Source: a candidate division CPR2 bacterium GW2011_GWC2_39_10 (GTDB lineage Bacteria > Patescibacteriota > CPR2). From it: a DNA stretch of 64,000 nt. Numbering within the stretch: the stretch's first letter is position 1; each line of letters opens with the position of its first letter. Of this stretch, positions 1-64,000 are shown piece after piece. Location: NCBI GenBank assembly GCA_000993275.1, contig LBVV01000006.1, positions 24 to 64,023 on the forward strand, read 5' to 3'. Made by a program: the position numbers and the translations under genes. The notes under the pieces are model-generated. The model had not been told where the DNA came from, ran no database searches, and worked only from the letters and a program-made list of their open reading frames with translations.

Positions 1-463
1 TATTTCAACTTTTTTAATAAAAATGAAGCTAAAATAGCCCTTTTTAGCAACACTTTTTAAGCATTATGCCCATTCCAGACCCGCCTTGATGAGCAAAGCG
101 AGGCAGGCTTGATCTGGAATCCAGGAAGAATGGATCCCGCATCTAAGTGCGGGATGACAAATTGATGGGTCTGGTGAGCAGTTACTTTTAGACAGCCTGA
201 ATGGTGTTTACTGGACTTACGCAAACCTACCACACCTCCCACACCACCTAAAGATGGCTAAAATCTCTTTTTCTCCTGCCTGAGTATCTACAAATACGCT
301 TCCAGTAGAGAAAAAAGATTTTATCTCACCTTGCTTCGGCTTGGATAGATGCGTTATTTTGCGTAAGTCCAGTTAATAAATTGGGATTTCATCCGCCTTG
401 TTCCGCCTTGGCAAGACGCCAGTCGAGACAGGTTTGAAATTTGTAATTGGACATCTGACATTC

Positions 464-490
464 AAAAAGGCCTCAAAAGGCCTTTTTTGC
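464..490 (-). terminator. Rho-independent terminator-like hairpin (GGCCTCAAAAGGCC + T-run) downstream of the histidine kinase gene
   Basis: Perfect GC stem with a 4-nt loop followed by TTTTTT on the minus strand, immediately 3' of the stop at 499. Confidence 0.45.
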
Positions 491-498
491 CCTGAGGC

Positions 499-2676
499 CT
501 ACTTCCCTGCCTTCAAATAAGAATCTATCTTTTTTATATTCTTACTTTCTTCCATGCCCGTTTGCCACGGTAGCCAGAAACCAAAAGTTGCTCCCTTACC
601 CGGCTCACTTTCAAAAAAAATCTTGCCCTTATGGCCTTCTATAATTTTTTTACCTAAGAAAAGTCCTAGGCCGCTACCGTCTGGTCTAACTCGCTGAGCA
701 TTAGTACCTCTAAAAAATTTAGAGAATAAATGCCTTTGCTGGTCTTCCGGTATGCCAATTCCCGTATCCTTAACTTTTAAAATCACTCCGTCATCATCTC
801 GATCAACAATCACTTCAATTCCGCCTTCTCTGGTATAGAAAATGGAATTTTCAATTAAGTTAGAAATCACCTGGCCCAATTTTAACTTGTCCACAACCAA
901 ATTTTTCCTTTTTCCGGCAATTACACTTAGCTTCAGGTATAATCCTCTAGACTCCGCCCTCTCTCTTAAATGCGCCATTTCTTCAGCCGCAATTTCGGCT
1001 AAGTCCATATGCACGCCTTGCATGAAAAACTTGTTGGTCTCAATTCTTGAAATATTTAATAAGTCGTCAATTAGCCTTTCCATTCTGTCCGAATTAACAT
1101 AAGCTTCCCTCATAGCTGCCATCTGGGTAGTATCCAACTCGCCGAAATCACCCTCAACCAGCATATGAAGATAGCCCTTAATTGTTGTAAGGGGCGTTCT
1201 TAGCTGATGAGAAGCCATGGACAAAAATTGATCCTTGGCCTTATCCAGCTCCCTTAAATGCTTATTTGCTTTAACCAGCTTTTCCGTTGACTGATTTACT
1301 TTTTCCTGCAAATTTTCGGCAAAATGACAAGTTTGTTCATATTGCATTGCGTTTTGAATTGCAATTGATAACTGCTTAGCCAAAATCTTTAGAACATTAA
1401 TGTCTCGAATTGAATAAGGTTCACTCGTTTTCTTGTGTCCAATTAAAAAAATACCGCCCAGGTAAGAATGCGTCTTCAAACAAAAACTAAGTCCGGAATC
1501 ATATTTCTTTAGTATTTCTAAACGATAGTCTCCTTTTTCAAGTTCATATTCATCTACCATGGGCTGTCCCCATAAGTCTCTTGCCTCTTCCAAAGATATT
1601 TTAATTAATTTTCCGTATCCGATAGCGTAAGTTTCGCTAATCTGCCCCTCTCTTGTCGTGGCCACCAGTATATGGGACGTTTTCATTGATTTTTCTAAAA
1701 TGGCATAAACTTTAAACAAAATTTCATGCAAGAGCATTGAGGAAGTAATATCCTCGCCAACTTCCTCAATTAATCTTTGTGTTTGATAATCATTCTTTAA
1801 AAAGAAGCTGTTTGTCGCCTCTTCAATTATTTTATGAATATACTCGAAGACATAGAAAAATAAAGCAGAAACAACAGCCGTTATTATTATAACCGTTAAA
1901 TCAATCGTCCGTCCCGAAGCATATAGAATAAGAAAGCCCGCGATAAAACCGACCAACAAAATCATGGCTGTCAAAACTAAATACTGCACCGCCTTAGAAG
2001 CAACAAATCGGATGTCCATTAATCTATGCTTGGCCATAGCATATGCAGAGAAAGAAACAAAAAATATTGAACTCTGCGCATCCAAAGGGCCAATGGAAGT
2101 TAAACTAAATACCGGCAGTAAAATAAGGCCATAAATTAAACCAATAATTGCAAAAATTGACGTGCCCACAAGAACATAAAGCATTTGAACACGTTTTAAG
2201 CCATGGGATTTGACATATCCACTTATTAGCAAGTAAAGAAGCATACCAAGATAACCAGCTTGAATAACCGAATAAATACTATAAAGATTACCCATTTCTA
2301 CGCTAAAATGCAAAGAATCTGTAATATTGATATCTCTAACTACTAAACCACTTAAAAAAGTTAAAAAAACAAATAGAAAGGCAGGCAAAGACACAAAAAC
2401 AAGTCGTGCTTTCTCAATTGTTTCATTTTTAAGGTAGCTAATCCAAATAATCGCCGCGGGCATAGGCAATATTCCAAAAGCATACTCAGCCCTCATAAAA
2501 AATAAATTTGGATAAACACCAAAGAGAAAATTGGACAAAATCCATATAGATGTAAAACCAGTAAAGATTACGAAGTACCTGTTGACGATTCGCTCTTTTT
2601 GATTCAAAAAAGCTATCACGCCAAGTGATAATACAGATAAGAAACAAACCAGATTAATAATGTTTACTAAATACAT
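499..2676 (-). CDS. Sensor histidine kinase with N-terminal multi-TM (7TM-type) sensor domain, HisKA and HATPase_c domains
   Basis: About 8 predicted TM helices in the first ~270 aa; H-box 'SMASHQLRTPLTTIKGYLHML'; N/G1/G2 boxes 'NLIENSIFYT...DTGIGIP...GSGLGL'. Confidence 0.85.
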   Translation of the reverse strand: MYLVNIINLVCFLSVLSLGVIAFLNQKERIVNRYFVIFTGFTSIWILSNFLFGVYPNLFFMRAEYAFGILPMPAAIIWISYLKNETIEKARLVFVSLPAFLFVFLTFLSGLVVRDINITDSLHFSVEMGNLYSIYSVIQAGYLGMLLYLLISGYVKSHGLKRVQMLYVLVGTSIFAIIGLIYGLILLPVFSLTSIGPLDAQSSIFFVSFSAYAMAKHRLMDIRFVASKAVQYLVLTAMILLVGFIAGFLILYASGRTIDLTVIIITAVVSALFFYVFEYIHKIIEEATNSFFLKNDYQTQRLIEEVGEDITSSMLLHEILFKVYAILEKSMKTSHILVATTREGQISETYAIGYGKLIKISLEEARDLWGQPMVDEYELEKGDYRLEILKKYDSGLSFCLKTHSYLGGIFLIGHKKTSEPYSIRDINVLKILAKQLSIAIQNAMQYEQTCHFAENLQEKVNQSTEKLVKANKHLRELDKAKDQFLSMASHQLRTPLTTIKGYLHMLVEGDFGELDTTQMAAMREAYVNSDRMERLIDDLLNISRIETNKFFMQGVHMDLAEIAAEEMAHLRERAESRGLYLKLSVIAGKRKNLVVDKLKLGQVISNLIENSIFYTREGGIEVIVDRDDDGVILKVKDTGIGIPEDQQRHLFSKFFRGTNAQRVRPDGSGLGLFLGKKIIEGHKGKIFFESEPGKGATFGFWLPWQTGMEESKNIKKIDSYLKAGK

Positions 2677-2692
2677 ATTCTCCCAAAAAAAT

Positions 2693-3964
2693 CTACTTAA
2701 TTAATTTCATTTCTTTGCCAATTTTCCCCAAACCCTTAACCAGTTTATCCAGATGCTCCTTTTTATGAGTAGACATTGGCACAATTCTAATTCTAGCCGT
2801 TCCCAGTGGAACTGCCGGCCACCTAAAGCTTTCAACATAAATTCCTTCTTTAAAGAGTGCCTTATTCAGCTTTACAGCAATGGCCTCATTTCCTAGTATT
2901 AGTGGCAACGATGGCACCGTCTGATCTCCCCAAATAGTGAAACCAAGCGCTGTCAGTTTTTTATAAAGATAATCATAATTATCAAGAAGTTTTTTTCTGC
3001 GATCAGCAGCAGTTTTGGTAATTTCAACAGCCTTCTTTAAGCCGGCAGCCACGCAAACCGAAACCGGAGATGAATACATATAAGCTCTCATCGCAATCCT
3101 AAAATAATCTATTAGTCTTTTCTCGCCTGCAACAAAGCCGCCCATACCTCCAAGTGCCTTACTGCAAGATCCCATAATAATGTCAACGTCTTTTTGAAGT
3201 CCAAAATGCTCGGCCGTACCTCCCCCTCTTTTACCTAAAATACCAATGCCATGGGCGTCATCAATTAAGGTTATGGCATCATATTTTTTAGCAAGATCAA
3301 CTATCTCTGGCAGAGGACATAAAACACCTTCCAAACTGAACGAACCTTCGGTTACAATAAGTTTTCTTTTCTTCGCTGGCAGAGACCGCAGTATTTTTTC
3401 TAAGTCTACCATGTCATTATGTTTAAAGATTTTTCTCTCCGCAGAACTTAGTCGAACACCGCTAATAATAGAAGCGTGATTGTCTTTATCACTAATTATC
3501 ACTCCGCTATTCTTAGCATAAGGCAGCGGAAACTCTGAGGTAAAAGGATCCATTAAAACTGTAAACATTCCTTCGTTCGTCATGTATCCCGTAGAAAAAA
3601 AGATAGCAGCTTCCTTACCGACCAAATTTGCAAATTCTGCCTCTAGCTCATCGTACAACCTTACATTTCCGGATAACAATCTGGAAGTTCCCGGGCCAAT
3701 GCCGTATTCCCTAGCCTTTTCCATGGTTACTTTTATTACTTCAGGATCAGCCGCTAGACCCAGATAATTATTTGAACTAAACATTATGGTTTTTTTGCCA
3801 TCTACCATAACTTCCGGCTCCGTTGGGGCGCTGTCTATTAATCTAATTTCGGGGTAAATATTTTCCTCATCCAAGATATCCAAGAACTTATGCATATTTT
3901 TAAATCTTTTATCCGAGTCTTTTCGCCCTTCCTTGTAAAGCTGTCTTAATTTCTCTTCCATCAT
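2693..3964 (-). CDS. PLP-dependent alpha-oxoamine synthase family (8-amino-7-oxononanoate synthase / 2-amino-3-ketobutyrate CoA ligase / serine palmitoyltransferase-like)
   Basis: Class-II aminotransferase layout; 'FSSNNYLGL', 'GTSRLLSG', PLP-lysine context 'GSCSKALGGMGGFVAG'. Confidence 0.7.
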   Translation of the reverse strand: MMEEKLRQLYKEGRKDSDKRFKNMHKFLDILDEENIYPEIRLIDSAPTEPEVMVDGKKTIMFSSNNYLGLAADPEVIKVTMEKAREYGIGPGTSRLLSGNVRLYDELEAEFANLVGKEAAIFFSTGYMTNEGMFTVLMDPFTSEFPLPYAKNSGVIISDKDNHASIISGVRLSSAERKIFKHNDMVDLEKILRSLPAKKRKLIVTEGSFSLEGVLCPLPEIVDLAKKYDAITLIDDAHGIGILGKRGGGTAEHFGLQKDVDIIMGSCSKALGGMGGFVAGEKRLIDYFRIAMRAYMYSSPVSVCVAAGLKKAVEITKTAADRRKKLLDNYDYLYKKLTALGFTIWGDQTVPSLPLILGNEAIAVKLNKALFKEGIYVESFRWPAVPLGTARIRIVPMSTHKKEHLDKLVKGLGKIGKEMKLIK

Positions 3965-4055
3965 AATAATTTTTCTCCAAAATTAATTAAACTAACAGAT
4001 TAGCTATTTCTATTCTAGCATCTAGTACATTATCAATAAACCACTAAAAATTTTA

Positions 4056-4676
4056 CTAAACATCATGGTCATAGGAATGGCCAAGCTCCCTAGCTAGTTC
4101 CGGCATTAATATTTTATGCACAATTTCCTTCGGTTCCTTATGTTTAATTTCTTTGTAGATTATGGGCTGCAAAAAAACCACTTTGCATATTTTTTTAAAG
4201 CTGGGAAAAAATTTGCCTCTTCTCCAAACTACATGCGACTCCTTAATGGCAACCGGTAAAATATCCGCTTCATTTTGGAGGGAAATACGGGCTACTCCCT
4301 TATAAGCTTTAAGCAGTTTACCGTCATTACTTCTTGTGCCTTCAGGAAAAATAACTAAAACATGGCCCCTCTTTAAAACATCCTCTGCAGCCTGATATAC
4401 AGCGCTTCTTCCCTTTTTAAAACTATCCACTTTTATCTGACCGGTCATTCTTAGTATAAGCCTAAAAAAAGGGTTTTTATAAAAAAAGTCCGACACTAGA
4501 AAATAAAGCCTTCTTTTGCTAGCCACTACCAGAAGAGCAAAATCTAAAAAACTGGCATGGTTTGCCGCAATAATAATCGGGCCTTTTTTGGGTAAATAAT
4601 GGATGCCCTCAACTTTTTCAACCCAAAAGATTCTAATTATCCAGCCCAATAATAATTTAGTTATGGAATAAAACAT
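4056..4676 (-). CDS. plsC: 1-acyl-sn-glycerol-3-phosphate acyltransferase (PlsC family lysophospholipid acyltransferase)
   Basis: HXXXXD motif 'NHASFLD' and 'FPEGTRS' motif of the LPLAT superfamily. Confidence 0.7.
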   Translation of the reverse strand: MFYSITKLLLGWIIRIFWVEKVEGIHYLPKKGPIIIAANHASFLDFALLVVASKRRLYFLVSDFFYKNPFFRLILRMTGQIKVDSFKKGRSAVYQAAEDVLKRGHVLVIFPEGTRSNDGKLLKAYKGVARISLQNEADILPVAIKESHVVWRRGKFFPSFKKICKVVFLQPIIYKEIKHKEPKEIVHKILMPELARELGHSYDHDV

Positions 4677-5103
4677 AAAATTATTATAGCAAATTTTTCA
4701 GGACTTATGCACTTCAATATTATTCGACTTTTGCGAGACATGTCCGCCTTAGAGACGGGGGACATTAAAAACCTCCCCTAAACCCTCCCAAACAGGCTGT
4801 CTAAAAAGCTTAAAATCAACTAGATTTTGTCATTCCAGCCTGTCTCGTTTGGCACTCACCAAGGCGGGCGAAAGCGGGAATCCAGTCCTTAGGTCATTTT
4901 GGGGCATTCTGGATTCCGGGTCAAGCCTGCCTCGCTGACAGCCTGCAAAGGGAGAGGAATAATAGAGAAGTTTCTTGCTTATTGTTTATTGTTTATTGAA
5001 CCTATGCCAATTTTAAATGTTTCTTAATCATATTTATCTCAAGCTGTTGATTTTTAAGACCTTCTTCCAATCTTTTAATAGCCACATTGGTAAATATCCG
5101 TTC

Positions 5104-5451
5104 TTAATCCAGACGCATAAGAATAGAAGTATGCCCATCTAACACTGTCAAAATTTCATCTTTAAAATTCCTTATATCGGATCTTATTTCTTGAAATTCT
5201 TTATCTTTCTCATTTATTCTTGTATTGGTAGCCTTTATTAATGCATGGGTTTCAATAGAGCTGCTCTGTATTGCGGCCATTATATCTTTAATCTGCTTAT
5301 CACGCTCTTCAAACTTTTCAGCAATATCACCAAAACCCTTGACCATCATGGCTGACAAATCTTCTAATATTATATCATTTTTCTTCATAATTACCTTTTC
5401 GCTAAATTGACTATTGTTAGTATAAAATATTTTCCACAAGCATTCAACCAA
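5104..5451 (-). CDS. Hypothetical coiled-coil protein (true start probably the internal Met at MKKNDIIL)
   Basis: ORF only; charged heptad-like sequence; no recognisable motif. Confidence 0.25.
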   Translation of the reverse strand: MVECLWKIFYTNNSQFSEKVIMKKNDIILEDLSAMMVKGFGDIAEKFEERDKQIKDIMAAIQSSSIETHALIKATNTRINEKDKEFQEIRSDIRNFKDEILTVLDGHTSILMRLD

Positions 5452-5709
5452 TTTCGACTGAATGACATTTAATTTTTGGTGTGTCGTTTCTGCCTGTCTC
5501 GTTTGGTACTCGCCTGTCTAGGCGCCAAGGCGGGCGTAGGCAGGAATCCGAAATGAATGGATTCCGGATCAAGTCCGGAATGACAAGCAAAAGAAGGGCA
5601 GGGATGAGAATGTCCTCTTTACCTTACTATTGTCATCTTCTTTTTCATTTAAAATTGAGATTTTCTTGTTTCTTGCTTATTGCTTTTTGTTTATTGTTTA
5701 TTTCTTCTG

Positions 5710-7899
5710 CTAATGCAAATTAAGCAGTTCGTGTTTCTTCGGATCTACCTTAATAGGCGAATGTATCGGAAGCCGGAAACCAAAGACGGATCCTTTTCCC
5801 GGGGTTGACCTAAAAATTAATTCGCCTTTATGATCTTCTATTACTCTTTTGGCAAGATATAAGCCCAGCCCCGTACCATCCGGCCTAAGGCGTCTGGCAT
5901 TATCTGCCCTGTAAAATTTGGCAAATAATTTTTGCTGCATTTCTTTAGGAACCCCAATTCCGGTGTCTCTCACTTCAAAAACAAAATCCTTGTGGCTTGC
6001 CGAACATTTTACCGTCACCCCGCCCTTTTCTGTGTAATAAACGGAATTATCAATAAAATTCATGATAACCTGACGTATCTTATTTTCATCCGCTTCTATT
6101 TTTGGCATATCCGCCGGTGCTTCAAATTTTAAGAAAATGCCCTTTTGTCTTGCCGCCGTTGTAAGCTGTTTCATTTCTTCCTGAATCAGTTTTTTCATAT
6201 CCAAAGGCATCGGATCAATAAAAAACTTGCCCGTACTCATTCTGGAAACGTTTAGCAAATCATTTATCAAATTAACCATTTTGTTAGCGCCCTGAAAAGC
6301 TTCGTTTATAAAATCATACTGCCCTATTTTAATTTCCCCCGCATCCCCTTCCAGCAACATGGATAGATAGCCTTTTATAGCGGTTAAAGGAGTTCTAAGT
6401 TGATGCGACGCCATGGAAATAAACTCGTCTTTTGCCTTATCAAGTTCCTGCAAATGTTCGTTTGCTTCCCTTAATTTTTTGGTTTTCCGCATTACTTCCG
6501 CCCGAAGGGTTAGGTTAAATTTCTGAATTTCCTCATACTGCTTGGCTCTTTGCATGGCCATGGTTATTTCCGGCGCCGTTATCTCCAAAATTTCAATATC
6601 CTTAGCCGCAAACATATCGCCCGATTTCTTTTCGCCAAGCATTAAAAGGCCGGCAAACTGATGATCTTCCATTAACCTAATTACCACCGAAGCTTCGTAT
6701 TTTCTTAAAATATTTTTTAAGTGGCTTCCCTCTTCAAGCTCATCAAAGACGATTATATCAATTCGGCTTAATTTTTTGACGTCTTCAAATTTTATGTCCG
6801 GAGCACTTTTATACCCTATAGACTGAATAGTATGAATTTTATCATCTTCCACTACCACAAAAGTGCCTTCCAAAATTCTCATTTCCTGAATTATATGATC
6901 CAATGTTTTGTATAGAAGCTCGGTTAAAATGATGTTTGTGCTTAAAATTTTGTTAGTTTCCTTTAAAAAAGCCTCCGGATCATATTGCTCTTTAAAGAAA
7001 ATACTATCCGTGGCTTTGGTAACAGCTTTTCGAAGCGGCTGAAAAGTAAAGGCAATTATAACGGCCAAAACCGTCCTTAATGCCCCTTGCGCCAAACCAA
7101 GCTGACTTGTACCCGGAAAGAATATTCTCTCAAGCGCCAAAACCGAACCGGCATAAACTCCCGCCACAATTAAAACCAAAACCGAATAAGCAATAGACCG
7201 AGCAACAACCAACCGAATATCCATAAGCCGATGTTTAACAATGGCGTAGGAGGTGAAAGCGATGAAAAAGGATGTAGCAATTGGTGCCAATTTTGCTGTT
7301 TGCCCGCTATTCGTGACCAAAGGAATAATCGCACTAAAGATAAGGGCAAAAATAATGAGCAAGCCAAAACCTAAAAAAATATATTTAATCTGAGATTTTT
7401 CTAACGAACGACTACTTTTATATTGCAAGATAAGAACGCCGAATAATAAAAGGAAAGCTATAATAAGATAAGCAAAATGCAGACTAACAAATGGTCCTAA
7501 AATTGGATTAAAACCCCAATCCTTAGACTCCATACCACTAATTAGCAAAGGGCTAAAAGTTACAAATGACAAAAAGACTGGTACAAATAAAAAATACTTT
7601 ATTAATTTAATATAGCCTTTTTTCAACGTTTTCGGAAAAATCAAAGCAAAGTACAACAAGAAAAACATTACCCATAACGCGGCAAAGTTCGTAATTCTCG
7701 TCCACATTAATGCACTTGCTGCAGAATGGGTAAAATCAACTAAATAATTACTCAGTAAGGTTATAATAATAAAACAATCAACAACAAAGAAAACAATATT
7801 CATTTTACTTTTTTTATTCCTAAATATCACAACTAAACCCAGTATGATATTTAGACTAATAAAAATATAACTAATAAAATTATAAAATGGACTATTCAC
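5710..7899 (-). CDS. Sensor histidine kinase, paralog of 499-2676 (7TM N-domain, HisKA, HATPase_c)
   Basis: Same architecture; H-box 'SMASHQLRTPLTAIKGYLSML'; 'DTGIGVP...GTGLGL'; overlaps the upstream methyltransferase stop by 8 nt (operon). Confidence 0.85.
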   Translation of the reverse strand: MNSPFYNFISYIFISLNIILGLVVIFRNKKSKMNIVFFVVDCFIIITLLSNYLVDFTHSAASALMWTRITNFAALWVMFFLLYFALIFPKTLKKGYIKLIKYFLFVPVFLSFVTFSPLLISGMESKDWGFNPILGPFVSLHFAYLIIAFLLLFGVLILQYKSSRSLEKSQIKYIFLGFGLLIIFALIFSAIIPLVTNSGQTAKLAPIATSFFIAFTSYAIVKHRLMDIRLVVARSIAYSVLVLIVAGVYAGSVLALERIFFPGTSQLGLAQGALRTVLAVIIAFTFQPLRKAVTKATDSIFFKEQYDPEAFLKETNKILSTNIILTELLYKTLDHIIQEMRILEGTFVVVEDDKIHTIQSIGYKSAPDIKFEDVKKLSRIDIIVFDELEEGSHLKNILRKYEASVVIRLMEDHQFAGLLMLGEKKSGDMFAAKDIEILEITAPEITMAMQRAKQYEEIQKFNLTLRAEVMRKTKKLREANEHLQELDKAKDEFISMASHQLRTPLTAIKGYLSMLLEGDAGEIKIGQYDFINEAFQGANKMVNLINDLLNVSRMSTGKFFIDPMPLDMKKLIQEEMKQLTTAARQKGIFLKFEAPADMPKIEADENKIRQVIMNFIDNSVYYTEKGGVTVKCSASHKDFVFEVRDTGIGVPKEMQQKLFAKFYRADNARRLRPDGTGLGLYLAKRVIEDHKGELIFRSTPGKGSVFGFRLPIHSPIKVDPKKHELLNLH

Positions 7900-8611
7900 T
7901 TGATGCCTTTTTCTTTACAACAAATATCCAATTTTGTTTGGCTTGTATTTCTTCACATCGCTCTATAATAAAACCAACGCTTTCCAACATATCCTTTATT
8001 TCATTAAAATCTTGGTACTTTATTCTTCCCTTATTATTATAATTATCTAATTTCCTTTGAACCCTTAGTACTTTTATTAAACTTTTAATTGAAATAATAT
8101 CTTTAAAAATCTCTTTTACAATTTCTACAAAAGTTTTGCTTTTATATTGTTCCTTAAAAAATTCTTTCGTGCTTCCTTTAGGTTTAGGATTTATCAATAT
8201 CAGATAGCCATTTTCATTTAAGAGAAAAAATAAATTATTTATTAATTTTTCTGGCTTCGCAAGAAAGAAAATTACATTTATGGCAACAATGCAATCAAAT
8301 GACTCTTCCTTATATGGCAATGTATCATTCAAATCCCATATATTAAAAGTGATATTGGGCTTATCGCCTATTTTCACCTTCGCTATACCAAGCATTTTTT
8401 TGGAAAAATCAAGCGCCTCTATTTGTCCTTGATATGATTTTTTAATTAAAAATTCTTCCAGTAATCCACTTCCACATCCTATGTCCAATATCGTTTTTGG
8501 TTTTAAATCTGAAATTATCTTCGCAACATAGTCAAATTTATCATGATGTGCTTGTGATACTTTGGAGATATTGTCATAATCTTTTGCAATATCATCCCAT
8601 AAATTTTTCAA
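7892..8611 (-). CDS. Class I SAM-dependent methyltransferase
   Basis: Motif I 'ILDIGCGSGLL'; Rossmann MTase layout. Confidence 0.65.
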   Translation of the reverse strand: MKNLWDDIAKDYDNISKVSQAHHDKFDYVAKIISDLKPKTILDIGCGSGLLEEFLIKKSYQGQIEALDFSKKMLGIAKVKIGDKPNITFNIWDLNDTLPYKEESFDCIVAINVIFFLAKPEKLINNLFFLLNENGYLILINPKPKGSTKEFFKEQYKSKTFVEIVKEIFKDIISIKSLIKVLRVQRKLDNYNNKGRIKYQDFNEIKDMLESVGFIIERCEEIQAKQNWIFVVKKKASSE

Positions 8612-8612
8612 T

Positions 8613-9410
8613 TCATTCTCCTATTTCGAATTTTTTTATAAACATCTTTTCAAGATCAACAATAAAAATCGCTGGCGCTTCAGCAAGTGGCGCAACTCCT
8701 CTTATAGCAACCTTTATGATCTCTTCAACTAAATAACCAGATCCAATGCTTGGTGGTGTTGCGTGTGATGCGATATGTAATTGATTTGTGCCAATAATAT
8801 TATCTATAATTTCTGGAGTTACTCCTTTCGGTAATACTGGAAAAAAGAAAGAAATAGCCTTTCTCAAATCAGGAGTGCCATTTATCATTATTGCGTCTAG
8901 GATACTCTTACCAGAAGGATTAAAGCTGGTAAAACTTAGTATTTCTTTAGCAGCTTGGCTGGTAAAAACCCACAAATTCCTTTTTCTTGCTTCTAAATGT
9001 AAAATAATTTCGTTCTTTAATTCAAAAAAATCAATCGCATCTATTACAACGTCTGTCTTGTCTAAAAATTCATCAACATTATTTTCATCAATAAATTCAT
9101 TCCAAAATCTAACTTTTAGATAAGGATTAATCCTCTTGAGCTCTTCACTTATTGCTTCTGCCTTGTATTTACCTATCGTGTCAATATAAGCTCCAAATTG
9201 TCTGTTTAAATTCGAAGCTTCAAATTTGTCTGCATCCGCCAATCTTATCTCTCCCACTCCTAATCTAGCTAGAATATAAGCCACCGGCCCCCCGAGTCCA
9301 CCAGCACCGGCTATTGCCACTTTCAAATTTTTTATTTTCTCCTGCTCTTCGGGAGTAAAAATACCTATATTCCTCTGGAATATTTCATCATAAGAATACT
9401 CACTTGACAT
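8613..9410 (-). CDS. ThiF/MoeB/HesA-family E1-like adenylyltransferase (possibly TcdA-like tRNA ct6A dehydratase)
   Basis: Nucleotide-binding 'VAIAGAGGLGGPVAYILARLGVGEIRLADAD...NLNRQ' and 'VVIDAID' motifs typical of ThiF-family enzymes. Confidence 0.7.
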   Translation of the reverse strand: MSSEYSYDEIFQRNIGIFTPEEQEKIKNLKVAIAGAGGLGGPVAYILARLGVGEIRLADADKFEASNLNRQFGAYIDTIGKYKAEAISEELKRINPYLKVRFWNEFIDENNVDEFLDKTDVVIDAIDFFELKNEIILHLEARKRNLWVFTSQAAKEILSFTSFNPSGKSILDAIMINGTPDLRKAISFFFPVLPKGVTPEIIDNIIGTNQLHIASHATPPSIGSGYLVEEIIKVAIRGVAPLAEAPAIFIVDLEKMFIKKFEIGE

Positions 9411-9560
9411 AAAAATCTCCTTTACCTAAATATATCAGAATATCCTAAGTAAGCAAAACCTTTTCCCCTTTTCCCCCATCCTGTCCCCCCATCCAAACCC
9501 TAACCTAACAAAATGATGAAATAGCCGCGACCGCGTGTATTTCATCATTCTAACAACATA

Positions 9561-9600
9561 GCGTGCACCCGGTGTGTGCCAAACAGACACATCTGGAATA
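9561..9600 (+). repeat. REP-like element copy (degenerate): palindromic core CACCCGGTGTG + arm AGACACATCTGGAATA
   Basis: Matches the consensus ACACACCCGGTGTGTACTAGGTAGACACATCGGGAATA seen at 7 other sites; followed by a 43-bp duplicate of the thiF-like 5' end. Confidence 0.6.
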
Positions 9601-9688
9601 TTTCATCATAAGAATACTCACTTGACATAAAAACAGAATATTAACCATAAGCAAATATCACTATCTATGCGGCTATGATCATCTGTAG

Positions 9689-10201
9689 TTAAGCATCTCT
9701 TGCTAAACCGATTTTAATAATAGAATCATGAAAAATTGTTTCCAGTGCCATAATACTTTCTTCAACTGTGGCATTTTTTAGTATTCTTAACGGTATTTCT
9801 AATGCATCAGCCATTTCCCGTGCTCGTTTATAAAGAATTTCTTGATGTAATATTATTTCTTCAATATTCTTGGCTCGATCTAATCTTGTTAGATCGTTAA
9901 ATCTTCTAAACAAAATCTCCTCTGGTTCTACATGCAACATCAAGAGGCCACAGGTATTTTCTTTTCTATATTTTTCAATTCTTATTGCATCCATTAAATT
10001 AAATTCTAAATGCTCATCAATCAATATTAAGGAATCATTCTTAGATAAAAAATGCCACCAATATTTATCTGCCTTATTGCCATATTCTTTTAATAAAGCG
10101 CTGTAAGAAAGATGCAATACTCCTTGGTTCCTAGAAATTGTCTCTTTTATCAGGGTGGTTTTACCCGAACCGGAAATTCCCAACACTTTAAGTGTTTTCA
10201 T
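9689..10201 (-). CDS. P-loop NTPase, small kinase-like ATP-binding protein
   Basis: Walker A 'GISGSGKTTL' near the N-terminus; size and layout similar to nucleoside/nucleotide kinases. Confidence 0.5.
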   Translation of the reverse strand: MKTLKVLGISGSGKTTLIKETISRNQGVLHLSYSALLKEYGNKADKYWWHFLSKNDSLILIDEHLEFNLMDAIRIEKYRKENTCGLLMLHVEPEEILFRRFNDLTRLDRAKNIEEIILHQEILYKRAREMADALEIPLRILKNATVEESIMALETIFHDSIIKIGLARDA

Positions 10202-10241
10202 AAAAACGCTCCTTCAAAAACCGCTAGTGATGATTTAAAAA

Positions 10242-11333
10242 TTACGACTCTTGCTTATAAGAACATTTCGCTTTCTCTTCCCAAATTGATTCTAGCGCTT
10301 TGATTAGTATAGCCATAGATTTAATATTTTTTATTGTTACTCTTACGCAATTACTTTTAAGATGAAAATATTCTCCCGAAATAACCAAAATGCCTTTTTG
10401 CTTTAATGCTATTGCTAAATTAATTTGAAATTTAGCTTCAATAATTATCATACTACAACAAGTATCAGTCGCCATAAAAGAAATTGGTAAGTTATCCTTT
10501 AAGTAATTAATTGAAATTTTAAGTTCTTTTCTCTTTTTTTCAACTAAATTGACTTTCGCAAGTGCGACCTCTGCCAAATAAGCAGATATCACGGAAACTT
10601 CAAATGGTGAAATAATATTTTTTATTTTTTTTAATAAACATGGATTTCGCACAACAGCATATCCGATTCTCGCCCCAGCCAACCCATAAATTTTAGAAAA
10701 GGTTCTAATTTCGATGATATTTTTATTTTTATATGTAAAAACATCTTGGCTTTCGCAGTATTCTATTAGCGAATTATCTATAATAATTATGGCTTTTGTT
10801 AATGCCGCAATTTTCTCAATTTCCTTAATATCTAAAAGGTGCCCAGTCGGGTTATTAGGATTTGCTAAATATATTATTTTTGCATTCTTCCCATTAGCTT
10901 CTTTAATGATTTTATCAGTATCAATTTCATAGGGAAAATGGTTAAATTTAATGGAGTATATATTAGCCCTCGCAAGTTTAGCATAGAACGAATATCGGCC
11001 AAAGGTAGGCACCGGAACAATTACGCTATCTCCGGGACTAATAAATGCTTGGGAACAATTCTGTAATGCCTTGTCGGAACCAGCAGTAAGAATTATATTT
11101 TGCGGAAAAGTTTTGTGCTTTAATGAGAGTAATTTATGTAAAATTGTTTCTTGTGTGTAATAATACTCATTTATGTCATCCAAAGGAAGCTTCATGGGGT
11201 CAAGTAAAGACACATCTGATTCCCCGCTACTTAAATCAAGATACGAATTCTCTCTTATTCTAGAAGTGGCATACTCTTTATACTTTAGGCCTAACATAAC
11301 ATGCATTTTATAATTAAAACCCTTGACCGTCAA
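10242..11333 (-). CDS. PLP-dependent class I/II aminotransferase (histidinol-phosphate aminotransferase-like)
   Basis: 'NPNNPTG' and PLP-lysine context 'IRTFSKIYGLAGARIGY'. Confidence 0.7.
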   Translation of the reverse strand: MTVKGFNYKMHVMLGLKYKEYATSRIRENSYLDLSSGESDVSLLDPMKLPLDDINEYYYTQETILHKLLSLKHKTFPQNIILTAGSDKALQNCSQAFISPGDSVIVPVPTFGRYSFYAKLARANIYSIKFNHFPYEIDTDKIIKEANGKNAKIIYLANPNNPTGHLLDIKEIEKIAALTKAIIIIDNSLIEYCESQDVFTYKNKNIIEIRTFSKIYGLAGARIGYAVVRNPCLLKKIKNIISPFEVSVISAYLAEVALAKVNLVEKKRKELKISINYLKDNLPISFMATDTCCSMIIIEAKFQINLAIALKQKGILVISGEYFHLKSNCVRVTIKNIKSMAILIKALESIWEEKAKCSYKQES

Positions 11334-11397
11334 GGATCTTTATGCGATAATAGCCAAGATCTGTTTTACGCGTAGTTTAAAAAGGGTGGTGAAAAAA

Positions 11398-11868
11398 ATG
11401 AAAGCTGCTATAGACAAATGTACTTTATTAGAAAAAGCCCAAAAAGCCTTAAATGAAAAAGCGGAGCGATCAGATGAGATAGCTCAAGGATTTAGCAAAG
11501 ATGCCACAAAATGGCCATCAGCCAAAGAATCTCATAGCGATACTAATCGCTCTCAATTACAGCATATGTCGCTAGCTGCAAAAAAAATGGCTTTAGATAT
11601 ACAGCTTAACAGTGTAGGCGCAATTGACAACATGGTGAAAAACTTGCATGTTCCACATGAAATTATTGGTTTTGGCTCATTAGTCAGTCTTCAATATGAA
11701 GATGACGAGGAAATTATGATAGCATTTATAGTTCCTGGGAAAAACAGTACTGAAATTGAACGAACAAGCAGCACTTGCTAAAGCTATATTAGGAAAAAAA
11801 TGTGGTGATAAAGCTGTTATCAAGACAGGTCTTAGGGAATTAACCGTAAATATATTGGCGGTTGAATA
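11398..11868 (+). CDS. greA: GreA/GreB-family transcript cleavage factor, interrupted by an apparent +1 frameshift near 11757-11762
   Basis: C-terminal FKBP-like domain 'IGFGSLVSLQYEDDEEIMIAFIVPG' continues in the +1 frame as 'EQAALAKAILGKKCGDKAVIKTGLRELTVNILAVE' (GreA C-terminus signature); the ORF frame stops at 11781. Confidence 0.6.
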
Positions 11869-11898
11869 GCTTACCAGCGAGGGGTTTTAAAAACCCCT
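11868..11898 (+). terminator. Rho-independent terminator after greA
   Basis: GAGGGGTTTTTAAAAACCCCTC hairpin followed by TTTTTTT. Confidence 0.6.
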
Positions 11899-11938
11899 CT
11901 TTTTTTAAAAAAATAATAAACTAACAAATTATAGAAAA

Positions 11939-12982
11939 ATGATTAATAAGTTTACGATACCCGCCCATTGGGATAAAAAAATAATAAAGGAAATCTTGGA
12001 TCATAGATCGGGGAAAGATCTAAAAAATGAGATCGACGAGATTTATGGAAGCCTACCGAAACCAATACTTGGACATGGCAGGACACCAAATTCTGTTGTC
12101 CAAATAACACAAAAGGAAGCATTGGATTTTAAAAAATATATATCCAAAAGAGGGATCGAATTTGCGTATTTATTAAATGGGCCAGCTAAAAAAAATATAA
12201 TCCATTCTAAAAAGTCAGATGAATATTTGGATTGGATTATGAATGAATTCAGAGCCGATTCATTGACAATTACATCCATAGAACTAATGAAAAGAGTAAG
12301 ACAATTAAATAATTCTATAAAAATTAATGTATCAACAATTGCGGGAATCAAAAATGTTACCGATCTAGTGAAATATTTGGAATTTGGAATATCAAAAATC
12401 ATACCGCACCACGATACCAATCGCAATTTTTCTGATTTGGAAATACTTCAAAAATTTTGCACAAAAGAAAAAATTGAAATTGAGTTATTGGCAACAGAGA
12501 GTTGCCTTAGAGAATGCCCCAACCGATGGAGACATTATTCTGCAATTGCCAATTTTAAAGATGATGCTTCTTTTCATATTAACTGTAATACTAAAAAAAT
12601 AAATCATCCATCAAATCTTCTAAAAGCGAACTTTATACGCCCGGAAGACCTCAAAATCTATAATAATATAGGAATTAATCGTTTTAAAATAACTGGTAGA
12701 TCTAAACCAAAAGAATGGATAACGGAAGTAATACAGGCCTATTTTGTGGAAGAATATAGTGGAAACTTAGTGAGACTACTTGGGATAAGTGTCCCTAAGT
12801 TTCCTATAATTTGGAATGAAATTTTTATATCTAATAAGTCCTTGAAGGGATTCCTAAAAAATTTTCCCGATAATTCTCAACAAGAAGAACGTTACTGCCT
12901 TAATTGGCTTGAACAATTATCAAAAAATGGTGATTTTAAGTTATCGGAAGAGATTATAAATGAATATACTAAAACAGAATAA
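11939..12982 (+). CDS. Peptidase U32-family-like protein (RlhA/TrhP/UbiU-type Fe-S hydroxylase family?); otherwise hypothetical
   Basis: Overall U32 layout including the 'IEIELLATESCLRECPNRWRHYS' region, which resembles the conserved E-x-F-x-HGA-x-C-x-x-SG-x-C segment; low certainty. Confidence 0.35.
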   Translation: MINKFTIPAHWDKKIIKEILDHRSGKDLKNEIDEIYGSLPKPILGHGRTPNSVVQITQKEALDFKKYISKRGIEFAYLLNGPAKKNIIHSKKSDEYLDWIMNEFRADSLTITSIELMKRVRQLNNSIKINVSTIAGIKNVTDLVKYLEFGISKIIPHHDTNRNFSDLEILQKFCTKEKIEIELLATESCLRECPNRWRHYSAIANFKDDASFHINCNTKKINHPSNLLKANFIRPEDLKIYNNIGINRFKITGRSKPKEWITEVIQAYFVEEYSGNLVRLLGISVPKFPIIWNEIFISNKSLKGFLKNFPDNSQQEERYCLNWLEQLSKNGDFKLSEEIINEYTKTE

Positions 12983-14060
12983 AGCACAATTTAAAAAAGA
13001 TTTTGAGCCTTTTAAAATCGGTACAATTTTTAATCCCTTAAAAAGAAGCTTTAATTGTAAGCCATTGCACAAAGAAGTTTTAATCAAATATCCGTTACGC
13101 CTAAATGCAATGGCCTTAGATCCGTCAAAAATAACTGAAAATAATAATCTTGTTTTTACCCCAGGAGAAATAGTTTTTAGCATCGCAAAATTTACAATAG
13201 TTAAACTAAAGTTAACATCAAAAGGAATAAGGATAAATTCAAAAATTGGTAGAGAGTCCATAATAAAACATTCTGCTTTAATAATGAAAAAAACCATGGG
13301 GTATAAAGGAGGGTTTTATATTGAAGCAGATTCAGAATTAGATATTGCACACATAGGTATCGGCTCAAGCGGTTCTCTTATGTGCGCTGTAATATCGGCA
13401 ATAAATGAGTTATTCGGCAAACCAATTTCGAAAAAAGAAATTATTCCATTTATTGCGCAAAATTATGGAGAAGATATTGATGGCTTGAATGATTGGCTAA
13501 ATCCTGTTCAATGCATAGGCGGCTCAGCATGTTCTGGCAATTACGATGCAGGAGTAATGGTAATAGCTGGACAGAGCCAGGTAATCTCATCCTTGAAAAT
13601 TGATCCAAAATATTCAATTATTATTGGCTTACCAAAAGATTACAAAACTTTAGATTCAAAAAAAGCTTTAGAGTTAGAGAAGAAAAATTTTCCATTATTT
13701 TTAAAAACAGGTCGAACTTATTCTAGAGAAATTGCCTACCGAATGATTCACGAAGTATTACCGTCATTATCAGATAATCGATTAGACATAATTGGTAATC
13801 TCATTTATGATTACCGTTACAAAATGGGAAGTATTAAAAACTGCTCTTTTTGTTACTCAAATTTAGAAAACTTGGCAGAAAATCTTTCGGCTATAAAGAA
13901 AATGGGTCTAGCGGAAATATTAAGCCTTTCTTCAGTTGGACCATCTTTTTTTGCGATTACGAAGAATCAGGCCGCCTGCAAGAGAATCTTTGAAGAAAAT
14001 GGATTAAAAGTTTGGACAACCAAACCGTATAATCGAAAATATAAGGCAAGTTATGAATAA
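12960..14060 (+). CDS. GHMP-kinase superfamily protein, beta-RFAP-synthase-like
   Basis: GHMP motif II 'IGIGSSGSLMCAVISAINELFG'; length ~366 aa; overlaps the upstream and downstream genes (translational coupling). Confidence 0.5.
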   Translation: MNILKQNKAQFKKDFEPFKIGTIFNPLKRSFNCKPLHKEVLIKYPLRLNAMALDPSKITENNNLVFTPGEIVFSIAKFTIVKLKLTSKGIRINSKIGRESIIKHSALIMKKTMGYKGGFYIEADSELDIAHIGIGSSGSLMCAVISAINELFGKPISKKEIIPFIAQNYGEDIDGLNDWLNPVQCIGGSACSGNYDAGVMVIAGQSQVISSLKIDPKYSIIIGLPKDYKTLDSKKALELEKKNFPLFLKTGRTYSREIAYRMIHEVLPSLSDNRLDIIGNLIYDYRYKMGSIKNCSFCYSNLENLAENLSAIKKMGLAEILSLSSVGPSFFAITKNQAACKRIFEENGLKVWTTKPYNRKYKASYE

Positions 14061-14700
14061 TTATTGTTTCTGGGATGACATAGAAGTCATTAAATCTTTT
14101 GGAGAAGACACGCCCTCTGAAGAAGTAGTTGAATTCCTAAAAAATTTAAAAACGGTAAATAATACTAAAATTTTAGATTTAGGATTTGGCGGCGGACGCC
14201 ATACCGAGATAATTGCCAAAATGGGTTTTGACACATATGGCTGTGACCCTTGCGATGGAATGATTAACTACACCAAAAATCGGCTGAAGGAAAAGGGCTT
14301 GAAAGCAAAAATAATTAAAGCTAGAATGCAAAATTTACCTTATGAAGAGTCATTTTTTGATGCAGTTATAGCAAATGGAGTTTTTCATCAGGCGATTTCA
14401 TTAAACGATTTTATTAAATCAATTAAAGAAACTACCAGGGTATTAAAAAAAAATAGTTTTCTTTATGTAAATGTTTTCTTTTTAAATGAACACATATACA
14501 ATACATACTACTCGAAAGAAAAAGAAGTATATACTTTTTTTACAGAAAAAGGCTTAATGACAACCTTTTTGCCAAAAGATAAATTTCTAGAAATAATGAG
14601 AAATAATAATTTGGAATTAGAAAAAATTGTTAGTGAAAAAACCACCAAGGTAAGCACTGGTTACAGACCGACATTAAAAGCAATTTTTAAAAAAACTTAG
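14053..14700 (+). CDS. Class I SAM-dependent methyltransferase
   Basis: Motif I 'ILDLGFGGGRHT'; 'VIANGVFHQ' post-I region. Confidence 0.65.
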   Translation: MNNYCFWDDIEVIKSFGEDTPSEEVVEFLKNLKTVNNTKILDLGFGGGRHTEIIAKMGFDTYGCDPCDGMINYTKNRLKEKGLKAKIIKARMQNLPYEESFFDAVIANGVFHQAISLNDFIKSIKETTRVLKKNSFLYVNVFFLNEHIYNTYYSKEKEVYTFFTEKGLMTTFLPKDKFLEIMRNNNLELEKIVSEKTTKVSTGYRPTLKAIFKKT

Positions 14701-15278
14701 GAATTTTTCAATCTTTTCCCGTACCAAGAAGCAAAATCCTTAATAGCGTTTCCCCAAAATTGAGCCTCATAAAAAGGATCCTCCTCTCTTAACTCGCTCA
14801 ATGTTTTAATTTCCCCGTCTGGTATAAAAAATAAATCATGCCACCTGCCTCTTTTACCATGCTGCTTTAATGCAATTGTTCCATTGGAACCGCCAGAAAA
14901 AACAATTGGATCTTTTCCCGGCTCACAAAAAGCAAAGGTATGTTCAAGTCTGGCTTTCCGATTTTTTTCATTTCTTAAAAGTTTTAAAAATTTTTCGGCA
15001 CCAATTTGTTTATCAAAATAAGCGTTATAGGGACCCGGAAGACCACCCAAGCAATCGATATATAAACCCGTATCAGATTTTAATGTGTTGACACCTAGTT
15101 TATCAGCTGCATACTTTGCACTAAAAGTAACAACATCAACACAAGACTTTGCTTGAATTTCGATAATTTCAAAATCAGGATTAATAATATCAATATTAAA
15201 ACCATAATGCTCTACAAAAAATCGGTTTGCTTCTTCAACTTTATGAGGATTTGTTGTTAAATAAACTAATTTTTCCAT
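14697..15278 (-). CDS. Non-canonical purine NTP pyrophosphatase (Ham1/RdgB/ITPase family)
   Basis: 'TTNPHKVEE', 'SDTGLYIDCLGGLPGPYNAYF', 'WHDLFFIPDGEIKTLSEL' align to RdgB signature regions. Confidence 0.75.
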   Translation of the reverse strand: MEKLVYLTTNPHKVEEANRFFVEHYGFNIDIINPDFEIIEIQAKSCVDVVTFSAKYAADKLGVNTLKSDTGLYIDCLGGLPGPYNAYFDKQIGAEKFLKLLRNEKNRKARLEHTFAFCEPGKDPIVFSGGSNGTIALKQHGKRGRWHDLFFIPDGEIKTLSELREEDPFYEAQFWGNAIKDFASWYGKRLKNS

Positions 15279-15373
15279 AGAGAAATCCTACCACTTCTTC
15301 AGATGATAATCAAGACTCTGTTTGGGCTGAGTACATCGGTAACAACTTTTGTTGTTTAGTTAATGGGCGAAAT

Positions 15374-15418
15374 GCACACACCCTGTGTGTACTAGGTAGA
15401 CACATCGGGAATATTTCA
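15374..15418 (+). repeat. REP-like element copy (ACACACCCTGTGTGTACTAGGTAGACACATCGGGAATA)
   Basis: Near-identical to copies at 18928 and 33559; followed at 15421-15462 by a fragment resembling thiF codons ~22-33. Confidence 0.7.
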
Positions 15419-15467
15419 TTTACACGATTGCTATAGCCACTTTCAAATTTTTTCCTTTTACTGCACC

Positions 15468-16028
15468 CTAACCATTGAGTAGCTTATTAAGATTAAATTT
15501 ATTCCAACTCTGTCTCAAGAAATTATCAAAATTATCGCTTTTATTGTATATAGCCGTAAATATTTCGGTTAATGTTTTGTTTTCTAGTTTTATTTCTTTC
15601 CAGCGATCATAAATATTGAATTCACTTTTGGCTATGTTCTTTATTCTGGGATTATTTCCTATAATAGCTACCAAAATTTCACTTAATGACCAAGCTGGAT
15701 CAGGAGACTCAAAGTTAGAATAATTATGTTTGGGAAAAAGATTTTGCCATTTTTTAAAATAAAGAAAGTGAATCATTTCATGGGTTGCCCAATTTAAAAG
15801 GATTGAATTGCTAAGTTTGTAAGGCAGAATCATTGATTTCGATTTTACAAATCGTGGAGCAATCGGACATGCCCCAATATAAATATTAATTTTATCATTT
15901 GAATCCCACCTCTCATCAACAACATTTTCAATTGCTATTGCTATCGCCTCAAGTTTTTTAAGATTTTCCTGCTTAAAATCTGTGAACACGATTATAAATT
16001 TGTACGATGAGCATAAGGTTTTAATCAA
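15468..16028 (-). CDS. Hypothetical protein with HExxH motif (putative zinc metallopeptidase)
   Basis: 'ATHEMIHFLYF' HEXXH; no other family signature recognised. Confidence 0.3.
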   Translation of the reverse strand: MIKTLCSSYKFIIVFTDFKQENLKKLEAIAIAIENVVDERWDSNDKINIYIGACPIAPRFVKSKSMILPYKLSNSILLNWATHEMIHFLYFKKWQNLFPKHNYSNFESPDPAWSLSEILVAIIGNNPRIKNIAKSEFNIYDRWKEIKLENKTLTEIFTAIYNKSDNFDNFLRQSWNKFNLNKLLNG

Positions 16029-16962
16029 GAATAGGGAGCAAAAGCTGGCTTTAGATTATGATAATCCATCATGGAAAGAAAAAGTCATCAATCTTTTTGA
16101 AAAAACAGATTTTGTCCAGGAATTTCACAAGAATAATGTGATATCGGCGATGAAAAATGTAAGAAGCGATTGGGGGTTCATACGAGAATCAGGCTGTGGA
16201 GCTCGATATAAAAAATGGATCATTGATCCCATGTTTGATAGCGAATTATTCACCGTTTATAACATATTTATTAAGCTTAAAAATAAATATCCTGATAAAT
16301 TAAATAATCCCGTGAATTTTTTTGCTGATCTGTTTAAGTCGTTGGAAACTGGAGATTCAAACAAAAATCATATCATAAAAGAATTTGTGAGTTGGTTGCC
16401 ATGCGATGTTTTCGTTTGTGAAGAACATTTAAAAAATTGGATCGTAAAAAGATTATATTCGGAAAAACTTCTTTTGAGTGACGAATACATAACGAGGAAG
16501 TATTTTATTACAGGTATGGGTCTGTTGTTCGGCAAGAGAATGTCGGCTTCTCGTGGGCATGCAATATTGGCGAAAGACTTGATAAACTCTTATGGACCTC
16601 TTAGGACTAGACTTATTATGCTATTGGCTGGAGGACATCCGTCAAAAATTTACCAATATGACACAAATTTGCCGCAACAAGCCGACAAGCTGTTAAAAAA
16701 AGTAACCAATTACACAACTTATCTGACTACCTTAACCGTTGACGAAAAGATCGAATCTGATGAAAATGATCTTCTTGGCCTGGAAATATTGGACAAAAAA
16801 ATAGAGAACTTGCTGAAGAGCGGCTATTATAGGCAGGTAATTTTAGAGTTGATTACCATTGTTCCAAAAAACTTTCGCAATCCAGACAGTAGGTCAGCCA
16901 TTAAGCTGTTGAATATTTACAAAAAATATTTTAATATATTGTTGCCTAGTTTAATATTGTAG
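15982..16962 (+). CDS. Hypothetical protein with a class-I aminoacyl-tRNA-synthetase-like KMSKS motif but no HIGH motif
   Basis: 'GKRMSASRGHAILAKDLI' resembles a KMSKS loop; no HIGH motif upstream; overlaps the convergent 15468-16028 gene by 47 nt. Confidence 0.3.
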   Translation: MNTIINLYDEHKVLIKNREQKLALDYDNPSWKEKVINLFEKTDFVQEFHKNNVISAMKNVRSDWGFIRESGCGARYKKWIIDPMFDSELFTVYNIFIKLKNKYPDKLNNPVNFFADLFKSLETGDSNKNHIIKEFVSWLPCDVFVCEEHLKNWIVKRLYSEKLLLSDEYITRKYFITGMGLLFGKRMSASRGHAILAKDLINSYGPLRTRLIMLLAGGHPSKIYQYDTNLPQQADKLLKKVTNYTTYLTTLTVDEKIESDENDLLGLEILDKKIENLLKSGYYRQVILELITIVPKNFRNPDSRSAIKLLNIYKKYFNILLPSLIL

Positions 16963-16994
16963 ATTTTGAGCATTAACAAAAGGTGTAAATTAAT

Positions 16995-17600
16995 ATGAAA
17001 AAAAGAAATAGTAAATACGCATTGATTAGCGTTTATGATAAAAGGGGCGTGATTGAGCTTGCTGGTCAGTTAAAAAAATCAGGATATGGAATAATAGCCA
17101 CAGAAGGAACAGGGCGGGAGTTGATAAAGAAAAGAATCCCATTTATTCCATGCGGAGAAATATCCAAGAATCCCGATTGTTTTGATGGCCATATGAAAAC
17201 CATGAGTTTTTTTGTTGAATCGGGAATGCTTTTTGACAGGTCAAATGATACGCATGTCAAAGAAGCGAAAAAATTTGGCGTTAAACAGATAGATATTCTA
17301 ATCTGCAATTTCTTCCCAGTGAAGGAGGTGGTTAAACAATTAAAAAAAAGCGATATAACAGATATCGTGAGAAGTTTTGATTTTGGAGGACCGACAATGG
17401 TTAGGGTGGCAGCACAAAATTTCAAAAATGTAATAGTTGTTGTCGATCACAAAGATTACAAGAATGTATGTAATGCTATAATTTCAAAAAATATTACAGA
17501 CAAACTCAAATACGATTTGGCTCTCAAGGCTTTTAAATGTATTTCAGACTATGACAATCAGATTGTTAAGTATTTAGGCAAAAATATAAAGTCTCTTTAA
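16995..17600 (+). CDS. Stand-alone IMP cyclohydrolase-like domain (PurH N-terminal MGS-like domain), catalytic motif diverged
   Basis: 'ALISVYDKRGV', 'IIATEGTGRELI', 'DGHMKTMSF' (PurH DGRVKTLHP), 'IDILICNFFP', 'FDFGGPTMVRVAAQN' (PurH IDIGGPTMLRAAAKN); no AICAR-transformylase domain. Confidence 0.65.
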   Translation: MKKRNSKYALISVYDKRGVIELAGQLKKSGYGIIATEGTGRELIKKRIPFIPCGEISKNPDCFDGHMKTMSFFVESGMLFDRSNDTHVKEAKKFGVKQIDILICNFFPVKEVVKQLKKSDITDIVRSFDFGGPTMVRVAAQNFKNVIVVVDHKDYKNVCNAIISKNITDKLKYDLALKAFKCISDYDNQIVKYLGKNIKSL

Positions 17601-17610
17601 ATAAAAAATA

Positions 17611-18096
17611 ATGAAAACATTAATATTATTAGAAGCTAAAAAAATCGCACTGGATATGTTTGAAAAAGTGGAACCGGTTGAGCATGGAGATTTTTTACGA
17701 ATCCATTCTGAAAAAGTCGGCAAAGTTGCTGTGATGATTGCGCGAATAATGCAACTAGACGATGAAATATTCGAAATCGCAGGATGGATTCACGACATAG
17801 GATATTCGGAAAATTTCGAAAATCATGCCGATTTTTCGATTTCTATTTTGGAAAGAATGGGGTATGAATTGAGCGACGTACTAAGTGACTGTGTTTCAAA
17901 TCATGGCAATGGGATGGATCCCAAAACGATTGAGGGAAAAATTTTTCAAGTGGCGGACAAGTTGAGTATTTTTGATATAGAAATAATTGGAAGCATGCTT
18001 AAAAATGGTAGTTTCCCATTAGAAGATGGTGATATCGATTTTTTGAAAATGATGTCTGAAAATGCATTAAAGTTAGTCAAAAATTTTTCAAAATGA
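17611..18096 (+). CDS. HD-domain phosphohydrolase
   Basis: 'HSEKV...' His and 'AGWIHDIGY' HD motif. Confidence 0.6.
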   Translation: MKTLILLEAKKIALDMFEKVEPVEHGDFLRIHSEKVGKVAVMIARIMQLDDEIFEIAGWIHDIGYSENFENHADFSISILERMGYELSDVLSDCVSNHGNGMDPKTIEGKIFQVADKLSIFDIEIIGSMLKNGSFPLEDGDIDFLKMMSENALKLVKNFSK

Positions 18097-18128
18097 AAGT
18101 GTGAATCACATAAATTTCCAATGATAAT

Positions 18129-18225
18129 TTATTGGTTTTGGCTCATTAGTCAGTCTTCAATATGAAGATGACGAGGAAATTATGATAGCATTTATAGTTC
18201 CTGGGAAAAACAGTACTGAAATTGA
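18129..18225 (+). repeat. ~97-bp duplicate of an internal greA segment (identical to 11665-11761)
   Basis: Direct comparison: TTATTGGTTTTGGCTCATTAGTCAGTCTTCAATATGAAGATGACGAGGAAATTATGATAGCATTTATAGTTCCTGGGAAAAACAGTACTGAAATTGAAC is shared; it diverges exactly where greA frameshifts. Confidence 0.8.
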
Positions 18226-18226
18226 A

Positions 18227-18248
18227 CCGGTGTGTACTGGGTAGATTA
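18227..18248 (+). repeat. Partial REP-like element (CGGTGTGTACTGGGTAGATTAA)
   Basis: Matches the right half of the REP consensus; joins the greA fragment to the dnaK fragment. Confidence 0.55.
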
Positions 18249-18249
18249 A

Positions 18250-18403
18250 TCGCCCTTACCCCAATAGAGCTATGCCCTTCTCTATTTAAAAAAAGCAGCG
18301 TTGGAATTAATGTGTCCGAATTTCCAATTCTTAAAAGACGATTTTTCGTTCCGTCATAAAAACAAACGACAGTATTAGATGTTCCGAAATCGATTCCGTA
18401 CAT
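18250..18403 (-). pseudogene. dnaK: Truncated Hsp70/DnaK N-terminal fragment (~50 codons)
   Basis: 'MYGIDFGTSNTVVCFYDGTKNRLLRIGNSDTLIPTLLFLNREGHSSIGVRA' matches the DnaK N-terminus (GIDLGTTNS...VIEN..G.RTTPS); the ORF runs into the REP fragment and ends. Confidence 0.55.
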
Positions 18404-18501
18404 AATCCAACCTATATATAACTTAAATATATTAGCAAAAAGTGTTAATATAAAAAAGCCATTTTTAAAAATAATATACTTTAAATTAAAAGGAGATAAC
18501 T

Positions 18502-18921
18502 ATGCAAGTAGGCGTAGCAACAAAAGCGGTAATATTTTATAACGACGATGTTCTTATTATAAATAAAAGTGATAAAGACGAAATCAACCCCAAAACAATG
18601 GATCTGCCTGGAGGAAGATTAGGATTTGGAGAACAAGTCATTGACGGTCTTGTAAGAGAAATTGAAGAAGAAACCAGTTTAAAGGAGGTTGAGGTCATTG
18701 GCCCAGCCAATACATGGAGTATTGTTAAGGGTGATCTTAATCTCGTTGGAATTACATTTGCCGTTAAGATAAAGAGGAAAAATGATGTTAATCTAAGCTT
18801 TGAGCACGAATCCTTTATCTGGTTGCCAATAGACAAAATTCTTAATGATAGCAATATGCCTGTATGGATAAAAGAAGAGGTATCGGCATCGGTAAAGTTA
18901 AAAAAAGCTTACAGTAAGTAA
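18502..18921 (+). CDS. NUDIX hydrolase
   Basis: Nudix box 'GGRLGFGEQVIDGLVREIEEETSL'. Confidence 0.75.
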   Translation: MQVGVATKAVIFYNDDVLIINKSDKDEINPKTMDLPGGRLGFGEQVIDGLVREIEEETSLKEVEVIGPANTWSIVKGDLNLVGITFAVKIKRKNDVNLSFEHESFIWLPIDKILNDSNMPVWIKEEVSASVKLKKAYSK

Positions 18922-18927
18922 AAGCGA

Positions 18928-18970
18928 AATGCACACACCCGGTGTGTACTAGGTAGACACATCGGGAATA
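18928..18970 (+). repeat. REP-like element copy (GCACACACCCGGTGTGTACTAGGTAGACACATCGGGAATA)
   Basis: Consensus copy directly after the NUDIX stop. Confidence 0.7.
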
Positions 18971-19003
18971 CTCTGCATGCACTTGGACGTAATGACGGCG
19001 ACT

Positions 19004-19378
19004 TTATTTCACTATCATCTTCTTTAATCTTAACGAAAATAGATAGGAGCCAAAAATAATCCAGCCAAAAAATAAAAACCAAAACCATAAAGGGATATTG
19101 CTGCCAAATAATATCACGTATATGTAAGGCGCAGCCCAAGCGATTCTATTAATTACTAATGCCCGAGAAAATTTTTTTTCAAAGAAAATATCGGAAATTT
19201 TACCTTTTTTTTCAACATAATATCTTTTTTTGAATCGAACTATTTCTGTGCCAATTGCTAGCCACCCCCAATAGTAAAAAGGAACAGAAAGAATCATTAA
19301 AAAAATAAATACCTTGGGATTAACATGGTAAGTATTAACTGCTAAGTCATTATAATTTTTTATTATATTTAAGTTCAT
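19004..19378 (-). CDS. Hypothetical small membrane protein
   Basis: ORF with 3 hydrophobic helices; no motif. Confidence 0.3.
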   Translation of the reverse strand: MNLNIIKNYNDLAVNTYHVNPKVFIFLMILSVPFYYWGWLAIGTEIVRFKKRYYVEKKGKISDIFFEKKFSRALVINRIAWAAPYIYVILFGSNIPLWFWFLFFGWIIFGSYLFSLRLKKMIVK

Positions 19379-20184
19379 CCCCTAATCACTTTTCTAAAAT
19401 TAACTATGGCTCTGGTGATAACCTCTTGGCCAGGCTTAGAATATAGATACTTTTGGGCAAAATCGTTTAGTTCCTTTTTTTTATGTAAGGGCTGTTCTTT
19501 ATATAAAAGATGCGGCTTTTCGTCATAAAAACCTTTCATAATGCAGCCTTCCCGTAATAAATAATTATATTTCTCTCTGCTCGCATGTAAAAATTCTTTT
19601 ATTGTCAGCCATGTTTCGTCATCGGCAACAGCTATACTTTTAGTTTTTTTATCAACCAGATATGGGTTTGGGTAAACAAAATCACAAAAACGCATTATTG
19701 CGCCCAAAGTTCTGACATTAGGGCTGATAAAAACAAATTCGGTTAGCATTTTACCGGCGAAAAAACGCTTAATCAAAATTCTTCTCGTGACCTTAAGAAG
19801 CATTTTTTTCATCAAATCCAAGTCTCTGTATCTCGGATCCACAACTGTTAAACCGAATGAATAAACTTCTCTTTTTCGAATATTATATTTTTTAATCGGC
19901 GCAATTCCGATAATTTTGTAGTCTAAATCCCTAAGTATTAGAAGCAGATGAGCACCCAGCACATTTTTTTCTATATAATCAAGGCCGAAATCACCCCAGC
20001 CTTTCGTAACCAAAATAGATATTTCCTCTAAAACATCTTGCTTTATTTTATTCGGAATACTTTTTGACGGTTCCGTTATTATTTCGGTCGGCAATAGGAT
20101 CGTTTTTTTCCCTATACCAAAAGCGGCCTCATCATCTTCTATTTTGATCCACGCTTGTTTACTTTTCCAAGAAAATCGCTGCAT
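19375..20184 (-). CDS. Hypothetical protein
   Basis: ORF overlapping the downstream gene by 4 nt; no recognisable motif. Confidence 0.35.
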   Translation of the reverse strand: MQRFSWKSKQAWIKIEDDEAAFGIGKKTILLPTEIITEPSKSIPNKIKQDVLEEISILVTKGWGDFGLDYIEKNVLGAHLLLILRDLDYKIIGIAPIKKYNIRKREVYSFGLTVVDPRYRDLDLMKKMLLKVTRRILIKRFFAGKMLTEFVFISPNVRTLGAIMRFCDFVYPNPYLVDKKTKSIAVADDETWLTIKEFLHASREKYNYLLREGCIMKGFYDEKPHLLYKEQPLHKKKELNDFAQKYLYSKPGQEVITRAIVNFRKVIRG

Positions 20185-20252
20185 TTACTATCCGTTATTA
20201 TTTCTTCCTTAATATACCAACTTCCCATCCCTTATACAACATACGTATTGAT

Positions 20253-20846
20253 TTACTCATTTATCCCCGGAATCTTTTTAACCCCCTGCCACCAGTCATT
20301 AGAATCGGTTTTTTGCATTTCGTGCCAAAGCTTTCTAGCAGTTTCGGTTTTTAAAACTTTTCCCACGTTATCTATCCAATCCTGAGCAAACTTATAGCCT
20401 TTTTCCAAATATTCCTTAGCCGTAAAAGCCTGCTCCAAGTAATCGGCATCTTTGGCTAAATCACCGGCTATATTTTTGTTGTAACCAACGGAATTATAAA
20501 GTTTAAAAATAGACTCTCCCAGCCCCCCCAAATCTTTTGTCTGGTCTTTAACCGCCCCTTCTTTATCCGCCTTTATATAACGATTAGCAACTTTATGAAT
20601 ATCGCCAATCCGGCACTCGTCTATATCATGGAAAACAACCATACTGCAAATTTCACTTGGATTTTTATAGCCCTCTAAAAAAGCCAAAATATATGCAATT
20701 TGCGCCGCCCTTAAATTATGGTCGGCAACACTTAGGGGATCCGTTACGCCAGCAATAGTTAAGCCTACATGTCGGAGTCTTCTTAATTGCCCCAATTCAT
20801 AAATAAACTTAGTAACTTCTTTTTCCATTTTGTCCTCCTCATTCAT
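20253..20846 (-). CDS. HD-domain 5'-deoxynucleotidase (YfbR-like)
   Basis: 'RLRHVGLTIAGVTDPLSVADHNLRAAQIAYILA' and 'VVFHDIDECRIGDI' correspond to the YfbR His/HD motifs. Confidence 0.6.
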   Translation of the reverse strand: MNEEDKMEKEVTKFIYELGQLRRLRHVGLTIAGVTDPLSVADHNLRAAQIAYILAFLEGYKNPSEICSMVVFHDIDECRIGDIHKVANRYIKADKEGAVKDQTKDLGGLGESIFKLYNSVGYNKNIAGDLAKDADYLEQAFTAKEYLEKGYKFAQDWIDNVGKVLKTETARKLWHEMQKTDSNDWWQGVKKIPGINE

Positions 20847-21054
20847 TGCATTATATCAAATTAGTTTGTTTTATACACATTTAAACAAACTTTACCTATA
20901 GATTAGGTTATGTCGTTTAATGTTTTTGTTGCGACATATATATCGTAATTATCAAAAATCAACATGACCTACACAGAGCCATAGTTCCAAACCCCCGATG
21001 TCCATCGGGGAGTCGAACAATATTATACTGTGAGATGCCGAAAAGGGAGTAGGT

Positions 21055-21711
21055 CTATTTAAGAATATATAGGTAATTGAACTTTTCCTGCGACCCCCTA
21101 ATAATAGAAAAAACAGACGCTAATTCTGCGTCCAACTCGTCTTTGGTAAAAGCGTGGTAATATCTATCTTCTTTTTTTTGCCAAGGAATGAATGAATCGC
21201 CTACTTCAAGCCCTTTTTTTTGGGCTTGTTCTTGGTTTTTTACAATAAATTTTTCATATTTTGGCTGATATAAATCCCAAACAGTTAAAATAAACAAGCC
21301 ATCTTTTTTTAAGACTCTCTTCACGTCGTTTAAAGCTTTAATTCTTAAATTGACCGATGGCACGTGATGATACGCCGCAATAGAAACTACAATATCAAAA
21401 AAGTTATCCCCAAAGGGCAAATTCAAAAAATCGCCTTTTTTAAAAATTGCTTTTTGGTGCTTTTTTTTGGCAATTTCCAGTAACTTAGACGACGGATCAA
21501 CTCCGTAATAATTTATATCAGCCTCTTGATAATTCAGAAAACGACCGTTTCCGCAGCCGATATCCAGGACTTTCTGTCCGGATTTAAGATATTTTTTTAT
21601 TATTTCAAATTCCGGCCAAGCCCTGTTTCTAGTGTCTGAAAATGACTCGGAAATATTTTCATAAGTCTTAATGGTACTCGCATATATTTCTTTTGCCTTT
21701 TTTTCGTTCAT
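21055..21711 (-). CDS. Class I SAM-dependent methyltransferase
   Basis: Motif I 'VLDIGCGNGRF'; 'IVVSIAAYHH'. Confidence 0.7.
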   Translation of the reverse strand: MNEKKAKEIYASTIKTYENISESFSDTRNRAWPEFEIIKKYLKSGQKVLDIGCGNGRFLNYQEADINYYGVDPSSKLLEIAKKKHQKAIFKKGDFLNLPFGDNFFDIVVSIAAYHHVPSVNLRIKALNDVKRVLKKDGLFILTVWDLYQPKYEKFIVKNQEQAQKKGLEVGDSFIPWQKKEDRYYHAFTKDELDAELASVFSIIRGSQEKFNYLYILK

Positions 21712-21767
21712 GACCCCATGATAACAAAAAATAACAAAAAAGGTAATTACTGATAGCTTCTATTCGG

Positions 21768-23501
21768 TTATTTAATTTTATAGATGTCTTCGACTTTATC
21801 GGCAAATTTTTCTAAAATTTGATTTCTTCTTAGTTTCAAGGTAATGGTTAAAAGCCCGTTTTCTACCGTAAAAGGCTCCGCAGAAATAATAAACTTTTTT
21901 ATTTGTTCAATTCTGGAAAATTCCCTTAGCTGTTCATTTAAAAGGCTGTCGATACCTTCTTCAATTTTTTCGCCAAGCTCCCGTTCGGCAATTTCAGTAG
22001 GCACTATTATTGCGCCAATATGCTTTCGGCCATCACCAAACACCAAGCATTGACTAATATAGGGATGTTTTTCACATGCTTCTTCTATAGGCACGGGAAA
22101 AATTTTTTTGCCCGTTGTCAGCACTAATATTTCTTTTTTTCTGCCAATAATTGACAGAAAACCTTCTTCGTCCAATTTACCCAAATCCCCCGTCTTAAAC
22201 CAGCCATCCGCCGATAAATCTTTTTTAGTAGATTCCTCGTCCTTGAAATAGCCTTTCATTACGTTTGGCCCCTTAACCAATATTTCATTATCTGCCGAAA
22301 GCTTTACGGATAACCCTTTTAAAACTTGTCCTACCGTACCAAAACGATAGTTATCCAAAGAGTTACATGCAATAACTGGCGCTGTTTCGGTCAGCCCGTA
22401 TCCTTCCAAAACCGGAGTTCCAATTGAGTCAAAAAATTCTCCAAGCCATTTAGCCAAAGATGCCCCTCCAGAAACAAAAAACCTCACCTGTCCGCCGAAA
22501 TTATCTTTAATCTTTTTAAAAACTAACAAATCATAAAATTTGTATAAAATTTTCGAGCGATTTTCCCTTACTTTGCCGTACTCTACAGCTTTTAAAAATA
22601 GATTTTTTTTGAATGCGCTCACCGATACTTTTTCGTAAACTTTTTCATATATTTTTTCATACAGACGAGGAACGGCAATAATAATTGTTGGCTTCTCTTC
22701 TTTTGCAAATTCAGACACCCTAGCAACGTCTTCTATGTAAGAAATTGATGACCCTGAAAATAATGGCACATAATAGCCAACCGTTCTTTCGAAAACGTGA
22801 GAAAGCGGCAAAACGGAAAGAAACCGATCTTCGGGAAATACACCGACACTTTCTACTAACGTAAGGGCATTGGAAACAAAATTTTTGTGGGTCAAGATTG
22901 CACCTTTTGGGTGGCCGGTTGTTCCGGAGGTATAAATAATTGAAGCATCATCTTCCGCTTTTATTCTGCGCGCTCTTTCTTCCAACTCTGTACCGGTATG
23001 ATAATGACCAATTAATTGGAGGGAATTAATGAAATGCTGACCCTTAAATTTTTTTATAAGCTCTTTTTCTTTTTCTAAAATGCTTTCCAAGTAAATAACA
23101 TCAATTTTTTTTGACTTGACGGACTCAATTTCCAAAATTTTTTCCAGCGCATCTCTGTCTGAAACTATAACTAGCCTTGGTTCAATTTCATCAATAATCC
23201 GCTTTATCTGTATAGGACTTAAAATTTTATGGATAGGGACTGTTATTGCTCCAATAAATAGGTTTGCCAAATCGGTAATAATCCATTCGGGACGATTTTC
23301 CGATAACAAAATTACTCGATCCCCCCCTTTAACACCAAAATGCTCGAAAGTTAAAACAAAATTACCAACCAGGTTTTTAAGCCTTTTGTATGGCATTTCC
23401 TCAAAAACATCTCCTTTTTTATAAAAAATAGCGGTTTTTTCGGCATATTTTTCTGCCACTTCCAAAAAAAGGGAGCAAATTGTCGGTTCCATGTCTTTCA
23501 C
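21768..23501 (-). CDS. Long-chain-fatty-acid--CoA ligase (AMP-binding enzyme family)
   Basis: AMP-binding signature 'IIYTSGTTGHPKGAILTHKNF'; 'GYGLTET'; 'TGDLGKLDEEGFLSIIGRKKE'. Confidence 0.8.
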   Translation of the reverse strand: MKDMEPTICSLFLEVAEKYAEKTAIFYKKGDVFEEMPYKRLKNLVGNFVLTFEHFGVKGGDRVILLSENRPEWIITDLANLFIGAITVPIHKILSPIQIKRIIDEIEPRLVIVSDRDALEKILEIESVKSKKIDVIYLESILEKEKELIKKFKGQHFINSLQLIGHYHTGTELEERARRIKAEDDASIIYTSGTTGHPKGAILTHKNFVSNALTLVESVGVFPEDRFLSVLPLSHVFERTVGYYVPLFSGSSISYIEDVARVSEFAKEEKPTIIIAVPRLYEKIYEKVYEKVSVSAFKKNLFLKAVEYGKVRENRSKILYKFYDLLVFKKIKDNFGGQVRFFVSGGASLAKWLGEFFDSIGTPVLEGYGLTETAPVIACNSLDNYRFGTVGQVLKGLSVKLSADNEILVKGPNVMKGYFKDEESTKKDLSADGWFKTGDLGKLDEEGFLSIIGRKKEILVLTTGKKIFPVPIEEACEKHPYISQCLVFGDGRKHIGAIIVPTEIAERELGEKIEEGIDSLLNEQLREFSRIEQIKKFIISAEPFTVENGLLTITLKLRRNQILEKFADKVEDIYKIK

Positions 23502-23570
23502 TTACTTTATCTTATCTCTTTATTTGTTATATTTCAAAGAATTAGTATGTTAAGACTGCTGAGATATGTC

Positions 23571-24068
23571 TTACTTTAAATATTTATCAGCCATTTTTTT
23601 GAAAGTATCCACCGTACCATCGCTGCCGCTTTTTCTGTCTACTTCTTTACCCGCCTTAAAAAAGATGAATGTTGGCACACCTTCGATATTGTAAGTTGTG
23701 GCAATTTCTCTGGCATCGCTAACTCTAAATTTACCAACTTTTACCTTATCTTTGTAGCTATTTGCAAAATCTGTAACAATTGGCGCCACGGTCTGACAAT
23801 GCGGGCAAGAAGAAAGATAAAAATCCACCATCACAAGCTTGTCGGACTTTAATACTTCTTTGTCAAAATTGTCTTTGGTTAATTTTATTTCGTTCGGTCC
23901 TAATTTATCCGCCGCCGTCTCCGGTTCTGTCTCTACTGCCGCCTGATTATTTTGATCCTCGGCGGACTTTACCTCGCCCTGATTACCTGATTGGTTAACA
24001 AATATGCCAATTCCAAAGACAACAGCCACAACTGCAACTGCGAAAAATACGTTTTTAGACTCTTTCAT
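23571..24068 (-). CDS. Membrane-anchored thioredoxin-fold protein (CxxC)
   Basis: N-terminal TM helix, then 'DFYLSSCPHCQTVAPIV' and 'GVPTFIFFKAGK' thioredoxin motifs. Confidence 0.7.
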   Translation of the reverse strand: MKESKNVFFAVAVVAVVFGIGIFVNQSGNQGEVKSAEDQNNQAAVETEPETAADKLGPNEIKLTKDNFDKEVLKSDKLVMVDFYLSSCPHCQTVAPIVTDFANSYKDKVKVGKFRVSDAREIATTYNIEGVPTFIFFKAGKEVDRKSGSDGTVDTFKKMADKYLK

Positions 24069-24170
24069 AATTCTGCCCCTTTTTAACTTGGTTAATTATA
24101 GCAAATAATTAGCTTTTAGCAAAATAAATAAGCCAAACGCTTGATTTTAGGAAGTTTGGCTTAAGAGGTT

Positions 24171-24389
24171 TTAAAGACCATGGGACAGAATACGATAAAC
24201 AAAGAAAATTCCAAATCCCATTGAAAGGAAAAAATATGCCTCGCCGGCTTTTTTCTCGGTTACTTCAAAAAGACACATTACAAAAGACAAACCGGACAAT
24301 GGAATTGATATAATCGCAGGCAAGAAAAAACAAGCTATCAAAATAATAAGCAAAATAATTTTTGTTTTCATCTTTTTCCCCCTTGTCAA
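24171..24389 (-). CDS. Hypothetical small membrane protein
   Basis: ORF with two hydrophobic helices. Confidence 0.25.
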   Translation of the reverse strand: MTRGKKMKTKIILLIILIACFFLPAIISIPLSGLSFVMCLFEVTEKKAGEAYFFLSMGFGIFFVYRILSHGL

Positions 24390-24578
24390 ATTGCCAACTT
24401 AAACGGTTGTAAATCATTATATAAATTTTTGTGTTTTTAGCAAGCCTATATTCTATCCGAGAACTACTCTAAGTACTTTATTTTTATGTAAATTCATGTT
24501 AAAATAAATACACCGCTAAAATGCCAATGTCAAAAATATTAATTTAGAAATTTAGCGTTTGACATTAATTCCGCCCTT

Positions 24579-24655
24579 GCCCCGGTAGCTCAATTGGATA
24601 GAGCGTCTGGCTTCGAACCAGGAGGTTAGAAGTTCGAGTCTTCTCCGGGGTACCA
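24579..24655 (+). tRNA. tRNA-Arg (anticodon TCG)
   Basis: Cloverleaf folded by hand: acceptor GCCCCGG/CCGGGGT, D-arm GCTC..GAGC, anticodon loop CTTCGAA, T-arm AGAAGTTCGAGTCTTCT, encoded CCA. Confidence 0.85.
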
Positions 24656-24758
24656 AAAAAGTTAAAAGTTTAGAGTTGAAAATTAAAAATCGGGGCTGGA
24701 ATATAATTTCTTAAAGAATTTGACTTTTAACTTTGCATTTTTTATAGACTTGAAGCAT

Positions 24759-24834
24759 GGTGGGCGTAGCTCAGTCGGCAGAGCTCTAGATTGTGGTTCT
24801 AGCGGTCGCGGGTTCGATCCCCGTCGCCCACCCC
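24759..24834 (+). tRNA. tRNA-His (anticodon GTG) with encoded G-1
   Basis: Extra 5' G pairing with discriminator C; anticodon loop TTGTGGT; GGTTCGATCC T-loop; CCA encoded. Confidence 0.85.
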
Positions 24835-24920
24835 AGTTGTAAATTACAGAGGTTAAAGCCTTTGTTTTTGCTTTTGTATAAAGTTTTTCAGTTCTAAAGT
24901 TTATATGTTAAAATATTATT

Positions 24921-25337
24921 ATGGAAACAAAGAATACAAATGCCCTAGAAAAACTTGCCGTATCAATACTTAACACTTTTTTTGTAATTCTGGTATCCTT
25001 TCCTTTCTATTTTGCCTATGGCTTTACTATAAAATATAGAATTATTTTAGTCATTATTTTCCTTTTTTATAACTTATTGTTTGTTTTTACCACCAAAAAT
25101 AGATGCCTGGGAATGATTATTCTAAATATTTATTGGAGGGAAGAATACCCATTAAAAAATCAAGTAATTTACGCCTTACTATATACTTTGAGTTTCTCCA
25201 CTTTAGTTATTTGGATATTCTTTCCGTTCGACCTATTACTCGTAAATTTGGTCTTAATCCAACTACCCTTTGTGTTAAAAACCGGAACAACCTTACACGG
25301 ATATTTAAGCGGAAAAATGTCCGGTTTCAAGCAATAA
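24921..25337 (+). CDS. Hypothetical membrane protein
   Basis: ORF with 4 hydrophobic helices. Confidence 0.3.
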   Translation: METKNTNALEKLAVSILNTFFVILVSFPFYFAYGFTIKYRIILVIIFLFYNLLFVFTTKNRCLGMIILNIYWREEYPLKNQVIYALLYTLSFSTLVIWIFFPFDLLLVNLVLIQLPFVLKTGTTLHGYLSGKMSGFKQ

Positions 25338-25545
25338 TACATCTGTGCTATTATTATTCATATGTTGCCCATTTTTTTAATTATGCTTATTACAATTTTA
25401 TCGATCTCCATGGCCGGGGATTTTATTACCAAGAAAATCGAAAAAAGATCAATTGACATTCCCCTGCCTCTTCCGGTTTCCCAAACTATACAATATCAAA
25501 TTGATAGCATAAGCTTTCTTTTGTTTATTTTGATGATTATTATTT

Positions 25546-26124
25546 TTGGTTTTTCCGGTCTTTATTGGTTTGCTAAGGGGAATATTAATGTCTGATATAA
25601 AGCTAAATTATGCAAAGCTGATATTTATTTTTATTGTTGTCATCAGCATATGGCCGCTTCTAAAAGACCCGTCCGCTTGGATCTTTTTGCATAATGTTGA
25701 CCTGGTTTTTCATGAAGCCGGTCATTTTATATTAATGTTTTTTGGCGAAGCTGTTCATATTTTAGGAGGAACAATTATTCAGCTTGCAGTTCCGATAACC
25801 TGCGCTGTCGCTTTTTATTTAAGAAAAGATTTTTATTCTGTAGGCATTATGTTAATGTGGCTTGGCGAGTCAATTATTTATACCTCTGTTTATATGGGCG
25901 ATGCTGTTAAACGTGTGCTACCTCTTCTTGGAGGAAATACTGACGGCCACGATTTTTATAATTTTTTCCCCATGTTTGGCATCTTAGATTATACAGATTC
26001 AATAGCATTAGTAACCAAAATTATTGGTTATTTAATAATTCTTGGAGGATTTATATTTGCTTTCATTAATATTTTTGACAAAGGTAAAGAAGAAAATTTG
26101 GAAGACATTCTCTTAAAAAGTTAA
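25546..26124 (+). CDS. Hypothetical polytopic membrane protein with HExxH motif (putative membrane metalloprotease)
   Basis: 'FHEAGHFILMF' HEXXH inside a TM region. Confidence 0.35.
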   Translation: MVFPVFIGLLRGILMSDIKLNYAKLIFIFIVVISIWPLLKDPSAWIFLHNVDLVFHEAGHFILMFFGEAVHILGGTIIQLAVPITCAVAFYLRKDFYSVGIMLMWLGESIIYTSVYMGDAVKRVLPLLGGNTDGHDFYNFFPMFGILDYTDSIALVTKIIGYLIILGGFIFAFINIFDKGKEENLEDILLKS

Positions 26125-26272
26125 GCTCGACTAATTAAGGTTTTTGTAGTATAATTAATCGGTCAAAATATGAAATATGGTGCAAACAAGTAGTCATTTT
26201 CATTGGTTTCAACAAAATTTCTGCGATGGTATCAACTGTTTATTGTTTATTGCTAATTGTTTATTAATTTAT

Positions 26273-26348
26273 GCGCCCGTAGCTCAGGGGATAGAGCGGC
26301 TGCCTTCTAAGCAGTAGGTCGGAGGTTCGAATCCTCCCGGGCGTACCA
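26273..26348 (+). tRNA. tRNA-Arg (anticodon TCT)
   Basis: Acceptor GCGCCCG/CGGGCGT, anticodon loop CTTCTAA, GGTTCGAATCC T-loop, CCA encoded. Confidence 0.85.
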
Positions 26349-26612
26349 TTGTTGCATTAAAAATTATCTTTAGACTAAGGCAAACAAAAACAAACGAAAA
26401 GACGAGTAGTGGGATGGATGAGAAGTTTATCCTGAGTGAAATCGAAGGAAATCCTCCCGGGCGTACCAGAATCTAAGCAGTAAGTCGTTCCCTACGAGTC
26501 GCGTGACCGTACGGATCTCTCCTGCTATAATATAAATATGTATCATGTTTATATTTTAAAAAGCTTAAAAGGCGGCAGTTTTATAAAAGAATATTTGAAG
26601 AATATTATTTAA

Positions 26613-26689
<77 letters not shown>

Positions 26690-26791
26690 AGAATAATAAA
26701 CAAGGAACAAAGAACAATTAACAATCAGACGAGAAGGTAAAATAAAAACTAAAATTGTTTATTGCTATTTGTTTATTGTTTGTTAACATCC

Positions 26792-26866
<75 letters not shown>

Positions 26867-27030
26867 GTTTCGATAAGTACTGCATCCAAACTAAAATTAT
26901 TTTAAAGGGTTCTCACCCTGCGGGTGATCGTCCGGAGGACGAGAATCCCGTTACCCGCTCCAAATTTTTAAACCTGTCTTTAATAAATAAGATATCTAAA
27001 ACCGTGCGTAAAAGAAAACTATCCCCCCTA

Positions 27031-27070
27031 TTATCCCGATGTGTCTACTTGGTACACACCGGGTGTGTGG
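27031..27070 (-). repeat. REP-like element copy (reverse orientation: TATCCCGATGTGTCTACTTGGTACACACCGGGTGTGT)
   Basis: Reverse complement of the consensus; 3' of the RCC1-pilin gene. Confidence 0.7.
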
Positions 27071-27087
27071 TTGTGTTCCTGTGTGCT

Positions 27088-28695
27088 CTAAAAAATATCC
27101 AAGCTTCCTGAGCCACTCTCGTCTTTTACTATACCTGGAAAATAACTATTAGTAGTTGAACCGTTACCTAATTGACCATAAGTATTTACCCCCCAAGAAA
27201 TAACTTTTCCATCAGGATAAAAAGATAAAGCGTGACCAGATACTACTATTAATGATACCCCCGACAAACCGATAGAATTAGATTCATTATTTACCCTAAC
27301 CGGCAGCCCTCTGTTAATTGTTGTTCCATCCCCAAGACGCCCGCTTCCATTTGAACCCCAAGCCCAAATATTGGCATCTTGATCTTTAGCCATAGACGTA
27401 CCACCGCTTCCTGCAAAGATTTGCTTTATACCTAATAAATCAATGATTCCGGCACTATCTTTAACGCGAACCGGAAGAACCTTATCTTTGGTGGTGTTAT
27501 CCCCCAACTGGCCGCCGGAATTAGATCCCCAAGCCCAAACGTTCCCATTTGCGTTAAGAGCTAACGAATGCGTGCCGCCTGCAGAAATTGAAACAATATC
27601 GGATAATGATGAGCTGCCGGAACTATCCTTCACCAATACCGGCAAAGAACGATCCGTTTTACTTCCGTCACCAAGCCTACCATCCCAATTATAGCCCCAT
27701 GTCCATATATTACCGCTTGAACTTAAAGCCATAACATGCGTACTTGAAGTAGATATCTTCGTTGTGCCAGTTAAATATCCAGTTCCGTCACTATTTTTAA
27801 TTTTTACAGGCAAATTACTATTATTAGTCGTGCCGTTACCCAATTGGCCTCGACTGTTGCTGCCCCAAGACCACAAATTATTTATACTATCATTTGCGAC
27901 ACAAAATGATACACCGCAAGCAATTTTAACTATATTAGAAAGACTTCCGGTTCCAGATTCATTTTTGACGAGGACGGGAAGTCTAATATCATCTGAATAA
28001 ATACCAACACCCAGTTGACCATTATCATTGTCCCCCCAAGTCCAAACATTGCCATTTGCATCTAATGCCGCTGAAAAAAATAAGCCTCCGGCTACTTCTA
28101 TAATATTCTGAAGATAGCCAGTGTTGTCTGAATTATTGACTTTTTTTGGCAAACTTCTGTCACTAATTGTATTGTCACCCAACTGCCCTTCAGTATTAAA
28201 CCCCCAAGCCAATACATTACCTGCCGATGTTACTGCCAATGAGTGATTGCTTCCGACTGCAATTAAGTTTTTTTCCGATTTACCTCCTCCCGAAGAGGTA
28301 AATAAAATTTCTAAACTTCTGTATATACCCCCTGATTGCCCCTTTGCCGTTATTTTGCCGGTGGTGCTATCCTTAGTAACAACCCAGCAAACACCAGAAT
28401 AACAAGTTTCTGAAGCAATATAATCATCAGACGGATTTAACAGACCTTCCTCCAGCCCTGTCTCTGCCGCGTAGTAAGCCTGTTGGGAACTGGCGGCATC
28501 GCCGGAGGCCTTAATTTCTGTCAGCACTATTTGAGCAATAGAAAGGCCGATTGTTAAAACAATCATGGAGATAATAAGGGAATATAAAAGAATAGAACCT
28601 TTTTGATTTTTTTTGTTTCGGATTTGGAGCTTAAGCAAAATATCCCTCCAATAATATAATACACAAAGAAACGACTCTTGAAAAGTAAACACCAA
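27088..28695 (-). CDS. PilX-like minor pilin N-domain fused to a 7-bladed RCC1-repeat beta-propeller
   Basis: N-terminal TM + 'QQAYYAAETGLEEG' (PilX_N-like); seven repeats of the form '...NxxGQLGDNT...'/'GRLGDGS' (RCC1 signature) throughout the C-terminal 400 aa. Confidence 0.65.
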   Translation of the reverse strand: MVFTFQESFLCVLYYWRDILLKLQIRNKKNQKGSILLYSLIISMIVLTIGLSIAQIVLTEIKASGDAASSQQAYYAAETGLEEGLLNPSDDYIASETCYSGVCWVVTKDSTTGKITAKGQSGGIYRSLEILFTSSGGGKSEKNLIAVGSNHSLAVTSAGNVLAWGFNTEGQLGDNTISDRSLPKKVNNSDNTGYLQNIIEVAGGLFFSAALDANGNVWTWGDNDNGQLGVGIYSDDIRLPVLVKNESGTGSLSNIVKIACGVSFCVANDSINNLWSWGSNSRGQLGNGTTNNSNLPVKIKNSDGTGYLTGTTKISTSSTHVMALSSSGNIWTWGYNWDGRLGDGSKTDRSLPVLVKDSSGSSSLSDIVSISAGGTHSLALNANGNVWAWGSNSGGQLGDNTTKDKVLPVRVKDSAGIIDLLGIKQIFAGSGGTSMAKDQDANIWAWGSNGSGRLGDGTTINRGLPVRVNNESNSIGLSGVSLIVVSGHALSFYPDGKVISWGVNTYGQLGNGSTTNSYFPGIVKDESGSGSLDIF

Positions 28696-28800
28696 GGTTG
28701 AACCCTTTATCCCAACAAAAACTCACTTAGAAAAAATAAAATAGATAACCGTGCTTAACAACCTGTCATCCGTAGGGTGAAAAACCGTTGTTTCTTTATT

Positions 28801-28850
28801 TTATCCCGACGTGTCTACTCAGTACACACCGGGTGTGTACTGAGTTCACA
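28801..28850 (-). repeat. REP-like element copy (reverse orientation) with extended palindrome CTCAGTACACACCGGGTGTGTACTGAG
   Basis: Same element as 27031-27070, same orientation; the two copies bracket the RCC1-pilin gene. Confidence 0.7.
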
Positions 28851-28852
28851 AA

Positions 28853-29275
28853 CTAGGGCAGGTTTATTTTTATTTCTCTTACAACACCGTTAAAAGAACC
28901 TTTGGCGATTAACTGGCCGTTGTCGTTTTTAAAATAATAACAGGAAGATTCTTGACAGTTGTTTTCCTCGTAGCCGTTGGAAAGTGTTCCGGCATTGTGC
29001 ATCTGCAAGGCTTTTTCTAAAGCTGTTTCGGCATTTCTATAGGCCTTGTCGGAATTTACCAAATCACTTGAAGCCCTAGTTTCGGTTAAGGCAATTAGGG
29101 AAATCGCAAGGCCAATAGCAAGCGCAATAACAGAAATAATCATGGCCCAAAGAAGAACCGCTCCTTTATTTTTTTTAAAAAACAAATTTTCTTTTGATTC
29201 TTTATGTCTTGTCGCAAACAAATTATTTTCTCCTATATAATATAATAAACAACAAGCAGGAAAAAGGGAAAGCAA
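28853..29275 (-). CDS. PilX-like minor pilin (N-domain only)
   Basis: TM helix 'AVLLWAMIISVIALAIGLAISLIAL' followed by 'DKAYRNAETALEKAL'. Confidence 0.5.
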   Translation of the reverse strand: MLSLFPACCLLYYIGENNLFATRHKESKENLFFKKNKGAVLLWAMIISVIALAIGLAISLIALTETRASSDLVNSDKAYRNAETALEKALQMHNAGTLSNGYEENNCQESSCYYFKNDNGQLIAKGSFNGVVREIKINLP

Positions 29276-29506
29276 AAAGGGTCGAACTCTTATTCTTCGA
29301 CTCCTCTTAAGGGGGTCCGTCTTGGTGACGAGACAGGCCAGTCTTGGCGCCTAGACAGGCTTCGCTTAAGCGAGACAGGTGGAGAAGTGCCTTTAAGAAG
29401 TTACAAAAATGCAGTTCTCCACCTACTCCGTAGAGTCGAACAATATTAAAGTGCGTAAATCCTGTTAATATTAATTGTTAAAAGTTGAAGGTAAATTTTT
29501 TTTAAA

Positions 29507-30760
29507 TCAGCCCTTAAGGCAACGCACCGAATGACCATGCGCCTTATCGGCTATGTTACGAATGACTGTAAAGTAGTCAGCGTGCAAGAGACGAAACCAA
29601 GCATTAGAAACAGTCGAGGTACTAGACCAATAATCGCCGTGAGGACCCGGATTGCCGAACGTGCCGTCGTCCCAATTGCGATGGCCGGCAAGGAATCCTT
29701 CAAAACCGGAATCGCCGGTAAGCTTTAACTTGGTGCCAGCCGAGCTGCAATCAAATACGCCGACTCTGATATCCGAACAAGTGTTGCCGTCATCTTTTAA
29801 ATAATTTTCCAAGGCGTACCACTCAGAATCCTTAGGAACATGAAACCCGGCGGGACAAATGCCTTGGTCACCTTCTGTGGTGCTGCCATTCATGGCCGTA
29901 TTCCATTGATACAAGCCGCCGTAAATATTGCAGTTCTTTTCATCATTATCATAACAATACTTCTGTCCAATAGCTTGATTAACGGAACCGGCTACCATGG
30001 TACCCACATTCATATTGCACTTCATCCATGTTTGAGGCGTGGGTGATGTATTAATGGTAACGGTGGGAATATAATTTGGGTCATAATTTCTTTGCGACAT
30101 CAAGGTGTTTAAAGAAACTTTTTGTTTGTTTCCTTTGCTATCAGCCTTTTTGCTTTCGGCTGTAATTGTTAGTTTAAAAAAGGGCTGTACCGGGCCGCAT
30201 TCTTTGGCAATTTCGTTAGGATCTATTTCAAAGCTAGTAACAACGGATGAGGTTGAAACAACATTTTGGGCGGCATCCGCATTTTTTTGCATTTTTATAA
30301 TCCCCGCACCTGCTGAACAATTATCGCACCAAAAGGTTATTTTTTCGTCAGTTTGTGTAGTAACAATAATTTTATTGGGATCAGTGTCGGCACTAGAATT
30401 AACGGAAATACTTTTTGCGCCTCTCACTTCTCTTGATATAGCCTCTAGTGCATACCTAACGTCTTGCGTCACCTTCCTGGCACTATTGGCACTTTGGTAA
30501 GTTGACCCTATGGTTATAAACAGCTCGGTCATGGCCACTAAAAGCAAGCTCATAACCCCAATGACAACAATCATTTCGACAAGGGTGAAACCCTTGGAGT
30601 GCACGTAACCCCCGCGTCTTTGCGAGTGAAACGAAGCAATCTCCTCATATTTGCAACAAGATTGCCGCACTCTCCGGCGGCTGCCGGATCGTTCGCAATG
30701 ACAATTGTACGCAGTTACTTTGGGATTGTTTGTTTTATTATGTTTATTTTGCTTTATCAT
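29507..30760 (-). CDS. Type IV pilin-like protein (prepilin N-terminal methylation motif) with C-terminal FISUMP (Fibrobacter succinogenes major paralogous) domain; the true start is probably GTG at ~30607
   Basis: 'KGFTLVEMIVVIGVMSLLLVAMTELF' class-III signal; C-terminus 'GGLYQWNTA...CPAGFHVPKDSEW...GDYWSSTS...HGHSVRCLK' matches the TIGR02145-type domain; the annotated N-terminal 50 aa are encoded by a MITE-like repeat. Confidence 0.65.
   Translation of the reverse strand: MIKQNKHNKTNNPKVTAYNCHCERSGSRRRVRQSCCKYEEIASFHSQRRGGYVHSKGFTLVEMIVVIGVMSLLLVAMTELFITIGSTYQSANSARKVTQDVRYALEAISREVRGAKSISVNSSADTDPNKIIVTTQTDEKITFWCDNCSAGAGIIKMQKNADAAQNVVSTSSVVTSFEIDPNEIAKECGPVQPFFKLTITAESKKADSKGNKQKVSLNTLMSQRNYDPNYIPTVTINTSPTPQTWMKCNMNVGTMVAGSVNQAIGQKYCYDNDEKNCNIYGGLYQWNTAMNGSTTEGDQGICPAGFHVPKDSEWYALENYLKDDGNTCSDIRVGVFDCSSAGTKLKLTGDSGFEGFLAGHRNWDDGTFGNPGPHGDYWSSTSTVSNAWFRLLHADYFTVIRNIADKAHGHSVRCLKG
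30596..30715 (+). repeat. ~115-bp MITE-like element, copy 1 (CGTCTTTGCGAGTGAAACGAAGCAATCTCCT...GATTGCCGCACTCTCCGGCGGCTGCCGGATCGTTCGCAATGACAATTGT)
   Basis: ~90% identical to 57649-57765; partial copy at 62001-62060; lies inside the 5' end of the pilin-FISUMP ORF. Confidence 0.75.
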
Positions 30761-30773
30761 TATTTTCCTTAAT

Positions 30774-32456
30774 TTAGGGGGTGTAAAAACTTAGCGTTGG
30801 CAAAGCCGTTCCGTCGCCAATATAGGTTGCAGCATTCAAACTTACATCCTGCCCCACAATAGCATGTGGTGCAGCCAAGGTGCTGCTTAAATTAGCATTA
30901 AAATACAAATGAGATTTTAGCGATATGAAAATAGCCTTTGTAAAATCATAGGTTTTGCCCGCGGCATTCGCATTGACCGAAAAATTCCTTTTAGGGTCGA
31001 TCTCATCATCATTAATCATTACAATGCGACCAGCCCCGCTAGGATTTCTGACAAAAGCGTTGCCGTTGTCATTATTTATTGTTATTCCATCTTTTGCCAC
31101 CACGACAATGTTTTTGTCCGCAATAGCAGAGTCAAGCTCAATTCCACCCGAAGTTATGGTTATTGAGCCGGTAACATATAAATTACCTTTTAGCTTAAGT
31201 GCCGCGTTATTCTGAATAGTCAAATTGCCTATAACTATGGCATTATTCCAATTAGTATCAGAGCTTATTGTTATGTTGCCGGCGGCAAGAGAAGTTTTTT
31301 TGCCAACATCTGTCAAACCATTGATGTAGTTATAAACCTTGACAGTATCATAGGTAAAAGCTTGGTAACTTGGAACGCCGAGACAATTACCCGTAATACT
31401 TCCGGCCGGATTAACTGTTGCTAGCCCAAATAACGCCGTTCCTTGAATACACGCCGTTGATGCATTATAAAAATTTAATGTTCCGTTAAATGTAGAACGC
31501 ACGCCCCCTCCAGCAGCGCTTGCAGAATATATGTTGCCGTAAAACTCGCCCCCGGCAGTAATAGACAGGTTGTTATTAGAGTAAATACCCCCCTTAACCG
31601 TAACATTATTAGTTGCAGTAAACGTCTGCATGGAAAATACCGTATAATTTAAAGACAGAGAATCTATTAAAGAAATTTCAGGAGGGGCCGTAGTGGCGCA
31701 ATATGCTGTTGCCGTTTTATTTAAAGAATCGGTTAAAACATATTTATACCAAGTTCCGGCAGTTAAAGGGCTATCAGGTTTACTGCCCGAACTTGCTGCA
31801 GCTATGCCGAGCCCTGGAATTACAGTGCCATTCCTTGCAATAGTGGCGCTGCCGTTAGGGGAATTGTAGCCAAGCGTTATAGTTGTATCATCACTGCTAG
31901 AACAAACAAGCGTTGGGTCGCCGGCTACAGCGGCAGTGGCGGCCTTCCAATTTGTTAATGTTTTGCTTTCCTCAACAAAGCCTTTGCCCCAACTTACGTT
32001 GACGGTTATTTTTCTTTTATTGTCGGGATCGGCGGCATCTTTTTCGATCTTAATAGTGCGGGAAAAAGTTATTCCGTTTATGGGCGCTATGGTTTCGGTT
32101 TTATCGGCACTGGTTACGTTAACCATCGTCCACCCCTCGCTTGAATCAAAAGCGTTATCGGGTAATATAAACCAAGGAGAATACGAACTAACAAACAAGC
32201 GGGCATCCCAAGGGCTTTTGTTTTGTTTATAGTTTGTGTCCCTAATATTTTGGGCAATTTCTATAGCTTCCTGGGCTAAAAAGGAAGCTTGGGTTCTTTT
32301 TTTAGTTTCGCTTATGGCAACAATAGATTGCGTAACCAAACCCAAAATTGCCGTAAAAGCAACGGCAATTACTGTGGTTGCAATAATAACTTCTAACAAA
32401 GTAATGCCTTTGCAATTATTTTTTGCCGTTATGAGTTTTAAAATACCCCTCCGCAT
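30774..32456 (-). CDS. Type IV pilin-like protein with large C-terminal beta-helix-like repeat domain (candidate tip/adhesin pilin)
   Basis: 'KGITLLEVIIATTVIAVAFTAILGL' prepilin signal; C-terminal repetitive 'NITISSDTNWNNAIVIGNLTIQNNAALKLKGNLYVTGSITITSGG' (parallel beta-helix-like). Confidence 0.6.
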   Translation of the reverse strand: MRRGILKLITAKNNCKGITLLEVIIATTVIAVAFTAILGLVTQSIVAISETKKRTQASFLAQEAIEIAQNIRDTNYKQNKSPWDARLFVSSYSPWFILPDNAFDSSEGWTMVNVTSADKTETIAPINGITFSRTIKIEKDAADPDNKRKITVNVSWGKGFVEESKTLTNWKAATAAVAGDPTLVCSSSDDTTITLGYNSPNGSATIARNGTVIPGLGIAAASSGSKPDSPLTAGTWYKYVLTDSLNKTATAYCATTAPPEISLIDSLSLNYTVFSMQTFTATNNVTVKGGIYSNNNLSITAGGEFYGNIYSASAAGGGVRSTFNGTLNFYNASTACIQGTALFGLATVNPAGSITGNCLGVPSYQAFTYDTVKVYNYINGLTDVGKKTSLAAGNITISSDTNWNNAIVIGNLTIQNNAALKLKGNLYVTGSITITSGGIELDSAIADKNIVVVAKDGITINNDNGNAFVRNPSGAGRIVMINDDEIDPKRNFSVNANAAGKTYDFTKAIFISLKSHLYFNANLSSTLAAPHAIVGQDVSLNAATYIGDGTALPTLSFYTP

Positions 32457-32772
32457 ATAAATATTGTGCCCTTGTTATAATGTTAAGTCAAGTAAAAATA
32501 GAAATAGCTAAATCCTAAACCACGTGCACTTTTTAAAATTGATTTATTATGGGCTCTAAATTTGTCATTCCAAACTTGATTTGGAATCCATACTCTCTGG
32601 ATCCCGGATCATGTCCGGGATGACAATTCTGGGAAGTTTTGTGAGCGGTCCCAAAGATGGGAGAAAAGGAATGCAACTTTTGAGTTTTTTTATTTCTCCT
32701 TTCCTTTTATTCTATATTCAATATTCCCATTCCAGCCTCTAAATTCTAAACTCTATATTCTTCCTTCCAAGT

Positions 32773-33513
32773 CTAGCTGCAGCCGACGGTTTCTGTGGGG
32801 CTTGTCCATACCTCGCCCGTTTGCATATTGATGTTAATTTTCTTAAACTTATTTTGGGATGTATCTTGTAAAACAAAAATGATTTTTTTGTAAATGGTGC
32901 CGTCGACCGGGATAATTGAGATATTATCATCGGTATAATAAATTTTTCTTTCGCTGGGCAGTTCGGCGACTTTAAACACAATACCTTTAAACGAAGTGCC
33001 GCTGTTAACGAGCAGACAAGTTGAATCGTCGGCATCAGAAGGGCGACATCTATAAATACACCCGAAATTAATATTGTGGATATTTTTGTGAACCGTGTAG
33101 TCTGCCGGGGATCCTTGATCCCGAAAAGAATATTTAGTTTGGGTGTCATCAGGAGAAGAAAAACGATCTTGGTTTGCAGGAAGGACTGTGCCTACTTTAT
33201 CCACAAAATGACTGTAATACCATCTCTTATAACCAGGAAGGCTATCCAACCCCTCAATCATAAAACCGTAACCGTTAACATCGGTAGCCGCGCTTAAAGC
33301 TGTTGACGGTTTTGGGGCCAGGGAGTTTTCCCTTGCTTTAACAATTTCCGACTGCACAAGTTCGGCGGCCAGTTCCAAATCCGTGTCTTTTTTAATATTA
33401 CCCCATCTTATGACCGCTATGCCCGACAAAATGCCGATAATACCGACAACAATGATAAGTTCAATTAAGGTAAGCCCCTTAGATTGTAAACATAAGCTTT
33501 TTTTGCCCTTCAT
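32773..33513 (-). CDS. Type IV pilin / pseudopilin (GspG-like N-terminus)
   Basis: 'SKGLTLIELIIVVGIIGILSGIAVIRW' prepilin cleavage/methylation motif. Confidence 0.7.
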   Translation of the reverse strand: MKGKKSLCLQSKGLTLIELIIVVGIIGILSGIAVIRWGNIKKDTDLELAAELVQSEIVKARENSLAPKPSTALSAATDVNGYGFMIEGLDSLPGYKRWYYSHFVDKVGTVLPANQDRFSSPDDTQTKYSFRDQGSPADYTVHKNIHNINFGCIYRCRPSDADDSTCLLVNSGTSFKGIVFKVAELPSERKIYYTDDNISIIPVDGTIYKKIIFVLQDTSQNKFKKININMQTGEVWTSPTETVGCS

Positions 33514-33558
33514 GAATTTATTATAATCCCGTTAGAGATCGCGGGCAAGAAGAAATAT

Positions 33559-33598
33559 TGCACACACCCGGTGTGTACTGAATTGACACATCGGGATA
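33559..33598 (+). repeat. REP element, left flank of the RAYT transposase gene (CACACACCCGGTGTGTACTGAATTGACACATCGGGATAAG)
   Basis: Exact inverted partner at 34289-34328. Confidence 0.8.
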
Positions 33599-33604
33599 AG
33601 AGCT

Positions 33605-34270
33605 TTATTCGCCAACCAAGTGTTTAACTTTTTCCAATTCTTTTTGATAATCCGCTTGATCAAAAACAAATTCTTTGTACTGATCTTTTGTCTTAAAATG
33701 GCCCAATACGTCCGTGGTATTAATAAACTTATTTTGCTTTTGCCCCATATAATAGCCAAAAGATGTCCATTCGTATTTTGGGAGTTCATTTATTCTTATT
33801 ATATTTGAAGATACCGGATTTAGATGGATATATCTCGAAACATGAACAAGCTGCTCATCCGTTTCAATCGGAACTGCTTTAAAAACCGACTGAAATACCG
33901 TCCCGACTCTATCGTATTTAACATTAAAATATTTTCCGTAACTATTTTGAAGATTTCGCATAAAAATTTGTGCTCCACCCTCTTTTAGTTGTTTTAGGAG
34001 CAAATGAAAATGATTAGGCATTAAGCCGAAAGATAAAATATCAACTAAAGGCTCATTCTTATTGAGCTTTTCCAGAAATTCTTCTTTATCTTTAAAAGAC
34101 ATTCGATTGTAATGAGAAAACCTTATCGATGGATTGCACCTAACGAAAGCTGCAACATCTAAAAATCTTTCATAGTCTCTTTGGCCTTTAAAAATAGGAG
34201 ATCGGTTTACGCCCCTGTTGATAACATGATAAATACCTCTATCCACAAAAATTGTTTTTCTATACGGCAT
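33605..34270 (-). CDS. tnpA: IS200/IS605-family HUH tyrosine transposase (TnpA / REP-associated tyrosine transposase, RAYT-like)
   Basis: HUH motif 'LMPNHFHLLL', catalytic Tyr region 'VSRYIHLNPV', ~220 aa; flanked by inverted REP copies. Confidence 0.8.
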   Translation of the reverse strand: MPYRKTIFVDRGIYHVINRGVNRSPIFKGQRDYERFLDVAAFVRCNPSIRFSHYNRMSFKDKEEFLEKLNKNEPLVDILSFGLMPNHFHLLLKQLKEGGAQIFMRNLQNSYGKYFNVKYDRVGTVFQSVFKAVPIETDEQLVHVSRYIHLNPVSSNIIRINELPKYEWTSFGYYMGQKQNKFINTTDVLGHFKTKDQYKEFVFDQADYQKELEKVKHLVGE

Positions 34271-34288
34271 GTTAATATAATAGTTGTG

Positions 34289-34328
34289 TTATCCCGATGT
34301 GTCAATTCAGTACACACCGGGTGTGTGT
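34289..34328 (-). repeat. REP element, right flank of the RAYT gene (inverted)
   Basis: Reverse complement of 33559-33598. Confidence 0.8.
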
Positions 34329-34349
34329 AAAACGGTAAAACGGGAATTA

Positions 34350-34375
34350 AAAAAGGCCCTGAAGGGCCTTTTTAC
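34350..34375 (-). terminator. Rho-independent terminator downstream of the major-pilin-like gene
   Basis: GGCCCT-GAA-GGGCC hairpin with T-runs on both strands. Confidence 0.55.
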
Positions 34376-34391
34376 CGCTTAGGCTTAGTGC

Positions 34392-34925
34392 TTAGCTGCT
34401 AACATTAGTCACTGGTGGATTAGCTGCAGTTACCTCAGCAAGAGGATTAGTGTTTTGACTAGGCCGAATCACATAATTACCGTTTGCATCTGTTACATCG
34501 AGTTGGTAATAGTTTGTGCCGCCTAATGGATCAACTGGATAGCTAGTTCCTCCAGCTAACCATGCGCTTGGCATTCTTACGGTTGTTTCGGAAGTGCCTT
34601 TAAATACACAATCTGTAGCAGTCGCACAAACAGCAGCTCCGTTTTGTAAGGGTGATACAGCATTAAGATCAAACCATACTGTTGCAGCACCAGCACCGGT
34701 AGTAGGCTGAAGTAATGTGCCTCCAGTAACTTTATACTGCTCTATGGCGTTCCTAATCTGATTCATATCACTCGATCTTCTAGTGTTTCTAGCATCTCGG
34801 CTACTATTTCCGATCCTAACAATTATTAACCCCGCCAAAATACCAATAATGGCGATGACGACGATAAGCTCAATAAGGGTGAAGCCGCTGGAACCGCCGC
34901 CCCTTAATTTTTTTAATTTTTTCAT
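34392..34925 (-). CDS. Type IV pilin (major-pilin-like, PilA/ComGC-type)
   Basis: 'GGGSSGFTLIELIVVIAIIGILAGLIIV' class-III signal with Glu+5; 177 aa; strong terminator downstream. Confidence 0.75.
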   Translation of the reverse strand: MKKLKKLRGGGSSGFTLIELIVVIAIIGILAGLIIVRIGNSSRDARNTRRSSDMNQIRNAIEQYKVTGGTLLQPTTGAGAATVWFDLNAVSPLQNGAAVCATATDCVFKGTSETTVRMPSAWLAGGTSYPVDPLGGTNYYQLDVTDANGNYVIRPSQNTNPLAEVTAANPPVTNVSS

Positions 34926-35480
34926 TAACCCTCCTTAAAAAATTTTCGTTTTTATATTAAACAATTGTCTTACATATAATTATTGCCCATACTATGACAG
35001 TTGTAAATAGGAAAAATAAAATTTTTTTAATTTCTAATTACTCTAATTGACCTAATTTCTAAAAATCCTATCTTTGCTTGCCATAATATAAACATAATAA
35101 GATTTCATAAACCGATTATAAAAGATTCCCGCCTTCGCCCGTCTTGGTCCGCCTTGGTGACGAGACAGGCCAGTCTTGGCGCTTAGACAGGCGAGTACCA
35201 AACGAGTGATAAGTGGGGGGGCGGAATGAAAAAAGCGGAATGAAAAAATTGATAATTGAGAATTTTTGACATTTGAAATTTATTATTTGACATTTAGTAA
35301 ATAGATTCCGGGTCAATTGATTGTATTTTTTTAATGAATGCCCGGAATGACAGTTTCAAGACAGTCTGAATATATGGATAAGCACCCTCCCCTAGCGCCT
35401 CCTCCTCCAAAGGCGGACAGGCACAGCAAGGGAAAGGAATGATGCAATTGTTTCCTGGTTACTGGTTTCTGTTTCCTAGC

Positions 35481-36698
35481 TTATTGATTTTTCACTGCAG
35501 ACGTCAAGTCGTATAACGGTACAACGATACCGGCTACCACCAGGGCTACCGCCACGCCCATTGCTACTATTAGAAATGGTTCTAGCAGTTTTGAGAAATT
35601 ATCAACTATTTCGTCAACTTCTTTTTCGTAAAAAGAAGCCAGCTTGCCCATAACTTCGTCTAAGGCGCCAGTTTTTTCCCCTACTTGAATCATCTGAATT
35701 ACTATGCGGGGAAATTTTTCCGAGGATCTCAGGGCCGTAGAAAGGTTCTCGCCATTTTTGACTTTATCCAGTGAATCCATCAATTCCTTTTCGTAGTGAA
35801 TGTTCCCTATTGTTCTCGAGGTAAGTTCTAAAACGGCCACAATTGACAAACCACTTTCCAGGAGCGTAGTGGCGGTTCTGGCAAACCTTGCCATATATAT
35901 TTTACGCATTAGTCCGCCAAAAACCGGAATTTTTACAATAAAACTTGCCCAAAAATTCTGACCGGTTCTGGTGGTGTTTATAAAATACCTAAAGAGCCAA
36001 ATAGCACCGACGGAAGCTATAAGTAAAATAAATTTATATTTAATCATAAAGTCGCTAAGACCGAATAGGACCCTGGTAAGCATTGGTAATTTAGCCCCGG
36101 AGGTTTCAAAAATGGCTTTCATTTTTGGGATTAAAAATATTGTCAACAGAACCATAACGCTAATTAAAGCCGTTAAAATAAAGGCCGGATAAATCATGGC
36201 GCCCCGGGTTTTAACGGCCATTTCATAATCCTTTTCCATATGATCGGCAAGTTTAAGTAAAATTTCATCCAGTTTGCCGGATTCTTCGCCGGCCGCAATC
36301 ATATTTACAAAAATGTCCGTAAAAAGGTTGGGAAATTGCCTTAACGACTCGGCAAAAGTGGTACCGGATGCCACGTCTCTTGCCACTACTTTTATAATTT
36401 GATTAAAACGCTTGTTGCTTTGCTGCAGCGCAAGAGTTTCTAGGGCATCTACTATGGGAAGACCGGCGTTTATCATGGTGGCCAGTTCTCTTGAAAACAT
36501 AACCTTGTCTTTTTGCTTTATCGGGGTAAACCTGTTTTCCAAATTTTCCAAAGTCATGGAACCGGATTTATTGCCGACATCCGTAGTTATAAGTCCGTGC
36601 TCACGTAAAATAGAAACCACTTCCGCCTCGCTTCCGGCCTCCATGGATCCCACTTTAAGATTCCCTTTATTATCCCTGGCTTTATATAAAAATTCCAT
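35481..36698 (-). CDS. pilC: Type IV pilus assembly platform protein PilC (GspF family), copy A
   Basis: Two T2SSF domains; 405 aa; three TM helices in the typical positions. Confidence 0.85.
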   Translation of the reverse strand: MEFLYKARDNKGNLKVGSMEAGSEAEVVSILREHGLITTDVGNKSGSMTLENLENRFTPIKQKDKVMFSRELATMINAGLPIVDALETLALQQSNKRFNQIIKVVARDVASGTTFAESLRQFPNLFTDIFVNMIAAGEESGKLDEILLKLADHMEKDYEMAVKTRGAMIYPAFILTALISVMVLLTIFLIPKMKAIFETSGAKLPMLTRVLFGLSDFMIKYKFILLIASVGAIWLFRYFINTTRTGQNFWASFIVKIPVFGGLMRKIYMARFARTATTLLESGLSIVAVLELTSRTIGNIHYEKELMDSLDKVKNGENLSTALRSSEKFPRIVIQMIQVGEKTGALDEVMGKLASFYEKEVDEIVDNFSKLLEPFLIVAMGVAVALVVAGIVVPLYDLTSAVKNQ

Positions 36699-36712
36699 AA
36701 ATAACTAAAAAA

Positions 36713-36985
36713 TTAATTTACTAAATTCTGTTTCCAATCGCCGTATTTCTCTTCATCCTGCTTTCTGGAAACCGCCCCCTTAAACTCGTCAAGTTTTCTC
36801 AAGTTCGCCTCCACTTGAGCGGTATTTGTTGAAGGCAAGATTACCTCGGCTGGTGCTTCTTTAAATTTTTTATAAACGGGGCTCGCTAAAATTGCCACTG
36901 CCGCCACGGCAGCCAGTAAAGCAAATAAAACGCTAAGCCTTTTTGCGGTTGCATTCATTAAAACCTCTTTGCCTCTATAACCCAA
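36713..36985 (-). CDS. Hypothetical small membrane-anchored protein (possible PilP-like accessory protein)
   Basis: Single N-terminal TM 'LSVLFALLAAVAAVAILA'; position after pilO; overlaps pilO by 28 nt. Confidence 0.3.
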   Translation of the reverse strand: MGYRGKEVLMNATAKRLSVLFALLAAVAAVAILASPVYKKFKEAPAEVILPSTNTAQVEANLRKLDEFKGAVSRKQDEEKYGDWKQNLVN

Positions 36986-37573
36986 CTTACGTTAATATAA
37001 TCTTTGTTTTCCGCACCACCACGTTCCCTATCCAACTTTACTTCTTTTAACTCTAAAAATCTTTTATTATTGCCGACATTATCCATAAAATTGGTTATCT
37101 TATAATAATTAGCTTCTTCAACCCTAAATGTTCCGTTGTAAAAATAGGATTTAGCGGTTGCATCTTGGGTGCCCGTAGATGTTGGGGCGGAACCCGACAT
37201 ACCGTGGGTTGAAGCTAAATATTGATAATCGGCCTGGTAAGAAAAAAGCACAATTTCTCTGGAATCGCCAACATCAATAAGCCCACTATCTTCCATAATT
37301 TTATCAACCTGATTTGCCACTTCCTCCGGCTTATCATTTGGCGGTATTGCTTCTTCTATGCCGGCAAACAAATCTTGAAATGTTTTTTGATCATTTTCAT
37401 ACTTTTTTAAATTTTCTACTTTTTCATTAAGCGCTTTTAATTCTCCCTTTTTTCATATTTTTATAAATTGGACCCGTACCTAAATAGGCACCGGCAACGG
37501 CAACAATAAAAATAAGTAAACTTAGCGAGTTATAATATTTATCGGGTATCTTGGACAATATATCTTTTCCCAT
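36958..37573 (-). CDS. pilO: PilO-like pilus assembly protein, apparently frameshifted in a T6/A6 homopolymer (37448-37453)
   Basis: The N-terminal part (ATG at 37573, overlapping the pilN stop as TAATG) encodes a TM helix 'LSLLIFIVAVAGAYL' and stops after 48 codons. Deleting one A in the run fuses it in frame to ORF 36958-37371 (coiled coil + C-terminal domain). Confidence 0.5.
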
Positions 37574-38196
37574 TAGAAAGCCTGCTTATTATATTTAGCC
37601 GTTATTTGAAAATTAATCCAATCCTCTTTGTCCATTGTTTCAATTTTATTGACCGTTACGGAATCGAACAATTTGGTAGTTACCGTTTGTTCCTTATCTT
37701 GAACCTTAATTGTCTTTTTTGTATCGAGACCATCTAGAAGCGCCGCATATGTCCGCGGATGATTAACGCGCATATCGCTTGTTCCAACCAAAACGATAGT
37801 ATTATTATCATCAAAAATTTGGAAACCATCGATATGGATTTGATCTTTTGGAGTTTTGTCGGTAATTTTTTTTATTAAATAGTAATAATTGACATGATTA
37901 TCCAAAGCCATGGTGGCTATATCGGCTTTTTGGCTCATTTTTTGAAGATCCAGCTCTAAACCTTTCATGTTCGCATATTTCGTATTTATTGTTTCGTAGT
38001 CAGCGTCTTGCTTGTTTTTTTCGTTTTGCAGATAAAGCTGAAAGCCATAAAGCCCGCCAAAATATAAAGCCAAGGTAGAAAGTGCAACAACTATTATAAA
38101 AATAGGCGAAAAATAGGCTTTTGCTAATTTTGAACTTATACCGGGCCCGGATACTTTTGGGGCGCTGTCTGACTGTCCGACCAAATTAATGGGCAA
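37573..38196 (-). CDS. pilN: PilN-like pilus assembly protein (TM + coiled coil)
   Basis: Cytoplasmic N-terminus, TM 'IFIIVVALSTLALYFGGLYGF', coiled-coil periplasmic region; follows pilM. Confidence 0.5.
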   Translation of the reverse strand: MPINLVGQSDSAPKVSGPGISSKLAKAYFSPIFIIVVALSTLALYFGGLYGFQLYLQNEKNKQDADYETINTKYANMKGLELDLQKMSQKADIATMALDNHVNYYYLIKKITDKTPKDQIHIDGFQIFDDNNTIVLVGTSDMRVNHPRTYAALLDGLDTKKTIKVQDKEQTVTTKLFDSVTVNKIETMDKEDWINFQITAKYNKQAF

Positions 38197-38228
38197 GAAA
38201 CCCTCCTTCTTCTATATATAAGATACAC

Positions 38229-39296
38229 TTACAAATAAGATAAGGCAAGACCAACTGCCACCGAAAATTTAGAAGCAACCGGCACAAGCTTTTCGCTGGG
38301 CAGTCTGGAGCAATCTATGTTGGCCCAAGGATTAACTTGGCTTACCTTAATTGACAATTCATGGGCAAAAAAATCATTAATTCTCGGCACCAAGGATGAT
38401 CCTCCGCTTAAAATTAAGCCTTCAAAAGGAATATTTACAAAATTCGGATCTTCTTTTATTTTTATTATGCCTTCAACAATTGGGTTTAATATTTTTTTAA
38501 TTGCAAAGAAGATTTTACCGTCAAATTTGCTTGGCTCCATGCCTATTTCCATTTTGGTTTTTATAGCTTCTTCCGGCTTCATGTTAAATTCCTGCATTAA
38601 AACGTTTGTTATTGCCAGCCCGCCTATGCTTATGGTCTCGGCATGTTTTAGAGTCCCTTCGCTGACAATCATAACTGTAGAGTAATTATGTCCCATGTGG
38701 ATAAATATAAAACTTTTACTCATTCCCTTAAAAAGATTCATGAGGCTCAAAACTTCTATATCGAACCCCATTGGACTAACTCCGCCGGCAGAAGCTATTT
38801 GATTATATTTTTCGGCAACATACTGAGGAAAATACCCCAAAAAGATTTCTCTTGCACCGTCTTTTCCGGTTTTTAAAGTTTGCCAGTAGCTTAAGCTATC
38901 CTCGCCTTCCTTTGCCGCCCTATATTTAATTTCGTATTTCATGGCAAACTGAAGCTCGTCATCATCCATGGGCGGAAACGTAAAAATATCCCAACCGGAA
39001 CTGTTTGATGGAATTGAAATAACTGCCTGATTGGCCGATATTTTGGCTGCCCCAAGTAACTGGCCGACAGCTTGGCCAAGCTGATTGTTAGCTTGCGGCG
39101 AATCGCTAAGTAGCATGCCGGGCGGCAGATTATATTCAACCGCGGACTGCAAAAAAACAGCTTCTTTCTCCTTGGAAAGCTGGACTATTTTTATTGAGGT
39201 TGAGCCTATATCCAAACCAAAGTAATCTTTCAAAAGATTCCCTCCATATATATAGTAACCAGGAATCAGGAAACAGTAAACAGGAAAAAACCCCAT
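38229..39296 (-). CDS. pilM: Type IV pilus assembly ATPase-fold protein PilM (actin-like), copy A
   Basis: 'FGLDIGSTSIKIVQL' phosphate-1 motif and 'LSGGSS' phosphate-2; 355 aa. Confidence 0.75.
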   Translation of the reverse strand: MGFFPVYCFLIPGYYIYGGNLLKDYFGLDIGSTSIKIVQLSKEKEAVFLQSAVEYNLPPGMLLSDSPQANNQLGQAVGQLLGAAKISANQAVISIPSNSSGWDIFTFPPMDDDELQFAMKYEIKYRAAKEGEDSLSYWQTLKTGKDGAREIFLGYFPQYVAEKYNQIASAGGVSPMGFDIEVLSLMNLFKGMSKSFIFIHMGHNYSTVMIVSEGTLKHAETISIGGLAITNVLMQEFNMKPEEAIKTKMEIGMEPSKFDGKIFFAIKKILNPIVEGIIKIKEDPNFVNIPFEGLILSGGSSLVPRINDFFAHELSIKVSQVNPWANIDCSRLPSEKLVPVASKFSVAVGLALSYL

Positions 39297-39363
39297 CCCT
39301 CCCCTTCAAAGGGGAGGGAGCAGGAGGGAGGGGTTTTTAAATGCCAAATTACAAAGAAAGAAG

Positions 39364-39470
39364 AAAGAATATAGTATAAAGTATTAAGAATGGGAATACA
39401 GAATATTAGAATATTTTTTGCTTTATTCCGTACTCTAAATTCTTATACTTAATTCTTGATTCTTCTATTT
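39364..39470 (+). repeat. AT-rich ~110-bp intergenic repeat, copy 1 (GAATATAGTATAAAG...GGGAATACAGAATATTAGAATATTTTTTGCTTTATTCCGTACTCTAAATTCTTATACTTAATTC)
   Basis: ~90% identical to 39901-40020 (direct); partial inverted copy at 52681-52735. Confidence 0.7.
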
Positions 39471-39520
39471 TAGGATTTAGGATTTATTTAGAAATTCGTA
39501 ATTAGATATTAGGATTTAAA

Positions 39521-39548
39521 AAATCCGGCTATCGCCGGATTTTTTTAC
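39521..39548 (-). terminator. Bidirectional rho-independent terminator at the 3' end of hup
   Basis: ATCCGGC-TAT-CGCCGGAT hairpin flanked by A-run and T-run. Confidence 0.55.
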
Positions 39549-39817
39549 CTAACTGCTTCTTTTAGTCTTTTGCCGGCCCTAAACCTTGGCATCTTCATTT
39601 CCGGAATGTTGATATAGTCTCCGCTTTGGGGATTTCGGCCGCGTCTGGCAGCGCGTTTTCCAAGATCAAAGGTGCCGAAACCGGTTATGGCAACTTTTTC
39701 TCCCCTAACGATATTTTCGGTTACAATTTTAGTAAATTTGCCAAGAAACATCTCGACATTCTTTTTGGACATGCCGGTCTCTTTGGATAGCGTGTCAACA
39801 AACTGTTGTTTAGTCAT
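39545..39817 (-). CDS. hup: DNA-binding protein HU (histone-like, HU/IHF family)
   Basis: 'MTKQQFVDTLSKETGMSKK...' with 'GFGTFDLGKRAARRGRNPQSGDYINIPEMKMPRFRAGKRLKEAV' HU arm and signature. Confidence 0.85.
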   Translation of the reverse strand: MTKQQFVDTLSKETGMSKKNVEMFLGKFTKIVTENIVRGEKVAITGFGTFDLGKRAARRGRNPQSGDYINIPEMKMPRFRAGKRLKEAVR

Positions 39818-39900
39818 AAATACCCCTTATTTATTTAACATAATAATATAGATAATTATTGCATAAGAATTTTATTTTTTCAAGAGAGATTTGGTGGTAA

Positions 39901-40020
39901 AAAAGAATATAGAATATAGTATAAAGCCCCAAGAATGGGAATATAGAATATTAGAATATTTTTTGCTTTATTCCGTATTCTAAATTCTTATACTTAATTC
40001 ATAATTCATTATTCTTAATT
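39901..40020 (+). repeat. AT-rich ~110-bp intergenic repeat, copy 2 (direct repeat of 39364-39470; the pair flanks hup)
   Basis: Direct sequence comparison. Confidence 0.7.
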
Positions 40021-40105
40021 CTAAGATTTGGATTTGTTTAGTATTTTCCGCCCGAGGCGGATCAGCCTTTGGCTGAAGAAATTAGGATTTAAGATTTAGA
40101 GATTC

Positions 40106-40900
40106 TCAAATCTCATCTTCTAGATCTATTCTTTTTATGGATTTTGCCTTTCCGGTTTCATTATCGGCATCAATAAGTACGGAGTTAAACCAAACCGGAC
40201 CTTCTGTCGGAATATCATGCTTTTGAGGAAGACAGGTTAAAAACCTTTTTATCACAATTTCGGACTTAACACCAAGCGATGTATTTTGCGGCCCCACCAT
40301 GCCCACATCCGTTACTACTGCCGTTCCTTTAGGTAAGACTCTGGCATCAGCTGTTGGCACGTGAGTATGGGTTCCAAAAACTGCCGTCACTTTGCCATCC
40401 AAAAATAAACCGAATGCCACTTTTTCCGAACTAATATCAGCATGAAAATCCACAATTATTATTTTGGCTTTCTTTTTTAATTCTTCAATTATCCCTTCAA
40501 CCAGCCGAAATGGGGAATCCAGATTGGCGTTTAAAAAACCTTCAAGCCCAATCATATTAATTATCCCCACGTTGCCAAACGGGGTTTTAACAACATCAAA
40601 ACCTCTACCGGGAGCGCCTAACGGATAATTTGCCGGACGAATAACTGGCGTTTTCGGGTTGTCCAGTTCGGGGATAAATTCTTGCTTTTTCCAGATATGA
40701 TTCCCCGAAGTAAAGAAATCCACCCCCACTGCTTGAAGATCTTTCATGGTTTCCATAGTCATACCGTAGCCGGTAGTCATGTTTTCGCCATTAGCAATAA
40801 CAAAATCCACATCTTCTTTTTTAATAAGATCCGGCAAAAGTTTTATAACAGTTTTGCGACCAATTCTGGCTACAATATCGCCAATAAATAAGATCTTCAT
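40106..40900 (-). CDS. ymdB: YmdB-family metallophosphoesterase (2',3'-cyclic-nucleotide phosphodiesterase, TIGR00282)
   Basis: 'MKILFIGDIVARIGRK...VDFVIANGEN' calcineurin-like motifs; conserved rny-ymdB neighbourhood. Confidence 0.85.
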   Translation of the reverse strand: MKILFIGDIVARIGRKTVIKLLPDLIKKEDVDFVIANGENMTTGYGMTMETMKDLQAVGVDFFTSGNHIWKKQEFIPELDNPKTPVIRPANYPLGAPGRGFDVVKTPFGNVGIINMIGLEGFLNANLDSPFRLVEGIIEELKKKAKIIIVDFHADISSEKVAFGLFLDGKVTAVFGTHTHVPTADARVLPKGTAVVTDVGMVGPQNTSLGVKSEIVIKRFLTCLPQKHDIPTEGPVWFNSVLIDADNETGKAKSIKRIDLEDEI

Positions 40901-41003
40901 ATTTCTTCCTTTTTCTTATGATACTCTTAAAGCCGTACATGATTCAATCTTTTGAAATCAGAGTTAATTAATTCTTGATTTAATTCTTAATTCATAATTC
41001 GTT

Positions 41004-42566
41004 TTATTTCGCGTACTCGATTGACCTGGTTTCTCTTATTACGTTAACTTTAATTTGACCCGGATATTTAAGATCGTTTTCAATTTTGTCAGCGATATTG
41101 CGGGCCAACTTTGTAGCCTCAAGATCATCAATATTCTCCGGATTCACGATAATCCTAACTTCACGCCCGGCCTGAATAGCAAATGATTTTTCCACTCCTT
41201 CAAAACTATTGGCAATTGCCTCTAATTCTTTGAGCCTTTTGACATAATTGTCTAATGAATCCCGTCTGGCACCCGGACGCGCGCCGGAAATGGCATCGGC
41301 CACCTTAACAATTATTGCTTCAACGGACTTAAATTCTACCTCTTCGTGATGGGCTTCAATGGCATGTAAAATTTCTTCCGGCAATCCGAATTTTTTGGCA
41401 ATGTCTCTGGAAATTATAGCGTGGGTTCCGGTTATTTCCTGGTCAACTGCCTTTCCAAGGTCGTGCAGCAAACCGGCCACTTTAGCAATTTTAATGTCTG
41501 CCTTTATTTCGGCGGCAATAGAAGCGGCAATTTTTGACGTTTCAATAGAATGACGTAAAACATTTTGAGCATAACTGGTTCGATATTTAAGCCTACCTAA
41601 GATTTTAATAACATCTGTGGAAAGTCCGCTAACTCCCGCTTCGTAAGCAGCTTGTTCGCCGGCTTCCTTAATGGTCTTGTCAATTTCTTTTTCACACTTT
41701 AATACCATTTCTTCAATTCTGGATGGATGAATTCGACCATCCTGAATTAATTTTTCCAGTGCCATTTTAGCAACAGCCCGACGAACCGGATCGAAACCGG
41801 AAATAACAATAGTTTCCGGCGTATCATCAACGATAAAGTCGCAGCCGGTTGCCCTCTCTAAAGCATGAATGTTTCTGCCTTCTCTGCCAATTATCCTACC
41901 CTTCATTTCGTCGCTTGGCAATTGAACTGCAGAAACCGTTGTCTCCGCTGTCATATCTTGCGTAATATGCTGAATTGCATACGCCAAAATGTCTTTGGCT
42001 TTAGAGTCCGCATCCTCTTTCACTTCTTCCTGCACTTTTCTAATCCATGAAACCATATCCTCTTTATAATCTTTTTCCACCAGTTTAAAGAGTTTTTCTT
42101 TGGCTTCGTCTTTAGTAAGTTTCGCCAAATTAATCAGGGTTTCTTCCTGCCTTGATCTTAATGCTTTTAACTGCGTTTTAATGTCGCCAATTTCTTCCTT
42201 ACTTTTTTCTAAGTCTTCTTTTCTTTTGTCTAAATCGGTAAATTTTTTGTCTAAATTTTCTTCCTTGGACGCTAATCTTTCTTCTAATCTTAAGATCTGA
42301 TCTCGACGTTCTTTCTCTTCTTTTTTGGCTGTTTCCGAGACTTTAATGGCCTCGTCTTTAGCCTCAATTACAATTTCTTTAGCTTTTCTTTTGGCATCGT
42401 CAACAAGTTTTGTGGCTTCAGCTTCGGCGTTCTCGGTTTCCCCGGCCATTCGGATTTTTCTGTAGTAGTATCCGCCCACGCCTCCGGCCGCACTTCCGGC
42501 AGCAATGGCCAAAAGTAGACTTAAATTTAATGGACCCATATTCGACCTCTTTCTAGCGTCAGACAA
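41004..42566 (-). CDS. rny: Ribonuclease Y
   Basis: N-terminal TM, long coiled coil, KH domain 'GRIIGREGRNIHALERATG', HD domain 'AGLLHDLGKA'; ~520 aa. Confidence 0.9.
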   Translation of the reverse strand: MSDARKRSNMGPLNLSLLLAIAAGSAAGGVGGYYYRKIRMAGETENAEAEATKLVDDAKRKAKEIVIEAKDEAIKVSETAKKEEKERRDQILRLEERLASKEENLDKKFTDLDKRKEDLEKSKEEIGDIKTQLKALRSRQEETLINLAKLTKDEAKEKLFKLVEKDYKEDMVSWIRKVQEEVKEDADSKAKDILAYAIQHITQDMTAETTVSAVQLPSDEMKGRIIGREGRNIHALERATGCDFIVDDTPETIVISGFDPVRRAVAKMALEKLIQDGRIHPSRIEEMVLKCEKEIDKTIKEAGEQAAYEAGVSGLSTDVIKILGRLKYRTSYAQNVLRHSIETSKIAASIAAEIKADIKIAKVAGLLHDLGKAVDQEITGTHAIISRDIAKKFGLPEEILHAIEAHHEEVEFKSVEAIIVKVADAISGARPGARRDSLDNYVKRLKELEAIANSFEGVEKSFAIQAGREVRIIVNPENIDDLEATKLARNIADKIENDLKYPGQIKVNVIRETRSIEYAK

Positions 42567-42922
42567 TGGCTAAATTACAAAAAATTACCATGGAGTAGTG
42601 AAGCGATTTTTAGTTTTCTTTATATAGGGTAGCCTAAGGTCTGACAATGTTATTACTTTTATTATTACACCTCAAATTTAACATTAAAGAGCAGAAAAAT
42701 CAAGACGAAAGTCTTTGACAGAAAACCCTTCGAAAAGCTCAGGGCTATAGCAAGAAACAAACAAATAGCTAAAATTTTTGAATTAAGAATAACGAATTAT
42801 GAATCAAGTATGGGAATTCAGAATGATTGAACAATTGTAAGTTGAAATTTGAAAATCCCTTCCGCTCAAGGCGGACAAGCATGGAGGGAAATAATGGGGT
42901 GGGGTCGCTATTTGTTTATTGT

Positions 42923-43354
42923 TTATTGCTTATTGCTTTTTGACTTATCTTTTGGATAAGTAATACTGGGTTCTTTGTCATAGAAAGGCAAAATTTGGTC
43001 CATTTGGGATTTTTCCGCCTTGGCGAGTGCCAAACGAGACAGGTTTAACTTTTCTTCGCCTATTTCTAGCAATTTTTCAGGATTTTTTTCGTCTTTAATG
43101 CCGACAATTGGAATTTTAAGCGCATACGAAAGGGCATTGGCAATTGACACCGCAACTCTTGTACCTGTAAAAGGTCCGGGGCCTCTAAAAACAATAATCC
43201 CGCTTATTTTATCCGGCCGGGTTAGGCTATCTATTATTTTTAATAATTCCGGACGTCTTACTTCTCTCTTTTCCTCAACAGCTTTTCTTATAATTCCGCT
43301 CTCAGCGATGCCGACATATGTTATTTCATTATTTACCATGAGTATCAGGATCAT
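42923..43354 (-). CDS. tsaB: tRNA threonylcarbamoyladenosine biosynthesis protein TsaB (short form); C-terminal tail encoded by a repeat element
   Basis: 'GIIVFRGPGPFTGTRVAVSIANALSYALKIPIVGI' matches the TsaB/YeaZ core; last ~25 codons (43010-43050) are a GCCTTGGCGAGTGCCAAACGAGACAGG repeat. Confidence 0.6.
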   Translation of the reverse strand: MILILMVNNEITYVGIAESGIIRKAVEEKREVRRPELLKIIDSLTRPDKISGIIVFRGPGPFTGTRVAVSIANALSYALKIPIVGIKDEKNPEKLLEIGEEKLNLSRLALAKAEKSQMDQILPFYDKEPSITYPKDKSKSNKQ

Positions 43355-43806
43355 ATGTCCTCCAAGAAGTTTTTATATTTAGCGCCAAAAGTTTTAATTT
43401 GAATTTCTCTTACCGTTTTATTTATAAATGTCAAAATTATTTCAATTCTTTCATGCGGCAAATCCGCTTCCAAATTTTCCGGCCACTCCACTAAGAAAAC
43501 TGCCTTATCATTTTTTAAGTTTTCTAAAAGTTCAAATTCGGTAATATCACCGGCGGAAAGACGATAAAAATCATAATGGAATATGCAAATATCGTTTTTA
43601 CCTTTGTATATTTGCTCGATAGTAAAAGTGGGACTGGTTACCTCCTCTTTAGCACCCAAACCGGCAGCAATTCCTTTAGAAATTGTGGTTTTACCGCCGC
43701 CCAAGTCTCCTTTTAAAAGTAGCAAATCCCCGCCGCCAAGTTTGGCGCCGATTTTTTTTCCTAAATTTATCGTTTCTTCTTCACTTTCAGTTCTTAAAAT
43801 TCTCAC
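43351..43806 (-). CDS. tsaE: tRNA threonylcarbamoyladenosine biosynthesis ATPase TsaE
   Basis: Walker A 'GDLGGGKTTISKGIA' and 'SPTFTIEQIY' motif. Confidence 0.8.
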   Translation of the reverse strand: MRILRTESEEETINLGKKIGAKLGGGDLLLLKGDLGGGKTTISKGIAAGLGAKEEVTSPTFTIEQIYKGKNDICIFHYDFYRLSAGDITEFELLENLKNDKAVFLVEWPENLEADLPHERIEIILTFINKTVREIQIKTFGAKYKNFLEDI

Positions 43807-45040
43807 TTAAAACATCCTTATTTTTATAGGCGAGGTACAAACTGGCAATAACTGCTCCGCCCAAGAGAAACATTATACCTAAATTTCTATTATAGTTTAA
43901 GTCTTTTTCATCCGAAATAATATCCTCGGCACCCAAAACTTCCGGATCTTCAACGGTTCCCGTCTTTTTCGCTTTGCCGGCAATGGTTTTTGACGAACTT
44001 GAAGCGGACTTTTTAGTCGTTGACGTTTTTTTGGTTGTTGTTTTTGATTTAGAAATGTTGGCCGAGGATGATTCTTCCTCCTCGACTATGTTTTTGATAT
44101 TTGCGCTGTTTTTTGTGACCGTTTGCGTCCAGGACCAAACATTATCAAAATTTGCAAAACTTAAAGTCGTTTTCGTTTTACCGTAATCGGGTGTTGAATA
44201 AATAATTGACCCATTTTTATCTATTAAAAGCATTTCATCGCCATCATTGTTGAGGCTAATTTTTGTTACAACGCTTTCAAAGACCAAAAATCCATTTTTT
44301 GGGATGATTGTCGCGGGTTGAATAAAAAATTTATGCACCGAACCTTTAACGTCCTGCAACGCCCAACCGCCAAGATCGACGTCAAAATTTTCTGTGTTGT
44401 ACAGTTCTATCCATTCTCTCTTTGACTCGGAAATTTCGGTTGGCGGATCGGGGTAAATTTCGGAAATTATAATATTGGCACTTTGGGCGGTCGAACTTCC
44501 CGGATTATCTGCAGAGGCCGCATCTTCTCCGTCACTTAAAACCTCAAAATCGGCTGCATTATCGTCGGTATCAATATTATCCTTTCTTATCAGTTTTTGA
44601 TTCTTACCCAGTGCGGCAGCCGGATTTTTTTCATAGTCTGCGACCTTGCCAAAACCAACTTTATCAACCACCGCTTTGTTCTTATCGTAAATTAGAACGG
44701 TATTGTCGGATGCAAGAGAATTGCTTTTAGTGGAATATTTAAGGCCTTCGTATGTTGCCTGCTGATGGGAGACAGTAATTGACTCTTTCGATTTAAGGGT
44801 TAAGGCCGGAAAAGCAGTAAGCAAGTTATATTCATTCCCGCTGCCAGTTTTTTTGGTCAGCTTAAAACCTTCTAAATTTATATCAGCGTCAGTTGGATTA
44901 TAAAGCGTAACATATTCGTCATAAACTAAGTCTCCCGCAACCCTAATTTCAGATATTACAAGATGACTTGCCGCTCTAGCCGGCAAAGCGCTAATCCCCC
45001 CAAAGAGCATAAGAAAGCTAAAAAATAGGACCTTGCGCAT
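43787..45040 (-). CDS. Secreted/membrane-anchored protein with two lamin-tail domains (LTD)
   Basis: Signal peptide; 'LVISEIRVAGD...YVTLYNPTDADINLEGFKL' and 'IIISEIYPDP...EWIELYNTENFDVDLGGWAL' LTD repeats; Thr/Ser/Lys-rich linker; C-terminal TM. Confidence 0.6.
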   Translation of the reverse strand: MRKVLFFSFLMLFGGISALPARAASHLVISEIRVAGDLVYDEYVTLYNPTDADINLEGFKLTKKTGSGNEYNLLTAFPALTLKSKESITVSHQQATYEGLKYSTKSNSLASDNTVLIYDKNKAVVDKVGFGKVADYEKNPAAALGKNQKLIRKDNIDTDDNAADFEVLSDGEDAASADNPGSSTAQSANIIISEIYPDPPTEISESKREWIELYNTENFDVDLGGWALQDVKGSVHKFFIQPATIIPKNGFLVFESVVTKISLNNDGDEMLLIDKNGSIIYSTPDYGKTKTTLSFANFDNVWSWTQTVTKNSANIKNIVEEEESSSANISKSKTTTKKTSTTKKSASSSSKTIAGKAKKTGTVEDPEVLGAEDIISDEKDLNYNRNLGIMFLLGGAVIASLYLAYKNKDVLSENFKN

Positions 45041-45615
45041 ATAAAAAGAATAACACGACAGAATTTAAAATTACAAATTTTAAATTCTAAATCCTAATTT
45101 CTAATATCTAATATCTAAACAAAATCCAATTTCAAAATCCAAAAATTTAGAATATTAGAAAGTGCAAATCTCGTCGAATTGGTTGAACTTGAAAATTCCT
45201 AGCACTTTGAAGCAAATGTAAAAAAGCATTTGCTCTTTTTTTTAATAACAATCATTTTTCCCTTCCTCGGCCTCCGCAGGAATAGATGAGTATCAACTGA
45301 ACGTACATCTCAAAAAGTTGTGTTTGAGGAGGTTACGACGAGTTCGACTTTTTGAGAGTAAGAGAAGGCAGATGCGATTCTATGACGAGGACCAGCCGAA
45401 AGTTTTGGTTCTTTCCAAAAAGAACAAAAAATCCTTTAAGATTTTTATAGTTCTCATATTCCTACGGATCCGTCCGAACGAGCCGTATTGCCGGATCCCT
45501 CCCGCCGCCAGAGGCGGTCAAGAGGGCGGGCAGGCGGGCAGGCAAACGATTGTATTTTCTAAAGGAATGTCCGGAATGATGGAAAAATGAAACTACTGTC
45601 TTTTAAATTTTGACT

Positions 45616-46638
45616 TTACAAAATAAGCATTCCATCCCCATAAGAATAAAATCTATACTCATTATCTATGGCATGTTGGTAGGCCTTTAAAACGAGTTTC
45701 CTTCCGGCAAAGGCGGAGATTAGCATTATTAAACTGGATTTTGGCAAATGAAAGTTAGTTATTAGTCCGTCAATTATTTGAAATTTATAACCAGGATAGA
45801 TAAAAATATCGGTTTCACCACCCCCCCCTTCTTTTGCATGAAAAGGGTCTAACCCTTTTTGGGCTACTGATTCTAAAACTCGCACCGTAGTGGTTCCAAC
45901 CGCAATTACCCTTCGGCCTTCTTTTTTGGCCTTTTCTATTTTTAAAGCTGTTTCTTTGTTTATTTCAAAACTTTCTTTGTGCATCTTGTGCTCTTCTACC
46001 ACATCGGTTTTTACCGGTCTAAAAGTGCCAAGCCCCACATGAAGTGTTACAAATGCAAATTCTATCCCTTTTTCGTCAAGCTCCCTAAAAAGCCTGTCCG
46101 TAAAATGAAGCCCGGCCGTTGGCGCCGCCACCGAACCTTCCTTTAAAGCATAAACCGTTTGATAATCTAACCTGTCACTTTCTAAAGCTCCTTCCCTTTT
46201 TATATAAGGAGGCAAAGGCATTTCGCCGATTTTCTCTAGCGCCTCTAAAAAATCTGATTTTTTTAAATTAAATTTGACAATAAAAATATCGTCTTTTTTC
46301 GAAACATGACCTTTAAAAAGTTTGAAATCCAACTCTTCTTCTTTACCCTTTTTCACCAAAGCTTCCCAACTAAAATCATCAATGTTTTTAAGCAAAAGCA
46401 CTTCTTTTTTTACACCATTTAAATTGACTCCGTAAATTCTTGCCGGTATAACTTTGGAATTATTAAACACTAAAAGATCGCCTTCTTTCAAAAGATCTTT
46501 TAGATCATAAAAATGATAGTCTGAAAATTTTCTCTTTTTTCTATCTAAATGAAGCAGTTTAGAATGATCTTTTGGATAAACCGGCTTTAAGGCAATCTTT
46601 TCTTTTGGTAAATTGTAGTCAAAATCTTGTGTAAGCAC
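45616..46638 (-). CDS. queA: S-adenosylmethionine:tRNA ribosyltransferase-isomerase QueA
   Basis: Collinear match to QueA: 'DFDYNLP', 'LLVFNNSKVIPARIYG', 'PLPPYIKR', 'VAAPTAGLHFT', 'VIAVGTTTVRVLES', 'NFHLPKSSLIMLISAFAG', 'YRFYSYGDGMLI'. Confidence 0.9.
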   Translation of the reverse strand: MLTQDFDYNLPKEKIALKPVYPKDHSKLLHLDRKKRKFSDYHFYDLKDLLKEGDLLVFNNSKVIPARIYGVNLNGVKKEVLLLKNIDDFSWEALVKKGKEEELDFKLFKGHVSKKDDIFIVKFNLKKSDFLEALEKIGEMPLPPYIKREGALESDRLDYQTVYALKEGSVAAPTAGLHFTDRLFRELDEKGIEFAFVTLHVGLGTFRPVKTDVVEEHKMHKESFEINKETALKIEKAKKEGRRVIAVGTTTVRVLESVAQKGLDPFHAKEGGGGETDIFIYPGYKFQIIDGLITNFHLPKSSLIMLISAFAGRKLVLKAYQHAIDNEYRFYSYGDGMLIL

Positions 46639-46887
46639 TGTTCTTCTCCTAAAAATGCCCCTATATTATAACAGACTATTTAAAATACTAAATTCAAAGC
46701 ACTAAATACTAAACAATATTTAATATCAAAATCCTAAACGTTTTGAACATTTATATTTAAAATTTGTTTAGTATTTCGATATTGGGATTTAGAATTTAAA
46801 AGTATCCTTTATACTTCTCTTGTCAATTGTCATACTAATCCTGTAATATAAGATTAGTGTAGTAACTAATTTTTTTGGGATTTTTAG

Positions 46888-48828
46888 ATGAAAATAAAGG
46901 GAAATGAAATAAAATATCTGTTGGTCTCCTCCGGCCTGTTGGACGAAGAGACTTTAAAAGAAGCGGAAGCGGAAGCGGAAAATGCCGAAAAACCGCTTGA
47001 CGAAATTTTATTAGAAAAAAAATACATAACGGAACGGGACTTAGTTAGAACCTACGCCAAATATATAAACGTACCCTACATTGACTTAAGAGACAGAATC
47101 GTTCCCAAAAACGTTCTCTTAAAACTTCCCGAAAAACATGCCATTAAGTATCAATCCGTATTCTTTGCGGAGGAAAACGGTATTTTCTTTTTGGGTATGG
47201 CCGATCCGGAAGATTTCCAAGCTGTTCAGTTTATAGAAAAACAATCCGGATTCAGGGTCAAAGTTTTTATGGCTGCACCAAGCGATATCTCTTATATCCT
47301 AGACCAATACAAAGAAGGGTTATCCACCGAAATTGCCAAAGCAGTTGTTGAGTCCGAAGAACAAGTGGAAGAATTTAAGGAAGAAATTGAAGAAGACGTT
47401 ACCACAGATCAGCTCGGAGCAATTGTTAAGGAAGCACCAATTGCCAAAGCTTTAAGCATTTTATTGGAATATGCGGTTAAACAAAGGGCGTCAGATATTC
47501 ACATCGAACCAAGAGAAACCGGTGTCATGGTCCGTTATCGAATTGACGGCGTACTAAGGGAAACCATGACTTTACCTAAAGCTATTCAATCTGCTATTGC
47601 TACCAGAATAAAAATAATTTCCAACCTTAAAATTGACGAGCACCGAGTTCCTCAGGATGGGAGATTTAAAATAAATATCGGCAAAAAAACAATTGCTCTT
47701 CGTGTTTCCACCTTGCCCGTCATATTCGGCGAAAAAATTGTGATGAGGCTACTGGATGAATCATCCAAACCGCTGTCTCTTGAAGAATTAGGATTTAGAG
47801 GCAAAGCCCTAGAAATTATTAAAAGAAATTTATCCAAAACTCACGGCATGGTTTTGGTAACCGGCCCCACCGGTTCAGGCAAATCCACCACACTTTATTC
47901 TATCCTTAATATTTTAAACACGCCGGGAGTCAACATTTCCACCGTTGAGGATCCTATTGAGTACCGTATCCCAGGAGTTAATCAAACCCAGGCCAACGCC
48001 AAAGTGGGCATGACTTTTGCCTTCGGTTTAAGAGCCCTGTTAAGACAGGATCCGGATATCATAATGGTCGGAGAAATTCGTGACACCGAAACGGCCGAAA
48101 TGGCAGTACACGCCGCCCTAACCGGTCATGTGGTTCTGTCTACCCTTCACACCAATAACGCTGCCACCACCCTACCCCGTATGACAGACATGGATATCGA
48201 ATCTTTTCTTATTGCTTCAACCGTTAATACCGTCATTGCTCAAAGATTGGTTAGGGTTTTATGCCAGGAGTGCCGGGAAGCCTACGCTCCCAGCGAAGAA
48301 ATCTTAAATCAAATCCATGAGGGTTTTAACATGACCGAAGAAGAAAAAGCAACCGTTTCCAAAAGCCAAGAGGCCAGAGAACCCCAAGAAGTCCATTCCG
48401 GAGTCAGAAAAATTGGCTCCCCCTCAAGAGAAATTTTAAACAACAGATCAATTTTAGAAGCCATTGCCGAAGACCCAAGCATCTTAAACCGAAAAGCCGA
48501 AGAGCCGAATGATAACGAAGAAAAAAGAATTTCCAAAAAAGAAGAATCGAAAGCGGAAATAAAACCGTCAGCTTTTGGAAAAGTGACGCTTTTTAAACCA
48601 AGAGGATGTTCAAAGTGCGATAACGGCTATAAAGGAAGAATGGGCATTTACGAGGTCTTAGAAATAGATTCAGAAATTGGCGATGCTATCATTGCCAGAA
48701 AATCGGCTGAGGAAATTGAAGCTTTAGGTGTTCAAAAAGGAATGCTAACCATGCAGCAAGATGGATTTTTAAAAGCCCTGGAAGGCACCACTACGTTAGA
48801 AGAAGTTTTAAGAGTAACAAAAGAGTAA
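46888..48828 (+). CDS. pilB: Type IV pilus assembly ATPase PilB (GspE family) with a ~110-aa insertion between the zinc-finger cysteine pairs
   Basis: T2SSE_N domain at the N-terminus; Walker A 'VTGPTGSGKSTTLYS'; Asp box and Walker B; 'CQEC' ... 'CSKCDNGYKGRMGIYE' tetracysteine split by a charged low-complexity insert. Confidence 0.85.
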   Translation: MKIKGNEIKYLLVSSGLLDEETLKEAEAEAENAEKPLDEILLEKKYITERDLVRTYAKYINVPYIDLRDRIVPKNVLLKLPEKHAIKYQSVFFAEENGIFFLGMADPEDFQAVQFIEKQSGFRVKVFMAAPSDISYILDQYKEGLSTEIAKAVVESEEQVEEFKEEIEEDVTTDQLGAIVKEAPIAKALSILLEYAVKQRASDIHIEPRETGVMVRYRIDGVLRETMTLPKAIQSAIATRIKIISNLKIDEHRVPQDGRFKINIGKKTIALRVSTLPVIFGEKIVMRLLDESSKPLSLEELGFRGKALEIIKRNLSKTHGMVLVTGPTGSGKSTTLYSILNILNTPGVNISTVEDPIEYRIPGVNQTQANAKVGMTFAFGLRALLRQDPDIIMVGEIRDTETAEMAVHAALTGHVVLSTLHTNNAATTLPRMTDMDIESFLIASTVNTVIAQRLVRVLCQECREAYAPSEEILNQIHEGFNMTEEEKATVSKSQEAREPQEVHSGVRKIGSPSREILNNRSILEAIAEDPSILNRKAEEPNDNEEKRISKKEESKAEIKPSAFGKVTLFKPRGCSKCDNGYKGRMGIYEVLEIDSEIGDAIIARKSAEEIEALGVQKGMLTMQQDGFLKALEGTTTLEEVLRVTKE

Positions 48829-48832
48829 TTAA

Positions 48833-50032
48833 ATGAGCACTTTTACCTATCTTGCAAAAGAAAAAACCGGCAGTATCAGTAAGGGCTCCCTTGAAGCCCT
48901 AAACAGAAAAGAAGCAATTTCACTTCTTTCCGAAAAAGGCCTCACCCCTATTAGGATTGAATCTCAAAAACAATTTGGCAATTTTAAATCCACTACTAAA
49001 ATTTCCAACAAAAAGAAAGTAAACATGGTGCGGCAACTGTCTACTCTTATTAACGCCGGAGTTCCATTAGCTCAAGCCTTCGCCGTTTTGGGCAGACAAG
49101 CCAAAGATGCGAGCTTAAAAATAATTGTAAATGCCATTCAAAAAGACTTGGAAGGCGGGCTTTCCCTATCAAACGGTTTGTCTAAACATCCCAAGGTTTT
49201 TTCCGAAGTTTTCATTAATATGATAAAAGCCGGCGAAGCCGGCGGTTCGTTAGACCAAACACTTGACAGGCTAGCAACCCAAATGGAAAAAGACCGGGAA
49301 ATTGTCTCTAAAGTCAGAGGCGCCCTTATGTATCCGGCCGTTATTACAGTAGCTATGATTGGCGTTGTTATTTTCCTCATGGTCAAAATTGTTCCTCAAA
49401 TTTCCAGCATCTTTGCCGACATGGGTTCAGATTTGCCAATTAACACCAAAATACTAATTGTCATTTCTAACGCATTCAGCCAATTTTTTGTGGGATTTAT
49501 TGTGGGTGCCGCTATCTTAATTTACGCTTATATTTGGTCTTATAGACATTATGAAAAAATGCGTTTTTTTGTCGGCAAAACTTTAACCCGAATACCCATG
49601 ATTAAAGAAATAGTTTTAAAGGTCAACATTTCCCGCATGACCAGAACACTGGCCTCTCTTTTATCGTCAGGCATTCCGGTTATTGAGGCAATAGACATCG
49701 TTGCCAACTCTCTTTCAAACCAATATTTTAAAAATAAAATTGGCGAGTCCAAACAATTTATCAAAAACGGTCAAAATCTGTCGGTCAGTTTGGAAAAAAC
49801 CGGAGCTTTGCCGGAAGACGTTAAAGAAATGATTGCCATCGGCGAAGAAACCGGCAATCTTGAAGATATTTTATTTAAAATTGCCGAAGTTAACGAAAAA
49901 GAACTTTACACTTTGGTTGACGGCTTGTCATCCGTAATTGAACCTATACTAATGCTGGTTTTGGGCGGTATCGTCGGCTTTATCGTCATTTCCATGCTTC
50001 AGCCGATATACTCGTTAGGAGATTCCATCTAA
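48833..50032 (+). CDS. pilC: Type IV pilus assembly platform protein PilC (GspF family), copy B
   Basis: Two T2SSF domains; 399 aa; collinear with copy A. Confidence 0.85.
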   Translation: MSTFTYLAKEKTGSISKGSLEALNRKEAISLLSEKGLTPIRIESQKQFGNFKSTTKISNKKKVNMVRQLSTLINAGVPLAQAFAVLGRQAKDASLKIIVNAIQKDLEGGLSLSNGLSKHPKVFSEVFINMIKAGEAGGSLDQTLDRLATQMEKDREIVSKVRGALMYPAVITVAMIGVVIFLMVKIVPQISSIFADMGSDLPINTKILIVISNAFSQFFVGFIVGAAILIYAYIWSYRHYEKMRFFVGKTLTRIPMIKEIVLKVNISRMTRTLASLLSSGIPVIEAIDIVANSLSNQYFKNKIGESKQFIKNGQNLSVSLEKTGALPEDVKEMIAIGEETGNLEDILFKIAEVNEKELYTLVDGLSSVIEPILMLVLGGIVGFIVISMLQPIYSLGDSI

Positions 50033-50430
50033 TGAAAAAGGGAGTTGTAAAAAATAATAGATTTAGTGAAATTTTACTTTTTTCAGTTTTTATTGTAATA
50101 ATTGGACTCGTTATTGTTGCTGCTATTATGCGGCATAATTTTCAAAGTAAAAATGACATGAAGAAAATTGAGGAGCTAACCAAAATTCAAAACGCCCTAG
50201 AAAATTATTTTGATAACGAGAATGCGTATCCTGCCAGTTTAAGCTTGCTTGCTCCAAAATATATTGCCGCTATCCCGCCTAAAATAAATGATGACGACTG
50301 GATTTATTCGTCCATGTACAAAAACCAAAGCTACATCTTAAAAATTAATATGCAAGTTCTAACAGAACAAGAACCGAATATAATAAAAGAAGAGGATAAG
50401 CCGTATTATGTCCTATACGCCAAAAAATAA
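50032..50430 (+). CDS. Pseudopilin-like protein (GspG-like C-region, degenerate prepilin motif)
   Basis: N-terminal TM 'ILLFSVFIVIIGLVIVAAIM' and 'IQNALENYFDNENAYPASLSLLAPKYIAAIP' typical of GspG-type pseudopilins; no clean G-F/TLIE motif. Confidence 0.4.
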   Translation: MKKGVVKNNRFSEILLFSVFIVIIGLVIVAAIMRHNFQSKNDMKKIEELTKIQNALENYFDNENAYPASLSLLAPKYIAAIPPKINDDDWIYSSMYKNQSYILKINMQVLTEQEPNIIKEEDKPYYVLYAKK

Positions 50431-50827
50431 GTCCAGTGCAGGAATGACTTTAATTGAAGTACTAATTTCTTTAACCATAACCTGTCTTCTTGCATTGGCA
50501 GTTCTGCCCTTATATTCCAAAGCTACATACATTAATAGGCTTTCTAACAAAAAAAATATTGCCGTTAACGCCGCCTTGTCTAAAATCGAAGAATTAAGAG
50601 CCGCCCCTTTTGCCAACCTTGAAGATTCCAATTTTTCCGTATCCGAAATAAATGGCTCCGGAGTAGTGGATATTAGCGACAAAGATTGGGACGGCAGCGG
50701 CACTATTAGCGACGCGGAAAGAGATTTAAAGAACATAAAAGTTACAGTAAGCTGGTCTGACGAAGGGATAAGTAAAGAAATTTCAATCCCGACAATAATT
50801 GCAAAAAGTGGAGTAAACAAGCAATGA
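50408..50827 (+). CDS. Pseudopilin / minor pilin (prepilin-type N-terminal cleavage/methylation domain)
   Basis: 'SSAGMTLIEVLISLTITCLLALAVL'. Confidence 0.65.
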   Translation: MSYTPKNKSSAGMTLIEVLISLTITCLLALAVLPLYSKATYINRLSNKKNIAVNAALSKIEELRAAPFANLEDSNFSVSEINGSGVVDISDKDWDGSGTISDAERDLKNIKVTVSWSDEGISKEISIPTIIAKSGVNKQ

Positions 50828-51405
50828 CATTAAAAAACCGCGGCTTTACATTAGTTGAATTACTTATAACACTGGCTATTATGAGCGTAATTGTTTTAAC
50901 TGTCAGTTCAATTTATATTAAAGTGGCCAAAATTAACAGAGAACAAGCTGAGCTACAAAGCTTACGCACATCTTGCAGGCTCCATACAAAGGAAATAAAT
51001 ACTTTAATACTGCAAGGTTTTCAGATAGAACAAGGACCGATCGTCATTAACGAAGTCAGCCATTCGTCTTCCTCTTCAAAAATTATAATTAGTTTAATTT
51101 CTTTGGATGCAAGCAATAATTACCGCTATCAGGTGGGGGACGTGCCTTATTTGGATTATGCAATTTACTGGACAAGCGGCGGGGATTTATACGAACAAAT
51201 TTATGCCGCTAATTCAGATCAAACCAAAAGAAAGACGGTTGCCGCCCATAAAATTGACAGCGGCGCCTCACTTGCCTTTACCTACACTCCAAGTTTAGCA
51301 TCAGCCAAATCCGTTACAACCAATCTCACTCTTTCAAGAGATATTCCGGGAAAAACATTATCGTCAAATTATGAACTAACGGCCATTATGAGGAATAAAG
51401 AATGA
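50824..51405 (+). CDS. Pseudopilin / minor pilin (prepilin-type N-terminal cleavage/methylation domain)
   Basis: 'NRGFTLVELLITLAIMSVIVLTV'. Confidence 0.65.
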   Translation: MTLKNRGFTLVELLITLAIMSVIVLTVSSIYIKVAKINREQAELQSLRTSCRLHTKEINTLILQGFQIEQGPIVINEVSHSSSSSKIIISLISLDASNNYRYQVGDVPYLDYAIYWTSGGDLYEQIYAANSDQTKRKTVAAHKIDSGASLAFTYTPSLASAKSVTTNLTLSRDIPGKTLSSNYELTAIMRNKE

Positions 51406-52568
51406 AAAATAAACGGGGCGCAATACTAATTTTGGTATTAATATTTTTAATCGTCTCCATTTCCATAGGTGTTTCTCTTACCTCACTGGTAATAAGGGGG
51501 CTTAAATCTACCCAGCAAACCTTCGACCAGCATTTGGCATATGAAGCCGCCGAAGCCGGCATAGAAAGAGCTATGTGGAATATAAATAATGGCGATAATG
51601 ACGATGTTACTCTTCAAAAAGTGGATGATGCAATAAATAGTGAATATGAAGTTACCGTAGATGACAGCGTTGCCAATACGAGAATACTTACTGCAATCGG
51701 ATACTCGCCGTCTAAAACAGCAACCAACAAGAAAACAAAAAGTATAAAAGTGACTGCCGTAACCGGAGGCGTAGGTATTGCCTTTAGATACGCCGTCCAA
51801 GTTGGCGCCAATGGAATTTCCATGGCTAATAACGCTGTTATTAACGGCAATGCCGTAACCGACGGCGACATAACCGGCAGTAACGGCTCAAAAATTATCG
51901 GGAGCGCCTGGGCTCACGGCACTATTCCTCCCAACCCAAGTCCCCCCGTAGTCACCCCTGTTCCGCCAAACGTAAAGTTGTCAAATCAGTCTTCAATTGC
52001 CCTGCCCGACGTTAATGTTTCCCATTGGAAAGAGGAAGCGGAAAGTGCCGGTGCTCCTTGTCCGTATTCGGGCCTAACTATTAGCACGCCAAGAAGTTTA
52101 GGCCCTTGTAAAATAAATGGAAATTTGATCGTTAACGCCGAACTAACTCTTACCGGTCCGTTATGGGTTACCGGTAATCTATCCACCGCAACAGATGGTG
52201 TCCATTTTAAACTGGATCCCGGTTTTGGTTCTGCCGGAACTGTCATTGTTGTCGATGGCACCATAACTTTAGGGAACAATGTTGTAGTAGAAGCCACCAG
52301 CTCCAGTCCTAAGGGCTATATCCTATTTTATACTGAAAGCAGTTCTTCCTCGGCCATTTTACTTGATAATAATGTAACCGGCGGCGTTTATTATACGGCA
52401 AATGGGATTATGACCGTAAATAATAATGTTCATCCCGTTTCGGTTGTTTGCAAAGGGCTATCCCTTTTAAACAACGCCCGGATAGATTACGACCAGGGCC
52501 TAGCCAGCGCCGAATTCCAAAGCGGCCCCTCGGGAGGTTGGGTAGTAAAAAGCTGGCAACTACTCTGA
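51402..52568 (+). CDS. PilX-like minor pilin with C-terminal beta-helix-like domain
   Basis: 'RGAILILVLIFLIVSISIGVSL' TM + 'DQHLAYEAAEAGIERAMWNIN' (PilX_N); Gly/Asn/Thr-rich repeats 'NAVINGNAVTDGDITGSNGSKIIGSAWAHG'. Confidence 0.6.
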   Translation: MKNKRGAILILVLIFLIVSISIGVSLTSLVIRGLKSTQQTFDQHLAYEAAEAGIERAMWNINNGDNDDVTLQKVDDAINSEYEVTVDDSVANTRILTAIGYSPSKTATNKKTKSIKVTAVTGGVGIAFRYAVQVGANGISMANNAVINGNAVTDGDITGSNGSKIIGSAWAHGTIPPNPSPPVVTPVPPNVKLSNQSSIALPDVNVSHWKEEAESAGAPCPYSGLTISTPRSLGPCKINGNLIVNAELTLTGPLWVTGNLSTATDGVHFKLDPGFGSAGTVIVVDGTITLGNNVVVEATSSSPKGYILFYTESSSSSAILLDNNVTGGVYYTANGIMTVNNNVHPVSVVCKGLSLLNNARIDYDQGLASAEFQSGPSGGWVVKSWQLL

Positions 52569-52680
52569 ATAATAAACAATTAGCAAATAGCAATAAACAA
52601 CTAAAAAAATTCTTAGAATTAAGAATAATGAATTATGAATAAAGTATGGGAATGAAGAATAAGGAATAAAGAAAAGAAAA

Positions 52681-52735
52681 CTATATTCTAAATTCTATAT
52701 TCCCATTCTTGGGGCTTTATACTATATTCTTTATT
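52681..52735 (-). repeat. Partial inverted copy of the hup-flanking AT-rich repeat
   Basis: Reverse complement matches 39905-39955 (AAAGAATATAGTATAAAGCCCCAAGAATGGGAATATAGAAT). Confidence 0.6.
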
Positions 52736-52791
52736 AATTTTTACTGTTCATTGTTTATTAGGCTTGTCCGTTTATTGTTTTTTGTTTATTA

Positions 52792-53883
52792 TTGATACAG
52801 GAGGGTATTTCTATAAAAGTTGATCTATTTTATAAAGAACATAAACCAACCCTCGGGCTTGACATTGGCGCAACCTCTATTAAAGTTGTTCAACTTAAAA
52901 AATCCGGCCGCAATACAAAACTGGTTGGTTATGGCAATATAGGACTTCCCGGCGGATGTATATCCGAAGGCATTATTTATGATCCGGAAACCGTCGCTAA
53001 ATATATTAAAAAGCTGCTGGAAGAACCTAAATACGGAAAATTTAAAGCGAAAAGAGTCAATTCCGCAATTCCCGAATCCTATATCTTTACCCGAGTGCTG
53101 GAATTACCGGAAATGACCTACGACGACATGGAGCAGGCCATTATTTGGGACGCTGAGCAATATATCCCAATTGCTTTGTCCGATCTATATATAGATTTCG
53201 AAGTTTTGGGTCCGGCCTTAAGCGCCAAGGAAGGCTACAACGATGTTGCTTTAGTTGCCGCTCCAAAAGCAATCGTCGATTCTTACATGAAAATGTTTGA
53301 TCTCTTAAGCCTCGAGGTAGGCATATTAGAAACCAATCTTTCGTCAATCGCCAGAGCGGTTATATCTCAAAAAGAAATTAATGAAACCATAGTTCTTGCC
53401 GATATTGGCGGAGAAAGAACCAATATGGCAATTTTTGACAGAGCCATTAGGGTAACCGGAAGCTTGCCTAGAGGCGGTGTTGATTTCACCAGGGCAATTG
53501 CCGAAAAATGTAAAATCAATATATTGGAAGCGGAAGAAACAAAAAACCAAGATGGTTTGCCGGCAAAGGGCGGTAAAGCCAAAGAAGCAATGGAACCAAT
53601 TTTATTGGAAATTGTCAGAGATATTAAAAAAATAATTGCTTATTACGAAGAAAAAAGCGGCGGCAATAAAAAAAATCTTGTCTCTAAGTTAATTATTTGC
53701 GGCGGAAACGCCTCTGTTCCGGGGCTAACGGAATATTTGGAAAAGGCAATTAACCTAAAAACCTTAATGGGTAATCCTTGGGCCAATATTTCTATCTATC
53801 CCTTAAAACCGGTACCAAAACTCGAAGCTCCCATGTATACGGCAGCCATTGGCCTTGCCCTAAAAGGAAATATCTATGCTTGA
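52792..53883 (+). CDS. pilM: PilM (actin-like ATPase-fold pilus assembly protein), copy B
   Basis: 'LGLDIGATSIKVVQL' and 'ICGGNASVPGL' phosphate motifs. Confidence 0.75.
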   Translation: MIQEGISIKVDLFYKEHKPTLGLDIGATSIKVVQLKKSGRNTKLVGYGNIGLPGGCISEGIIYDPETVAKYIKKLLEEPKYGKFKAKRVNSAIPESYIFTRVLELPEMTYDDMEQAIIWDAEQYIPIALSDLYIDFEVLGPALSAKEGYNDVALVAAPKAIVDSYMKMFDLLSLEVGILETNLSSIARAVISQKEINETIVLADIGGERTNMAIFDRAIRVTGSLPRGGVDFTRAIAEKCKINILEAEETKNQDGLPAKGGKAKEAMEPILLEIVRDIKKIIAYYEEKSGGNKKNLVSKLIICGGNASVPGLTEYLEKAINLKTLMGNPWANISIYPLKPVPKLEAPMYTAAIGLALKGNIYA

Positions 53884-54472
53884 TATAAATCTTATTCCCA
53901 CAGACTATAAAAAACAAATTATTTTTGCCAGGGACAACCGGCAAAAAGTAAAAATGCTGAATTTAAGTTTACTGCTCCTAGTTTTAAGCGCCGGCCTATA
54001 CTTATCCGGCAATAATTACTTTGATATTAAAACAGAAGAAAAAACCATTGAAATCGCTAAAATTGATCCGTCAATCAACAAATTAAAACCGATAGAAAAA
54101 AAATATAAAGCGCTAAATTCTCGCGTTGAAGTTCTAAAAACAATTGTTAAGAGTCATCTTTATTGGACAGAAATTAGAGATGAAATAATTAGCGTTTTAC
54201 CTGAAAATACCGTAGTTCAAGGATTAATTCTTAACTCCGATCCCAAAAAGGGGCAACAGATAACCGGTAAGTCCAAAGACTTGGAAACCATTGCTAAGTA
54301 TAGAAACAATTTGGAAAACTTGCCCTCGGTAAAAGACGTCAAAATAAATAGCGCCAAGCTAAGCGAAAACCTAGATTCCACCGATACTTCCGGTGGCCAA
54401 GCGTATGATTATAAACTTTCCTTTACACTTGACGGAGCGGCCTTTAATAGCACAGGCGGAGAACAAAAATGA
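53876..54472 (+). CDS. pilN: PilN-like pilus assembly protein, copy B
   Basis: Short cytoplasmic N-terminus, TM 'LNLSLLLLVLSAGLYLSG', coiled coil; follows pilM. Confidence 0.5.
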   Translation: MLDINLIPTDYKKQIIFARDNRQKVKMLNLSLLLLVLSAGLYLSGNNYFDIKTEEKTIEIAKIDPSINKLKPIEKKYKALNSRVEVLKTIVKSHLYWTEIRDEIISVLPENTVVQGLILNSDPKKGQQITGKSKDLETIAKYRNNLENLPSVKDVKINSAKLSENLDSTDTSGGQAYDYKLSFTLDGAAFNSTGGEQK

Positions 54473-55026
54473 ATGCCGGAAAATTAAACAATTTGCTAAA
54501 ATATCTCATTTACGGCAGTTTGGCGCTAGCCTTAGGCATTACCCTTTTTTCCGGTTACCTGTTTTACCTGAAAGGAAATGAATACTTCGACTTGCAATTG
54601 GATCTTAAGGACAAACAAAACCAAAAAGAATATCTGGAAGCAGTTGAGAAAGTATATAGCGAGGACTCAAAAAGCGAAAGTAAAATTCTGGAAGCCTTGC
54701 CAACATCTAAAGCGGTATCCGACTTTTTAACTAGCATTGCTTCTTATGCAACAAGCGTTGGTGCGACTATTGAAAATATCGAATTCCCGGAAAGCTCAAG
54801 TAAGACCGACAAAATTACTAATTTTCAAACGAAAATGAAAATGAATGCCGAAAGCGTTGACCCGATTATTAAAGTTTTAGGAATGCTTGAATATAATAGG
54901 CGCCTAGTTGATATTATAGACATTAGTATCGCTTACGACAAAACCCAAGAAACTGCACCATATTCGGCCAATATAACATTAAAGGCATATTACAAAAGCG
55001 ACGTAACAAATGAAACTAAAAAATAA
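54469..55026 (+). CDS. pilO: PilO-like pilus assembly protein, copy B
   Basis: TM 'LIYGSLALALGITLFSGYLFYL' + coiled coil + C-terminal domain; position after pilN. Confidence 0.45.
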   Translation: MNAGKLNNLLKYLIYGSLALALGITLFSGYLFYLKGNEYFDLQLDLKDKQNQKEYLEAVEKVYSEDSKSESKILEALPTSKAVSDFLTSIASYATSVGATIENIEFPESSSKTDKITNFQTKMKMNAESVDPIIKVLGMLEYNRRLVDIIDISIAYDKTQETAPYSANITLKAYYKSDVTNETKK

Positions 55027-55204
55027 CAAATTTCAATTTCAACCGATCAAATTTTTTTCTACCGCAATTTTAGCATTATTGTTTTTAGTTTTCTTGGAAT
55101 TAGTTTATTTAGGTTTTTTCTATAAACCGGCCGATCTGGAGAAAAAAGCTGACCCGAAAAGCAATAAGGAATTTTTAGAAACTCTGGAAAAATTTAATTA
55201 CTAA
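55010..55204 (+). CDS. Hypothetical small membrane-anchored protein (PilP-like position)
   Basis: N-terminal TM; follows pilO, as 36713-36985 does in locus A. Confidence 0.25.
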   Translation: MKLKNNKFQFQPIKFFSTAILALLFLVFLELVYLGFFYKPADLEKKADPKSNKEFLETLEKFNY

Positions 55205-57173
55205 GGGTTTTTATTTTATAATATATTCTTATGATTTGTCTAATCCCAACCGCTGACCAAAGCTGAAGTTTGCTCATCTGGGCCTCAATCCCCTCTTGAG
55301 TATCGTAAAAAGCCGGACGATCCAAGTCTTTATTATAATAATATAATTCCGGCATCCCTTTTAAAATTGCAACAGCCGAAAAAATGTTCTCGGAGGTTAC
55401 CACAATTGCTTTTTTTATTATTTTTAAGTTTTTCTCTTCCCAGTTTTCGCTTATCCCCTTTTCGTACATTCTGTAAAGACCCATAACCGCAAAGGCGACT
55501 TGTTTTATCCAAATAACCTCGCCATGATATTCTTTGGTGGAATAACCGCTCCTATGATCAACCAACGTCGGACCGGCGGGAGTATAAAAATATTTCTTAG
55601 AAATCATTTTCTTTGCAAAATCAACCGCTTTTTTTTCGTTCCCATCCAGATAAACAAAATAAAAAGATTCATCCAAGTGATTAACCTTAAGTTGCTTGTA
55701 ATTTAAATATTCTCCTTTGTCTTGAACATTAAAAATTGCAAGGGCCAAGCCATCCATTTTGTCTTTATTTTCAAATTTAAAGCGCCTATAGTTGCCCTCC
55801 CATTTGGCAATTAACTCATCTATATCGGGAATTTTTAAATTTAAATCTTCCTTATGTTTACTAAGAAGTTTGAGTGCAGCCGGCATATAAACAACGTTAA
55901 CATCAAACGGAGCAATTGGCGCAGTAGCGCCTGAATAGGCAGAAGCCGAATCCCGCCAATTCCCTGCTTGCCAAAATTCATCTTCTAAAAAAAGCTTCTC
56001 TTTTTCGGTTTTCTTTTTAAAAGTGATGACTTTTTTATTCCTGGCCTCCCTTAAGACATAATTTGCAACTTGACAGAGTTTATCTTTGTTTTCCTCAATA
56101 AATTCCTCTGAAACCGCGCGAAGTCCTAAAATATACCTTGGCTCGATATCAATCATGTGGCGCGTAATGTTTTTTGCATTAGCCTGAAGTGTCTCGTGCA
56201 AATACTCGCCAATAACATCCTCATGCCAACCCTTTCCTTTTTTTGTTACAAACTTTAATGCTTGTTTGTACATATAATCTATAATTTCTTGCGGCAAGTC
56301 CCCTTCCCCTAAATCCGCCGCCTCCATCCAGTCCCTGGGAAAAATCGTTCCATATTCAAAGCCGCTTGTTTTATCATAAGTAATAAGATGCTCGACTTCC
56401 TTTTCGGATCTGTCTAAAATATTTCTAATAAGCTGCCTTCGTCCCTCAAATATCCCTAAGTCTGTAATTGCCGCCGGCATTATCTTATCCACGCGCCTTC
56501 GCGTAAGTCTATCGGATTCCGCAATTATTTTTAGAGAAACCATATTATTTTCTGAATCATTAAGAATAAAGCCGCGCCGTTTTTCGTCCCTTTTAAAACT
56601 CATACTTTTTTGAAATAATAAGGCAACGCCATACCAATGATTTCCGTAACGGCGACGATAAAAAATTTTGCGGTCATCTCCTATTTCTTCCGCAAATATA
56701 TAATTCGGCTCTAAATCCGGATATAAATTTACAATCTCTTTATAGTTCTTTCTTTTTTCGTAAGATTCTTCCGTAAGCTTGCGAACGCGGCGAATATTTC
56801 TTACAACAGGATCATGAAACAAAAAATTATTTTTTAAAATATTTATTTCTACGTTTAAGCGGCCTCTTTTTAAGGACACCGATTTTATCTCGAGGTCTTT
56901 TTTATAAAGATCAACTAAGCCCAAAAAAAGATGATTACCGGGGCCGACAATTCTGAGTTGTTCAAATGAGTCAAAATCCATATAGTAAGGACCTTCAATC
57001 CAAAAATTAGATGCTTCCTGTCCCACCATTCCCCCTTTCCTGTTGTAAATTAATTTTTGACTCAAATTTTTCGATATATGAAAATGAACAACCGCAAAAT
57101 TTTTGGAGATAAAGGCCGGAATGAAAAGCCATTTCCCTACCCTCTTTAAAACCCTCTCTAAAATCCGAATCAT
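55194..57173 (-). CDS. Hypothetical large protein (possible (alpha/alpha)6 glycoside-hydrolase-like fold); true start probably the Met at ~57029
   Basis: ORF only; weak resemblance of the C-terminal part to six-hairpin glycosidases; the annotated 5' end overlaps queH by 167 nt. Confidence 0.3.
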   Translation of the reverse strand: MIRILERVLKRVGKWLFIPAFISKNFAVVHFHISKNLSQKLIYNRKGGMVGQEASNFWIEGPYYMDFDSFEQLRIVGPGNHLFLGLVDLYKKDLEIKSVSLKRGRLNVEINILKNNFLFHDPVVRNIRRVRKLTEESYEKRKNYKEIVNLYPDLEPNYIFAEEIGDDRKIFYRRRYGNHWYGVALLFQKSMSFKRDEKRRGFILNDSENNMVSLKIIAESDRLTRRRVDKIMPAAITDLGIFEGRRQLIRNILDRSEKEVEHLITYDKTSGFEYGTIFPRDWMEAADLGEGDLPQEIIDYMYKQALKFVTKKGKGWHEDVIGEYLHETLQANAKNITRHMIDIEPRYILGLRAVSEEFIEENKDKLCQVANYVLREARNKKVITFKKKTEKEKLFLEDEFWQAGNWRDSASAYSGATAPIAPFDVNVVYMPAALKLLSKHKEDLNLKIPDIDELIAKWEGNYRRFKFENKDKMDGLALAIFNVQDKGEYLNYKQLKVNHLDESFYFVYLDGNEKKAVDFAKKMISKKYFYTPAGPTLVDHRSGYSTKEYHGEVIWIKQVAFAVMGLYRMYEKGISENWEEKNLKIIKKAIVVTSENIFSAVAILKGMPELYYYNKDLDRPAFYDTQEGIEAQMSKLQLWSAVGIRQIIRIYYKIKTLSN

Positions 57174-57576
57174 GAAATGTCAAATCATATCTTTTAGCAA
57201 TTTTTTTTCCGATTTCTTGAATCTTCTTAATATCCTGATACGGGCTAACAAGCAAAGTTGTCGAAAAATTTCCTATTTCCAACTCCTTAGCCTTTTTGCC
57301 GGTTTCCTCTAAACGAAGCGTGTAACAAGCTTCGCATCGATTTTTTCTATTTTTTATTACCCCAAAATATACTTTAGGATCATATTTACCCTCAATAAAT
57401 AGGAATTTTAGCTTATTTGCCGTAACTATAGCATTTTCTCTTCTTTTTTCGTATTCTGCCTGCGGATGAATGTTGCTGTTTGAATAAAAACAAATAACGT
57501 CAAAACTGGACCTCAGTTTTTTTGCCGGATATAAAAGGCATGGCCCGCAACATGTATGTAAAAGTATTTTCTCCAC
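57007..57576 (-). CDS. queH: Epoxyqueuosine reductase QueH (DUF208)
   Basis: N-terminal 'LLHTCCGPCLLYP' (HxCCxPC motif) plus later Cys pairs 'CEACY' and 'CGCSFSY'; ~190 aa. Confidence 0.7.
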   Translation of the reverse strand: MEKILLHTCCGPCLLYPAKKLRSSFDVICFYSNSNIHPQAEYEKRRENAIVTANKLKFLFIEGKYDPKVYFGVIKNRKNRCEACYTLRLEETGKKAKELEIGNFSTTLLVSPYQDIKKIQEIGKKIAKRYDLTFHDSDFREGFKEGREMAFHSGLYLQKFCGCSFSYIEKFESKINLQQERGNGGTGSI

Positions 57577-57648
57577 AGTGATTAATTATATTATTAAATA
57601 GCATTTTTTCAACATGTTTTTTGTACCCAGAAAAGACCATAATCCGTA

Positions 57649-57765
57649 ACTGCTCACAACCCTGCGTCTTTGCGAGTGAAACGAAGCAATCTCCTCTGCT
57701 TGAAACAAGATTGTCGCACTCTCCGGCGGCTGCCGGATCGTTCGCAATGACGATTGTGAGCAGGT
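57649..57765 (+). repeat. ~115-bp MITE-like element, copy 2, with GCTCACAA/TTGTGAGC terminal inverted repeat
   Basis: ~90% identical to 30596-30715. Confidence 0.75.
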
Positions 57766-57782
57766 ACCATGATCCTTTTTCC

Positions 57783-58793
57783 TTATAAAAGTTTATTTTG
57801 TCCGGAATTAGGCAAATTTAGATGCTGATAGGCCGCCGTGGTGGCTTTTCTCCCCCTTGAAGTTCTTTCTAGAAAACCTATCTGCATTAGAAAGGGTTCA
57901 TAAACTTCTTCTATGGTATCTTTTTCTTCGGAAGTTGATGCCGCAAGCGTGTTAAGCCCTACCGGCCCGCCGCCAAATTTTTCGATTATAGCCGTTAAAA
58001 TATTACGGTCTGTTTTATCAAGCCCCAATTTATCAACGGCTAACAAATCCATAGCCTTTAAAACATCCTCAAAGCCAATTGTTCCGTCTCCTTTCACCTC
58101 GGCATAATCCCGAACCCGTTTTAGAAGACGGTTAGCAATTCGGGGTGTTCGCCTTGCCCTCTTCGACAGTTCCTCCAAAGCGTCAGTCTTTATTTTGACG
58201 TTTAAAATGTTGGAAGATCTTTTGACAATATGTGAAATTTCTTCCGGTTCGTAATAATCCAGCCTATGTGTTAAACCAAATCTGTCCCTTAAAGGCGCCG
58301 ACAAAAGTCCGGCCCTGGTTGTTGCTCCTATAATTGTAAACTTCGGCAGATCAATTCTAATTGATTTTGCCCCGGGGCCTTTACCTATCATAATATCCAA
58401 AGCATAATCTTCCATGGCCGAATATAAAACTTCCTCAACAATTCTATTTAAACGGTGAATTTCATCAATAAACAAAATCTCGCCCTCGGTAAGATTAGTA
58501 AGAATAGAGGCCAAATCCCCCGCCCTTTCTATGGCCGGTCCGCTTGTAATTTTTATGCTGCTGCCAACTTCAAGGGCAATAATATTAGCTAGGGTAGTTT
58601 TTCCAAGCCCCGGTGGCCCATACAGCAATATATGGTCCAACACATCGCCCCTTTTTTTGTGCGCCGCGATGCTGATGTTTAAATTCTCTTTAATACTATT
58701 TTGACCGACAAAATCGGCAAATTTTTTCGGCCTTAAAGTAACCTCAAATTCATCATCTTTTTCTTCTACTAGATTGTTAGTGATTTCTCGCAT
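57783..58793 (-). CDS. ruvB: Holliday junction branch-migration ATPase RuvB
   Basis: '[18 protein letters not shown]' Walker A, 'LFIDEIHRL' Walker B, sensor 2 and winged-helix C-terminus; 336 aa. Confidence 0.9.
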
Positions 58794-58862
58794 GCATTCC
58801 TCATATAAATATATTTATTATTGTGGAGGAGAATAAACAATAAGCAATAAACAATGAACGAA

Positions 58863-59219
58863 TTAAAAATTTGTCTTCTCCTTAACTTTGCCAATCAGAA
58901 CCCACAAGATTTTTCCTATTTCGTCAGCAAGCGCTATAGACTCCTTATAATCCTTTTCGCTTAAATATCCTTCTTCAAAAGAAAAGCTAAGCAAGTATTT
59001 AGTTTCTTTTAAAGAACCATAAGAAATTAACAAAAATTGCTTATAACTTTTGTCGCTTTGTCTGGCATAGCCCTCAACAATATTTAAGGGAACCGATAAT
59101 ACTGCTCTTCTTAGTTGCGAAATTACTCCATAAACTTCTTCTTTAGGAAAGACTCTAGTAATTTTGTAAACTAAATGTGCAAGTTCATTAGATTTTTCAT
59201 ACAATGGATTTTTATTCAT
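58863..59219 (-). CDS. Four-helix-bundle protein (TIGR02436, '23S rRNA intervening-sequence protein' family)
   Basis: 'LVYKITRVFPKEEVYGVISQLRRAVLSVPLNIVEGYAR' and 'GSLKETKYLL' are family hallmarks; inserted between ruvA and ruvB. Confidence 0.7.
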   Translation of the reverse strand: MNKNPLYEKSNELAHLVYKITRVFPKEEVYGVISQLRRAVLSVPLNIVEGYARQSDKSYKQFLLISYGSLKETKYLLSFSFEEGYLSEKDYKESIALADEIGKILWVLIGKVKEKTNF

Positions 59220-59221
59220 AA

Positions 59222-59290
59222 TCGCACCCCCACTTCTTGCTTATTGTTTCTTGTTTACTGTTTCTTGCTTCTTGCTTATTGTTTCTTGTT
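59222..59290 (+). repeat. Tandem heptamer array (~9 x CTTG(C/T)TT / ATTGTTT)
   Basis: TTGCTTATTGTTTCTTGTTTACTGTTTCTTGCTTCTTGCTTATTGTTTCTTGTTTATTG with 7-bp periodicity. Confidence 0.7.
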
Positions 59291-59830
59291 TATTGCCCTC
59301 AACGCTTGCTTCACTCTCTCTTCAACTGAAAGATCTCCCGAAACATTCCTAAGCGCCGCATCTGCTTCCCGCGCCAAGTAGCCAAGACCAATTAAAGCAT
59401 CATGAGCATCGTCAGCTTTTCTTTCGCCTATCCTCTCTAACTTTCCGGATAATTCCAGAACTAATCTTTCGGCCGTTTTTTTACCGACTCCCGGAACACT
59501 CACTATTTCCTCCGGCCTTCCCTCTTCAATACTCTTTTTTAATTTATCGGCACCCAATGACGACAAAATAGAAAGTCCCGCTTTTGGGCCAATACCGGAA
59601 ACCGCAATAATTTTTTCAAATAAAAATAACTCTTCTTCGTTATCAAAACCAAAAAGAGATAAATTGTCTTCTCTCACCTGCAAATAAGTATAAAGATTGA
59701 TTTCTTTGCCTACAGATGCTCGCCCGAAAACACTTGCCGAAATATTCACCTTGAAACCAATGCCCGAAACGAGCACCGTAAGGTAAGAATCTTTTTTTAA
59801 AATAACTTCGCCCGATAAAAAATTAATCAT
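59276..59830 (-). CDS. ruvA: Holliday junction DNA helicase subunit RuvA
   Basis: 'MINFLSGEV...', helix-hairpin-helix pairs 'GIGPKAGLSILS' and 'VPGVGKKTAERLVLEL'; C-terminal domain III. Confidence 0.85.
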   Translation of the reverse strand: MINFLSGEVILKKDSYLTVLVSGIGFKVNISASVFGRASVGKEINLYTYLQVREDNLSLFGFDNEEELFLFEKIIAVSGIGPKAGLSILSSLGADKLKKSIEEGRPEEIVSVPGVGKKTAERLVLELSGKLERIGERKADDAHDALIGLGYLAREADAALRNVSGDLSVEERVKQALRAINKKQ

Positions 59831-60356
59831 CCTGTCTCTCCTAGCAAGATCATTTTAGGTCAAGATAATTAAAATAGCAATTGGAAACAATAAGCAAGGA
59901 ACGAATAACAATAAACAAAAAAACTCAAACTGTCTTAGAACTACCCCCTACTGTCATTCCGGCCATATGGCTCGTCCAGACGGATCCATGGGGATATAAA
60001 ATCCATAACCACGAGAAATGGCTTTACGAATGGATTCCTGGTCAAGCCAGGAATGACAAATTAAGAAGGTTGCGAGTTTTCGGTCAGCCTTAAGGTGTAA
60101 ATGCTCACAACTTGTCATTCCCGCGGAGGCGGGAATCCAGTAAGCTCATTGCACCGGATCCCCGGGTCCCGCCTGCCCAAAAAGCGTCATTAGACCGCTT
60201 TTTGGGCTCAAAAAGCTACAGAACGGGCAGGCAAGCCCGAGGATGACAAAAATATAGTTTTCGGACAGTCCATGTATTTCGCATTTTGTTCATTAATCAT
60301 CATAATTATTAATATTAAAATGCGAAATACGTGACAGCCCGAAGGGGCGGATGGAT

Positions 60357-61403
60357 TTATTTTAAAACCAGTGATTTTTCGTAAACCTCTGCGTAAGACT
60401 TAACCATTCGCTCTTTACTAAATAAGCTAGCCCTTTTTCGACAGTTTTCCCGATCAATTTTGTCAATTTTGCCGACATGTTTCGACATTTCATCGACGTT
60501 CCTCGAAATGTAGCCGCAATAACCGTCTTTAACAATTTCCGGCACCGACCCCTCTCTAAAAGCAAGTACGGGAGTTCCGCAGGACAAGGACTCAACCATT
60601 GTAAGGCCAAAAGGCTCCGGCCATTTTATAGGGAAAAGGTAGGCGTAAGCATCTTGGAAAAGCCTCACTTTGTCCTCATGCATCACTTCTCCAACATATT
60701 GGACATCTTTGCCGCTAAGTAACGGCTTTATAGTTTTCTTGTAATAATTTTCATCTGCCGGATCAACTTTGGAAGCCATAATCAATTTTTTTCCTAATTT
60801 TTTTGCCACCTGTATGGCCTCAACCGGCCCCTTGCTGTCATTTATGCGGCTAAAATATAATAAGTAGTCACCTTTTGGATTGGCATTATACGGATAAAGG
60901 TCTAAATCAATTCCGTTATAAACCGTACCTACCCAATTTATGCCCGGCAAAGATAGCTTCTGATTTTCTGAAATAGAAATATAGCCCGAAGTTCCATTAA
61001 ATAAAGGATAATACTCTTTCATGGATACAAAATCCAAACGGCCATGAAACGTTGTAAGAAACGGGATTTTTAGATGACGGCTCATGTGCAAACCATAATA
61101 ATCGGTATGCGAATGAACGACATCAAAATTACCGTTCAATATGTAATTTAAGCTTTTTTCGGCGGCTAAAGTTTGATAGATATAAAAATCCATCGGCCAT
61201 TTTATTTCTTTAGCCGTTCGCACTGACTTTTTTGTTACCGAAACTAACTTGGCATTAACCTTTGAATCTCCGGAAGCAAATAAGGTCACATCGTGACCTA
61301 AAGCCTTTAAGCCTTCAACCAAATTATAAACCACCAGCTCTGTTCCGCCGTACATCTTCGGCGGCACGGATTCTACTACGGGAGCCAAAATAGCAATTTT
61401 CAT
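60357..61403 (-). CDS. Glycosyltransferase family 4
   Basis: 'MKIAILAPVVESVPPKMYGGTELVVYNLVEGL' GT-B N-domain and 'EPFGLTMVESLSCGTPVLA' E-x7-E region. Confidence 0.7.
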   Translation of the reverse strand: MKIAILAPVVESVPPKMYGGTELVVYNLVEGLKALGHDVTLFASGDSKVNAKLVSVTKKSVRTAKEIKWPMDFYIYQTLAAEKSLNYILNGNFDVVHSHTDYYGLHMSRHLKIPFLTTFHGRLDFVSMKEYYPLFNGTSGYISISENQKLSLPGINWVGTVYNGIDLDLYPYNANPKGDYLLYFSRINDSKGPVEAIQVAKKLGKKLIMASKVDPADENYYKKTIKPLLSGKDVQYVGEVMHEDKVRLFQDAYAYLFPIKWPEPFGLTMVESLSCGTPVLAFREGSVPEIVKDGYCGYISRNVDEMSKHVGKIDKIDRENCRKRASLFSKERMVKSYAEVYEKSLVLK

Positions 61404-61488
61404 AAAAAACCCAAACTTATAAAGAAATTTTACTCCTTTTAAGCGTAACCAACAATCGGCACCGCAAACAAACTACGGCGATTTTTCC

Positions 61489-61986
61489 TTACGAATTTTG
61501 GGATATCTTATCTATAAAGTTTGCGTTTTGCAAATGGCACATGGCAATTGCTAAAGCATCAGCCGCATCATCAGGACGCGGAATTTCTTTCATTTTAAGG
61601 AGTATTTTTACCATTTCCTGAATTTGTTTTTTTGATGCTTTGCCGTATCCGGAAATAGTTTGCTTCACCTGAAGCGGCGTATATTCGAAAGAAGGAATTT
61701 CGTTTTTAGCCAGCACTAAAAGAATAACGCCTCTTGCATGGCCGACAGATAAGGCCGTTTTGGCATTGTTGCAGAAGAAAAGTTGCTCCACGGAAGCAAC
61801 GTCCGGCTTGAAACTTTCAATTATTTCAATTAAATCTTCCTCGATAATTCTTAACCTAATTTTTAGGTCTAGATTAGCTTCTGTTCTGATGCAGCCATAT
61901 TCCAAAACAGTAAGAACGTTACCTTCTTTTTTTATAACACCGTATCCGGTTGTGGCTGTTCCGGGATCGATACCAAGGATTATCAT
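61489..61986 (-). CDS. ruvC: Crossover junction endodeoxyribonuclease RuvC (start taken at MIILGIDPG)
   Basis: 'ILGIDPGTATTGYGVI', 'ASVEQLFF', 'GHARGV', C-terminal 'DDAADALAIAMCH' catalytic Asp/Glu positions. Confidence 0.85.
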   Translation of the reverse strand: MIILGIDPGTATTGYGVIKKEGNVLTVLEYGCIRTEANLDLKIRLRIIEEDLIEIIESFKPDVASVEQLFFCNNAKTALSVGHARGVILLVLAKNEIPSFEYTPLQVKQTISGYGKASKKQIQEMVKILLKMKEIPRPDDAADALAIAMCHLQNANFIDKISQNS

Positions 61987-62113
61987 ATAGGCAATACCCC
62001 CACACACGAAACAAGATTGCCGCACTCCCTTCGGTCGCTCGCAATGACAAGTTTGGAAGTTTTGCGGACATTCCTGATATTTGGCATTTGATATTTGGCA
62101 TTTAACATTTTTG

Positions 62114-62857
62114 TTAATCCTTTAACAAGTCGTCTGGAATGTTGAAATTTGACACTACATCCATGACATCATCAATGTCTTCCAAGGCGTCTATCAATTT
62201 CAAAATTTGGAAAGCTGTTTTTTCGTCTGACACTTTAACTTCATTTTTGGGCACCAAAGAAACTTCGGAAGAAACTACATCGAGGCCGTAATCTTTAATT
62301 TTCTCTATAACTTCTTCAAAATCTCTGGGGCTAGTTATAACCAACGCCTGATTATCTAACTCTATAACGTCTTCCGCTCCCGTATCCATTAAAAACAATA
62401 AAGACTCTTCTTTGTCTCTTCCTTTAAAATCAACTAAAATCTGACCTTTTTCGTCAAACATCCAACCGACCGAACCAGTTTCCCCAAGCTTGCCATTATG
62501 CTTTGAAAAAGCTGCCCTAATCTCGGAAGCAGTTCTATTCCTGTTATCCGTTGCGGCATTTACCATAACGGCAATACCACCCGACCCATAACCTTCATAT
62601 CTTATTTCTTCAATTATGACAGACTTGTCGCCCCCCGCGCCTCTTTTAATCGCGCGATCAATATTTTCTTTAGGCATGTTGGATTCCTTAGCCTTTGAGA
62701 TAGCAAGACGAAGTTTGAAATTACTTTCAATATCACTGCCGCTTTCTCTGGCGGCAACGGTAATCATATTGGCAATTTTAGTCCAAACCTTGCCCTTTTT
62801 AGCATCGACAAGAGCTTTTTTGTGCTTTATGCTTGCCCACTTGGAATGACCCGACAT
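62114..62857 (-). CDS. yebC: YebC/PmpR-family transcriptional regulator
   Basis: 'MSGHSKWASIKHKKA' invariant N-terminus; ~247 aa. Confidence 0.85.
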   Translation of the reverse strand: MSGHSKWASIKHKKALVDAKKGKVWTKIANMITVAARESGSDIESNFKLRLAISKAKESNMPKENIDRAIKRGAGGDKSVIIEEIRYEGYGSGGIAVMVNAATDNRNRTASEIRAAFSKHNGKLGETGSVGWMFDEKGQILVDFKGRDKEESLLFLMDTGAEDVIELDNQALVITSPRDFEEVIEKIKDYGLDVVSSEVSLVPKNEVKVSDEKTAFQILKLIDALEDIDDVMDVVSNFNIPDDLLKD

Positions 62858-63157
62858 GTTTTCCTCCCTACAAATCAAAAAATGAGGTATAATTACCCCT
62901 ATTTTATATCATAAATTCTTATTGAGTACAAAATAATTGTTACAGTGCTTAATTATATTTGACCTAAAATTTATGTCAATTAGAAAAATTTGAGCTTTCT
63001 GTGGAAAACCGAACAACCACGAGAACTTGTTCTTTCTTTTTTTTGTCATCCTAAATTTATTTCAGAATCCATACTCTCTGGATTCCGGATCGGGCCTGCC
63101 TCGCCTTGCTCATCAAGGCGGGTCCGGCATGACACTTAAAATGGAGTAACTCAGTAG

Positions 63158-63754
63158 CTAACCGTTTATCAAATTTAAGGCTTGTTCAAACATTCGATCC
63201 GGAGAATCGTAACCTTGGTTTTTGGAGACAACCGCAAAGTCAAGACCCAAATGATCGTTTCTGCCAAAATTAGTAATTTGCACCTCGTGCTTTATCATAT
63301 CCGAAATTCTGGTTGCCTGAGTAGCATCGGTATCGAGCATAATTATCACAAACTTATCATTTTCAAAGCGGCAAACAACGTCTCCGCTCCGTACACTTTT
63401 TTCAATAATATCAGCAATAAGGGACGAGGCGGATGCCGCCGCCATATCGCCAAAACTGTCCCAAAAAACGCTAAATAACTTCAGATGCAAAACAACTATT
63501 GTTAGGTCTTCGTTAAAACTCTGGGATTCTTGGAATTTTTTGTCCAAAAATTGACCCAAGAAAGCTTGACTGACAAATCCGGTAAGCTCGTCAATTACAA
63601 CATTATCGCCCGCTTCTTTTAAGTAGTTGCCAATTCGGGAAGACAGAAGTTTGACGGCCTCAATTCTTTCAGCAATAGAATGATCACTTGAAGCAATTTT
63701 TTCAATTTCCTCAATCCACTGCCGCTCTTTTTCCTTCAAATTAACATGAATCAT
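63158..63754 (-). CDS. Degenerate GGDEF-domain protein (likely non-catalytic)
   Basis: GGDEF fold layout 'DELTGFVSQAFLGQFLD...' with 'RFENDKFVIIM' in place of R-x-GGDEF and a C-terminal 'GLDFAVV' region. Confidence 0.4.
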   Translation of the reverse strand: MIHVNLKEKERQWIEEIEKIASSDHSIAERIEAVKLLSSRIGNYLKEAGDNVVIDELTGFVSQAFLGQFLDKKFQESQSFNEDLTIVVLHLKLFSVFWDSFGDMAAASASSLIADIIEKSVRSGDVVCRFENDKFVIIMLDTDATQATRISDMIKHEVQITNFGRNDHLGLDFAVVSKNQGYDSPDRMFEQALNLING

Positions 63755-64000
63755 TAAAAGTAATTATAGAACTTTTATAAAGATAATCAAGCTCTCGTTC
63801 TGTATCTACTCACTAGGCCCCTATTTTTATGTAAAATTTCTATGTAACTACAGTGTCATTCCAGACTTGATCTGGAATCCAGGAAGAATGGATCCCGCAT
63901 CTAGGTGCGGGATGGGCATAATGCTTAAAAAGTGTTGCTACTTTAGGTCAAAATATGCCTTCCAATAAATAAATTGGAAGAGATGATCTTCTGTAAGTCC

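Follow-up and report, generated by a model that had tools for sequence, protein, structure and literature searches.

A conserved operon around a thiF-family gene is split in this bacterium by a strain-variable block of 9.6 kb (9411-19003), at whose joints copies of a REP sit next to copied or truncated pieces of genes. The window, i.e. the whole stretch of DNA analysed, is 64,000 nt long, and about 100 kb of sequence of this genome was covered in all. As the repeat is a true REP with its own RAYT-type gene, as copied pieces lie at its junctions and as strains differ at these same places, the data are best read as REP-linked recombination or co-movement of flanking DNA. The preliminary description had proposed REP-mediated recombination or transduction of flanking DNA; this is partly borne out, by REPs lying exactly at the copied or truncated pieces and by the strain polymorphism, but not as regards a role of the RAYT as joiner.

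The REP family and its RAYT-type gene

We found seven full and one partial REP copies in the window, making up approximately 0.6% of it. The core 12-mer gave 12 matches, against 0.06 expected for 64 kb, and every full copy was preceded by T(T)AT(T)CC. The hairpin carries GTAG in its loop, not 5' of the palindrome. Most copies are singlets and half are found at gene-stub junctions. The features are as follows.

33605-34270, minus strand: RAYT-type Y1 (IS200-like) HUH transposase gene, 221 aa (Pfam Y1_Tnp, E=4e-8)
33553-33599, plus strand: REP on the downstream side of the RAYT gene, forming a 42-nt inverted repeat with 34289-34330 (98% complementary)
34284-34326, minus strand: REP on the upstream side of the RAYT gene, inverted relative to the 33553 copy
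27026-27068, minus strand: intergenic REP, 63 nt from a duplicated tRNA-Gly 3' end
28796-28838, minus strand: intergenic REP, extended into a 29-nt palindrome
18924-18970, plus strand: REP of the subfamily ending in GCATTTCGC, bordering the 9.6-kb block on its upstream side (DNA fold of the hairpin, z = -3.2)
15367-15413, plus strand: REP of the 18924-copy subfamily, heading the second segment of the block
9554-9600, plus strand: degenerate REP (66% identity to the reference copy), joined to thiF stub A2 at TATTCC/AGATGTG

The RAYT-type gene is the only one of its kind in the window and lies between inverted REPs; the repeat is thus a true REP of a REPtron. The label given to it from the letters alone was therefore right, the cognate gene being located within the window itself between 42-nt inverted copies. 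The top NCBIfam match of the protein was REP_Tyr_transpos, at 39.9 bits under a cut-off of 80. The HUH motif (H87-F-H89) and Y147 (in SRYIHLNPV) were invariant across eight homologues, and in other CPR lineages homologues sharing 59% identity had related REPs on their flanks, with a co-varied core. The four REPs outside the 9-19 kb region (27026, 28796, 33553 and 34284) had no protein-gene fragment joined to them. The four within it all point one way, and the degenerate copy at 9554-9600 folded no better than shuffled sequences.

A three-segment block upstream of thiF

In relatives the operon is unbroken and runs from a 262/269-aa gene through a 124-aa gene, thiF and a methyltransferase to a 7TM kinase, with 0-14 nt between the 124-aa gene and the thiF start (contigs L155/L156 and L157). 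In the window the same interval measures 9,593 nt.

19004-20184, minus strand: 269-aa and 124-aa genes, with 44% (E=1e-68) and 32% (E=1e-16) identity to the genes abutting thiF in L155
8613-9410, minus strand: intact thiF-family gene, 265 aa (Pfam ThiF, E=2e-39)
5710-8611, minus strand: methyltransferase and 7TM histidine kinase; this downstream part of the operon is conserved (gene tables)
9416-9553, minus strand: leader serving thiF, read from the sequence as a 12-bp hairpin (9512-9549), a G-rich tract, a promoter-like region and an AAGGAG SD
9592-9633, minus strand: thiF stub A2, 5 nt of leader and codons 1-12, an exact copy of 9374-9415
15414-15462, minus strand: thiF stub with the ATGAAATATTCC motif, 10 nt and codons ~22-34 (23/24 match to 9310-9333)

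These identities support the view that the 269-aa and 124-aa genes of the window are orthologous to the relatives' pair. Followed in the direction in which thiF is coded, the block consists of three consecutive segments, each starting with a REP of one subfamily (18970 to 18924, 15413 to 15367 and 9600 to 9554) and each ending in AAATATTCC, i.e. thiF codons 10-12. The first of these REPs lies 33 nt past the stop of the 124-aa gene. On this strand AAATATTCC occurs six times in 64 kb, three of these sites being the native thiF codons and the two REP junctions. The final segment provides a working thiF with promoter, SD and codons 1-12, while the earlier 5' ends persist as stubs, each fused to the next REP. 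Segment genes are of housekeeping type (an aminotransferase, an ITPase and the only greA seen), which argues against a dedicated mobile element.

The duplicate of the thiF start noted earlier is a real exact repeat, of 42 nt (9374-9415 and 9592-9633), but its second coordinate had been off by 3 nt; it overlaps the REP end. Compared with the third unit of L145, a contig of a 98%-identical strain, the leader upstream of stub A2 has lost 21 nt, SD included. Similarly, the thiF copy reported after REP 15367 was confirmed for codons 22-34 (15430-15453 against 9310-9333, 23 of 24 nt), whereas GGAATATTTCAT is not thiF; we rejected it as a separate copy, since it belongs to the REP subfamily's own flank. 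A candidate thiF relic beside REP 18970 was not significant, its score being reached by 325 of 2000 shuffles. These cases had been treated as separate events, yet they form one family of units, each a thiF 5' end plus REP, in the same orientation upstream of thiF.

At the site orthologous to 15414-15462, L144 and L145 carry promoter, SD and codons 1-34 followed by the REP; in the window the promoter and start of this unit are gone. The related strain has three or four units of leader, thiF codons 1-12 or 1-34 and REP, all in the thiF direction and spaced 1-5 kb, and the hairpin, G-tract and promoter layout is found ahead of each L145 unit as well. Leader types and junction types occur in varying combinations from unit to unit, and the content between units varies among 98%-identical strains. 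A radical-SAM gene is intact in L144, while in L145 the REP 3' end is fused to its last ~100 nt. Contig L167 matches the window at 100% identity on either side but lacks exactly the 218-bp REP unit; the simplest account is that recombination between the 42-nt repeats deleted it, not that the target is empty. Stub junctions without a REP were found as well, at the window's truncation at codon 22, at unit 0 of L148 and in L158.

The greA copy and the Hsp70 stub

The strongest self-match of the window lies inside the block and is a copied greA segment.

11398-11869, plus strand: greA-family gene, from which segment 11663-11761 was copied
18129-18227, plus strand: copy of this internal segment, 99 nt exact here and 101 nt in other assemblies
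18226-18252, plus strand: decayed REP of the 18924-copy subfamily, 20 nt shorter in this window only
18248-18403, minus strand: Hsp70-family N-terminal stub of ~53 codons, which retains its own upstream region and is truncated by the REP (weak HscA/chaperone matches)

The repeat had been given as 97 bp; it is exact, but 99 nt long, with coordinates corrected by 2 nt. The decayed REP joins the copy (101 nt in full) to the Hsp70 stub. Both exact duplications in the 64 kb, of greA and of the thiF start, stop within a few bases of a REP. The edges of the greA patch share merely short, imperfect similarity with their surroundings, and the TATTCC motif is absent there and at the Hsp70 junction. Distant homologues of the stub are Hsp70 proteins, with homology stopping near residue 53. 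As a search of 5.8 billion proteins revealed no near-identical gene of full length, what had been called a duplicated 5' end of dnaK is a relic of the Hsp70 family, truncated to 53 codons, and not a demonstrated duplicate.

Two deletions at the right-hand border of the 99-nt repeat are private to the window. Directly past the repeat, after 11762, 29 nt are missing from greA, causing a frameshift; three other assemblies (L001-L003) have the gene intact (166 aa), a fourth contig has it intact in the 3' part that it covers, and the repaired product matches the entire GreA_GreB C-terminal domain. The partial REP described at 18227-18248 is likewise specific to this window, as eight other assemblies read GCGAAATGCACACACCCGGTGTGTACTGGGTAGA followed by TTAATCG and contain 20 extra nt, TCGAGCGAAATGCACACACC, that complete its left half. 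The NCBI assembly has a separate 62-nt deletion at the left edge of the same repeat, and one scaffold has an N-gap at it. The partial REP and the greA frameshift are probably assembly artefacts at repeat borders.

The duplications themselves are not. All junctions were found again in at least eight independent assemblies of Rifle groundwater samples; the regions upstream of thiF and around 15367 and 18924 were identical in every assembly spanning them, and the junction of greA fragment, REP and Hsp70 stub was intact in eight. Those eight used k=127/141, exceeding every repeat involved, so that chimeric assembly, the first doubt raised about the duplications, does not account for them.

Origin of the joints and related systems

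We infer, with about even confidence, that the joints are scars of REP ends joined at look-alike sites, RAYT-catalysed or hairpin-driven, followed by later recombination. The REP 5' end (TATTCC/CGATGTG) and the thiF site (TATTCC/AGA) are identical at 8 of 9 bases, and thiF codons 11-15 form a small palindrome, TATTCC-AGA-GGAATA. The REP 5' end would have been joined to this site, in the loop of the palindrome. The likeliest route would be single-strand cleavage and strand transfer of the RAYT type, in which a REP, together with the downstream DNA as far as the look-alike site, would be excised like an IS200/IS605 element, with the target copy acting as right end, and re-inserted as one unit. 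Template switching at a stalled hairpin may be an alternative route. The resulting direct repeats of 40-250 nt would then be reshuffled, truncated and deleted via ordinary recombination.

Microhomology of 8-9 nt and a hairpin could give the same junctions without the RAYT, and passive scarring of a decaying, recombination-prone stretch is possible, if on the whole unlikely. Slippage during replication, microhomology joining or RecA exchange between thiF 5' repeats would suffice, with REPs settling in non-essential intergenic DNA or their hairpins stalling forks. The stub junctions without a REP, the poor similarity at the greA edges, the decay of the two stub-adjoining REPs (9554 and 18226), the gene conversion-like shuffling of leaders and junctions and the L167 deletion, exactly as expected between 42-nt direct repeats, are all consistent with this. 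Against it, both exact duplications end near an element that occupies so little of the window, the outer edge and both internal borders of the block are formed by REPs of a single subfamily, all oriented alike, the thiF joint falls at a site matching the REP end, and the radical-SAM breakpoint in L145 lies exactly at the REP 3' end.

Tandem integrative elements are an improbable explanation. The thiF 5' end would be the attachment site for integrase-driven islands with the REP as island end, each island bringing a replacement 5' end and leaving the displaced one as an attL-like stub. The stacked, co-oriented stubs, the uninterrupted operon of relatives and the differing inter-unit content of 98%-identical strains would fit, as would the full promoter and SD in each unit, by which thiF would stay expressed. 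However, no integrase or recombinase was detected in or near 9.4-19 kb with Pfam and NCBIfam, where the ORFs gave mostly ordinary metabolic matches (two had no Pfam match); the cargo includes greA and further core-type genes, one island would be just 218 bp, at least two crossover points (codons 12 and 34) were used, some joints lack a REP, and 2.9 million viral contigs contained neither the REP nor the thiF start.

Retention of the units for a role as small transcripts is very doubtful. Examples would be thiF-leader decoys ended by the REP hairpin, or a greA antisense RNA that starts at the Hsp70-stub promoter and reads across the REP into the 101-nt greA copy. Units do keep a promoter-like region, SD and an open frame of 14 or 36 codons ending just before the REP, and the greA copy is antisense, 100% identical over 101 nt and downstream of the stub promoter; but recent origin explains this identity equally, stub A2 has no SD, the unit at 15414-15462 has neither promoter nor start, and an Rfam search matched no family. 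That the assembler created chimeras at short repeats can be dismissed almost entirely: the deletions and the N-gap indicate that assemblers did stumble at the 99-nt repeat, but the greA-fragment/REP/Hsp70 and thiF stub/REP joints and REP 18924 were identical in 8-10 contigs from different samples and assemblers (MEGAHIT k127/k141, JGI, NCBI), and an orthologous unit is present in a different strain.

The REP-linked reading has precedents, and REP-mediated rearrangement, which the preliminary description had called not well described, is not undescribed: join-points at REPs (PMC11708052) and REPIN clusters (PMC3116915) are known. In Salmonella, tandem duplications had REPs as their join-points (Shyamala et al. 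1990, as cited in PMC11708052), and tandem REPIN clusters of P. fluorescens SBW25 repeat their own flanking sequence (PMC3116915, Fig. S7). REP and adjoining unique DNA are duplicated together there too, with REPs marking the joints; but their joints are REP-by-REP and their units short and strictly tandem, whereas in our case the partner of the REP end is a look-alike site within the 5' end of a gene, units lie 0.2-6 kb apart with unrelated genes between them, and the replacement 5' end repairs the gene each time. With the REPtrons of E. coli, Pseudomonas and Stenotrophomonas (REP/BIME or REPIN) our system shares the IS200-superfamily Y1 HUH gene (PMC8266576), the inverted hairpin-forming repeats of 40-50 nt bordering it, the scatter of the repeat in intergenic DNA and the co-variation of REP and protein between lineages. 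It differs in its host, a candidate-phyla (Howlettbacteria-like) bacterium, in a protein of ~220 aa below the NCBIfam RAYT cut-off, in the position of GTAG, which canonical REPs have 5' of the palindrome, and in copies that are mostly singlets, half of them at gene-stub junctions. Single-stranded REP DNA is a substrate of the E. coli enzyme TnpAREP, which cuts it on the 5' or the 3' side of the hairpin and rejoins it (PMC8266576).

The 'peel and paste' elements of the IS200/IS605 family (IS608, ISDra2) share a related Y1 enzyme and strand-specific hairpin ends; as outlined in PMC8266576, they insert directly 3' of a short target, which stays by the left end with no target duplication, and the bare target sequence is cleavable. 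The proposed route would be an IS608-like event, but the segments moved here carry no transposase gene, the right end is not a hairpin and the RAYT activity is putative.

Other parallels exist. IS91/ISCR elements and Helitrons have one defined hairpin end, carry variable flanking DNA and gather gene fragments beside that end; the likeness here is the one-ended capture of flanks, with gene fragments at the element end. They encode their own rolling-circle enzymes, of the Y2 or Rep/helicase kind, and are not known to be linked to REPs. Integrative elements that insert at gene ends and bring a replacement copy, such as islands at tRNA 3' ends and phage 21/e14 at icd, leave direct repeats bracketing the insert and an intact gene, and may form tandem arrays; our case differs in having no integrase, variable crossover points, ordinary chromosomal cargo and a unit of 218 bp.

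That REPs lie at the joints of this block speaks, circumstantially, for such repeats moving or rearranging the DNA next to them.

The interrupted thiF operon

We compared the locus with the nearest relatives of thiF (60-63% identity), in which the order is 262-aa gene, 124-aa gene, thiF, methyltransferase and 7TM histidine kinase, with 0-14 nt between the 124-aa gene and the thiF start. The same genes were found in the window: orthologues of the 262-aa gene (19375-20184; 44% identity, E=1e-68) and of the 124-aa gene (19004-19378; 32% identity, E=1e-16), and the two downstream operon genes (methyltransferase and 7TM histidine kinase, 5710-8611). As thiF starts at 9410, 9,593 nt (9411-19003) intervene in the operon, almost exactly the span in which the preliminary description had reported REPs (40-50-nt palindromic repeats) joined to duplicated pieces of thiF, greA and dnaK. 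GC content was uninformative (0.31-0.35 in the block vs 0.33-0.40 in the flanks). Between 63% and 100% protein identity to thiF we found no relative and no closer empty thiF site.

Organisation of the block, read on the thiF strand
Upstream end: 33 nt, then REP 18970 to 18924
Segment 1, genes: Nudix, Hsp70 stub-REP-greA piece, HD, MGS-like, LeuRS-like fragment, 186-aa gene
Segment 1, end: thiF codons 22-34 and ...ATGAAATATTCC
Segment 2, head: REP 15413 to 15367
Segment 2, genes: Ham1, methyltransferase, GHMP kinase, U32, greA, aminotransferase, AAA_17
Segment 2, end: leader and thiF codons 1-12, ...GAAATATTCC
Segment 3, head: REP 9600 to 9554
Segment 3: 138 nt with hairpin, G-rich tract, promoter-like region and AAGGAG SD; then intact thiF

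A REP heads each segment, and a shared 9-mer, which occurs only six times on the thiF strand in 64 kb, closes it; codon 12 of the intact thiF again ends ...GAAATATTCC. All four block REPs have the same orientation and three carry a common 3' extension (GCATTTCGC). Self-comparison of the window gave just two perfect long repeats, one of 99 nt inside the greA-family gene (11663-11761 = 18129-18227) and one of 42 nt at the thiF start (9374-9415 = 9592-9633, minus strand; 5 nt of leader and codons 1-12), together with a 23/24 match to thiF codons 22-34 (15430-15453 vs 9310-9333). Each of these adjoins a REP copy. The greA and thiF duplications that had been described are therefore real, their coordinates having been 2-3 nt off and otherwise correct. 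The direct repeats of the thiF start bracket the inserted DNA, and thiF itself is intact. The stretch of 33 nt that separates the 124-aa gene from REP 18970 is at most a possible relic of thiF codons 1-6, as the match was not significant (325 of 2000 shuffles).

Two ORFs of the block deserve mention in their own right. The 326-aa ORF at 15982-16962 (plus strand) resembles only residues about 440-700 of the ~940 of an archaeal-type leucyl-tRNA synthetase, and is a free-standing fragment or paralogue. The 186-aa ORF beside it carries an HExxH motif and was matched by no Pfam or NCBIfam family.

The REP family and its transposase gene

In the 64 kb (G+C 37%) we found seven full REP copies and one partial copy, every one between ORFs.

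REP copies in the window
9554, plus strand, full REP
15367, plus strand, full REP
18226, partial REP
18924, plus strand, full REP
27026, minus strand, full REP
28796, minus strand, full REP
33553, plus strand, full REP
34284, minus strand, full REP

The 12-nt REP core matched the window 12 times, with 0.06 matches expected. Folded as single-stranded DNA, intact copies form a 10-bp stem (CCCGGTGTGT / ACACATCGGG) with a 9-nt loop (z -3.1 to -3.2), and the two stub-adjacent copies are decayed; CACACA before the stem could pair alternatively with TGTGTG. A scan of the genome collection (596 Gb) with a 15-nt REP core returned chance matches alone, because the pattern is too short for that volume, and the full hairpin was present in none of the returned loci. 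An Rfam search of the window found five tRNAs and nothing else.

The one Y1 gene in the window (33605-34270, minus strand; hereafter RAYT) encodes a 221-aa protein that matches Pfam Y1_Tnp (IS200-like) at E=4e-8, above the gathering score. Its sole NCBIfam match was the REP-associated tyrosine transposase model NF047646 (39.9 bits, under the cut-off of 80), and a sequence search of the PDB gave no chain at E<=1, the solved E. coli TnpAREP included. H87-F-H89 (HUH) and Tyr147 are invariant in eight aligned sequences, the window protein and seven homologues of 53-97% identity. The gene is bordered by an inverted REP pair (33558-33599 / 34289-34330; 42 nt, 98% complementary). About 2,900 homologues were found, nearly all from candidate-phyla bacteria (Patescibacteria), the closest (97% identity) being named Howlettbacteria. 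Homologues at 58-59% identity share the neighbourhood HTH-RAYT-GTPase-MurJ (Shapirobacteria-type genomes), and those on three contigs from other genomes (L149, L152, L154) are flanked by repeats related to the REP of the window. The repeats flanking the 58-59% homologues keep the outer arms (ATCCCGA.GTGTC / GACACAT.GGGAT), with the central palindrome changed from CACACCCGGTGTG to CACACATCGGATGTG. The setting of the window's RAYT differs from that neighbourhood: several of the genes around it (28853-35000) encode proteins with the N-terminal methylation motif of type IV pilins, and a PilB-type ATPase is encoded at 46888-48828.

Judged by its sequence, the repeat is a genuine REP and has a RAYT of its own, in the REPtron arrangement described for Proteobacteria (PMC8266576). 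An autonomous IS200/IS605 insertion sequence was rejected: 64 kb hold a single Y1 gene, not several hairpin-ended gene copies, and the hairpin repeat occurs eight times without a Y1 gene. The layout appears to depart from the proteobacterial one in a single respect. GTAG, the usual tetranucleotide of REPs, lies immediately 5' of the palindrome there (PMC8266576), whereas here five of the eight copies have it within the loop, directly ahead of the 3' arm; on the opposite strand the central palindrome is preceded by GTAC.

The window contains further repeats besides the REP. The last 20 nt of tRNA-Gly (26847-26866) recur exactly at 26943-26962, 63 nt before REP 27026, and the last ~19 nt of tRNA-Arg(TCT) (AATCCTCCCGGGCGTACCA) about 100 nt downstream, near 26449-26468. 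These tRNA-end repeats look, from their sequence, like att scars of almost wholly deleted tRNA-targeting islands; no integrase was found near them. A second, unrelated palindromic family (GAATCC...GGATCCCGCATC...GCGGGAT) is intergenic, and tracts with a 7-nt period (TTGYTTA or its complement) occupy many intergenic regions.

Other repeats in the window
26792-26962 and 26273-26468: tRNA-end duplication regions
94-156, 4859-4935, 5525-5570, 32561-32610, 63042-63104, 63852-63914: second palindromic family (D4, D8, D15-D17)
4964-5004, 5662-5702, 26232-26272, 26755-26784, 42905-42955, 52719-52797, 59226-59294: TTGYTTA tracts
26691-26724, 52567-52683, 58828-58861, 59885-59918: complementary 7-nt-period tracts
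39357-39462, 39902-40007, 52611-52744, 42772-42824: other 100-135-nt intergenic repeats

The junctions in other assemblies and strains

The organism is from Rifle groundwater. Besides the window, the NCBI assembly GCA_000995565.1 and many independent assemblies contain the locus; the part of the genome examined was about 100 kb. The regions upstream of thiF and around 15367 and 18924 are base-identical in every assembly that spans them. The greA-fragment/REP/Hsp70 junction was found in eight contigs assembled at k=127 or 141, values that exceed the length of every repeat involved. The junctions are thus not chimeric, and a wholesale assembly artefact is effectively excluded as their origin.

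Assembly error does appear to have affected the edges of the greA repeat. In all eight other contigs the REP at the greA/Hsp70 junction, reported earlier as partial (18227-18248), is 20 nt longer (...GAAATTGAAC TCGA GCGAAATGCACACACC CGGTGTGTACTGGGTAGA|TTAATCG...); the loss, right after the shared 99-nt repeat, is private to the window's assembly. The window's greA lacks 29 nt directly 3' of the repeat and is frameshifted; three assemblies have an intact greA (166 aa), and a fourth contig is intact over the 3' part that it covers. In the NCBI assembly greA has lost 62 nt directly before the repeat and the GHMP-kinase gene is short by 59 codons; the greA repeat of one scaffold is interrupted by an N-gap.

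Sites of assembly discrepancies
Window 11762/11763: 29-nt deletion in greA
Window 18226/18227: 20-nt deletion in the REP
L004 (contig of another assembly) 3990-4512
L007 (contig of another assembly)

Because three different lesions border one 101-nt repeat in three assemblies, the 20-, 29- and 62-nt deletions are probably assembly errors, and neither the partial REP nor the greA frameshift should be read biologically. GAACGAAC in the window's greA, considered as a transposon footprint, was likewise discarded: by comparison with the other assemblies it is the scar of the window-specific 29-nt deletion.

The piece across this junction had been taken for a duplicate of the dnaK 5' end. Its ORF (18146-18403, minus strand) starts MYGIDFGTSN... 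and weakly matches HscA-type models. An exhaustive search gave distant relatives (E 1e-6 to 1e-3, at most 52% identity), several of them Hsp70-family by Pfam, and for the closest matches homology ends near residue 53. No full-length gene with this N-terminus was found among 5.8 billion proteins, where only the stub itself was recovered, and the 64-kb window has no DnaK. We therefore regard it as a truncated Hsp70 relic, not a demonstrated duplicate. The REP is joined to it without its first 13 nt, the break lying at GT|CTAC, right after the plus-strand GTAG.

When metagenome contigs were searched with the thiF protein, a related strain emerged (contigs L144 and L145) whose stretch from Ham1 to the U32 peptidase gene is 98% identical to window 15453-12582. 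At the orthologous position of REP 15367 this strain carries a G-rich tract, promoter, SD, thiF codons 1-34, GTCGTGTAAATAAAATATTCC and REP, so 15421-15462 of the window is the truncated remnant of a unit of this kind. Two further units in the same direction lie upstream, one joined at codon 12 like the copy of the thiF start in the window (stub A2, 9592-9633, minus strand), and in one more case thiF codons 1-26 run into other DNA with no REP at the joint. Leader alleles 'a' and 'b' occur in every combination with the codon 12 and codon 34 junctions, which indicates exchange between units. The radical-SAM gene is intact in L144; in L145 the REP 3' end (...GCATTTCGCCCAT) is fused to its last ~100 nt, and the upstream genes differ from those of L144. 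All thiF leader copies (window 9416-9553; L145 3900-4040 and 5090-5180) share an upstream layout that starts with a hairpin, followed by a G-rich tract (GGGGTTGGGGTGGTTTGGG-like; CCCTAACC-like on the other strand) and a promoter-like TTGCTT...N17...ATATTT; ACGATCGT palindromes are common in L145 spacers.

Variation was also found within the window's own population. Contig L167 (ERZ27254745 k141_2625222) is 100% identical to the flanks of window 9374-9633 and lacks exactly 218 bp, namely one 42-nt repeat, the REP and segment 3. Its thiF lacks an SD and lies 60 nt after the AAA_17 gene, and the leader of stub A2 lacks the 21 nt that hold the SD. A secondary deletion between the repeats is more likely than an ancestral empty site, because loss of the SD would be harmless only in a dead stub. 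Whichever way L167 arose, the 218-bp unit is unstable in the population. Its origin as a tandem duplication, by unequal exchange between the REP end and thiF, was rejected because a different leader allele lies upstream of stub A2 and there is no second REP-X copy. The contexts of the 124-aa gene and Ham1 yielded no more haplotypes. On contig L158 (1-34), thiF is identical to the window from 9343 downwards and follows 34 nt of other sequence; on L148 (137-270), the thiF leader and codons 1-26 are fused to unrelated DNA near the same point (...GGAGAAAATA). Together they could mark both flanks of another insertion, present in some cells at codon ~24-26, or else reflect chimerism at the end of a contig.

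Origin and meaning of the junctions

The block that splits the conserved operon has REPs of the RAYT system at its outer edge and at its internal borders; REPs also mark strain-level breakpoints and lie beside both perfect duplications. The thiF joint site (ATATTCC|AGA) equals the REP 5' end (TATTCC|CGA) at eight of nine positions, and lies in the loop of a small palindrome, TATTCC-AGA-GGAATA. We give about even chances to REP-end joining, either RAYT-catalysed or hairpin-driven, as the source of the junctions. Its main rival, for which we see a smaller but real chance, is passive: hairpin stalling, microhomology joining and RecA exchange. Some junctions have no REP, the cargo is housekeeping in nature (greA), and no motif is present at the greA and Hsp70 joints, all of which speak for the passive route.

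A RAYT-catalysed form of REP-end joining could run as follows. IS200/IS605-type Y1 enzymes cut single-stranded DNA beside a hairpin and at a bare target with the same guide, and the E. coli TnpAREP enzyme cleaves on the 5' or the 3' side of a REP and then rejoins the DNA (PMC8266576). RAYT would cut at the REP 5' end and at the next downstream look-alike site (TATTCC), so that one unit made up of REP, cargo, thiF leader and codons 1-12 would be released, whose circular joint would read ...AAATATTCC and then the start of the same REP. Pasted after TATTCC in thiF, the unit would give stub|REP-cargo-new 5' end-thiF, with the gene repaired. The anatomy is suggestive; each of these steps is proposed from sequence. 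In the strict version, which we hold to be rather unlikely, RAYT would mobilise a REP and the DNA downstream of it together as single-stranded DNA, cutting at the REP 5' end and at the next TATTCC mimic and pasting the unit after another such site.

An integrase-driven island at the thiF 5' end would fit the stacked stubs, all in the same direction, and the thiF-end direct repeats that bracket the insert and leave the gene intact. We consider it improbable, as Pfam and NCBIfam matches of the ORFs in 9.4-19 kb and the flanks gave no recombinase (Nudix, HD, MGS-like, LeuRS-like, Ham1, methyltransferase, GHMP kinase, U32, GreA, aminotransferase and AAA_17; one 186-aa ORF unmatched). Viral contig scans showed no extrachromosomal form either: they had zero matches for the REP and for the thiF start, and hence no sign of a phage-borne one. 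An integron was rejected, since no integrase was found and the thiF units each repeat promoter and gene start, which integron cassettes do not.

The view that REP-associated rearrangement is not well described is only partly right, because RAYT/REP systems are known, REPs are join-points of duplications (Shyamala et al. 1990, as cited in PMC11708052) and REPIN clusters that repeat their flanks have been reported (PMC3116915). Several features seen here were not found described in the literature: a REP end joined to a look-alike site inside a gene's 5' end; repeated events stacked on a single gene, with a new promoter and start supplied each time; REP units separated by kilobases of chromosomal cargo; and any such arrangement in a candidate-phyla bacterium, where a literature search yielded a single paper that mentions both CPR and REPs.

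How REPs disseminate is still to be elucidated (PMC8266576). The locus bears on this, and on the role of RAYT, in three ways: its REP-to-gene junctions are defined and fall at a mimic of the REP end, several events are nested at a single gene, and variants exist between strains and within the population, including presence or absence of the 218 bp. It is thus a testable handle on REP dissemination. It also documents the REPtron family as widespread in candidate-phyla bacteria. These organisms have small genomes and are usually considered repeat-poor. A conserved operon can evidently be split by several kilobases while its downstream gene gains a new promoter. If the joints are passive recombination scars only, this is an ordinary rearrangement hot spot. 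If RAYT does transduce flanking DNA, the stacked thiF stubs would document, in nature, the movement of chromosomal segments of 0.2 to 6 kb, and would be the first in-vivo footprint of REP spread and of RAYT action on host genomes.

Follow-up and report, generated by a model that had tools for sequence, protein, structure and literature searches.

Type IV pilins with a bulky extra domain are a described and widespread class, with many examples in CPR bacteria (Raynaud et al. 2021, PNAS, PMC8179133). In these modular pilins, a small pilin module is joined to a functional module that is not specific to pilus biology, as in PilB (vWA) and PilC (lectin) of Streptococcus sanguinis (PMC8179133). The architecture IPR012902-IPR011871 (N_methyl-IPR011871) is the fifth most common in that catalogue, with 40 proteins, and several IPR012902-RCC1 (N_methyl-RCC1) architectures are listed (PMC8179133). 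PilX2, a minor pilin of the thin pilus T4P-2 of Nanosynbacter lyticus TM7x, carries an RCC1 propeller and has a non-canonical signal peptide (bioRxiv 10.1101/2024.11.25.624915, PMC11623550). The deletion of pilX2 halves host binding, a defect equal to the loss of the major pilin (PMC11623550).

In the present study, positions 27088-33513 (minus strand) of the window, the whole stretch of 64,000 nucleotides that was analysed, were found to hold the minor-pilin set of a type IV pilus operon; the DNA comes from candidate division CPR2 bacterium GW2011_GWC2_39_10. We consider it likely that this set belongs to a secretin-less CPR2 type IV pilus with modular tip subunits that display binding modules. 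A preliminary description of the locus had called it not a described pilus type; this claim does not stand, since both fusion architectures are in the catalogue of Raynaud et al. However, three modular subunits within one H-I-J-K set are not described there, and its search criterion would miss the RCC1 protein of this locus because no N_methyl motif is detectable in it.

The features are summarized in Table 1. One strand carries PilM, PilC, the major pilin, and five pilin-type genes, in the order PilM/N/O, PilC, major pilin, and then GspH-, PilV/GspI-, PilW/GspJ-, and PilX/GspK-like genes. The three small ORFs beside PilM have no family matches and are named PilN/O from their position only. 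The order GspH-I-J-K, equivalent to FimU-PilV-W-X and ComGD-E-F-G, is conserved, and the genes of this operon follow it. The H, I, J, and K classes are putative, being drawn from sub-threshold matches that are driven largely by the N-terminal helix (GspH for the 246-aa protein; ComGE, XpsI, PilV, and GspI for the 560-aa protein; ComGF and GspJ for the FISUMP protein; ComGG for the small PilX). All genes are under purifying selection relative to a 90-95% identical relative (dN/dS 0.13-0.46). Two pilus loci are present in the window, and its sole PilB belongs to the second (46888-55026). No prepilin peptidase is encoded within the window, nor is there a gene for a retraction ATPase or a dedicated assembly ATPase next to the operon.

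Table 1. Features of the operon (^ separates positions -1 and +1 of the prepilin motif)
Feature	Coordinates	Strand	Evidence or remark
REP copy just 3' of the RCC1 fusion gene stop	27032..27068	+	Exact REP-pattern match
Non-canonical PilX/GspK-like minor pilin (1-115) with 7-bladed RCC1 propeller (about 125-516)	27088..28638	-	Mechanical ORF 27088-28695
REP copy between small PilX and RCC1 fusion genes	28802..28838	+	REP-pattern match
Small PilX/GspK/ComGG-like minor pilin, 121 aa, MFATRHKESKENLFFKKNKG^AVLLW, no Glu5	28853..29218	-	Paralogue of N-terminal module of RCC1 protein; weak ComGG match; mechanical ORF 28853-29275
PilW/GspJ/ComGF-like canonical prepilin (MHSKG^FTLVEM) with C-terminal FISUMP domain, 365 aa	29507..30604	-	Mechanical ORF 29507-30760
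PilV/GspI/ComGE-like canonical prepilin (KG^ITLLEV; module 1-171) with ~390-residue module, 560 aa	30774..32456	-	N_methyl 23.5 bits; ComGE 1.2e-8; XpsI, PilV, GspI matches
GspH/FimU/ComGD-like canonical prepilin, SKG^LTLIEL, 246 aa	32773..33513	-	N_methyl 23.6 bits; GspH 7.3e-6; dN/dS 0.18 vs S2
RAYT transposase gene between major pilin and minor pilins, flanked by inverted REPs	33558..34330 (gene 33605-34270)	-	Y1_Tnp 33.8 bits (cutoff 23)
Candidate major pilin, 177 aa, GSSG^FTLIEL	34392..34925	-	N_methyl 28.5 bits; GspG/ComGC-like N-terminus
PilC/GspF platform protein	35481..36698	-	T2SSF 2.1e-63; GspF 1.8e-106; exact match KKQ94939.1 (CPR2 bacterium GW2011_GWC2_39_10)
PilM and three small membrane-type ORFs at PilN/PilO positions	36713..39296 (PilM 38229-39296)	-	PilM: PilM_2 8.8e-21

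The preliminary description had proposed five consecutive pilin-type genes with large C-terminal modules. The five minus-strand ORFs are present; however, only three are modular, and no extra domain is recognisable in the GspH-like protein or the small PilX-like protein. It had also described class III (prepilin) signals or PilX-type N-domains at their N-termini. Three genes have the canonical motif G^(F/L/I)xxxE, and N_methyl is above its cutoff in the 417-, 560-, and 246-aa ORFs. In contrast, the two PilX-type genes read G^S or G^A and are non-canonical because, although Gly is present at -1, Glu is absent at +5.

The FISUMP domain, which we take to be IPR011871, was correctly recognised at the C-terminus of its protein and passes both curated cutoffs (PF09603, 1.7e-25, 90.8 bits against 33.9; TIGR02145, 6.7e-27, 95.3 bits against 41.65). 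The N-terminus of this protein scores 25.6 bits with N_methyl. Its gene probably starts at GTG 30604, and the additional 52 residues of the ORF correspond to an intergenic palindromic repeat read as coding sequence. The gene is kept in a Crystal Geyser relative (S2), with a dN/dS of 0.46 from few substitutions. In the literature, Fib_succ_major is grouped with a C-type-lectin-fold class of diversified ligand-binding proteins.

The 560-aa protein had been assigned a beta-helix-like domain of ~450 aa. We read this protein as a pilin module (1-171), a putative FN3-like stretch (about 172-260, judged from the sequence by eye), and ~300 further residues, in which weak beta-helix signals do occur. 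These are sub-threshold matches to Bactofilin (E 0.0084) and LbH (E 0.14), and an AlphaFold model with a mean pLDDT of 40.7, in which only residues 390-520 reach 59-84 and form short periodic strands. They are consistent with a possible beta-helix fold. The 1,580 homologues of the protein match only residues 12-171 and are mostly 160-190 aa long, and the C-terminal ~390 residues occur elsewhere only in a 90%-identical strain variant. The gene has a dN/dS of 0.30 against the 90-95% identical relative. Among 40 relatives of the pilin module, PilV matches 34 and ComGE 28. The same PilV-like module is fused elsewhere to RCC1 (P0127, P0131, P0159), Lcl_C (P0208), and other modules.

The operon might instead encode a Com-like (competence-type) pilus or a pseudopilus of the secretion type, whose modules would serve to capture DNA, scavenge nutrients, or handle substrates and not to attach to a host cell. 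The gene order and the best (weak) family matches fit ComGC-GD-GE-GF-GG. Furthermore, CPR bacteria are naturally competent and unable to make nucleotides (bioRxiv 10.1101/2024.11.25.624915), and the Thermus pilin ComZ has a beta-solenoid module tied to DNA uptake (cited in PMC8179133). However, TM7x mutants of the pilus with the RCC1 subunit showed wild-type competence and a defect in host binding (PMC11623550), and in the literature, propellers (from the structural matches of PilX2) and FISUMP (CLec2-class) domains are seen as probable binders of ligands or glycans, not of DNA. Moreover, neither comEA nor comEC adjoins the operon in the window. We regard a Com-like or secretion role as unlikely.

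The RCC1 fusion gene most likely starts at TTG 28638, with the Shine-Dalgarno sequence GGAGGG upstream, and encodes 516 aa (MLKLQIRNKKNQKG^SILLY). The seven RCC1 repeats that had been proposed were confirmed by Pfam (PF00415, E 7.7e-78) and by an AlphaFold model with 7 four-stranded blades and a propeller pLDDT above 90. WD40_RLD also matches (262 bits; cutoff 150), the best PDB sequence matches are HERC2 and UVR8, and Foldseek on the model returned UVR8 (TM 0.88), HERC2, and RCC1. The RCC1 module shares 37-42% identity with non-pilin bacterial RCC1 proteins but only 30-34% with the RCC1 modules of other pilins, which suggests that RCC1 modules on pilins arose by independent grafting events. 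The N-terminal part is modelled as a helix (14-60) and four strands (76-111). The adjoining small PilX gene most likely starts at TTG 29218 and has a 94% identical counterpart in S2, with a dN/dS of 0.13.

Alternatively, the RCC1 protein and possibly the other large proteins may be surface proteins with an uncleaved N-terminal membrane helix that merely adjoin pilin genes. The missing Glu5 is consistent with this, as are the PilX_N score of 19.3 bits (under the cutoff of 25.5), the low model confidence of the pilin head (pLDDT 40-66), and the separate promoter-like site and long REP-containing spacer that precede the gene. However, the N-terminal 115 residues are clearly paralogous to the K-position minor pilin next door (39% identity, E 2e-19), and Gly-1 and the short basic leader are kept both in the window and in relatives. 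Glu5 is normally missing from GspK/PilX-type caps, and the class III signals of the FISUMP and 560-aa proteins are fully canonical. The same features as in the RCC1 protein are seen in TM7x PilX2, whose loss affects host binding as the loss of the major pilin does (PMC11623550). An uncleaved surface protein is an improbable explanation.

In the modular tip pilus that we favour, the H-like subunit and one K-like subunit would be plain, and the I-like, J-like, and second K-like subunits would be modular. The N-terminal assembly helix and small pilin head of each modular subunit would anchor it in the filament tip complex and carry the grafted module. The I-like subunit would bear a module without relatives outside near-identical strains, possibly beta-helical, the J-like subunit the FISUMP domain, and the second K-like subunit the RCC1 propeller. 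The modules would be shown at the pilus tip and bind surface ligands, most likely host-cell glycans or proteins. The idea of ligand-binding-type, non-pilin modules grafted onto the pilus subunits of a CPR bacterium was supported, and the proposed tip-adhesin role agrees with the experiments on PilX2, the closest analogue. PilX2 and the RCC1 protein share the PilX name, membership of the minor pilins, a non-canonical signal peptide, a lollipop N-terminal part, and a C-terminal propeller of seven blades built from RCC1 repeats. Each is encoded alongside a major pilin and further minor pilins in a CPR bacterium, and TM7x has two pilus systems, as the window has two pilus loci. However, TM7x belongs to Saccharibacteria, not CPR2, and PilX2 was compared by its published description. 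In the present operon, a plain PilX paralogue precedes the RCC1 gene, and modular subunits also occur in the I and J classes.

The RCC1 subunit occupies the place of PilY1 in classical operons and probably has the same role, attached via its own pilin module. PilY1/PilC of the type IVa pili of Pseudomonas, Neisseria, and Myxococcus is likewise encoded by the last gene of the minor-pilin operon, as a large seven-bladed beta-propeller protein with a presumed location at the tip, on top of the minor pilins. However, PilY1 is a non-pilin protein secreted via a type I signal, whereas the RCC1 fusion has a pilin-type N-terminus. The fusion protein has no Pfam match to the PilY1/PilC propeller family, and PilY1 is absent among its best 50 Foldseek matches. 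We concluded that it is an analogue of PilY1, not a family member. GspK and Thermus ComZ are similarly K-class caps without Glu5 that carry an extra domain. Their extra domains (GspK alpha-domain, ComZ beta-solenoid) are unrelated, and no sequence or fold match to them was obtained.

The displayed module at this position has been replaced between close relatives, as the preliminary description had anticipated. The same operon in S2 (contig L024) has GspH followed by a 563-aa gene, FISUMP, and small PilX. The fusion gene comes next, and over its first 180 nt it shares 90.6% identity with window positions 28627-28448. The remainder is unrelated and encodes a BNR_4-like repeat domain (26.7 bits; cutoff 27.3), a BNR-like propeller in place of the RCC1 propeller. 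This domain appears to be inserted inside the pilin head, judging from the protein end, which is the last hairpin motif of the head (...KGEFNQVQRSVEFTL), a placement like that of the domains inserted in GspK and ComZ (described in PMC8179133). A third variant (contig L019; 398 aa) carries a glycine-rich module.

The same REP module lies 3' of all three fusion genes, and the window holds 5 REP copies against 0 expected by chance. Similarity to S2 covers the promoter and the initial ~61 codons of the fusion gene, breaks within the coding sequence, and returns at the downstream REP. The replaced segment begins where the conserved alpha1-coding stretch ends and runs to that REP, and we infer recombination as the mechanism. 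The two direct REPs reported to bracket the RCC1 gene are real; however, a role as cassette borders is not supported, since the left break lies inside the gene and not at the upstream REP. The RAYT matches REP_Tyr_transpos below cutoff (3.5e-10), and its inverted REPs (33558-33599 and 34289-34330) have 42-nt arms that are 98% complementary. The movement of the RCC1 gene as a discrete unit between the REPs by REP/RAYT activity is highly improbable: the apparently intact RAYT lies 5 kb away in the same operon, and similarity to a relative ends exactly at the REP at 34330, but the REP-containing spacer upstream of the RCC1 gene (about 165 nt) is an insertion relative to S2, where it is placed 3' of the fusion gene, and not a shared cassette border, and, to our knowledge, the demonstrated activity of RAYTs is on REPs themselves, not on the movement of intervening genes.

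In the PilV shufflon adhesins of IncI plasmids and in pilE/pilS antigenic variation, alternative C-terminal parts that set binding specificity are similarly joined to a conserved N-terminal pilin segment. In contrast, the variation here is between genomes and is not programmed within one. An Rci-type recombinase and reverse transcriptase were not detected in the window, and silent cassettes and a template repeat were not found in the scanned 24-40 kb stretch. The fused-tip design has already been described in related bacteria; what is new here is that close relatives carry a different domain at the same position.

The window, which is essentially a single 64-kb contig (its RuvB and PilC are exact protein matches of KKQ94964.1 and KKQ94939.1, respectively), carries a type IV pilus operon that ends in five minor-pilin-type genes. 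Among the scanned window ORFs, none encoded a secretin, retraction ATPase, or prepilin peptidase (PilD, Peptidase_A24). Three ORFs were shortened by likely start codons. Since dN/dS ranged between 0.13 and 0.46 for all genes compared with a 90-95% identical relative, all of the compared genes are functional coding genes. A promoter/terminator scan revealed 31 sites against 22.5 ± 4.6 in the shuffled background, which is not clearly above it and gives a weak hint of putative separate promoters.

Features of the pilus operon, the repeats, and the neighbouring genes
Feature	Position	Strand	Remark
PilM	38229-39296	minus	type IV pilus operon, first in order
Three small membrane-type ORFs	between PilM and PilC	minus	PilN/O positions
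PilC	35481-36698	minus	type IV pilus operon
Canonical pilin, 177 aa	34392-34925	minus	after PilC in operon order; candidate major pilin
RAYT transposase with inverted REPs on either side	33558-34330		between major pilin and minor pilins
Five minor-pilin-type genes	27088-33513	minus	end of type IV pilus operon
246-aa protein	32773-33513	minus	minor pilin
560-aa protein	30774-32456	minus	minor pilin
FISUMP protein	29507-30760	minus	417-aa ORF, likely 365 aa from GTG 30604
Small PilX, 121 aa	28853-29218	minus	minor pilin
RCC1 protein	27088-28695	minus	likely 516 aa from TTG 28638
REP copies	27032-27068, 28802-28838		flanking the RCC1 gene
47-nt GC-rich direct repeat	29314-29360, 35146-35192		96% identical, two copies in the window
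Palindromic intergenic repeats	30616-30703, 57660-57767, 62002-62063		first copy between the 560-aa and FISUMP genes
tRNA-Gly	26792-26866		last 20 nt (26847-26866) repeated exactly at 26943-26962
102-nt direct repeat	39354-39455, 39899-40000		91% identical
Small HU-like DNA-binding protein	39545-39817		between the 102-nt repeats, just upstream of PilM
Second pilus locus	46888-55026	plus	PilB, second PilC, four pilin-type genes, PilM/N/O
Lamin-tail protein, 417 aa	43787-45040	minus	few kb upstream of the pilus operon
Two paralogous histidine kinases	499-2676, 5710-7899	minus	N-terminal 7TM region
GGDEF-domain protein	63158-63754

Type IV pilins are recognized by a short basic leader ending in Gly, approximately 20 hydrophobic residues, and Glu at +5. 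Canonical class III signals (IPR012902/PF07963/TIGR02532) were present in the 246-aa protein (SKG/LTLIE), the 560-aa protein (CKG/ITLLE), the FISUMP protein (SKG/FTLVE), and the 177-aa pilin (SSG/FTLIE), all of which scored 23.5-28.5 bits for N_methyl (cutoff 21.2). The preliminary description assigned class III or PilX-type N-termini to all five minor pilins. The RCC1 protein (QKG/SILLY) and small PilX (NKG/AVLLW) retain Gly-1 and lack Glu5, and neither matched N_methyl in the profile search. For PilX_N (PF14341), the RCC1 protein scored 19.3 bits, below the gathering cutoff of 25.5, and small PilX had no match. Both are predicted to belong to the non-canonical GspK/PilX/ComGG class. Based on gene order and the best family matches, most of which were sub-threshold, the 246-aa protein is GspH/ComGD-like, the 560-aa protein PilV/GspI/ComGE-like, the FISUMP protein PilW/GspJ/ComGF-like, and the 121-aa protein PilX/GspK/ComGG-like. 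As judged from sequence, these four classes represent the conserved H-I-J-K tip set, to which the RCC1 protein would add a second K-type subunit. The GspH-I-J-K and FimU-PilV-W-X subunits prime assembly and remain at the filament tip, where K-type subunits without Glu5 form the cap. Large extra modules had been attributed to all five genes; three of the five carry one, and the other two do not.

The seven RCC1 repeats described previously were recovered in the profile search (E 7.7e-78), and the RCC1-like-domain model WD40_RLD matched with 262 bits (cutoff 150). The best PDB sequence matches were HERC2 and UVR8. The AlphaFold model, built from a 40-sequence alignment, comprised a helix (residues 14-60), a four-stranded sheet of low confidence (76-111), and a seven-bladed propeller with pLDDT >90, which superposed on UVR8 with a TM score of 0.88 in the fold search. 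The full-length query gave generic RCC1 proteins only; therefore, the N-terminal module was searched alone. Residues 1-115 are paralogous to the adjacent small PilX (39% identity, E 2e-19), and, thus, the fusion consists of a plain K-type pilin module and an appended propeller. The RCC1 domain was 37-42% identical to non-pilin bacterial RCC1 proteins versus 30-34% to pilin-borne ones, and RCC1 has probably been grafted onto pilins more than once. This subunit would take the role held elsewhere by PilY1. However, it is not a PilY1 homologue: there was no match to the PilY1/PilC family (IPR008707, PF05567) at E ≤0.01, and the top 50 folds, which did not include PilY1, were all RCC1-type or related propellers.

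The FISUMP end of the third protein was borne out by both curated models, with 95.3 bits for TIGR02145 (cutoff 41.65; model positions 13-175 of 176) and 90.8 bits for PF09603 (cutoff 33.9; positions 6-187 of 187). The N_methyl and FISUMP signatures are, thus, both above cutoff in one protein; we take IPR011871 to be the FISUMP domain. The 52-residue N-terminal extension of the ORF is spurious, being a translated copy of the palindromic intergenic repeat (…CHCERSGSRRRVRQSCC…). In the literature, FISUMP-type motifs are placed with the C-type-lectin-fold class of diversified ligand-binding proteins. A BLASTP comparison of the FISUMP domain with the Lcl_C-like end of P0208, a protein with the PilV-like pilin module, was not significant (E 1.1).

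The 560-aa protein was less clear. A beta-helix of approximately 450 aa had been proposed, for which we obtained only sub-threshold matches over residues ~260-560 (Bactofilin, E 0.0084, 16.8 bits, cutoff 27.9; LbH_EIF2B, E 0.14). The region instead divides into a pilin module (residues 1-171), a stretch of ~90 residues (about 172-260) that we read from its sequence as putatively FN3-like, and ~300 further residues for which the model was poor. With an alignment of two sequences only, AlphaFold yielded a mean pLDDT of 40.7; short strands recurred periodically in residues 390-520 alone. Of 1.84 billion representatives scanned in full with HMMER, 1,580 were relatives, all listed ones matching residues 12-171 only; the majority are ordinary proteins of 160-190 aa. 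PilV matched 34 of the 40 relatives tested and ComGE 28, which supports the class assigned to the pilin module. For the C-terminal ~390 residues, two large protein searches retrieved only a 90% identical variant (P0121) and a fragment, and no PDB sequence matched. This module has a weak local match (E 3e-4) in the DUF7305-like region 225-293 of a 388-aa PilX_N protein of the second pilus locus. Substitutions and small indels relative to P0121 formed a variable patch at residues 199-227 (window 31776-31862), which falls within the putative FN3-like linker, and dN/dS was 0.71 for residues 172-260 versus 0.16-0.25 elsewhere in the protein. In other homologues, the PilV-like module is fused to RCC1 propellers (P0127, P0131, and P0159), the Lcl_C-like domain (P0208), or another repeat domain (P0148).

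The preliminary description proposed examining whether the C-terminal modules vary at this locus between strains, and the K-position module does vary between close relatives. The Rifle contig L011 is 98% identical across 25307-29234 and has the same RCC1 gene. The sister MAG CG2_30_37_16 showed 83-91% nucleotide identity across 35456-45245; its contig stops ~390 nt past PilC, before the minor pilins. In the Crystal Geyser relative S2 (contigs L012, L021/L023, and L024), the RAYT, the GspH-like gene, a 563-aa gene, the FISUMP gene, and small PilX were conserved at 91-95% identity, and a BNR_4-like module stands in place of RCC1. The S2 fusion gene shares with the window the promoter region and first 180 nt (90.6% to 28627-28448); beyond this point it is unrelated and encodes a protein of 618-626 aa whose repeats are BNR_4-like (26.7 bits, cutoff 27.3). 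The C-terminus of this protein (...KGEFNQVQRSVEFTL) corresponds to the final hairpin of the PilX head of window proteins; therefore, the S2 propeller appears to be inserted within the pilin head rather than appended. A third variant on contigs L019/L020 combines the same N-terminal segment, which is conserved among the fusion genes (NKKNQKGSILLYSLIISMIVL), with a glycine-rich module at another locus; in the sister MAG, the glycine-rich variant gene is split into ORFs of 190 and 172 aa. The same REP-containing module lies 3' of all three variant fusion genes, and, thus, the variable segment runs from where the alpha1-coding segment ends to the REP.

Insertion sequences were also noted in S2. 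One, present in part of the population, precedes the start of small PilX by ~50 nt; its ends are inverted, and TTTCC appears to be its target duplication (L023 1-102 and 8935-9059). An IstB (IS21-type) gene is located between the REP of the fusion gene and the RAYT (L021/L023 2912-3679). Together, these give the assembly path a circular appearance; for L023, insertion-sequence copies carried by some of the population are the most likely explanation, rather than a circular element.

Direct REPs had been described as bracketing the RCC1 gene as a cassette. Both REPs are real, with five matches in the window versus none expected. However, the upstream REP is an insertion relative to S2 and not a shared border. 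The transposase scored 33.8 bits for Y1_Tnp (cutoff 23) and 39.9 bits for REP_Tyr_transpos, under the equivalog cutoff of 80. Its REP arms are 42-nt inverted sequences with 98% complementarity, and similarity to L012 ends exactly at the outer REP (34330). A RAYT-type (IS200-like) Y1 transposase, inverted REPs around it, and at least five REP copies in the window together characterize a REPtron. A diversity-generating retroelement, a shufflon, or silent cassettes as the source of variation are out: the scanned ORFs, which included all of at least 300 aa, encoded neither a recombinase nor a reverse transcriptase, and the 24-40 kb stretch contained no repeat partner for the 3' end of the FISUMP gene.

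Several other repeats were observed. Each copy of the 47-nt repeat is located upstream, on the coding strand, of a pilin gene (small PilX and the major pilin); with z values of -1.9 and -2.7, they folded only modestly better than shuffled sequences, and Rfam gave no match. The segment just 5' of the small-PilX copy (29343-29380, coding strand) is found again in the sister genome (L013 155-193), where it precedes the PilX-like gene. The repeated 3' end of tRNA-Gly, 96 nt downstream of the original, is ~70 nt away from the REP located 3' of the RCC1 gene and resembles the scar of an integration or excision event at a tRNA 3' end.

The second pilus locus of the window appears complete. Its pilin-type genes encode proteins of 132, 139, 193, and 388 aa, the largest of which had a PilX_N score of 23.7 bits and a weak DUF7305 match. 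The lamin-tail protein contains two such domains (E 2.3e-33) and is likely a surface protein, as judged from its domains. The histidine kinases and GGDEF protein indicate signalling capacity above the expectation for a reduced CPR genome.

All domain assignments of the preliminary description that profile searches can address were confirmed. The preliminary description considered the combination not to be a described pilus type; this is incorrect. The design in the window is not a new pilus type, but the modular pilin as already described. An InterPro survey by Raynaud et al. (2021; PMC8179133) identified >1,200 modular pilins with 264 architectures; IPR012902-IPR011871 was the fifth commonest (40 proteins), there were several IPR012902-RCC1 forms, and many were from CPR. 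In the definition of these authors, an N-terminal pilin module with a domain non-specific to the pilus, the FISUMP, 560-aa, and RCC1 proteins are all modular pilins. Furthermore, the minor pilin PilX2 of Nanosynbacter lyticus TM7x combines a non-canonical signal with a heptabladed RCC1 propeller and resembles fucose-binding lectins (bioRxiv 10.1101/2024.11.25.624915; PMC11623550). Its deletion lowered host binding as much as the absence of the major pilin, while filaments and competence persisted (PMC11623550). By its published description, PilX2 shares with the window RCC1 protein the non-canonical signal, lollipop N-terminus, C-terminal seven-bladed RCC1 propeller, and location in a pilin locus. 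TM7x has two pilus systems (PMC11623550), and the window likewise holds two pilus loci.

With one module each on the I-type, J-type, and second K-type subunits, the pilus tip would display three different modules. Given the subunit classes, the lectin-class grouping of FISUMP, and the TM7x PilX2 data, attachment via tip-displayed binding modules, either to a partner cell or to a surface, is the best-supported candidate function; for the window modules, we infer the tip location, ligand, and host. Three features apparently extend beyond published accounts: three modular subunits within one tip set, a ~390-residue I-class module for which the searches retrieved only a near-identical strain variant, and a K-position module that is naturally replaced among close relatives, with similarity that breaks at the alpha1-coding end and resumes at the REP. 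A bolder and rather doubtful reading is that the CPR2 pilus tip may be a fast-turnover combinatorial host-recognition device. The I-, J-, and K-class subunits would together display up to three different binding modules at once. At the K position, lineages would exchange an RCC1 propeller, a BNR-like propeller, or a glycine-rich module by recombination between the alpha1-coding segment and the downstream REP, and module content would track host range. The proposed exchange resembles the swapping of receptor-binding proteins in phage tail fibres.

CPR bacteria are thought to depend on attachment to other cells; however, their choice of partner is poorly understood, and TM7x, the sole experimentally studied case, points to a propeller-bearing minor pilin. 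The machine encoded here is not of a new kind. The present locus represents a TM7x-like design in a distant CPR lineage, widened to three subunits of one tip complex, and natural variants of the operon differ in the displayed module only. Therefore, it offers testable candidate determinants of host specificity for uncultivated groundwater CPR and metagenome-based tracking of shifts in host range.

Follow-up and report, generated by a model that had tools for sequence, protein, structure and literature searches.

A RAYT-like Y1 gene bracketed by atypical hairpin repeats in a pilin gene cluster of a CPR2 bacterium

The 64,000-nucleotide stretch of CPR2 DNA analyzed here (the window, to which all coordinates refer) contains a gene that, judged from its sequence, is best described as a Y1 gene of RAYT-like character that belongs to a large CPR clade and has motifs of the subclass 2.1 type but no HTH tail. 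The gene is bracketed by atypical three-segment hairpin repeats, which also carry its predicted promoter and which, in the window genome, belong to a small dispersed family. The locus probably represents a REPtron-like unit, in which a single-copy gene for an HUH/Y1 single-stranded DNA (ssDNA) endonuclease/transferase of a domesticated type is accompanied by its cognate structured repeats. Research on REP/RAYT systems has been confined almost wholly to Proteobacteria, apart from some studies of Cyanobacteria and Bacteroidetes.

Results

An intact HUH/Y1 protein encoded in a pilin gene cluster

Open reading frame, Pfam, alignment and fold analyses agree on an intact HUH/Y1 (RAYT-like) gene for a protein of 221 amino acids at 33605..34270 on the minus strand, which is the only copy detected by tblastn in the 64-kb window. 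The protein contains the sequence PNHFHLL, with the histidines of the HUH motif (H87-F-H89), and SRYIHLNP, with the catalytic tyrosine Y147 (YIHLNP being residues 147-152), as well as an LFQS motif (F126-Q127) and a C-terminal tail of approximately 70 residues with a W-T/S-S-F motif. Residues H87, H89, Y147 and F126-Q127, together with several residues of the tail, are invariant in an alignment of 20 homologues. The Pfam family Y1_Tnp (PF01797) is matched with a score of 33.8 bits (gathering cutoff 23) and is also matched by 20/20 family members; beyond Y1_Tnp, no Pfam match was obtained for any of these 20 members, none of which has a Bac_DnaA_C, HTH_23 or HTH_28 tail. The sequence thus places the protein in the HUH/Y1 enzyme class with its catalytic motifs intact, as the first-pass annotation had concluded from the HFHLL and RYIHLNP motifs of the same 221-aa frame. 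Against the NCBIfam equivalog NF047646 (REP_Tyr_transpos), the score is 39.9 bits, which is below the cutoff of 80. A dN/dS ratio of 0.14, calculated relative to a 97%-identical orthologue from Crystal Geyser, indicates that the Y1 gene is under purifying selection.

A phmmer search with the 221-aa protein against PDB sequences gave no match, and the family profile gave weak matches to ISDra2 TnpA and E. coli TnpAREP. In an AlphaFold model derived from the 20-sequence alignment (pLDDT 87.6, pTM 0.84), the protein is predicted to adopt the Y1 transposase fold, and the closest structure to this model is TnpAREP (PDB 4ER8), ahead of IS608 TnpA, at a sequence identity to TnpAREP of just 11-15%. 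The tail is modeled as short helices followed by one long helix (residues 195-219). An identical protein, which bears the UniProt name IS200-like domain protein, is on record from candidate division CPR2 bacterium GW2011 genomes of the Rifle aquifer (KKQ94937.1, KKR36021.1).

The Y1 gene and its two flanking repeat arms make up a module of 773 bp in the interval that separates the terminator of the major-pilin gene from a pseudopilin gene, and the prepilin N_methyl motifs found in the genes on both sides confirm the position originally assigned to it, between a pseudopilin and a major-pilin-like gene. Between the major-pilin gene and the element, a hairpin read directly from the sequence (AAAAAGGCCC-TGAA-GGGCCTTTTT, 34350..34373, with no strand assigned), which has A/T runs on either side, marks the outer limit of the element and lies outside it. 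The chromosomal order pilM, pilC, pilin, Y1 gene and three prepilin-type genes is the same in five other assemblies. A syntenic site was located in relatives with PilC as the query, and in a more distant CPR2 genome with conserved gene order (L111), whose PilC is 56% identical, a terminator likewise comes after the pilin gene, analogous to the hairpin at 34350-34373, and this terminator is followed by 74 nt and then by the next gene, both the Y1 gene and the repeat being absent from the site. On this comparison of related genomes, which had been suggested at first pass and does reveal both states of the locus, the 773-bp module is therefore a presence/absence difference at a pilin intergenic site. 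Similar pseudopilin, Fib_succ_major and RCC1 genes come after the pilin gene of L111 without any Y1 gene. Reading of the sequence beyond the arms revealed no target-site duplication, and none would be expected of a Y1 enzyme.

Two further observations concern the surroundings of the locus. The 177-aa pilin, when used as a query, led to a paralogous pilin locus past the end of the window. A diversity-generating retroelement near a 23S_rRNA_IVP/bAvd-like gene was considered and rejected, the neighbors of that gene being ruvA and ruvB, with no reverse transcriptase seen.

Flanking arms and dispersed copies of a three-segment repeat

The two arms that enclose the gene form an inverted pair of 42 nt (33558-33599 and 34289-34330), 98% complementary and 689 nt apart, which is the sole pair of its kind found. 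Perfect complementarity spans 39 nt (33561-33599 and 34289-34327); the arms had previously been called exact reverse complements, with coordinates within 1-2 nt of these, and this holds for the 39 nt and not for the full 42. The upstream (5') arm, TTACACACACCCGGTGTGTACTGAATTGACACATCGGGATAA (34289..34330, minus strand), identified by repeat search, site alignment and nhmmer, contains the -35 box of the Y1 gene. The downstream (3') arm (33558..33599, plus strand) begins 5 nt past the stop codon and has a terminator-like hairpin on the strand of the gene. Both arms are of the TTGAC (upstream) type in the window genome, whereas the downstream arm of the Crystal Geyser orthologue differs at several positions, and the near-perfect symmetry of the arms seen here therefore reflects recent homogenization.

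Four intact copies of the repeat, all of a type characterized by GTAG, are dispersed in the window. They are situated in the interval between a 140-aa gene and an RCC1-repeat gene (28801..28842, minus strand), 16 nt past the stop codon of the RCC1-repeat gene (27030..27071, minus strand), between convergent NUDIX and 124-aa genes (18928..18970, plus strand) and, with a G to T substitution in the loop of the palindrome, upstream of the start of a Ham1-family gene (15371..15413, plus strand). A degenerate copy with 8 substitutions relative to the 34-nt core (9564..9600, plus strand) was detected by nhmmer, and the nhmmer profile also picked up a repeat fragment near 18227. All 7 copies in the 64 kb (2 arms, 4 intact dispersed copies and 1 degenerate copy) are extragenic, and they adjoin ordinary genes such as Ham1, NUDIX and ThiF. 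Within the window, the palindrome ACACACCCGGTGTGT occurs at 6 sites with at most 2 mismatches (0.02 expected), and the 33-nt pattern CACACCCNGTGTGTACNNNNNNGACACNTCGGG also occurs at 6 sites (0.00 expected from shuffles); the unit common to the six sites is approximately 40 nt long and can be written (G)CACACACCCGGTGTGTAC-N6-GACACATCGGGA(A)TA. The REPtron architecture recognized at first pass, with inverted hairpin repeats at the gene and copies dispersed extragenically, is borne out by these counts. Rfam found nothing at the repeats (its only matches were five tRNAs), and the exact pattern is present in only 10 stretches of the JGI metagenome collection.

The preferred fold predicted for the 42-nt unit as ssDNA is a hairpin of 10 bp, CCCGGTGTGT/ACACATCGGG, around a loop of 9 nt (-8.6 kcal/mol, z of about -3), which pairs the 3' half of the palindrome with a third segment. 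The unit can therefore be described as X, X', spacer, X, with two alternative hairpins, of which the other is the 6-bp palindrome. The palindrome emphasized in the first-pass annotation is indeed present in the unit of each arm, but the most stable ssDNA fold is the 10-bp hairpin that involves the third segment. Immediately before this third segment, GTAG is found in the four intact dispersed copies and ATTG in both flanking arms (spacer ...AATTG...). In REPs, by definition, the foot of the hairpin is preceded on its 5' side, at a distance of 0-2 nt, by a GT[AG]G tetranucleotide (PMC6006769, PMC8266576). In the dispersed copies, the GTAG lies 5 nt 3' of the small palindrome, within the loop of the predicted 10-bp hairpin, and no copy has GTAG at the 5' foot of a hairpin, so that these repeats fall outside the canonical definition of a REP (PMC6006769, PMC8266576). 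The mismatch in the spacer between both arms and all dispersed copies counts against the REPtron-like reading, as does the modest copy number (7 in 64 kb), REPs of canonical REPtrons being present in tens to hundreds of copies per genome.

A promoter with its -35 box inside the upstream arm

A sigma-70-like promoter, TTGACA-17-TATTAT (34277..34305, minus strand), ends 6 nt before the ATG of the Y1 gene and, with 11/12 matches, is the best promoter-like site in the region of 32.5-35.5 kb. The arrangement TTGACA-N16-18-TAnnnT is present in 43 homologous loci, in 24 of which the -10 box is placed exactly 6 nt before the start codon. Given the short distance to the ATG in the window, the Y1 gene is probably expressed as a leaderless mRNA from this promoter, the -35 box of which is inside the upstream arm. 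The adjacent pseudopilin gene has a promoter-like site of its own (TTGCCC-17-TATAAT, 6 nt before its ATG) and the pilin gene has its own terminator; nothing in the sequence suggests that the module alters pilin expression, an effect on the pilin operon that had been raised as a possibility.

A gene common in CPR bacteria and its co-varying arms

The Y1 gene is common in CPR, since a homology search yielded 2920 protein clusters at 90% identity (of approximately 222 aa and 45-60% identical), and species-representative genomes contain at least 511 loci for relatives. The named clusters belong to Shapiro-, Levy- and Curtissbacteria and other Patescibacteria, and the best 80 of the at least 511 loci are found in CPR-type metagenome-assembled genomes, some of them evidently mislabelled as Gammaproteobacteria. 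The first-pass view that a REPtron with a dispersed REP family is unusual in a CPR-like genome is not borne out for the gene itself. Several genomes carry two divergent copies, with second copies 41-50% identical to the query, and the relatives are mostly located on large chromosomal contigs. A full-text literature search turned up no paper in which RAYTs, REPs or IS200 are connected with CPR.

For the best 80 loci, the 80 nt upstream of the gene were aligned to the reverse complement of the 80 nt downstream. Among 79 loci, the median alignment score was 31 for arms of the same locus compared with 14 for arms of different loci (Mann-Whitney p 5e-34), and the same-locus score was above the cross-locus 95th percentile in 53/79. 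The palindrome itself varies by lineage (CACACC/GGTGTG, AACCCC/GGGGTT, CCACC/GGTGG, CGATCC/GGATCG and others), and its type is identical on both sides of the gene in 31 of the 32 loci that were typed on both; protein identity is 53% within a shared palindrome type versus 48% otherwise. Furthermore, the third segment is a repeat of the 5' stem arm in 51/124 arms, compared with 18.9 ± 3.5 after permutation. Because the arms of a locus match each other in alignment score and palindrome type, and the third segment follows the stem arm, the gene and its arms co-evolve, and this is the strongest argument that the protein would recognize the arms. By the same comparisons, the Y1 gene, its promoter and the two co-varying structured arms can be regarded as one conserved module.

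The two arms of a locus differ in one respect across the family, in that TTGAC is present in the upstream arm of 57/79 loci and in the downstream arm of 5/79, and downstream arms tend to carry (G)TAGAC in its place. It is this GTAG-type arm, the usual form on the downstream side of the gene in other members of the family, that the dispersed copies in the window resemble in sequence. In a simple search, a third copy of the repeat within 20 kb or less was found for just 5/52 homologous loci. At a Shapirobacteria locus (L080), 10 kb of sequence contain four occurrences of an approximately 80-nt head-to-head doublet, and both flanks of the gene are among these sites. As so few loci have a third copy, dispersal of the repeat is lineage-specific and follows no family rule. 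Lineage-specific dispersal has also been described for RAYTs and TIRYTs.

The arm data also bear on a different explanation, that of a TIRtron-type unit, in which the arms would be mainly cis-regulatory or terminal (operator and promoter upstream, terminator downstream) and the dispersed copies would have arisen otherwise and would not be substrates. Several features fit such a unit, among them the location of the -35 box within the upstream arm, at a constant distance in the 43 loci, the terminator-like 3' arm, the lack of a third nearby copy in most homologous loci and the NHFH/FQ/YIHLNP motifs, which match subclass 2.1, a subclass described without REPs and corresponding to TIRYTs (PMC6006769, PMC3733652). 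However, a promoter and a terminator do not need a downstream arm that co-varies in palindrome with the upstream arm (31/32 loci), the downstream arms have kept their hairpin segments even though they mostly lack the -35 box (5/79 versus 57/79), and dispersed copies do exist, both in the window and at L080. We consider this explanation unlikely.

Synteny breaks at the repeats and a circularly permuted relative

The 97%-identical gene is found on ten Crystal Geyser contigs, each a rotation of the same 8824-nt unit, and 4 of the ten have terminal overlaps of 141 or 79 nt. The unit contains, in order, a repeat, the Y1 gene, a repeat, three prepilin-type genes, a small gene, a BNR gene, a repeat and an IstB_IS21 gene (199 bits). 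An internal repeat was rejected as the source of the circular assemblies, the longest in the unit being 39 nt compared with k = 141. Three others comprise precisely one unit and 6 extra nt between short sequences that are inverted repeats of one another, the pattern that would be expected had a circle been hit by an insertion sequence that duplicates 6 bp of its target; two more show another insertion point (unit plus 5-6 nt overall). In terms of sequence, the assemblies of the 8.8-kb unit are consistent with either a circle or a tandem array.

When the window is compared with this unit, homology extends precisely to the outer end of the upstream arm (34330) and no further. A block of 145 nt (28706-28850), which includes the repeat at 28824, is found upstream of the window's RCC1 gene but, in the Crystal Geyser unit, downstream of its counterpart; this counterpart has its first ~250 nt in common with the window gene and thereafter encodes a BNR-type protein. 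A further relative, 98% identical over 9592-15453, loses synteny at the 3' end of the degenerate repeat (9600) and again at approximately 15453, some 40 nt past the repeat at 15371-15413. Breaks at repeat edges fit events mediated by the enzyme and, equally well, ordinary recombination between repeats. The Y1/pseudopilin junction is conserved in a diverged relative.

Taken further, these observations could describe a mobile cassette of approximately 7-9 kb, bounded by direct repeats and able to exist as a circle, with the Y1 protein as its transposase or rolling-circle initiator. The circular permutation of the contigs with four terminal overlaps, the lack of internal repeats longer than 39 nt and the contigs of one unit plus 5-6 nt, which run between the two ends of an inserted element, are what such a cassette might produce. 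Also in its favor, the repeats at 34312, 28824 and 27054 share one orientation, homology ends exactly at the outer repeat edge, and the 8824-nt unit is 92-95% identical to the window in comparison with 82-87% for backbone loci of Crystal Geyser relatives. In contrast, the context of the gene is chromosomal and fixed in the window genome and in the five other assemblies, relatives of the Y1 gene are mostly on large chromosomal contigs, L111 has the similar pseudopilin, Fib_succ_major and RCC1 genes without the Y1 gene, simple excision does not explain the position of the IstB_IS21 gene between two repeats of the circle, and a tandem array fits the sequence data as well as a circle does. A cassette of this kind is improbable. 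The related proposition that the Y1 gene and the same-orientation repeats define a ~7-9 kb cassette that leaves the chromosome as a circle and is exchanged between CPR2 lineages, with a cargo of minor-pilin/adhesin-like genes (pseudopilins, a Fib_succ_major protein and RCC1 or BNR propeller proteins), is quite unlikely.

It is highly improbable that the element is an autonomous IS200/IS605-family insertion sequence consisting of tnpA only and recently inserted in the pilin cluster since, although the Pfam Y1_Tnp match, the UniProt name and the missing element at the syntenic L111 site would agree with this, the protein has Y---NP and not Y---Q (PMC6006769, Table 1), the ends are inverted and not same-strand subterminal hairpins, the element is present in one copy in 64 kb with within-genome paralogues only 41-50% identical to the query, the predicted fold is nearer to TnpAREP than to IS608 TnpA, and a diverged relative retains the junction with the pseudopilin gene.

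Discussion

The REPtron-like unit is the reading that we favor, and E. coli TnpAREP and IS608 TnpA suggest how it might act. By analogy with them, the enzyme would bind the folded repeat on ssDNA, for example on the lagging-strand template, cleave beside it by means of Y147 and an HUH-bound metal, and subsequently rejoin the strands. Such cleavage and rejoining could copy or move repeat units to new extragenic sites and could create recombination junctions at repeat edges. As the upstream arm holds the -35 box of the gene, an enzyme bound to its own upstream arm would probably auto-regulate its expression, and the downstream arm may double as a terminator-like hairpin. We infer the binding and cleavage of the repeat, the substrate strand and hairpin, and dispersal caused by the enzyme from the co-variation of gene and arms and from the solved relatives.

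The locus is one example of a large clade present in CPR2/Microgenomates-type CPR bacteria, and the literature search found no paper on this clade. Dispersal in some lineages only offers a natural series in which to follow how a domesticated Y1 enzyme comes to have a family of dispersed repeats, and CPR genomes are small enough for every repeat copy to be tracked. If the circular 8.8-kb Crystal Geyser form is real, it would link the enzyme to the movement of pilus genes that probably serve in attachment to a host, and, if the cassette reading were true, it would amount to the transposase-driven swapping of pilus tip or attachment modules in episymbiotic bacteria.

Relation to known systems

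Although the architecture is REPtron-like, membership of the canonical RAYTs is not supported by the sequence, because the NCBIfam score is 39.9 (below 80), FQ takes the place of the W motif and GTAG is lacking at the hairpin foot. The RAYT identity given in the first-pass annotation is thus upheld only in part, by the Y1_Tnp match, the predicted TnpAREP-like fold and the Y---NP motif.

In common with the TnpA proteins of the IS200/IS605 family (IS608, ISDra2), the protein has an HUH/Y1 core, and recognition of hairpins near the ends would be expected. In contrast, IS200/IS605 proteins have Y---Q and comprise a core only, of approximately 150 aa, compared with YIHLNP and 221 aa here. Their elements have differing same-strand subterminal hairpins and ends that are not inverted, in place of the 42-nt inverted repeats found here, and occur as multiple near-identical copies, often with tnpB, none of which was seen at this locus.

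The E. coli REPtron (TnpAREP/RayT, PDB 4ER8) belongs to subclass 2.2 in the scheme of Quentin et al. (2018) and to Group 2 in that of Bertels et al. (2017). The CPR locus resembles it in the Y---NP motif, in the single gene between inverted hairpin repeats and in the extragenic dispersal of repeat copies and, like RAYTs in general, has a low gene copy number without near-identical duplicates. E. coli TnpAREP is distinguished by the motifs DHLH, WE and YIHYNP in a protein of 165 aa, compared with NHFH, FQ and YIHLNP in 221 aa; in particular, the guide-contact motif of TnpAREP is WQ/WE, whereas FQ is invariant in the CPR family. Unlike E. coli REPs, the CPR repeat has three segments and lacks both a GTAG at the foot of its hairpin and a bulge, and it differs from the E. 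coli system in its modest copy number, in its occurrence as singlets and not as BIMEs, and in the promoter embedded in the upstream arm.

Flanks without the GT[AG]G consensus have a parallel in the 'atypical secondary structures' of the TnpAY1 proteins of subclass 2.6 and class 3 (PMC6006769), which required manual detection and also have copies elsewhere in the host genome (PMC6006769). The proteins of these groups, from Bacteroidetes and from Planctomycetes/Acidobacteria, respectively (PMC6006769), differ from the CPR protein in their WQ/YIH[QN]NP or Y---EQ motifs (PMC6006769).

The closest likeness in motifs, and this is a comparison at the level of motifs only, is with subclass 2.1, the Group 1 RAYTs and the TIRYTs, which have NHFH, FQ and YIHLNP. 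In Table 1 of Quentin et al. (2018), the combination of NH[YF]H, FQ and Y[IV]HLNP is listed for subclass 2.1 alone, the classical REP-associated subclasses 2.2 and 2.5 having a combination other than NHFH/FQ/YIHLNP (PMC6006769). Subclass 2.1 is equivalent to Group 1 of Bertels et al. (2017; PMC5581495), largely corresponds to the TIRYTs of Di Nocera et al. (2013; PMC3733652), and is reported to be without REP-like sequences and to have an HTH-like C-terminal domain (PMC6006769). The CPR protein shares with it a length in the range of approximately 220-240 aa and a conserved serine motif in the proximal tail, and the locus shares with TIRtrons the position of the gene between inverted repeats, some TIRs being self-complementary and some families moderately repeated (PMC6006769, PMC5581495, PMC3733652). 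It departs from subclass 2.1 in the Bac_DnaA_C/HTH tail, present in 0/20 members here, and from TIRtrons in its arms, which do not contain GGGGWSAS (and have no GGGG motif). It is further set apart from subclass 2.1 by the combination of hairpin-forming arms and dispersed REP-like copies.

Genomic context of the Y1 gene in the two populations

In the Crystal Geyser population, the orthologue of the Y1 gene is part of a unit of 8824 nt, which is assembled in the form of either a circle or a tandem array (contigs L001-L010). Of these contigs, four (L005-L008, taken whole) have ends that overlap by 141 or 79 nt, and L001-L004, L009 and L010 are rotated versions of this unit. Alongside the Y1 gene, the unit contains three genes of prepilin type, a gene for a BNR protein and an orphan IstB_IS21 gene. 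The cassette composed of the Y1 gene and the pseudopilin genes is 92-95% identical in the Rifle and Crystal Geyser populations (window 28448-34330 against L001), in comparison with only 82-87% for the backbone loci pilMNO-pilC, ruvABC, yebC and a glycosyltransferase (window 35456-38732 and 58642-63790 against the relatives' contigs L113, L107 and L108). This difference hints at a recent lateral exchange of the cassette.

Some of the contigs, L001 and L002 among them, comprise exactly one 8824-nt unit plus 5-6 nt, flanked by short non-unit sequences (L001, 1-102 and 8933-9059; L002, 1-119 and 8949-9032) that are inverted repeats of one another. This arrangement looks like the result of insertion sequences, with target-site duplications, having entered the circle at two separate sites. 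In the window, an inverted repeat is found at 29377-29445, with the 417-aa Fib_succ_major prepilin gene on one side and the 140-aa ORF on the other, and one of the insertions in the Crystal Geyser unit lies at the corresponding position.

The gene that follows the 140-aa ORF (window 27088-28695; counterpart L001 569-2425) has only its first ~250 nt in common between the two populations, beyond which the window gene encodes RCC1 repeats and its Crystal Geyser counterpart a BNR-type protein. Within the window, the RCC1-repeat gene is bracketed by two repeat copies in the same orientation. Five tRNA genes are clustered on the plus strand at 24579-26863, the last of which ends ~170 nt short of the 27030-27071 repeat copy, at the far end of the block of pilus genes.

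The 246-aa pseudopilin gene is preceded by a promoter-like TTGCCC-17-TATAAT (window 33520-33548, minus strand), which ends 6 nt before the ATG; a leaderless start may be a common feature of genes in this CPR2 genome and not peculiar to the Y1 gene. Elsewhere in the window, a 118-aa four-helix protein of the 23S_rRNA_IVP / bAvd-like type is encoded between ruvA and ruvB (58863-59219, minus strand), and no reverse transcriptase is seen in its neighbourhood. In L111, a more distant syntenic CPR2 genome, a homologue of this protein lies between pilC and the pilin gene.

Repeats at synteny breaks and in other genomes

The relative L106 (5977-11868) is 98% identical to window 9592-15453 across 5.9 kb, and this synteny breaks where the degenerate repeat ends (9600) and ~40 nt beyond the repeat at 15371-15413. 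A ~150-nt block similar to window 9310-9457 is present four times in L106. L102 contains three repeat copies in the same orientation (at 423, 1642 and 2657, spaced ~1.0-1.2 kb), two of which have identical flanks, an arrangement that may represent small paralogues in tandem with a repeat after each. At the Shapirobacteria locus L080, the cognate repeats are arranged as REPIN-like, ~80-nt head-to-head doublets at four places within 10 kb (4107-4187, 9901-9981, 10722-10835 and 13367-13498), among which are the two flanks of the Y1 homologue.
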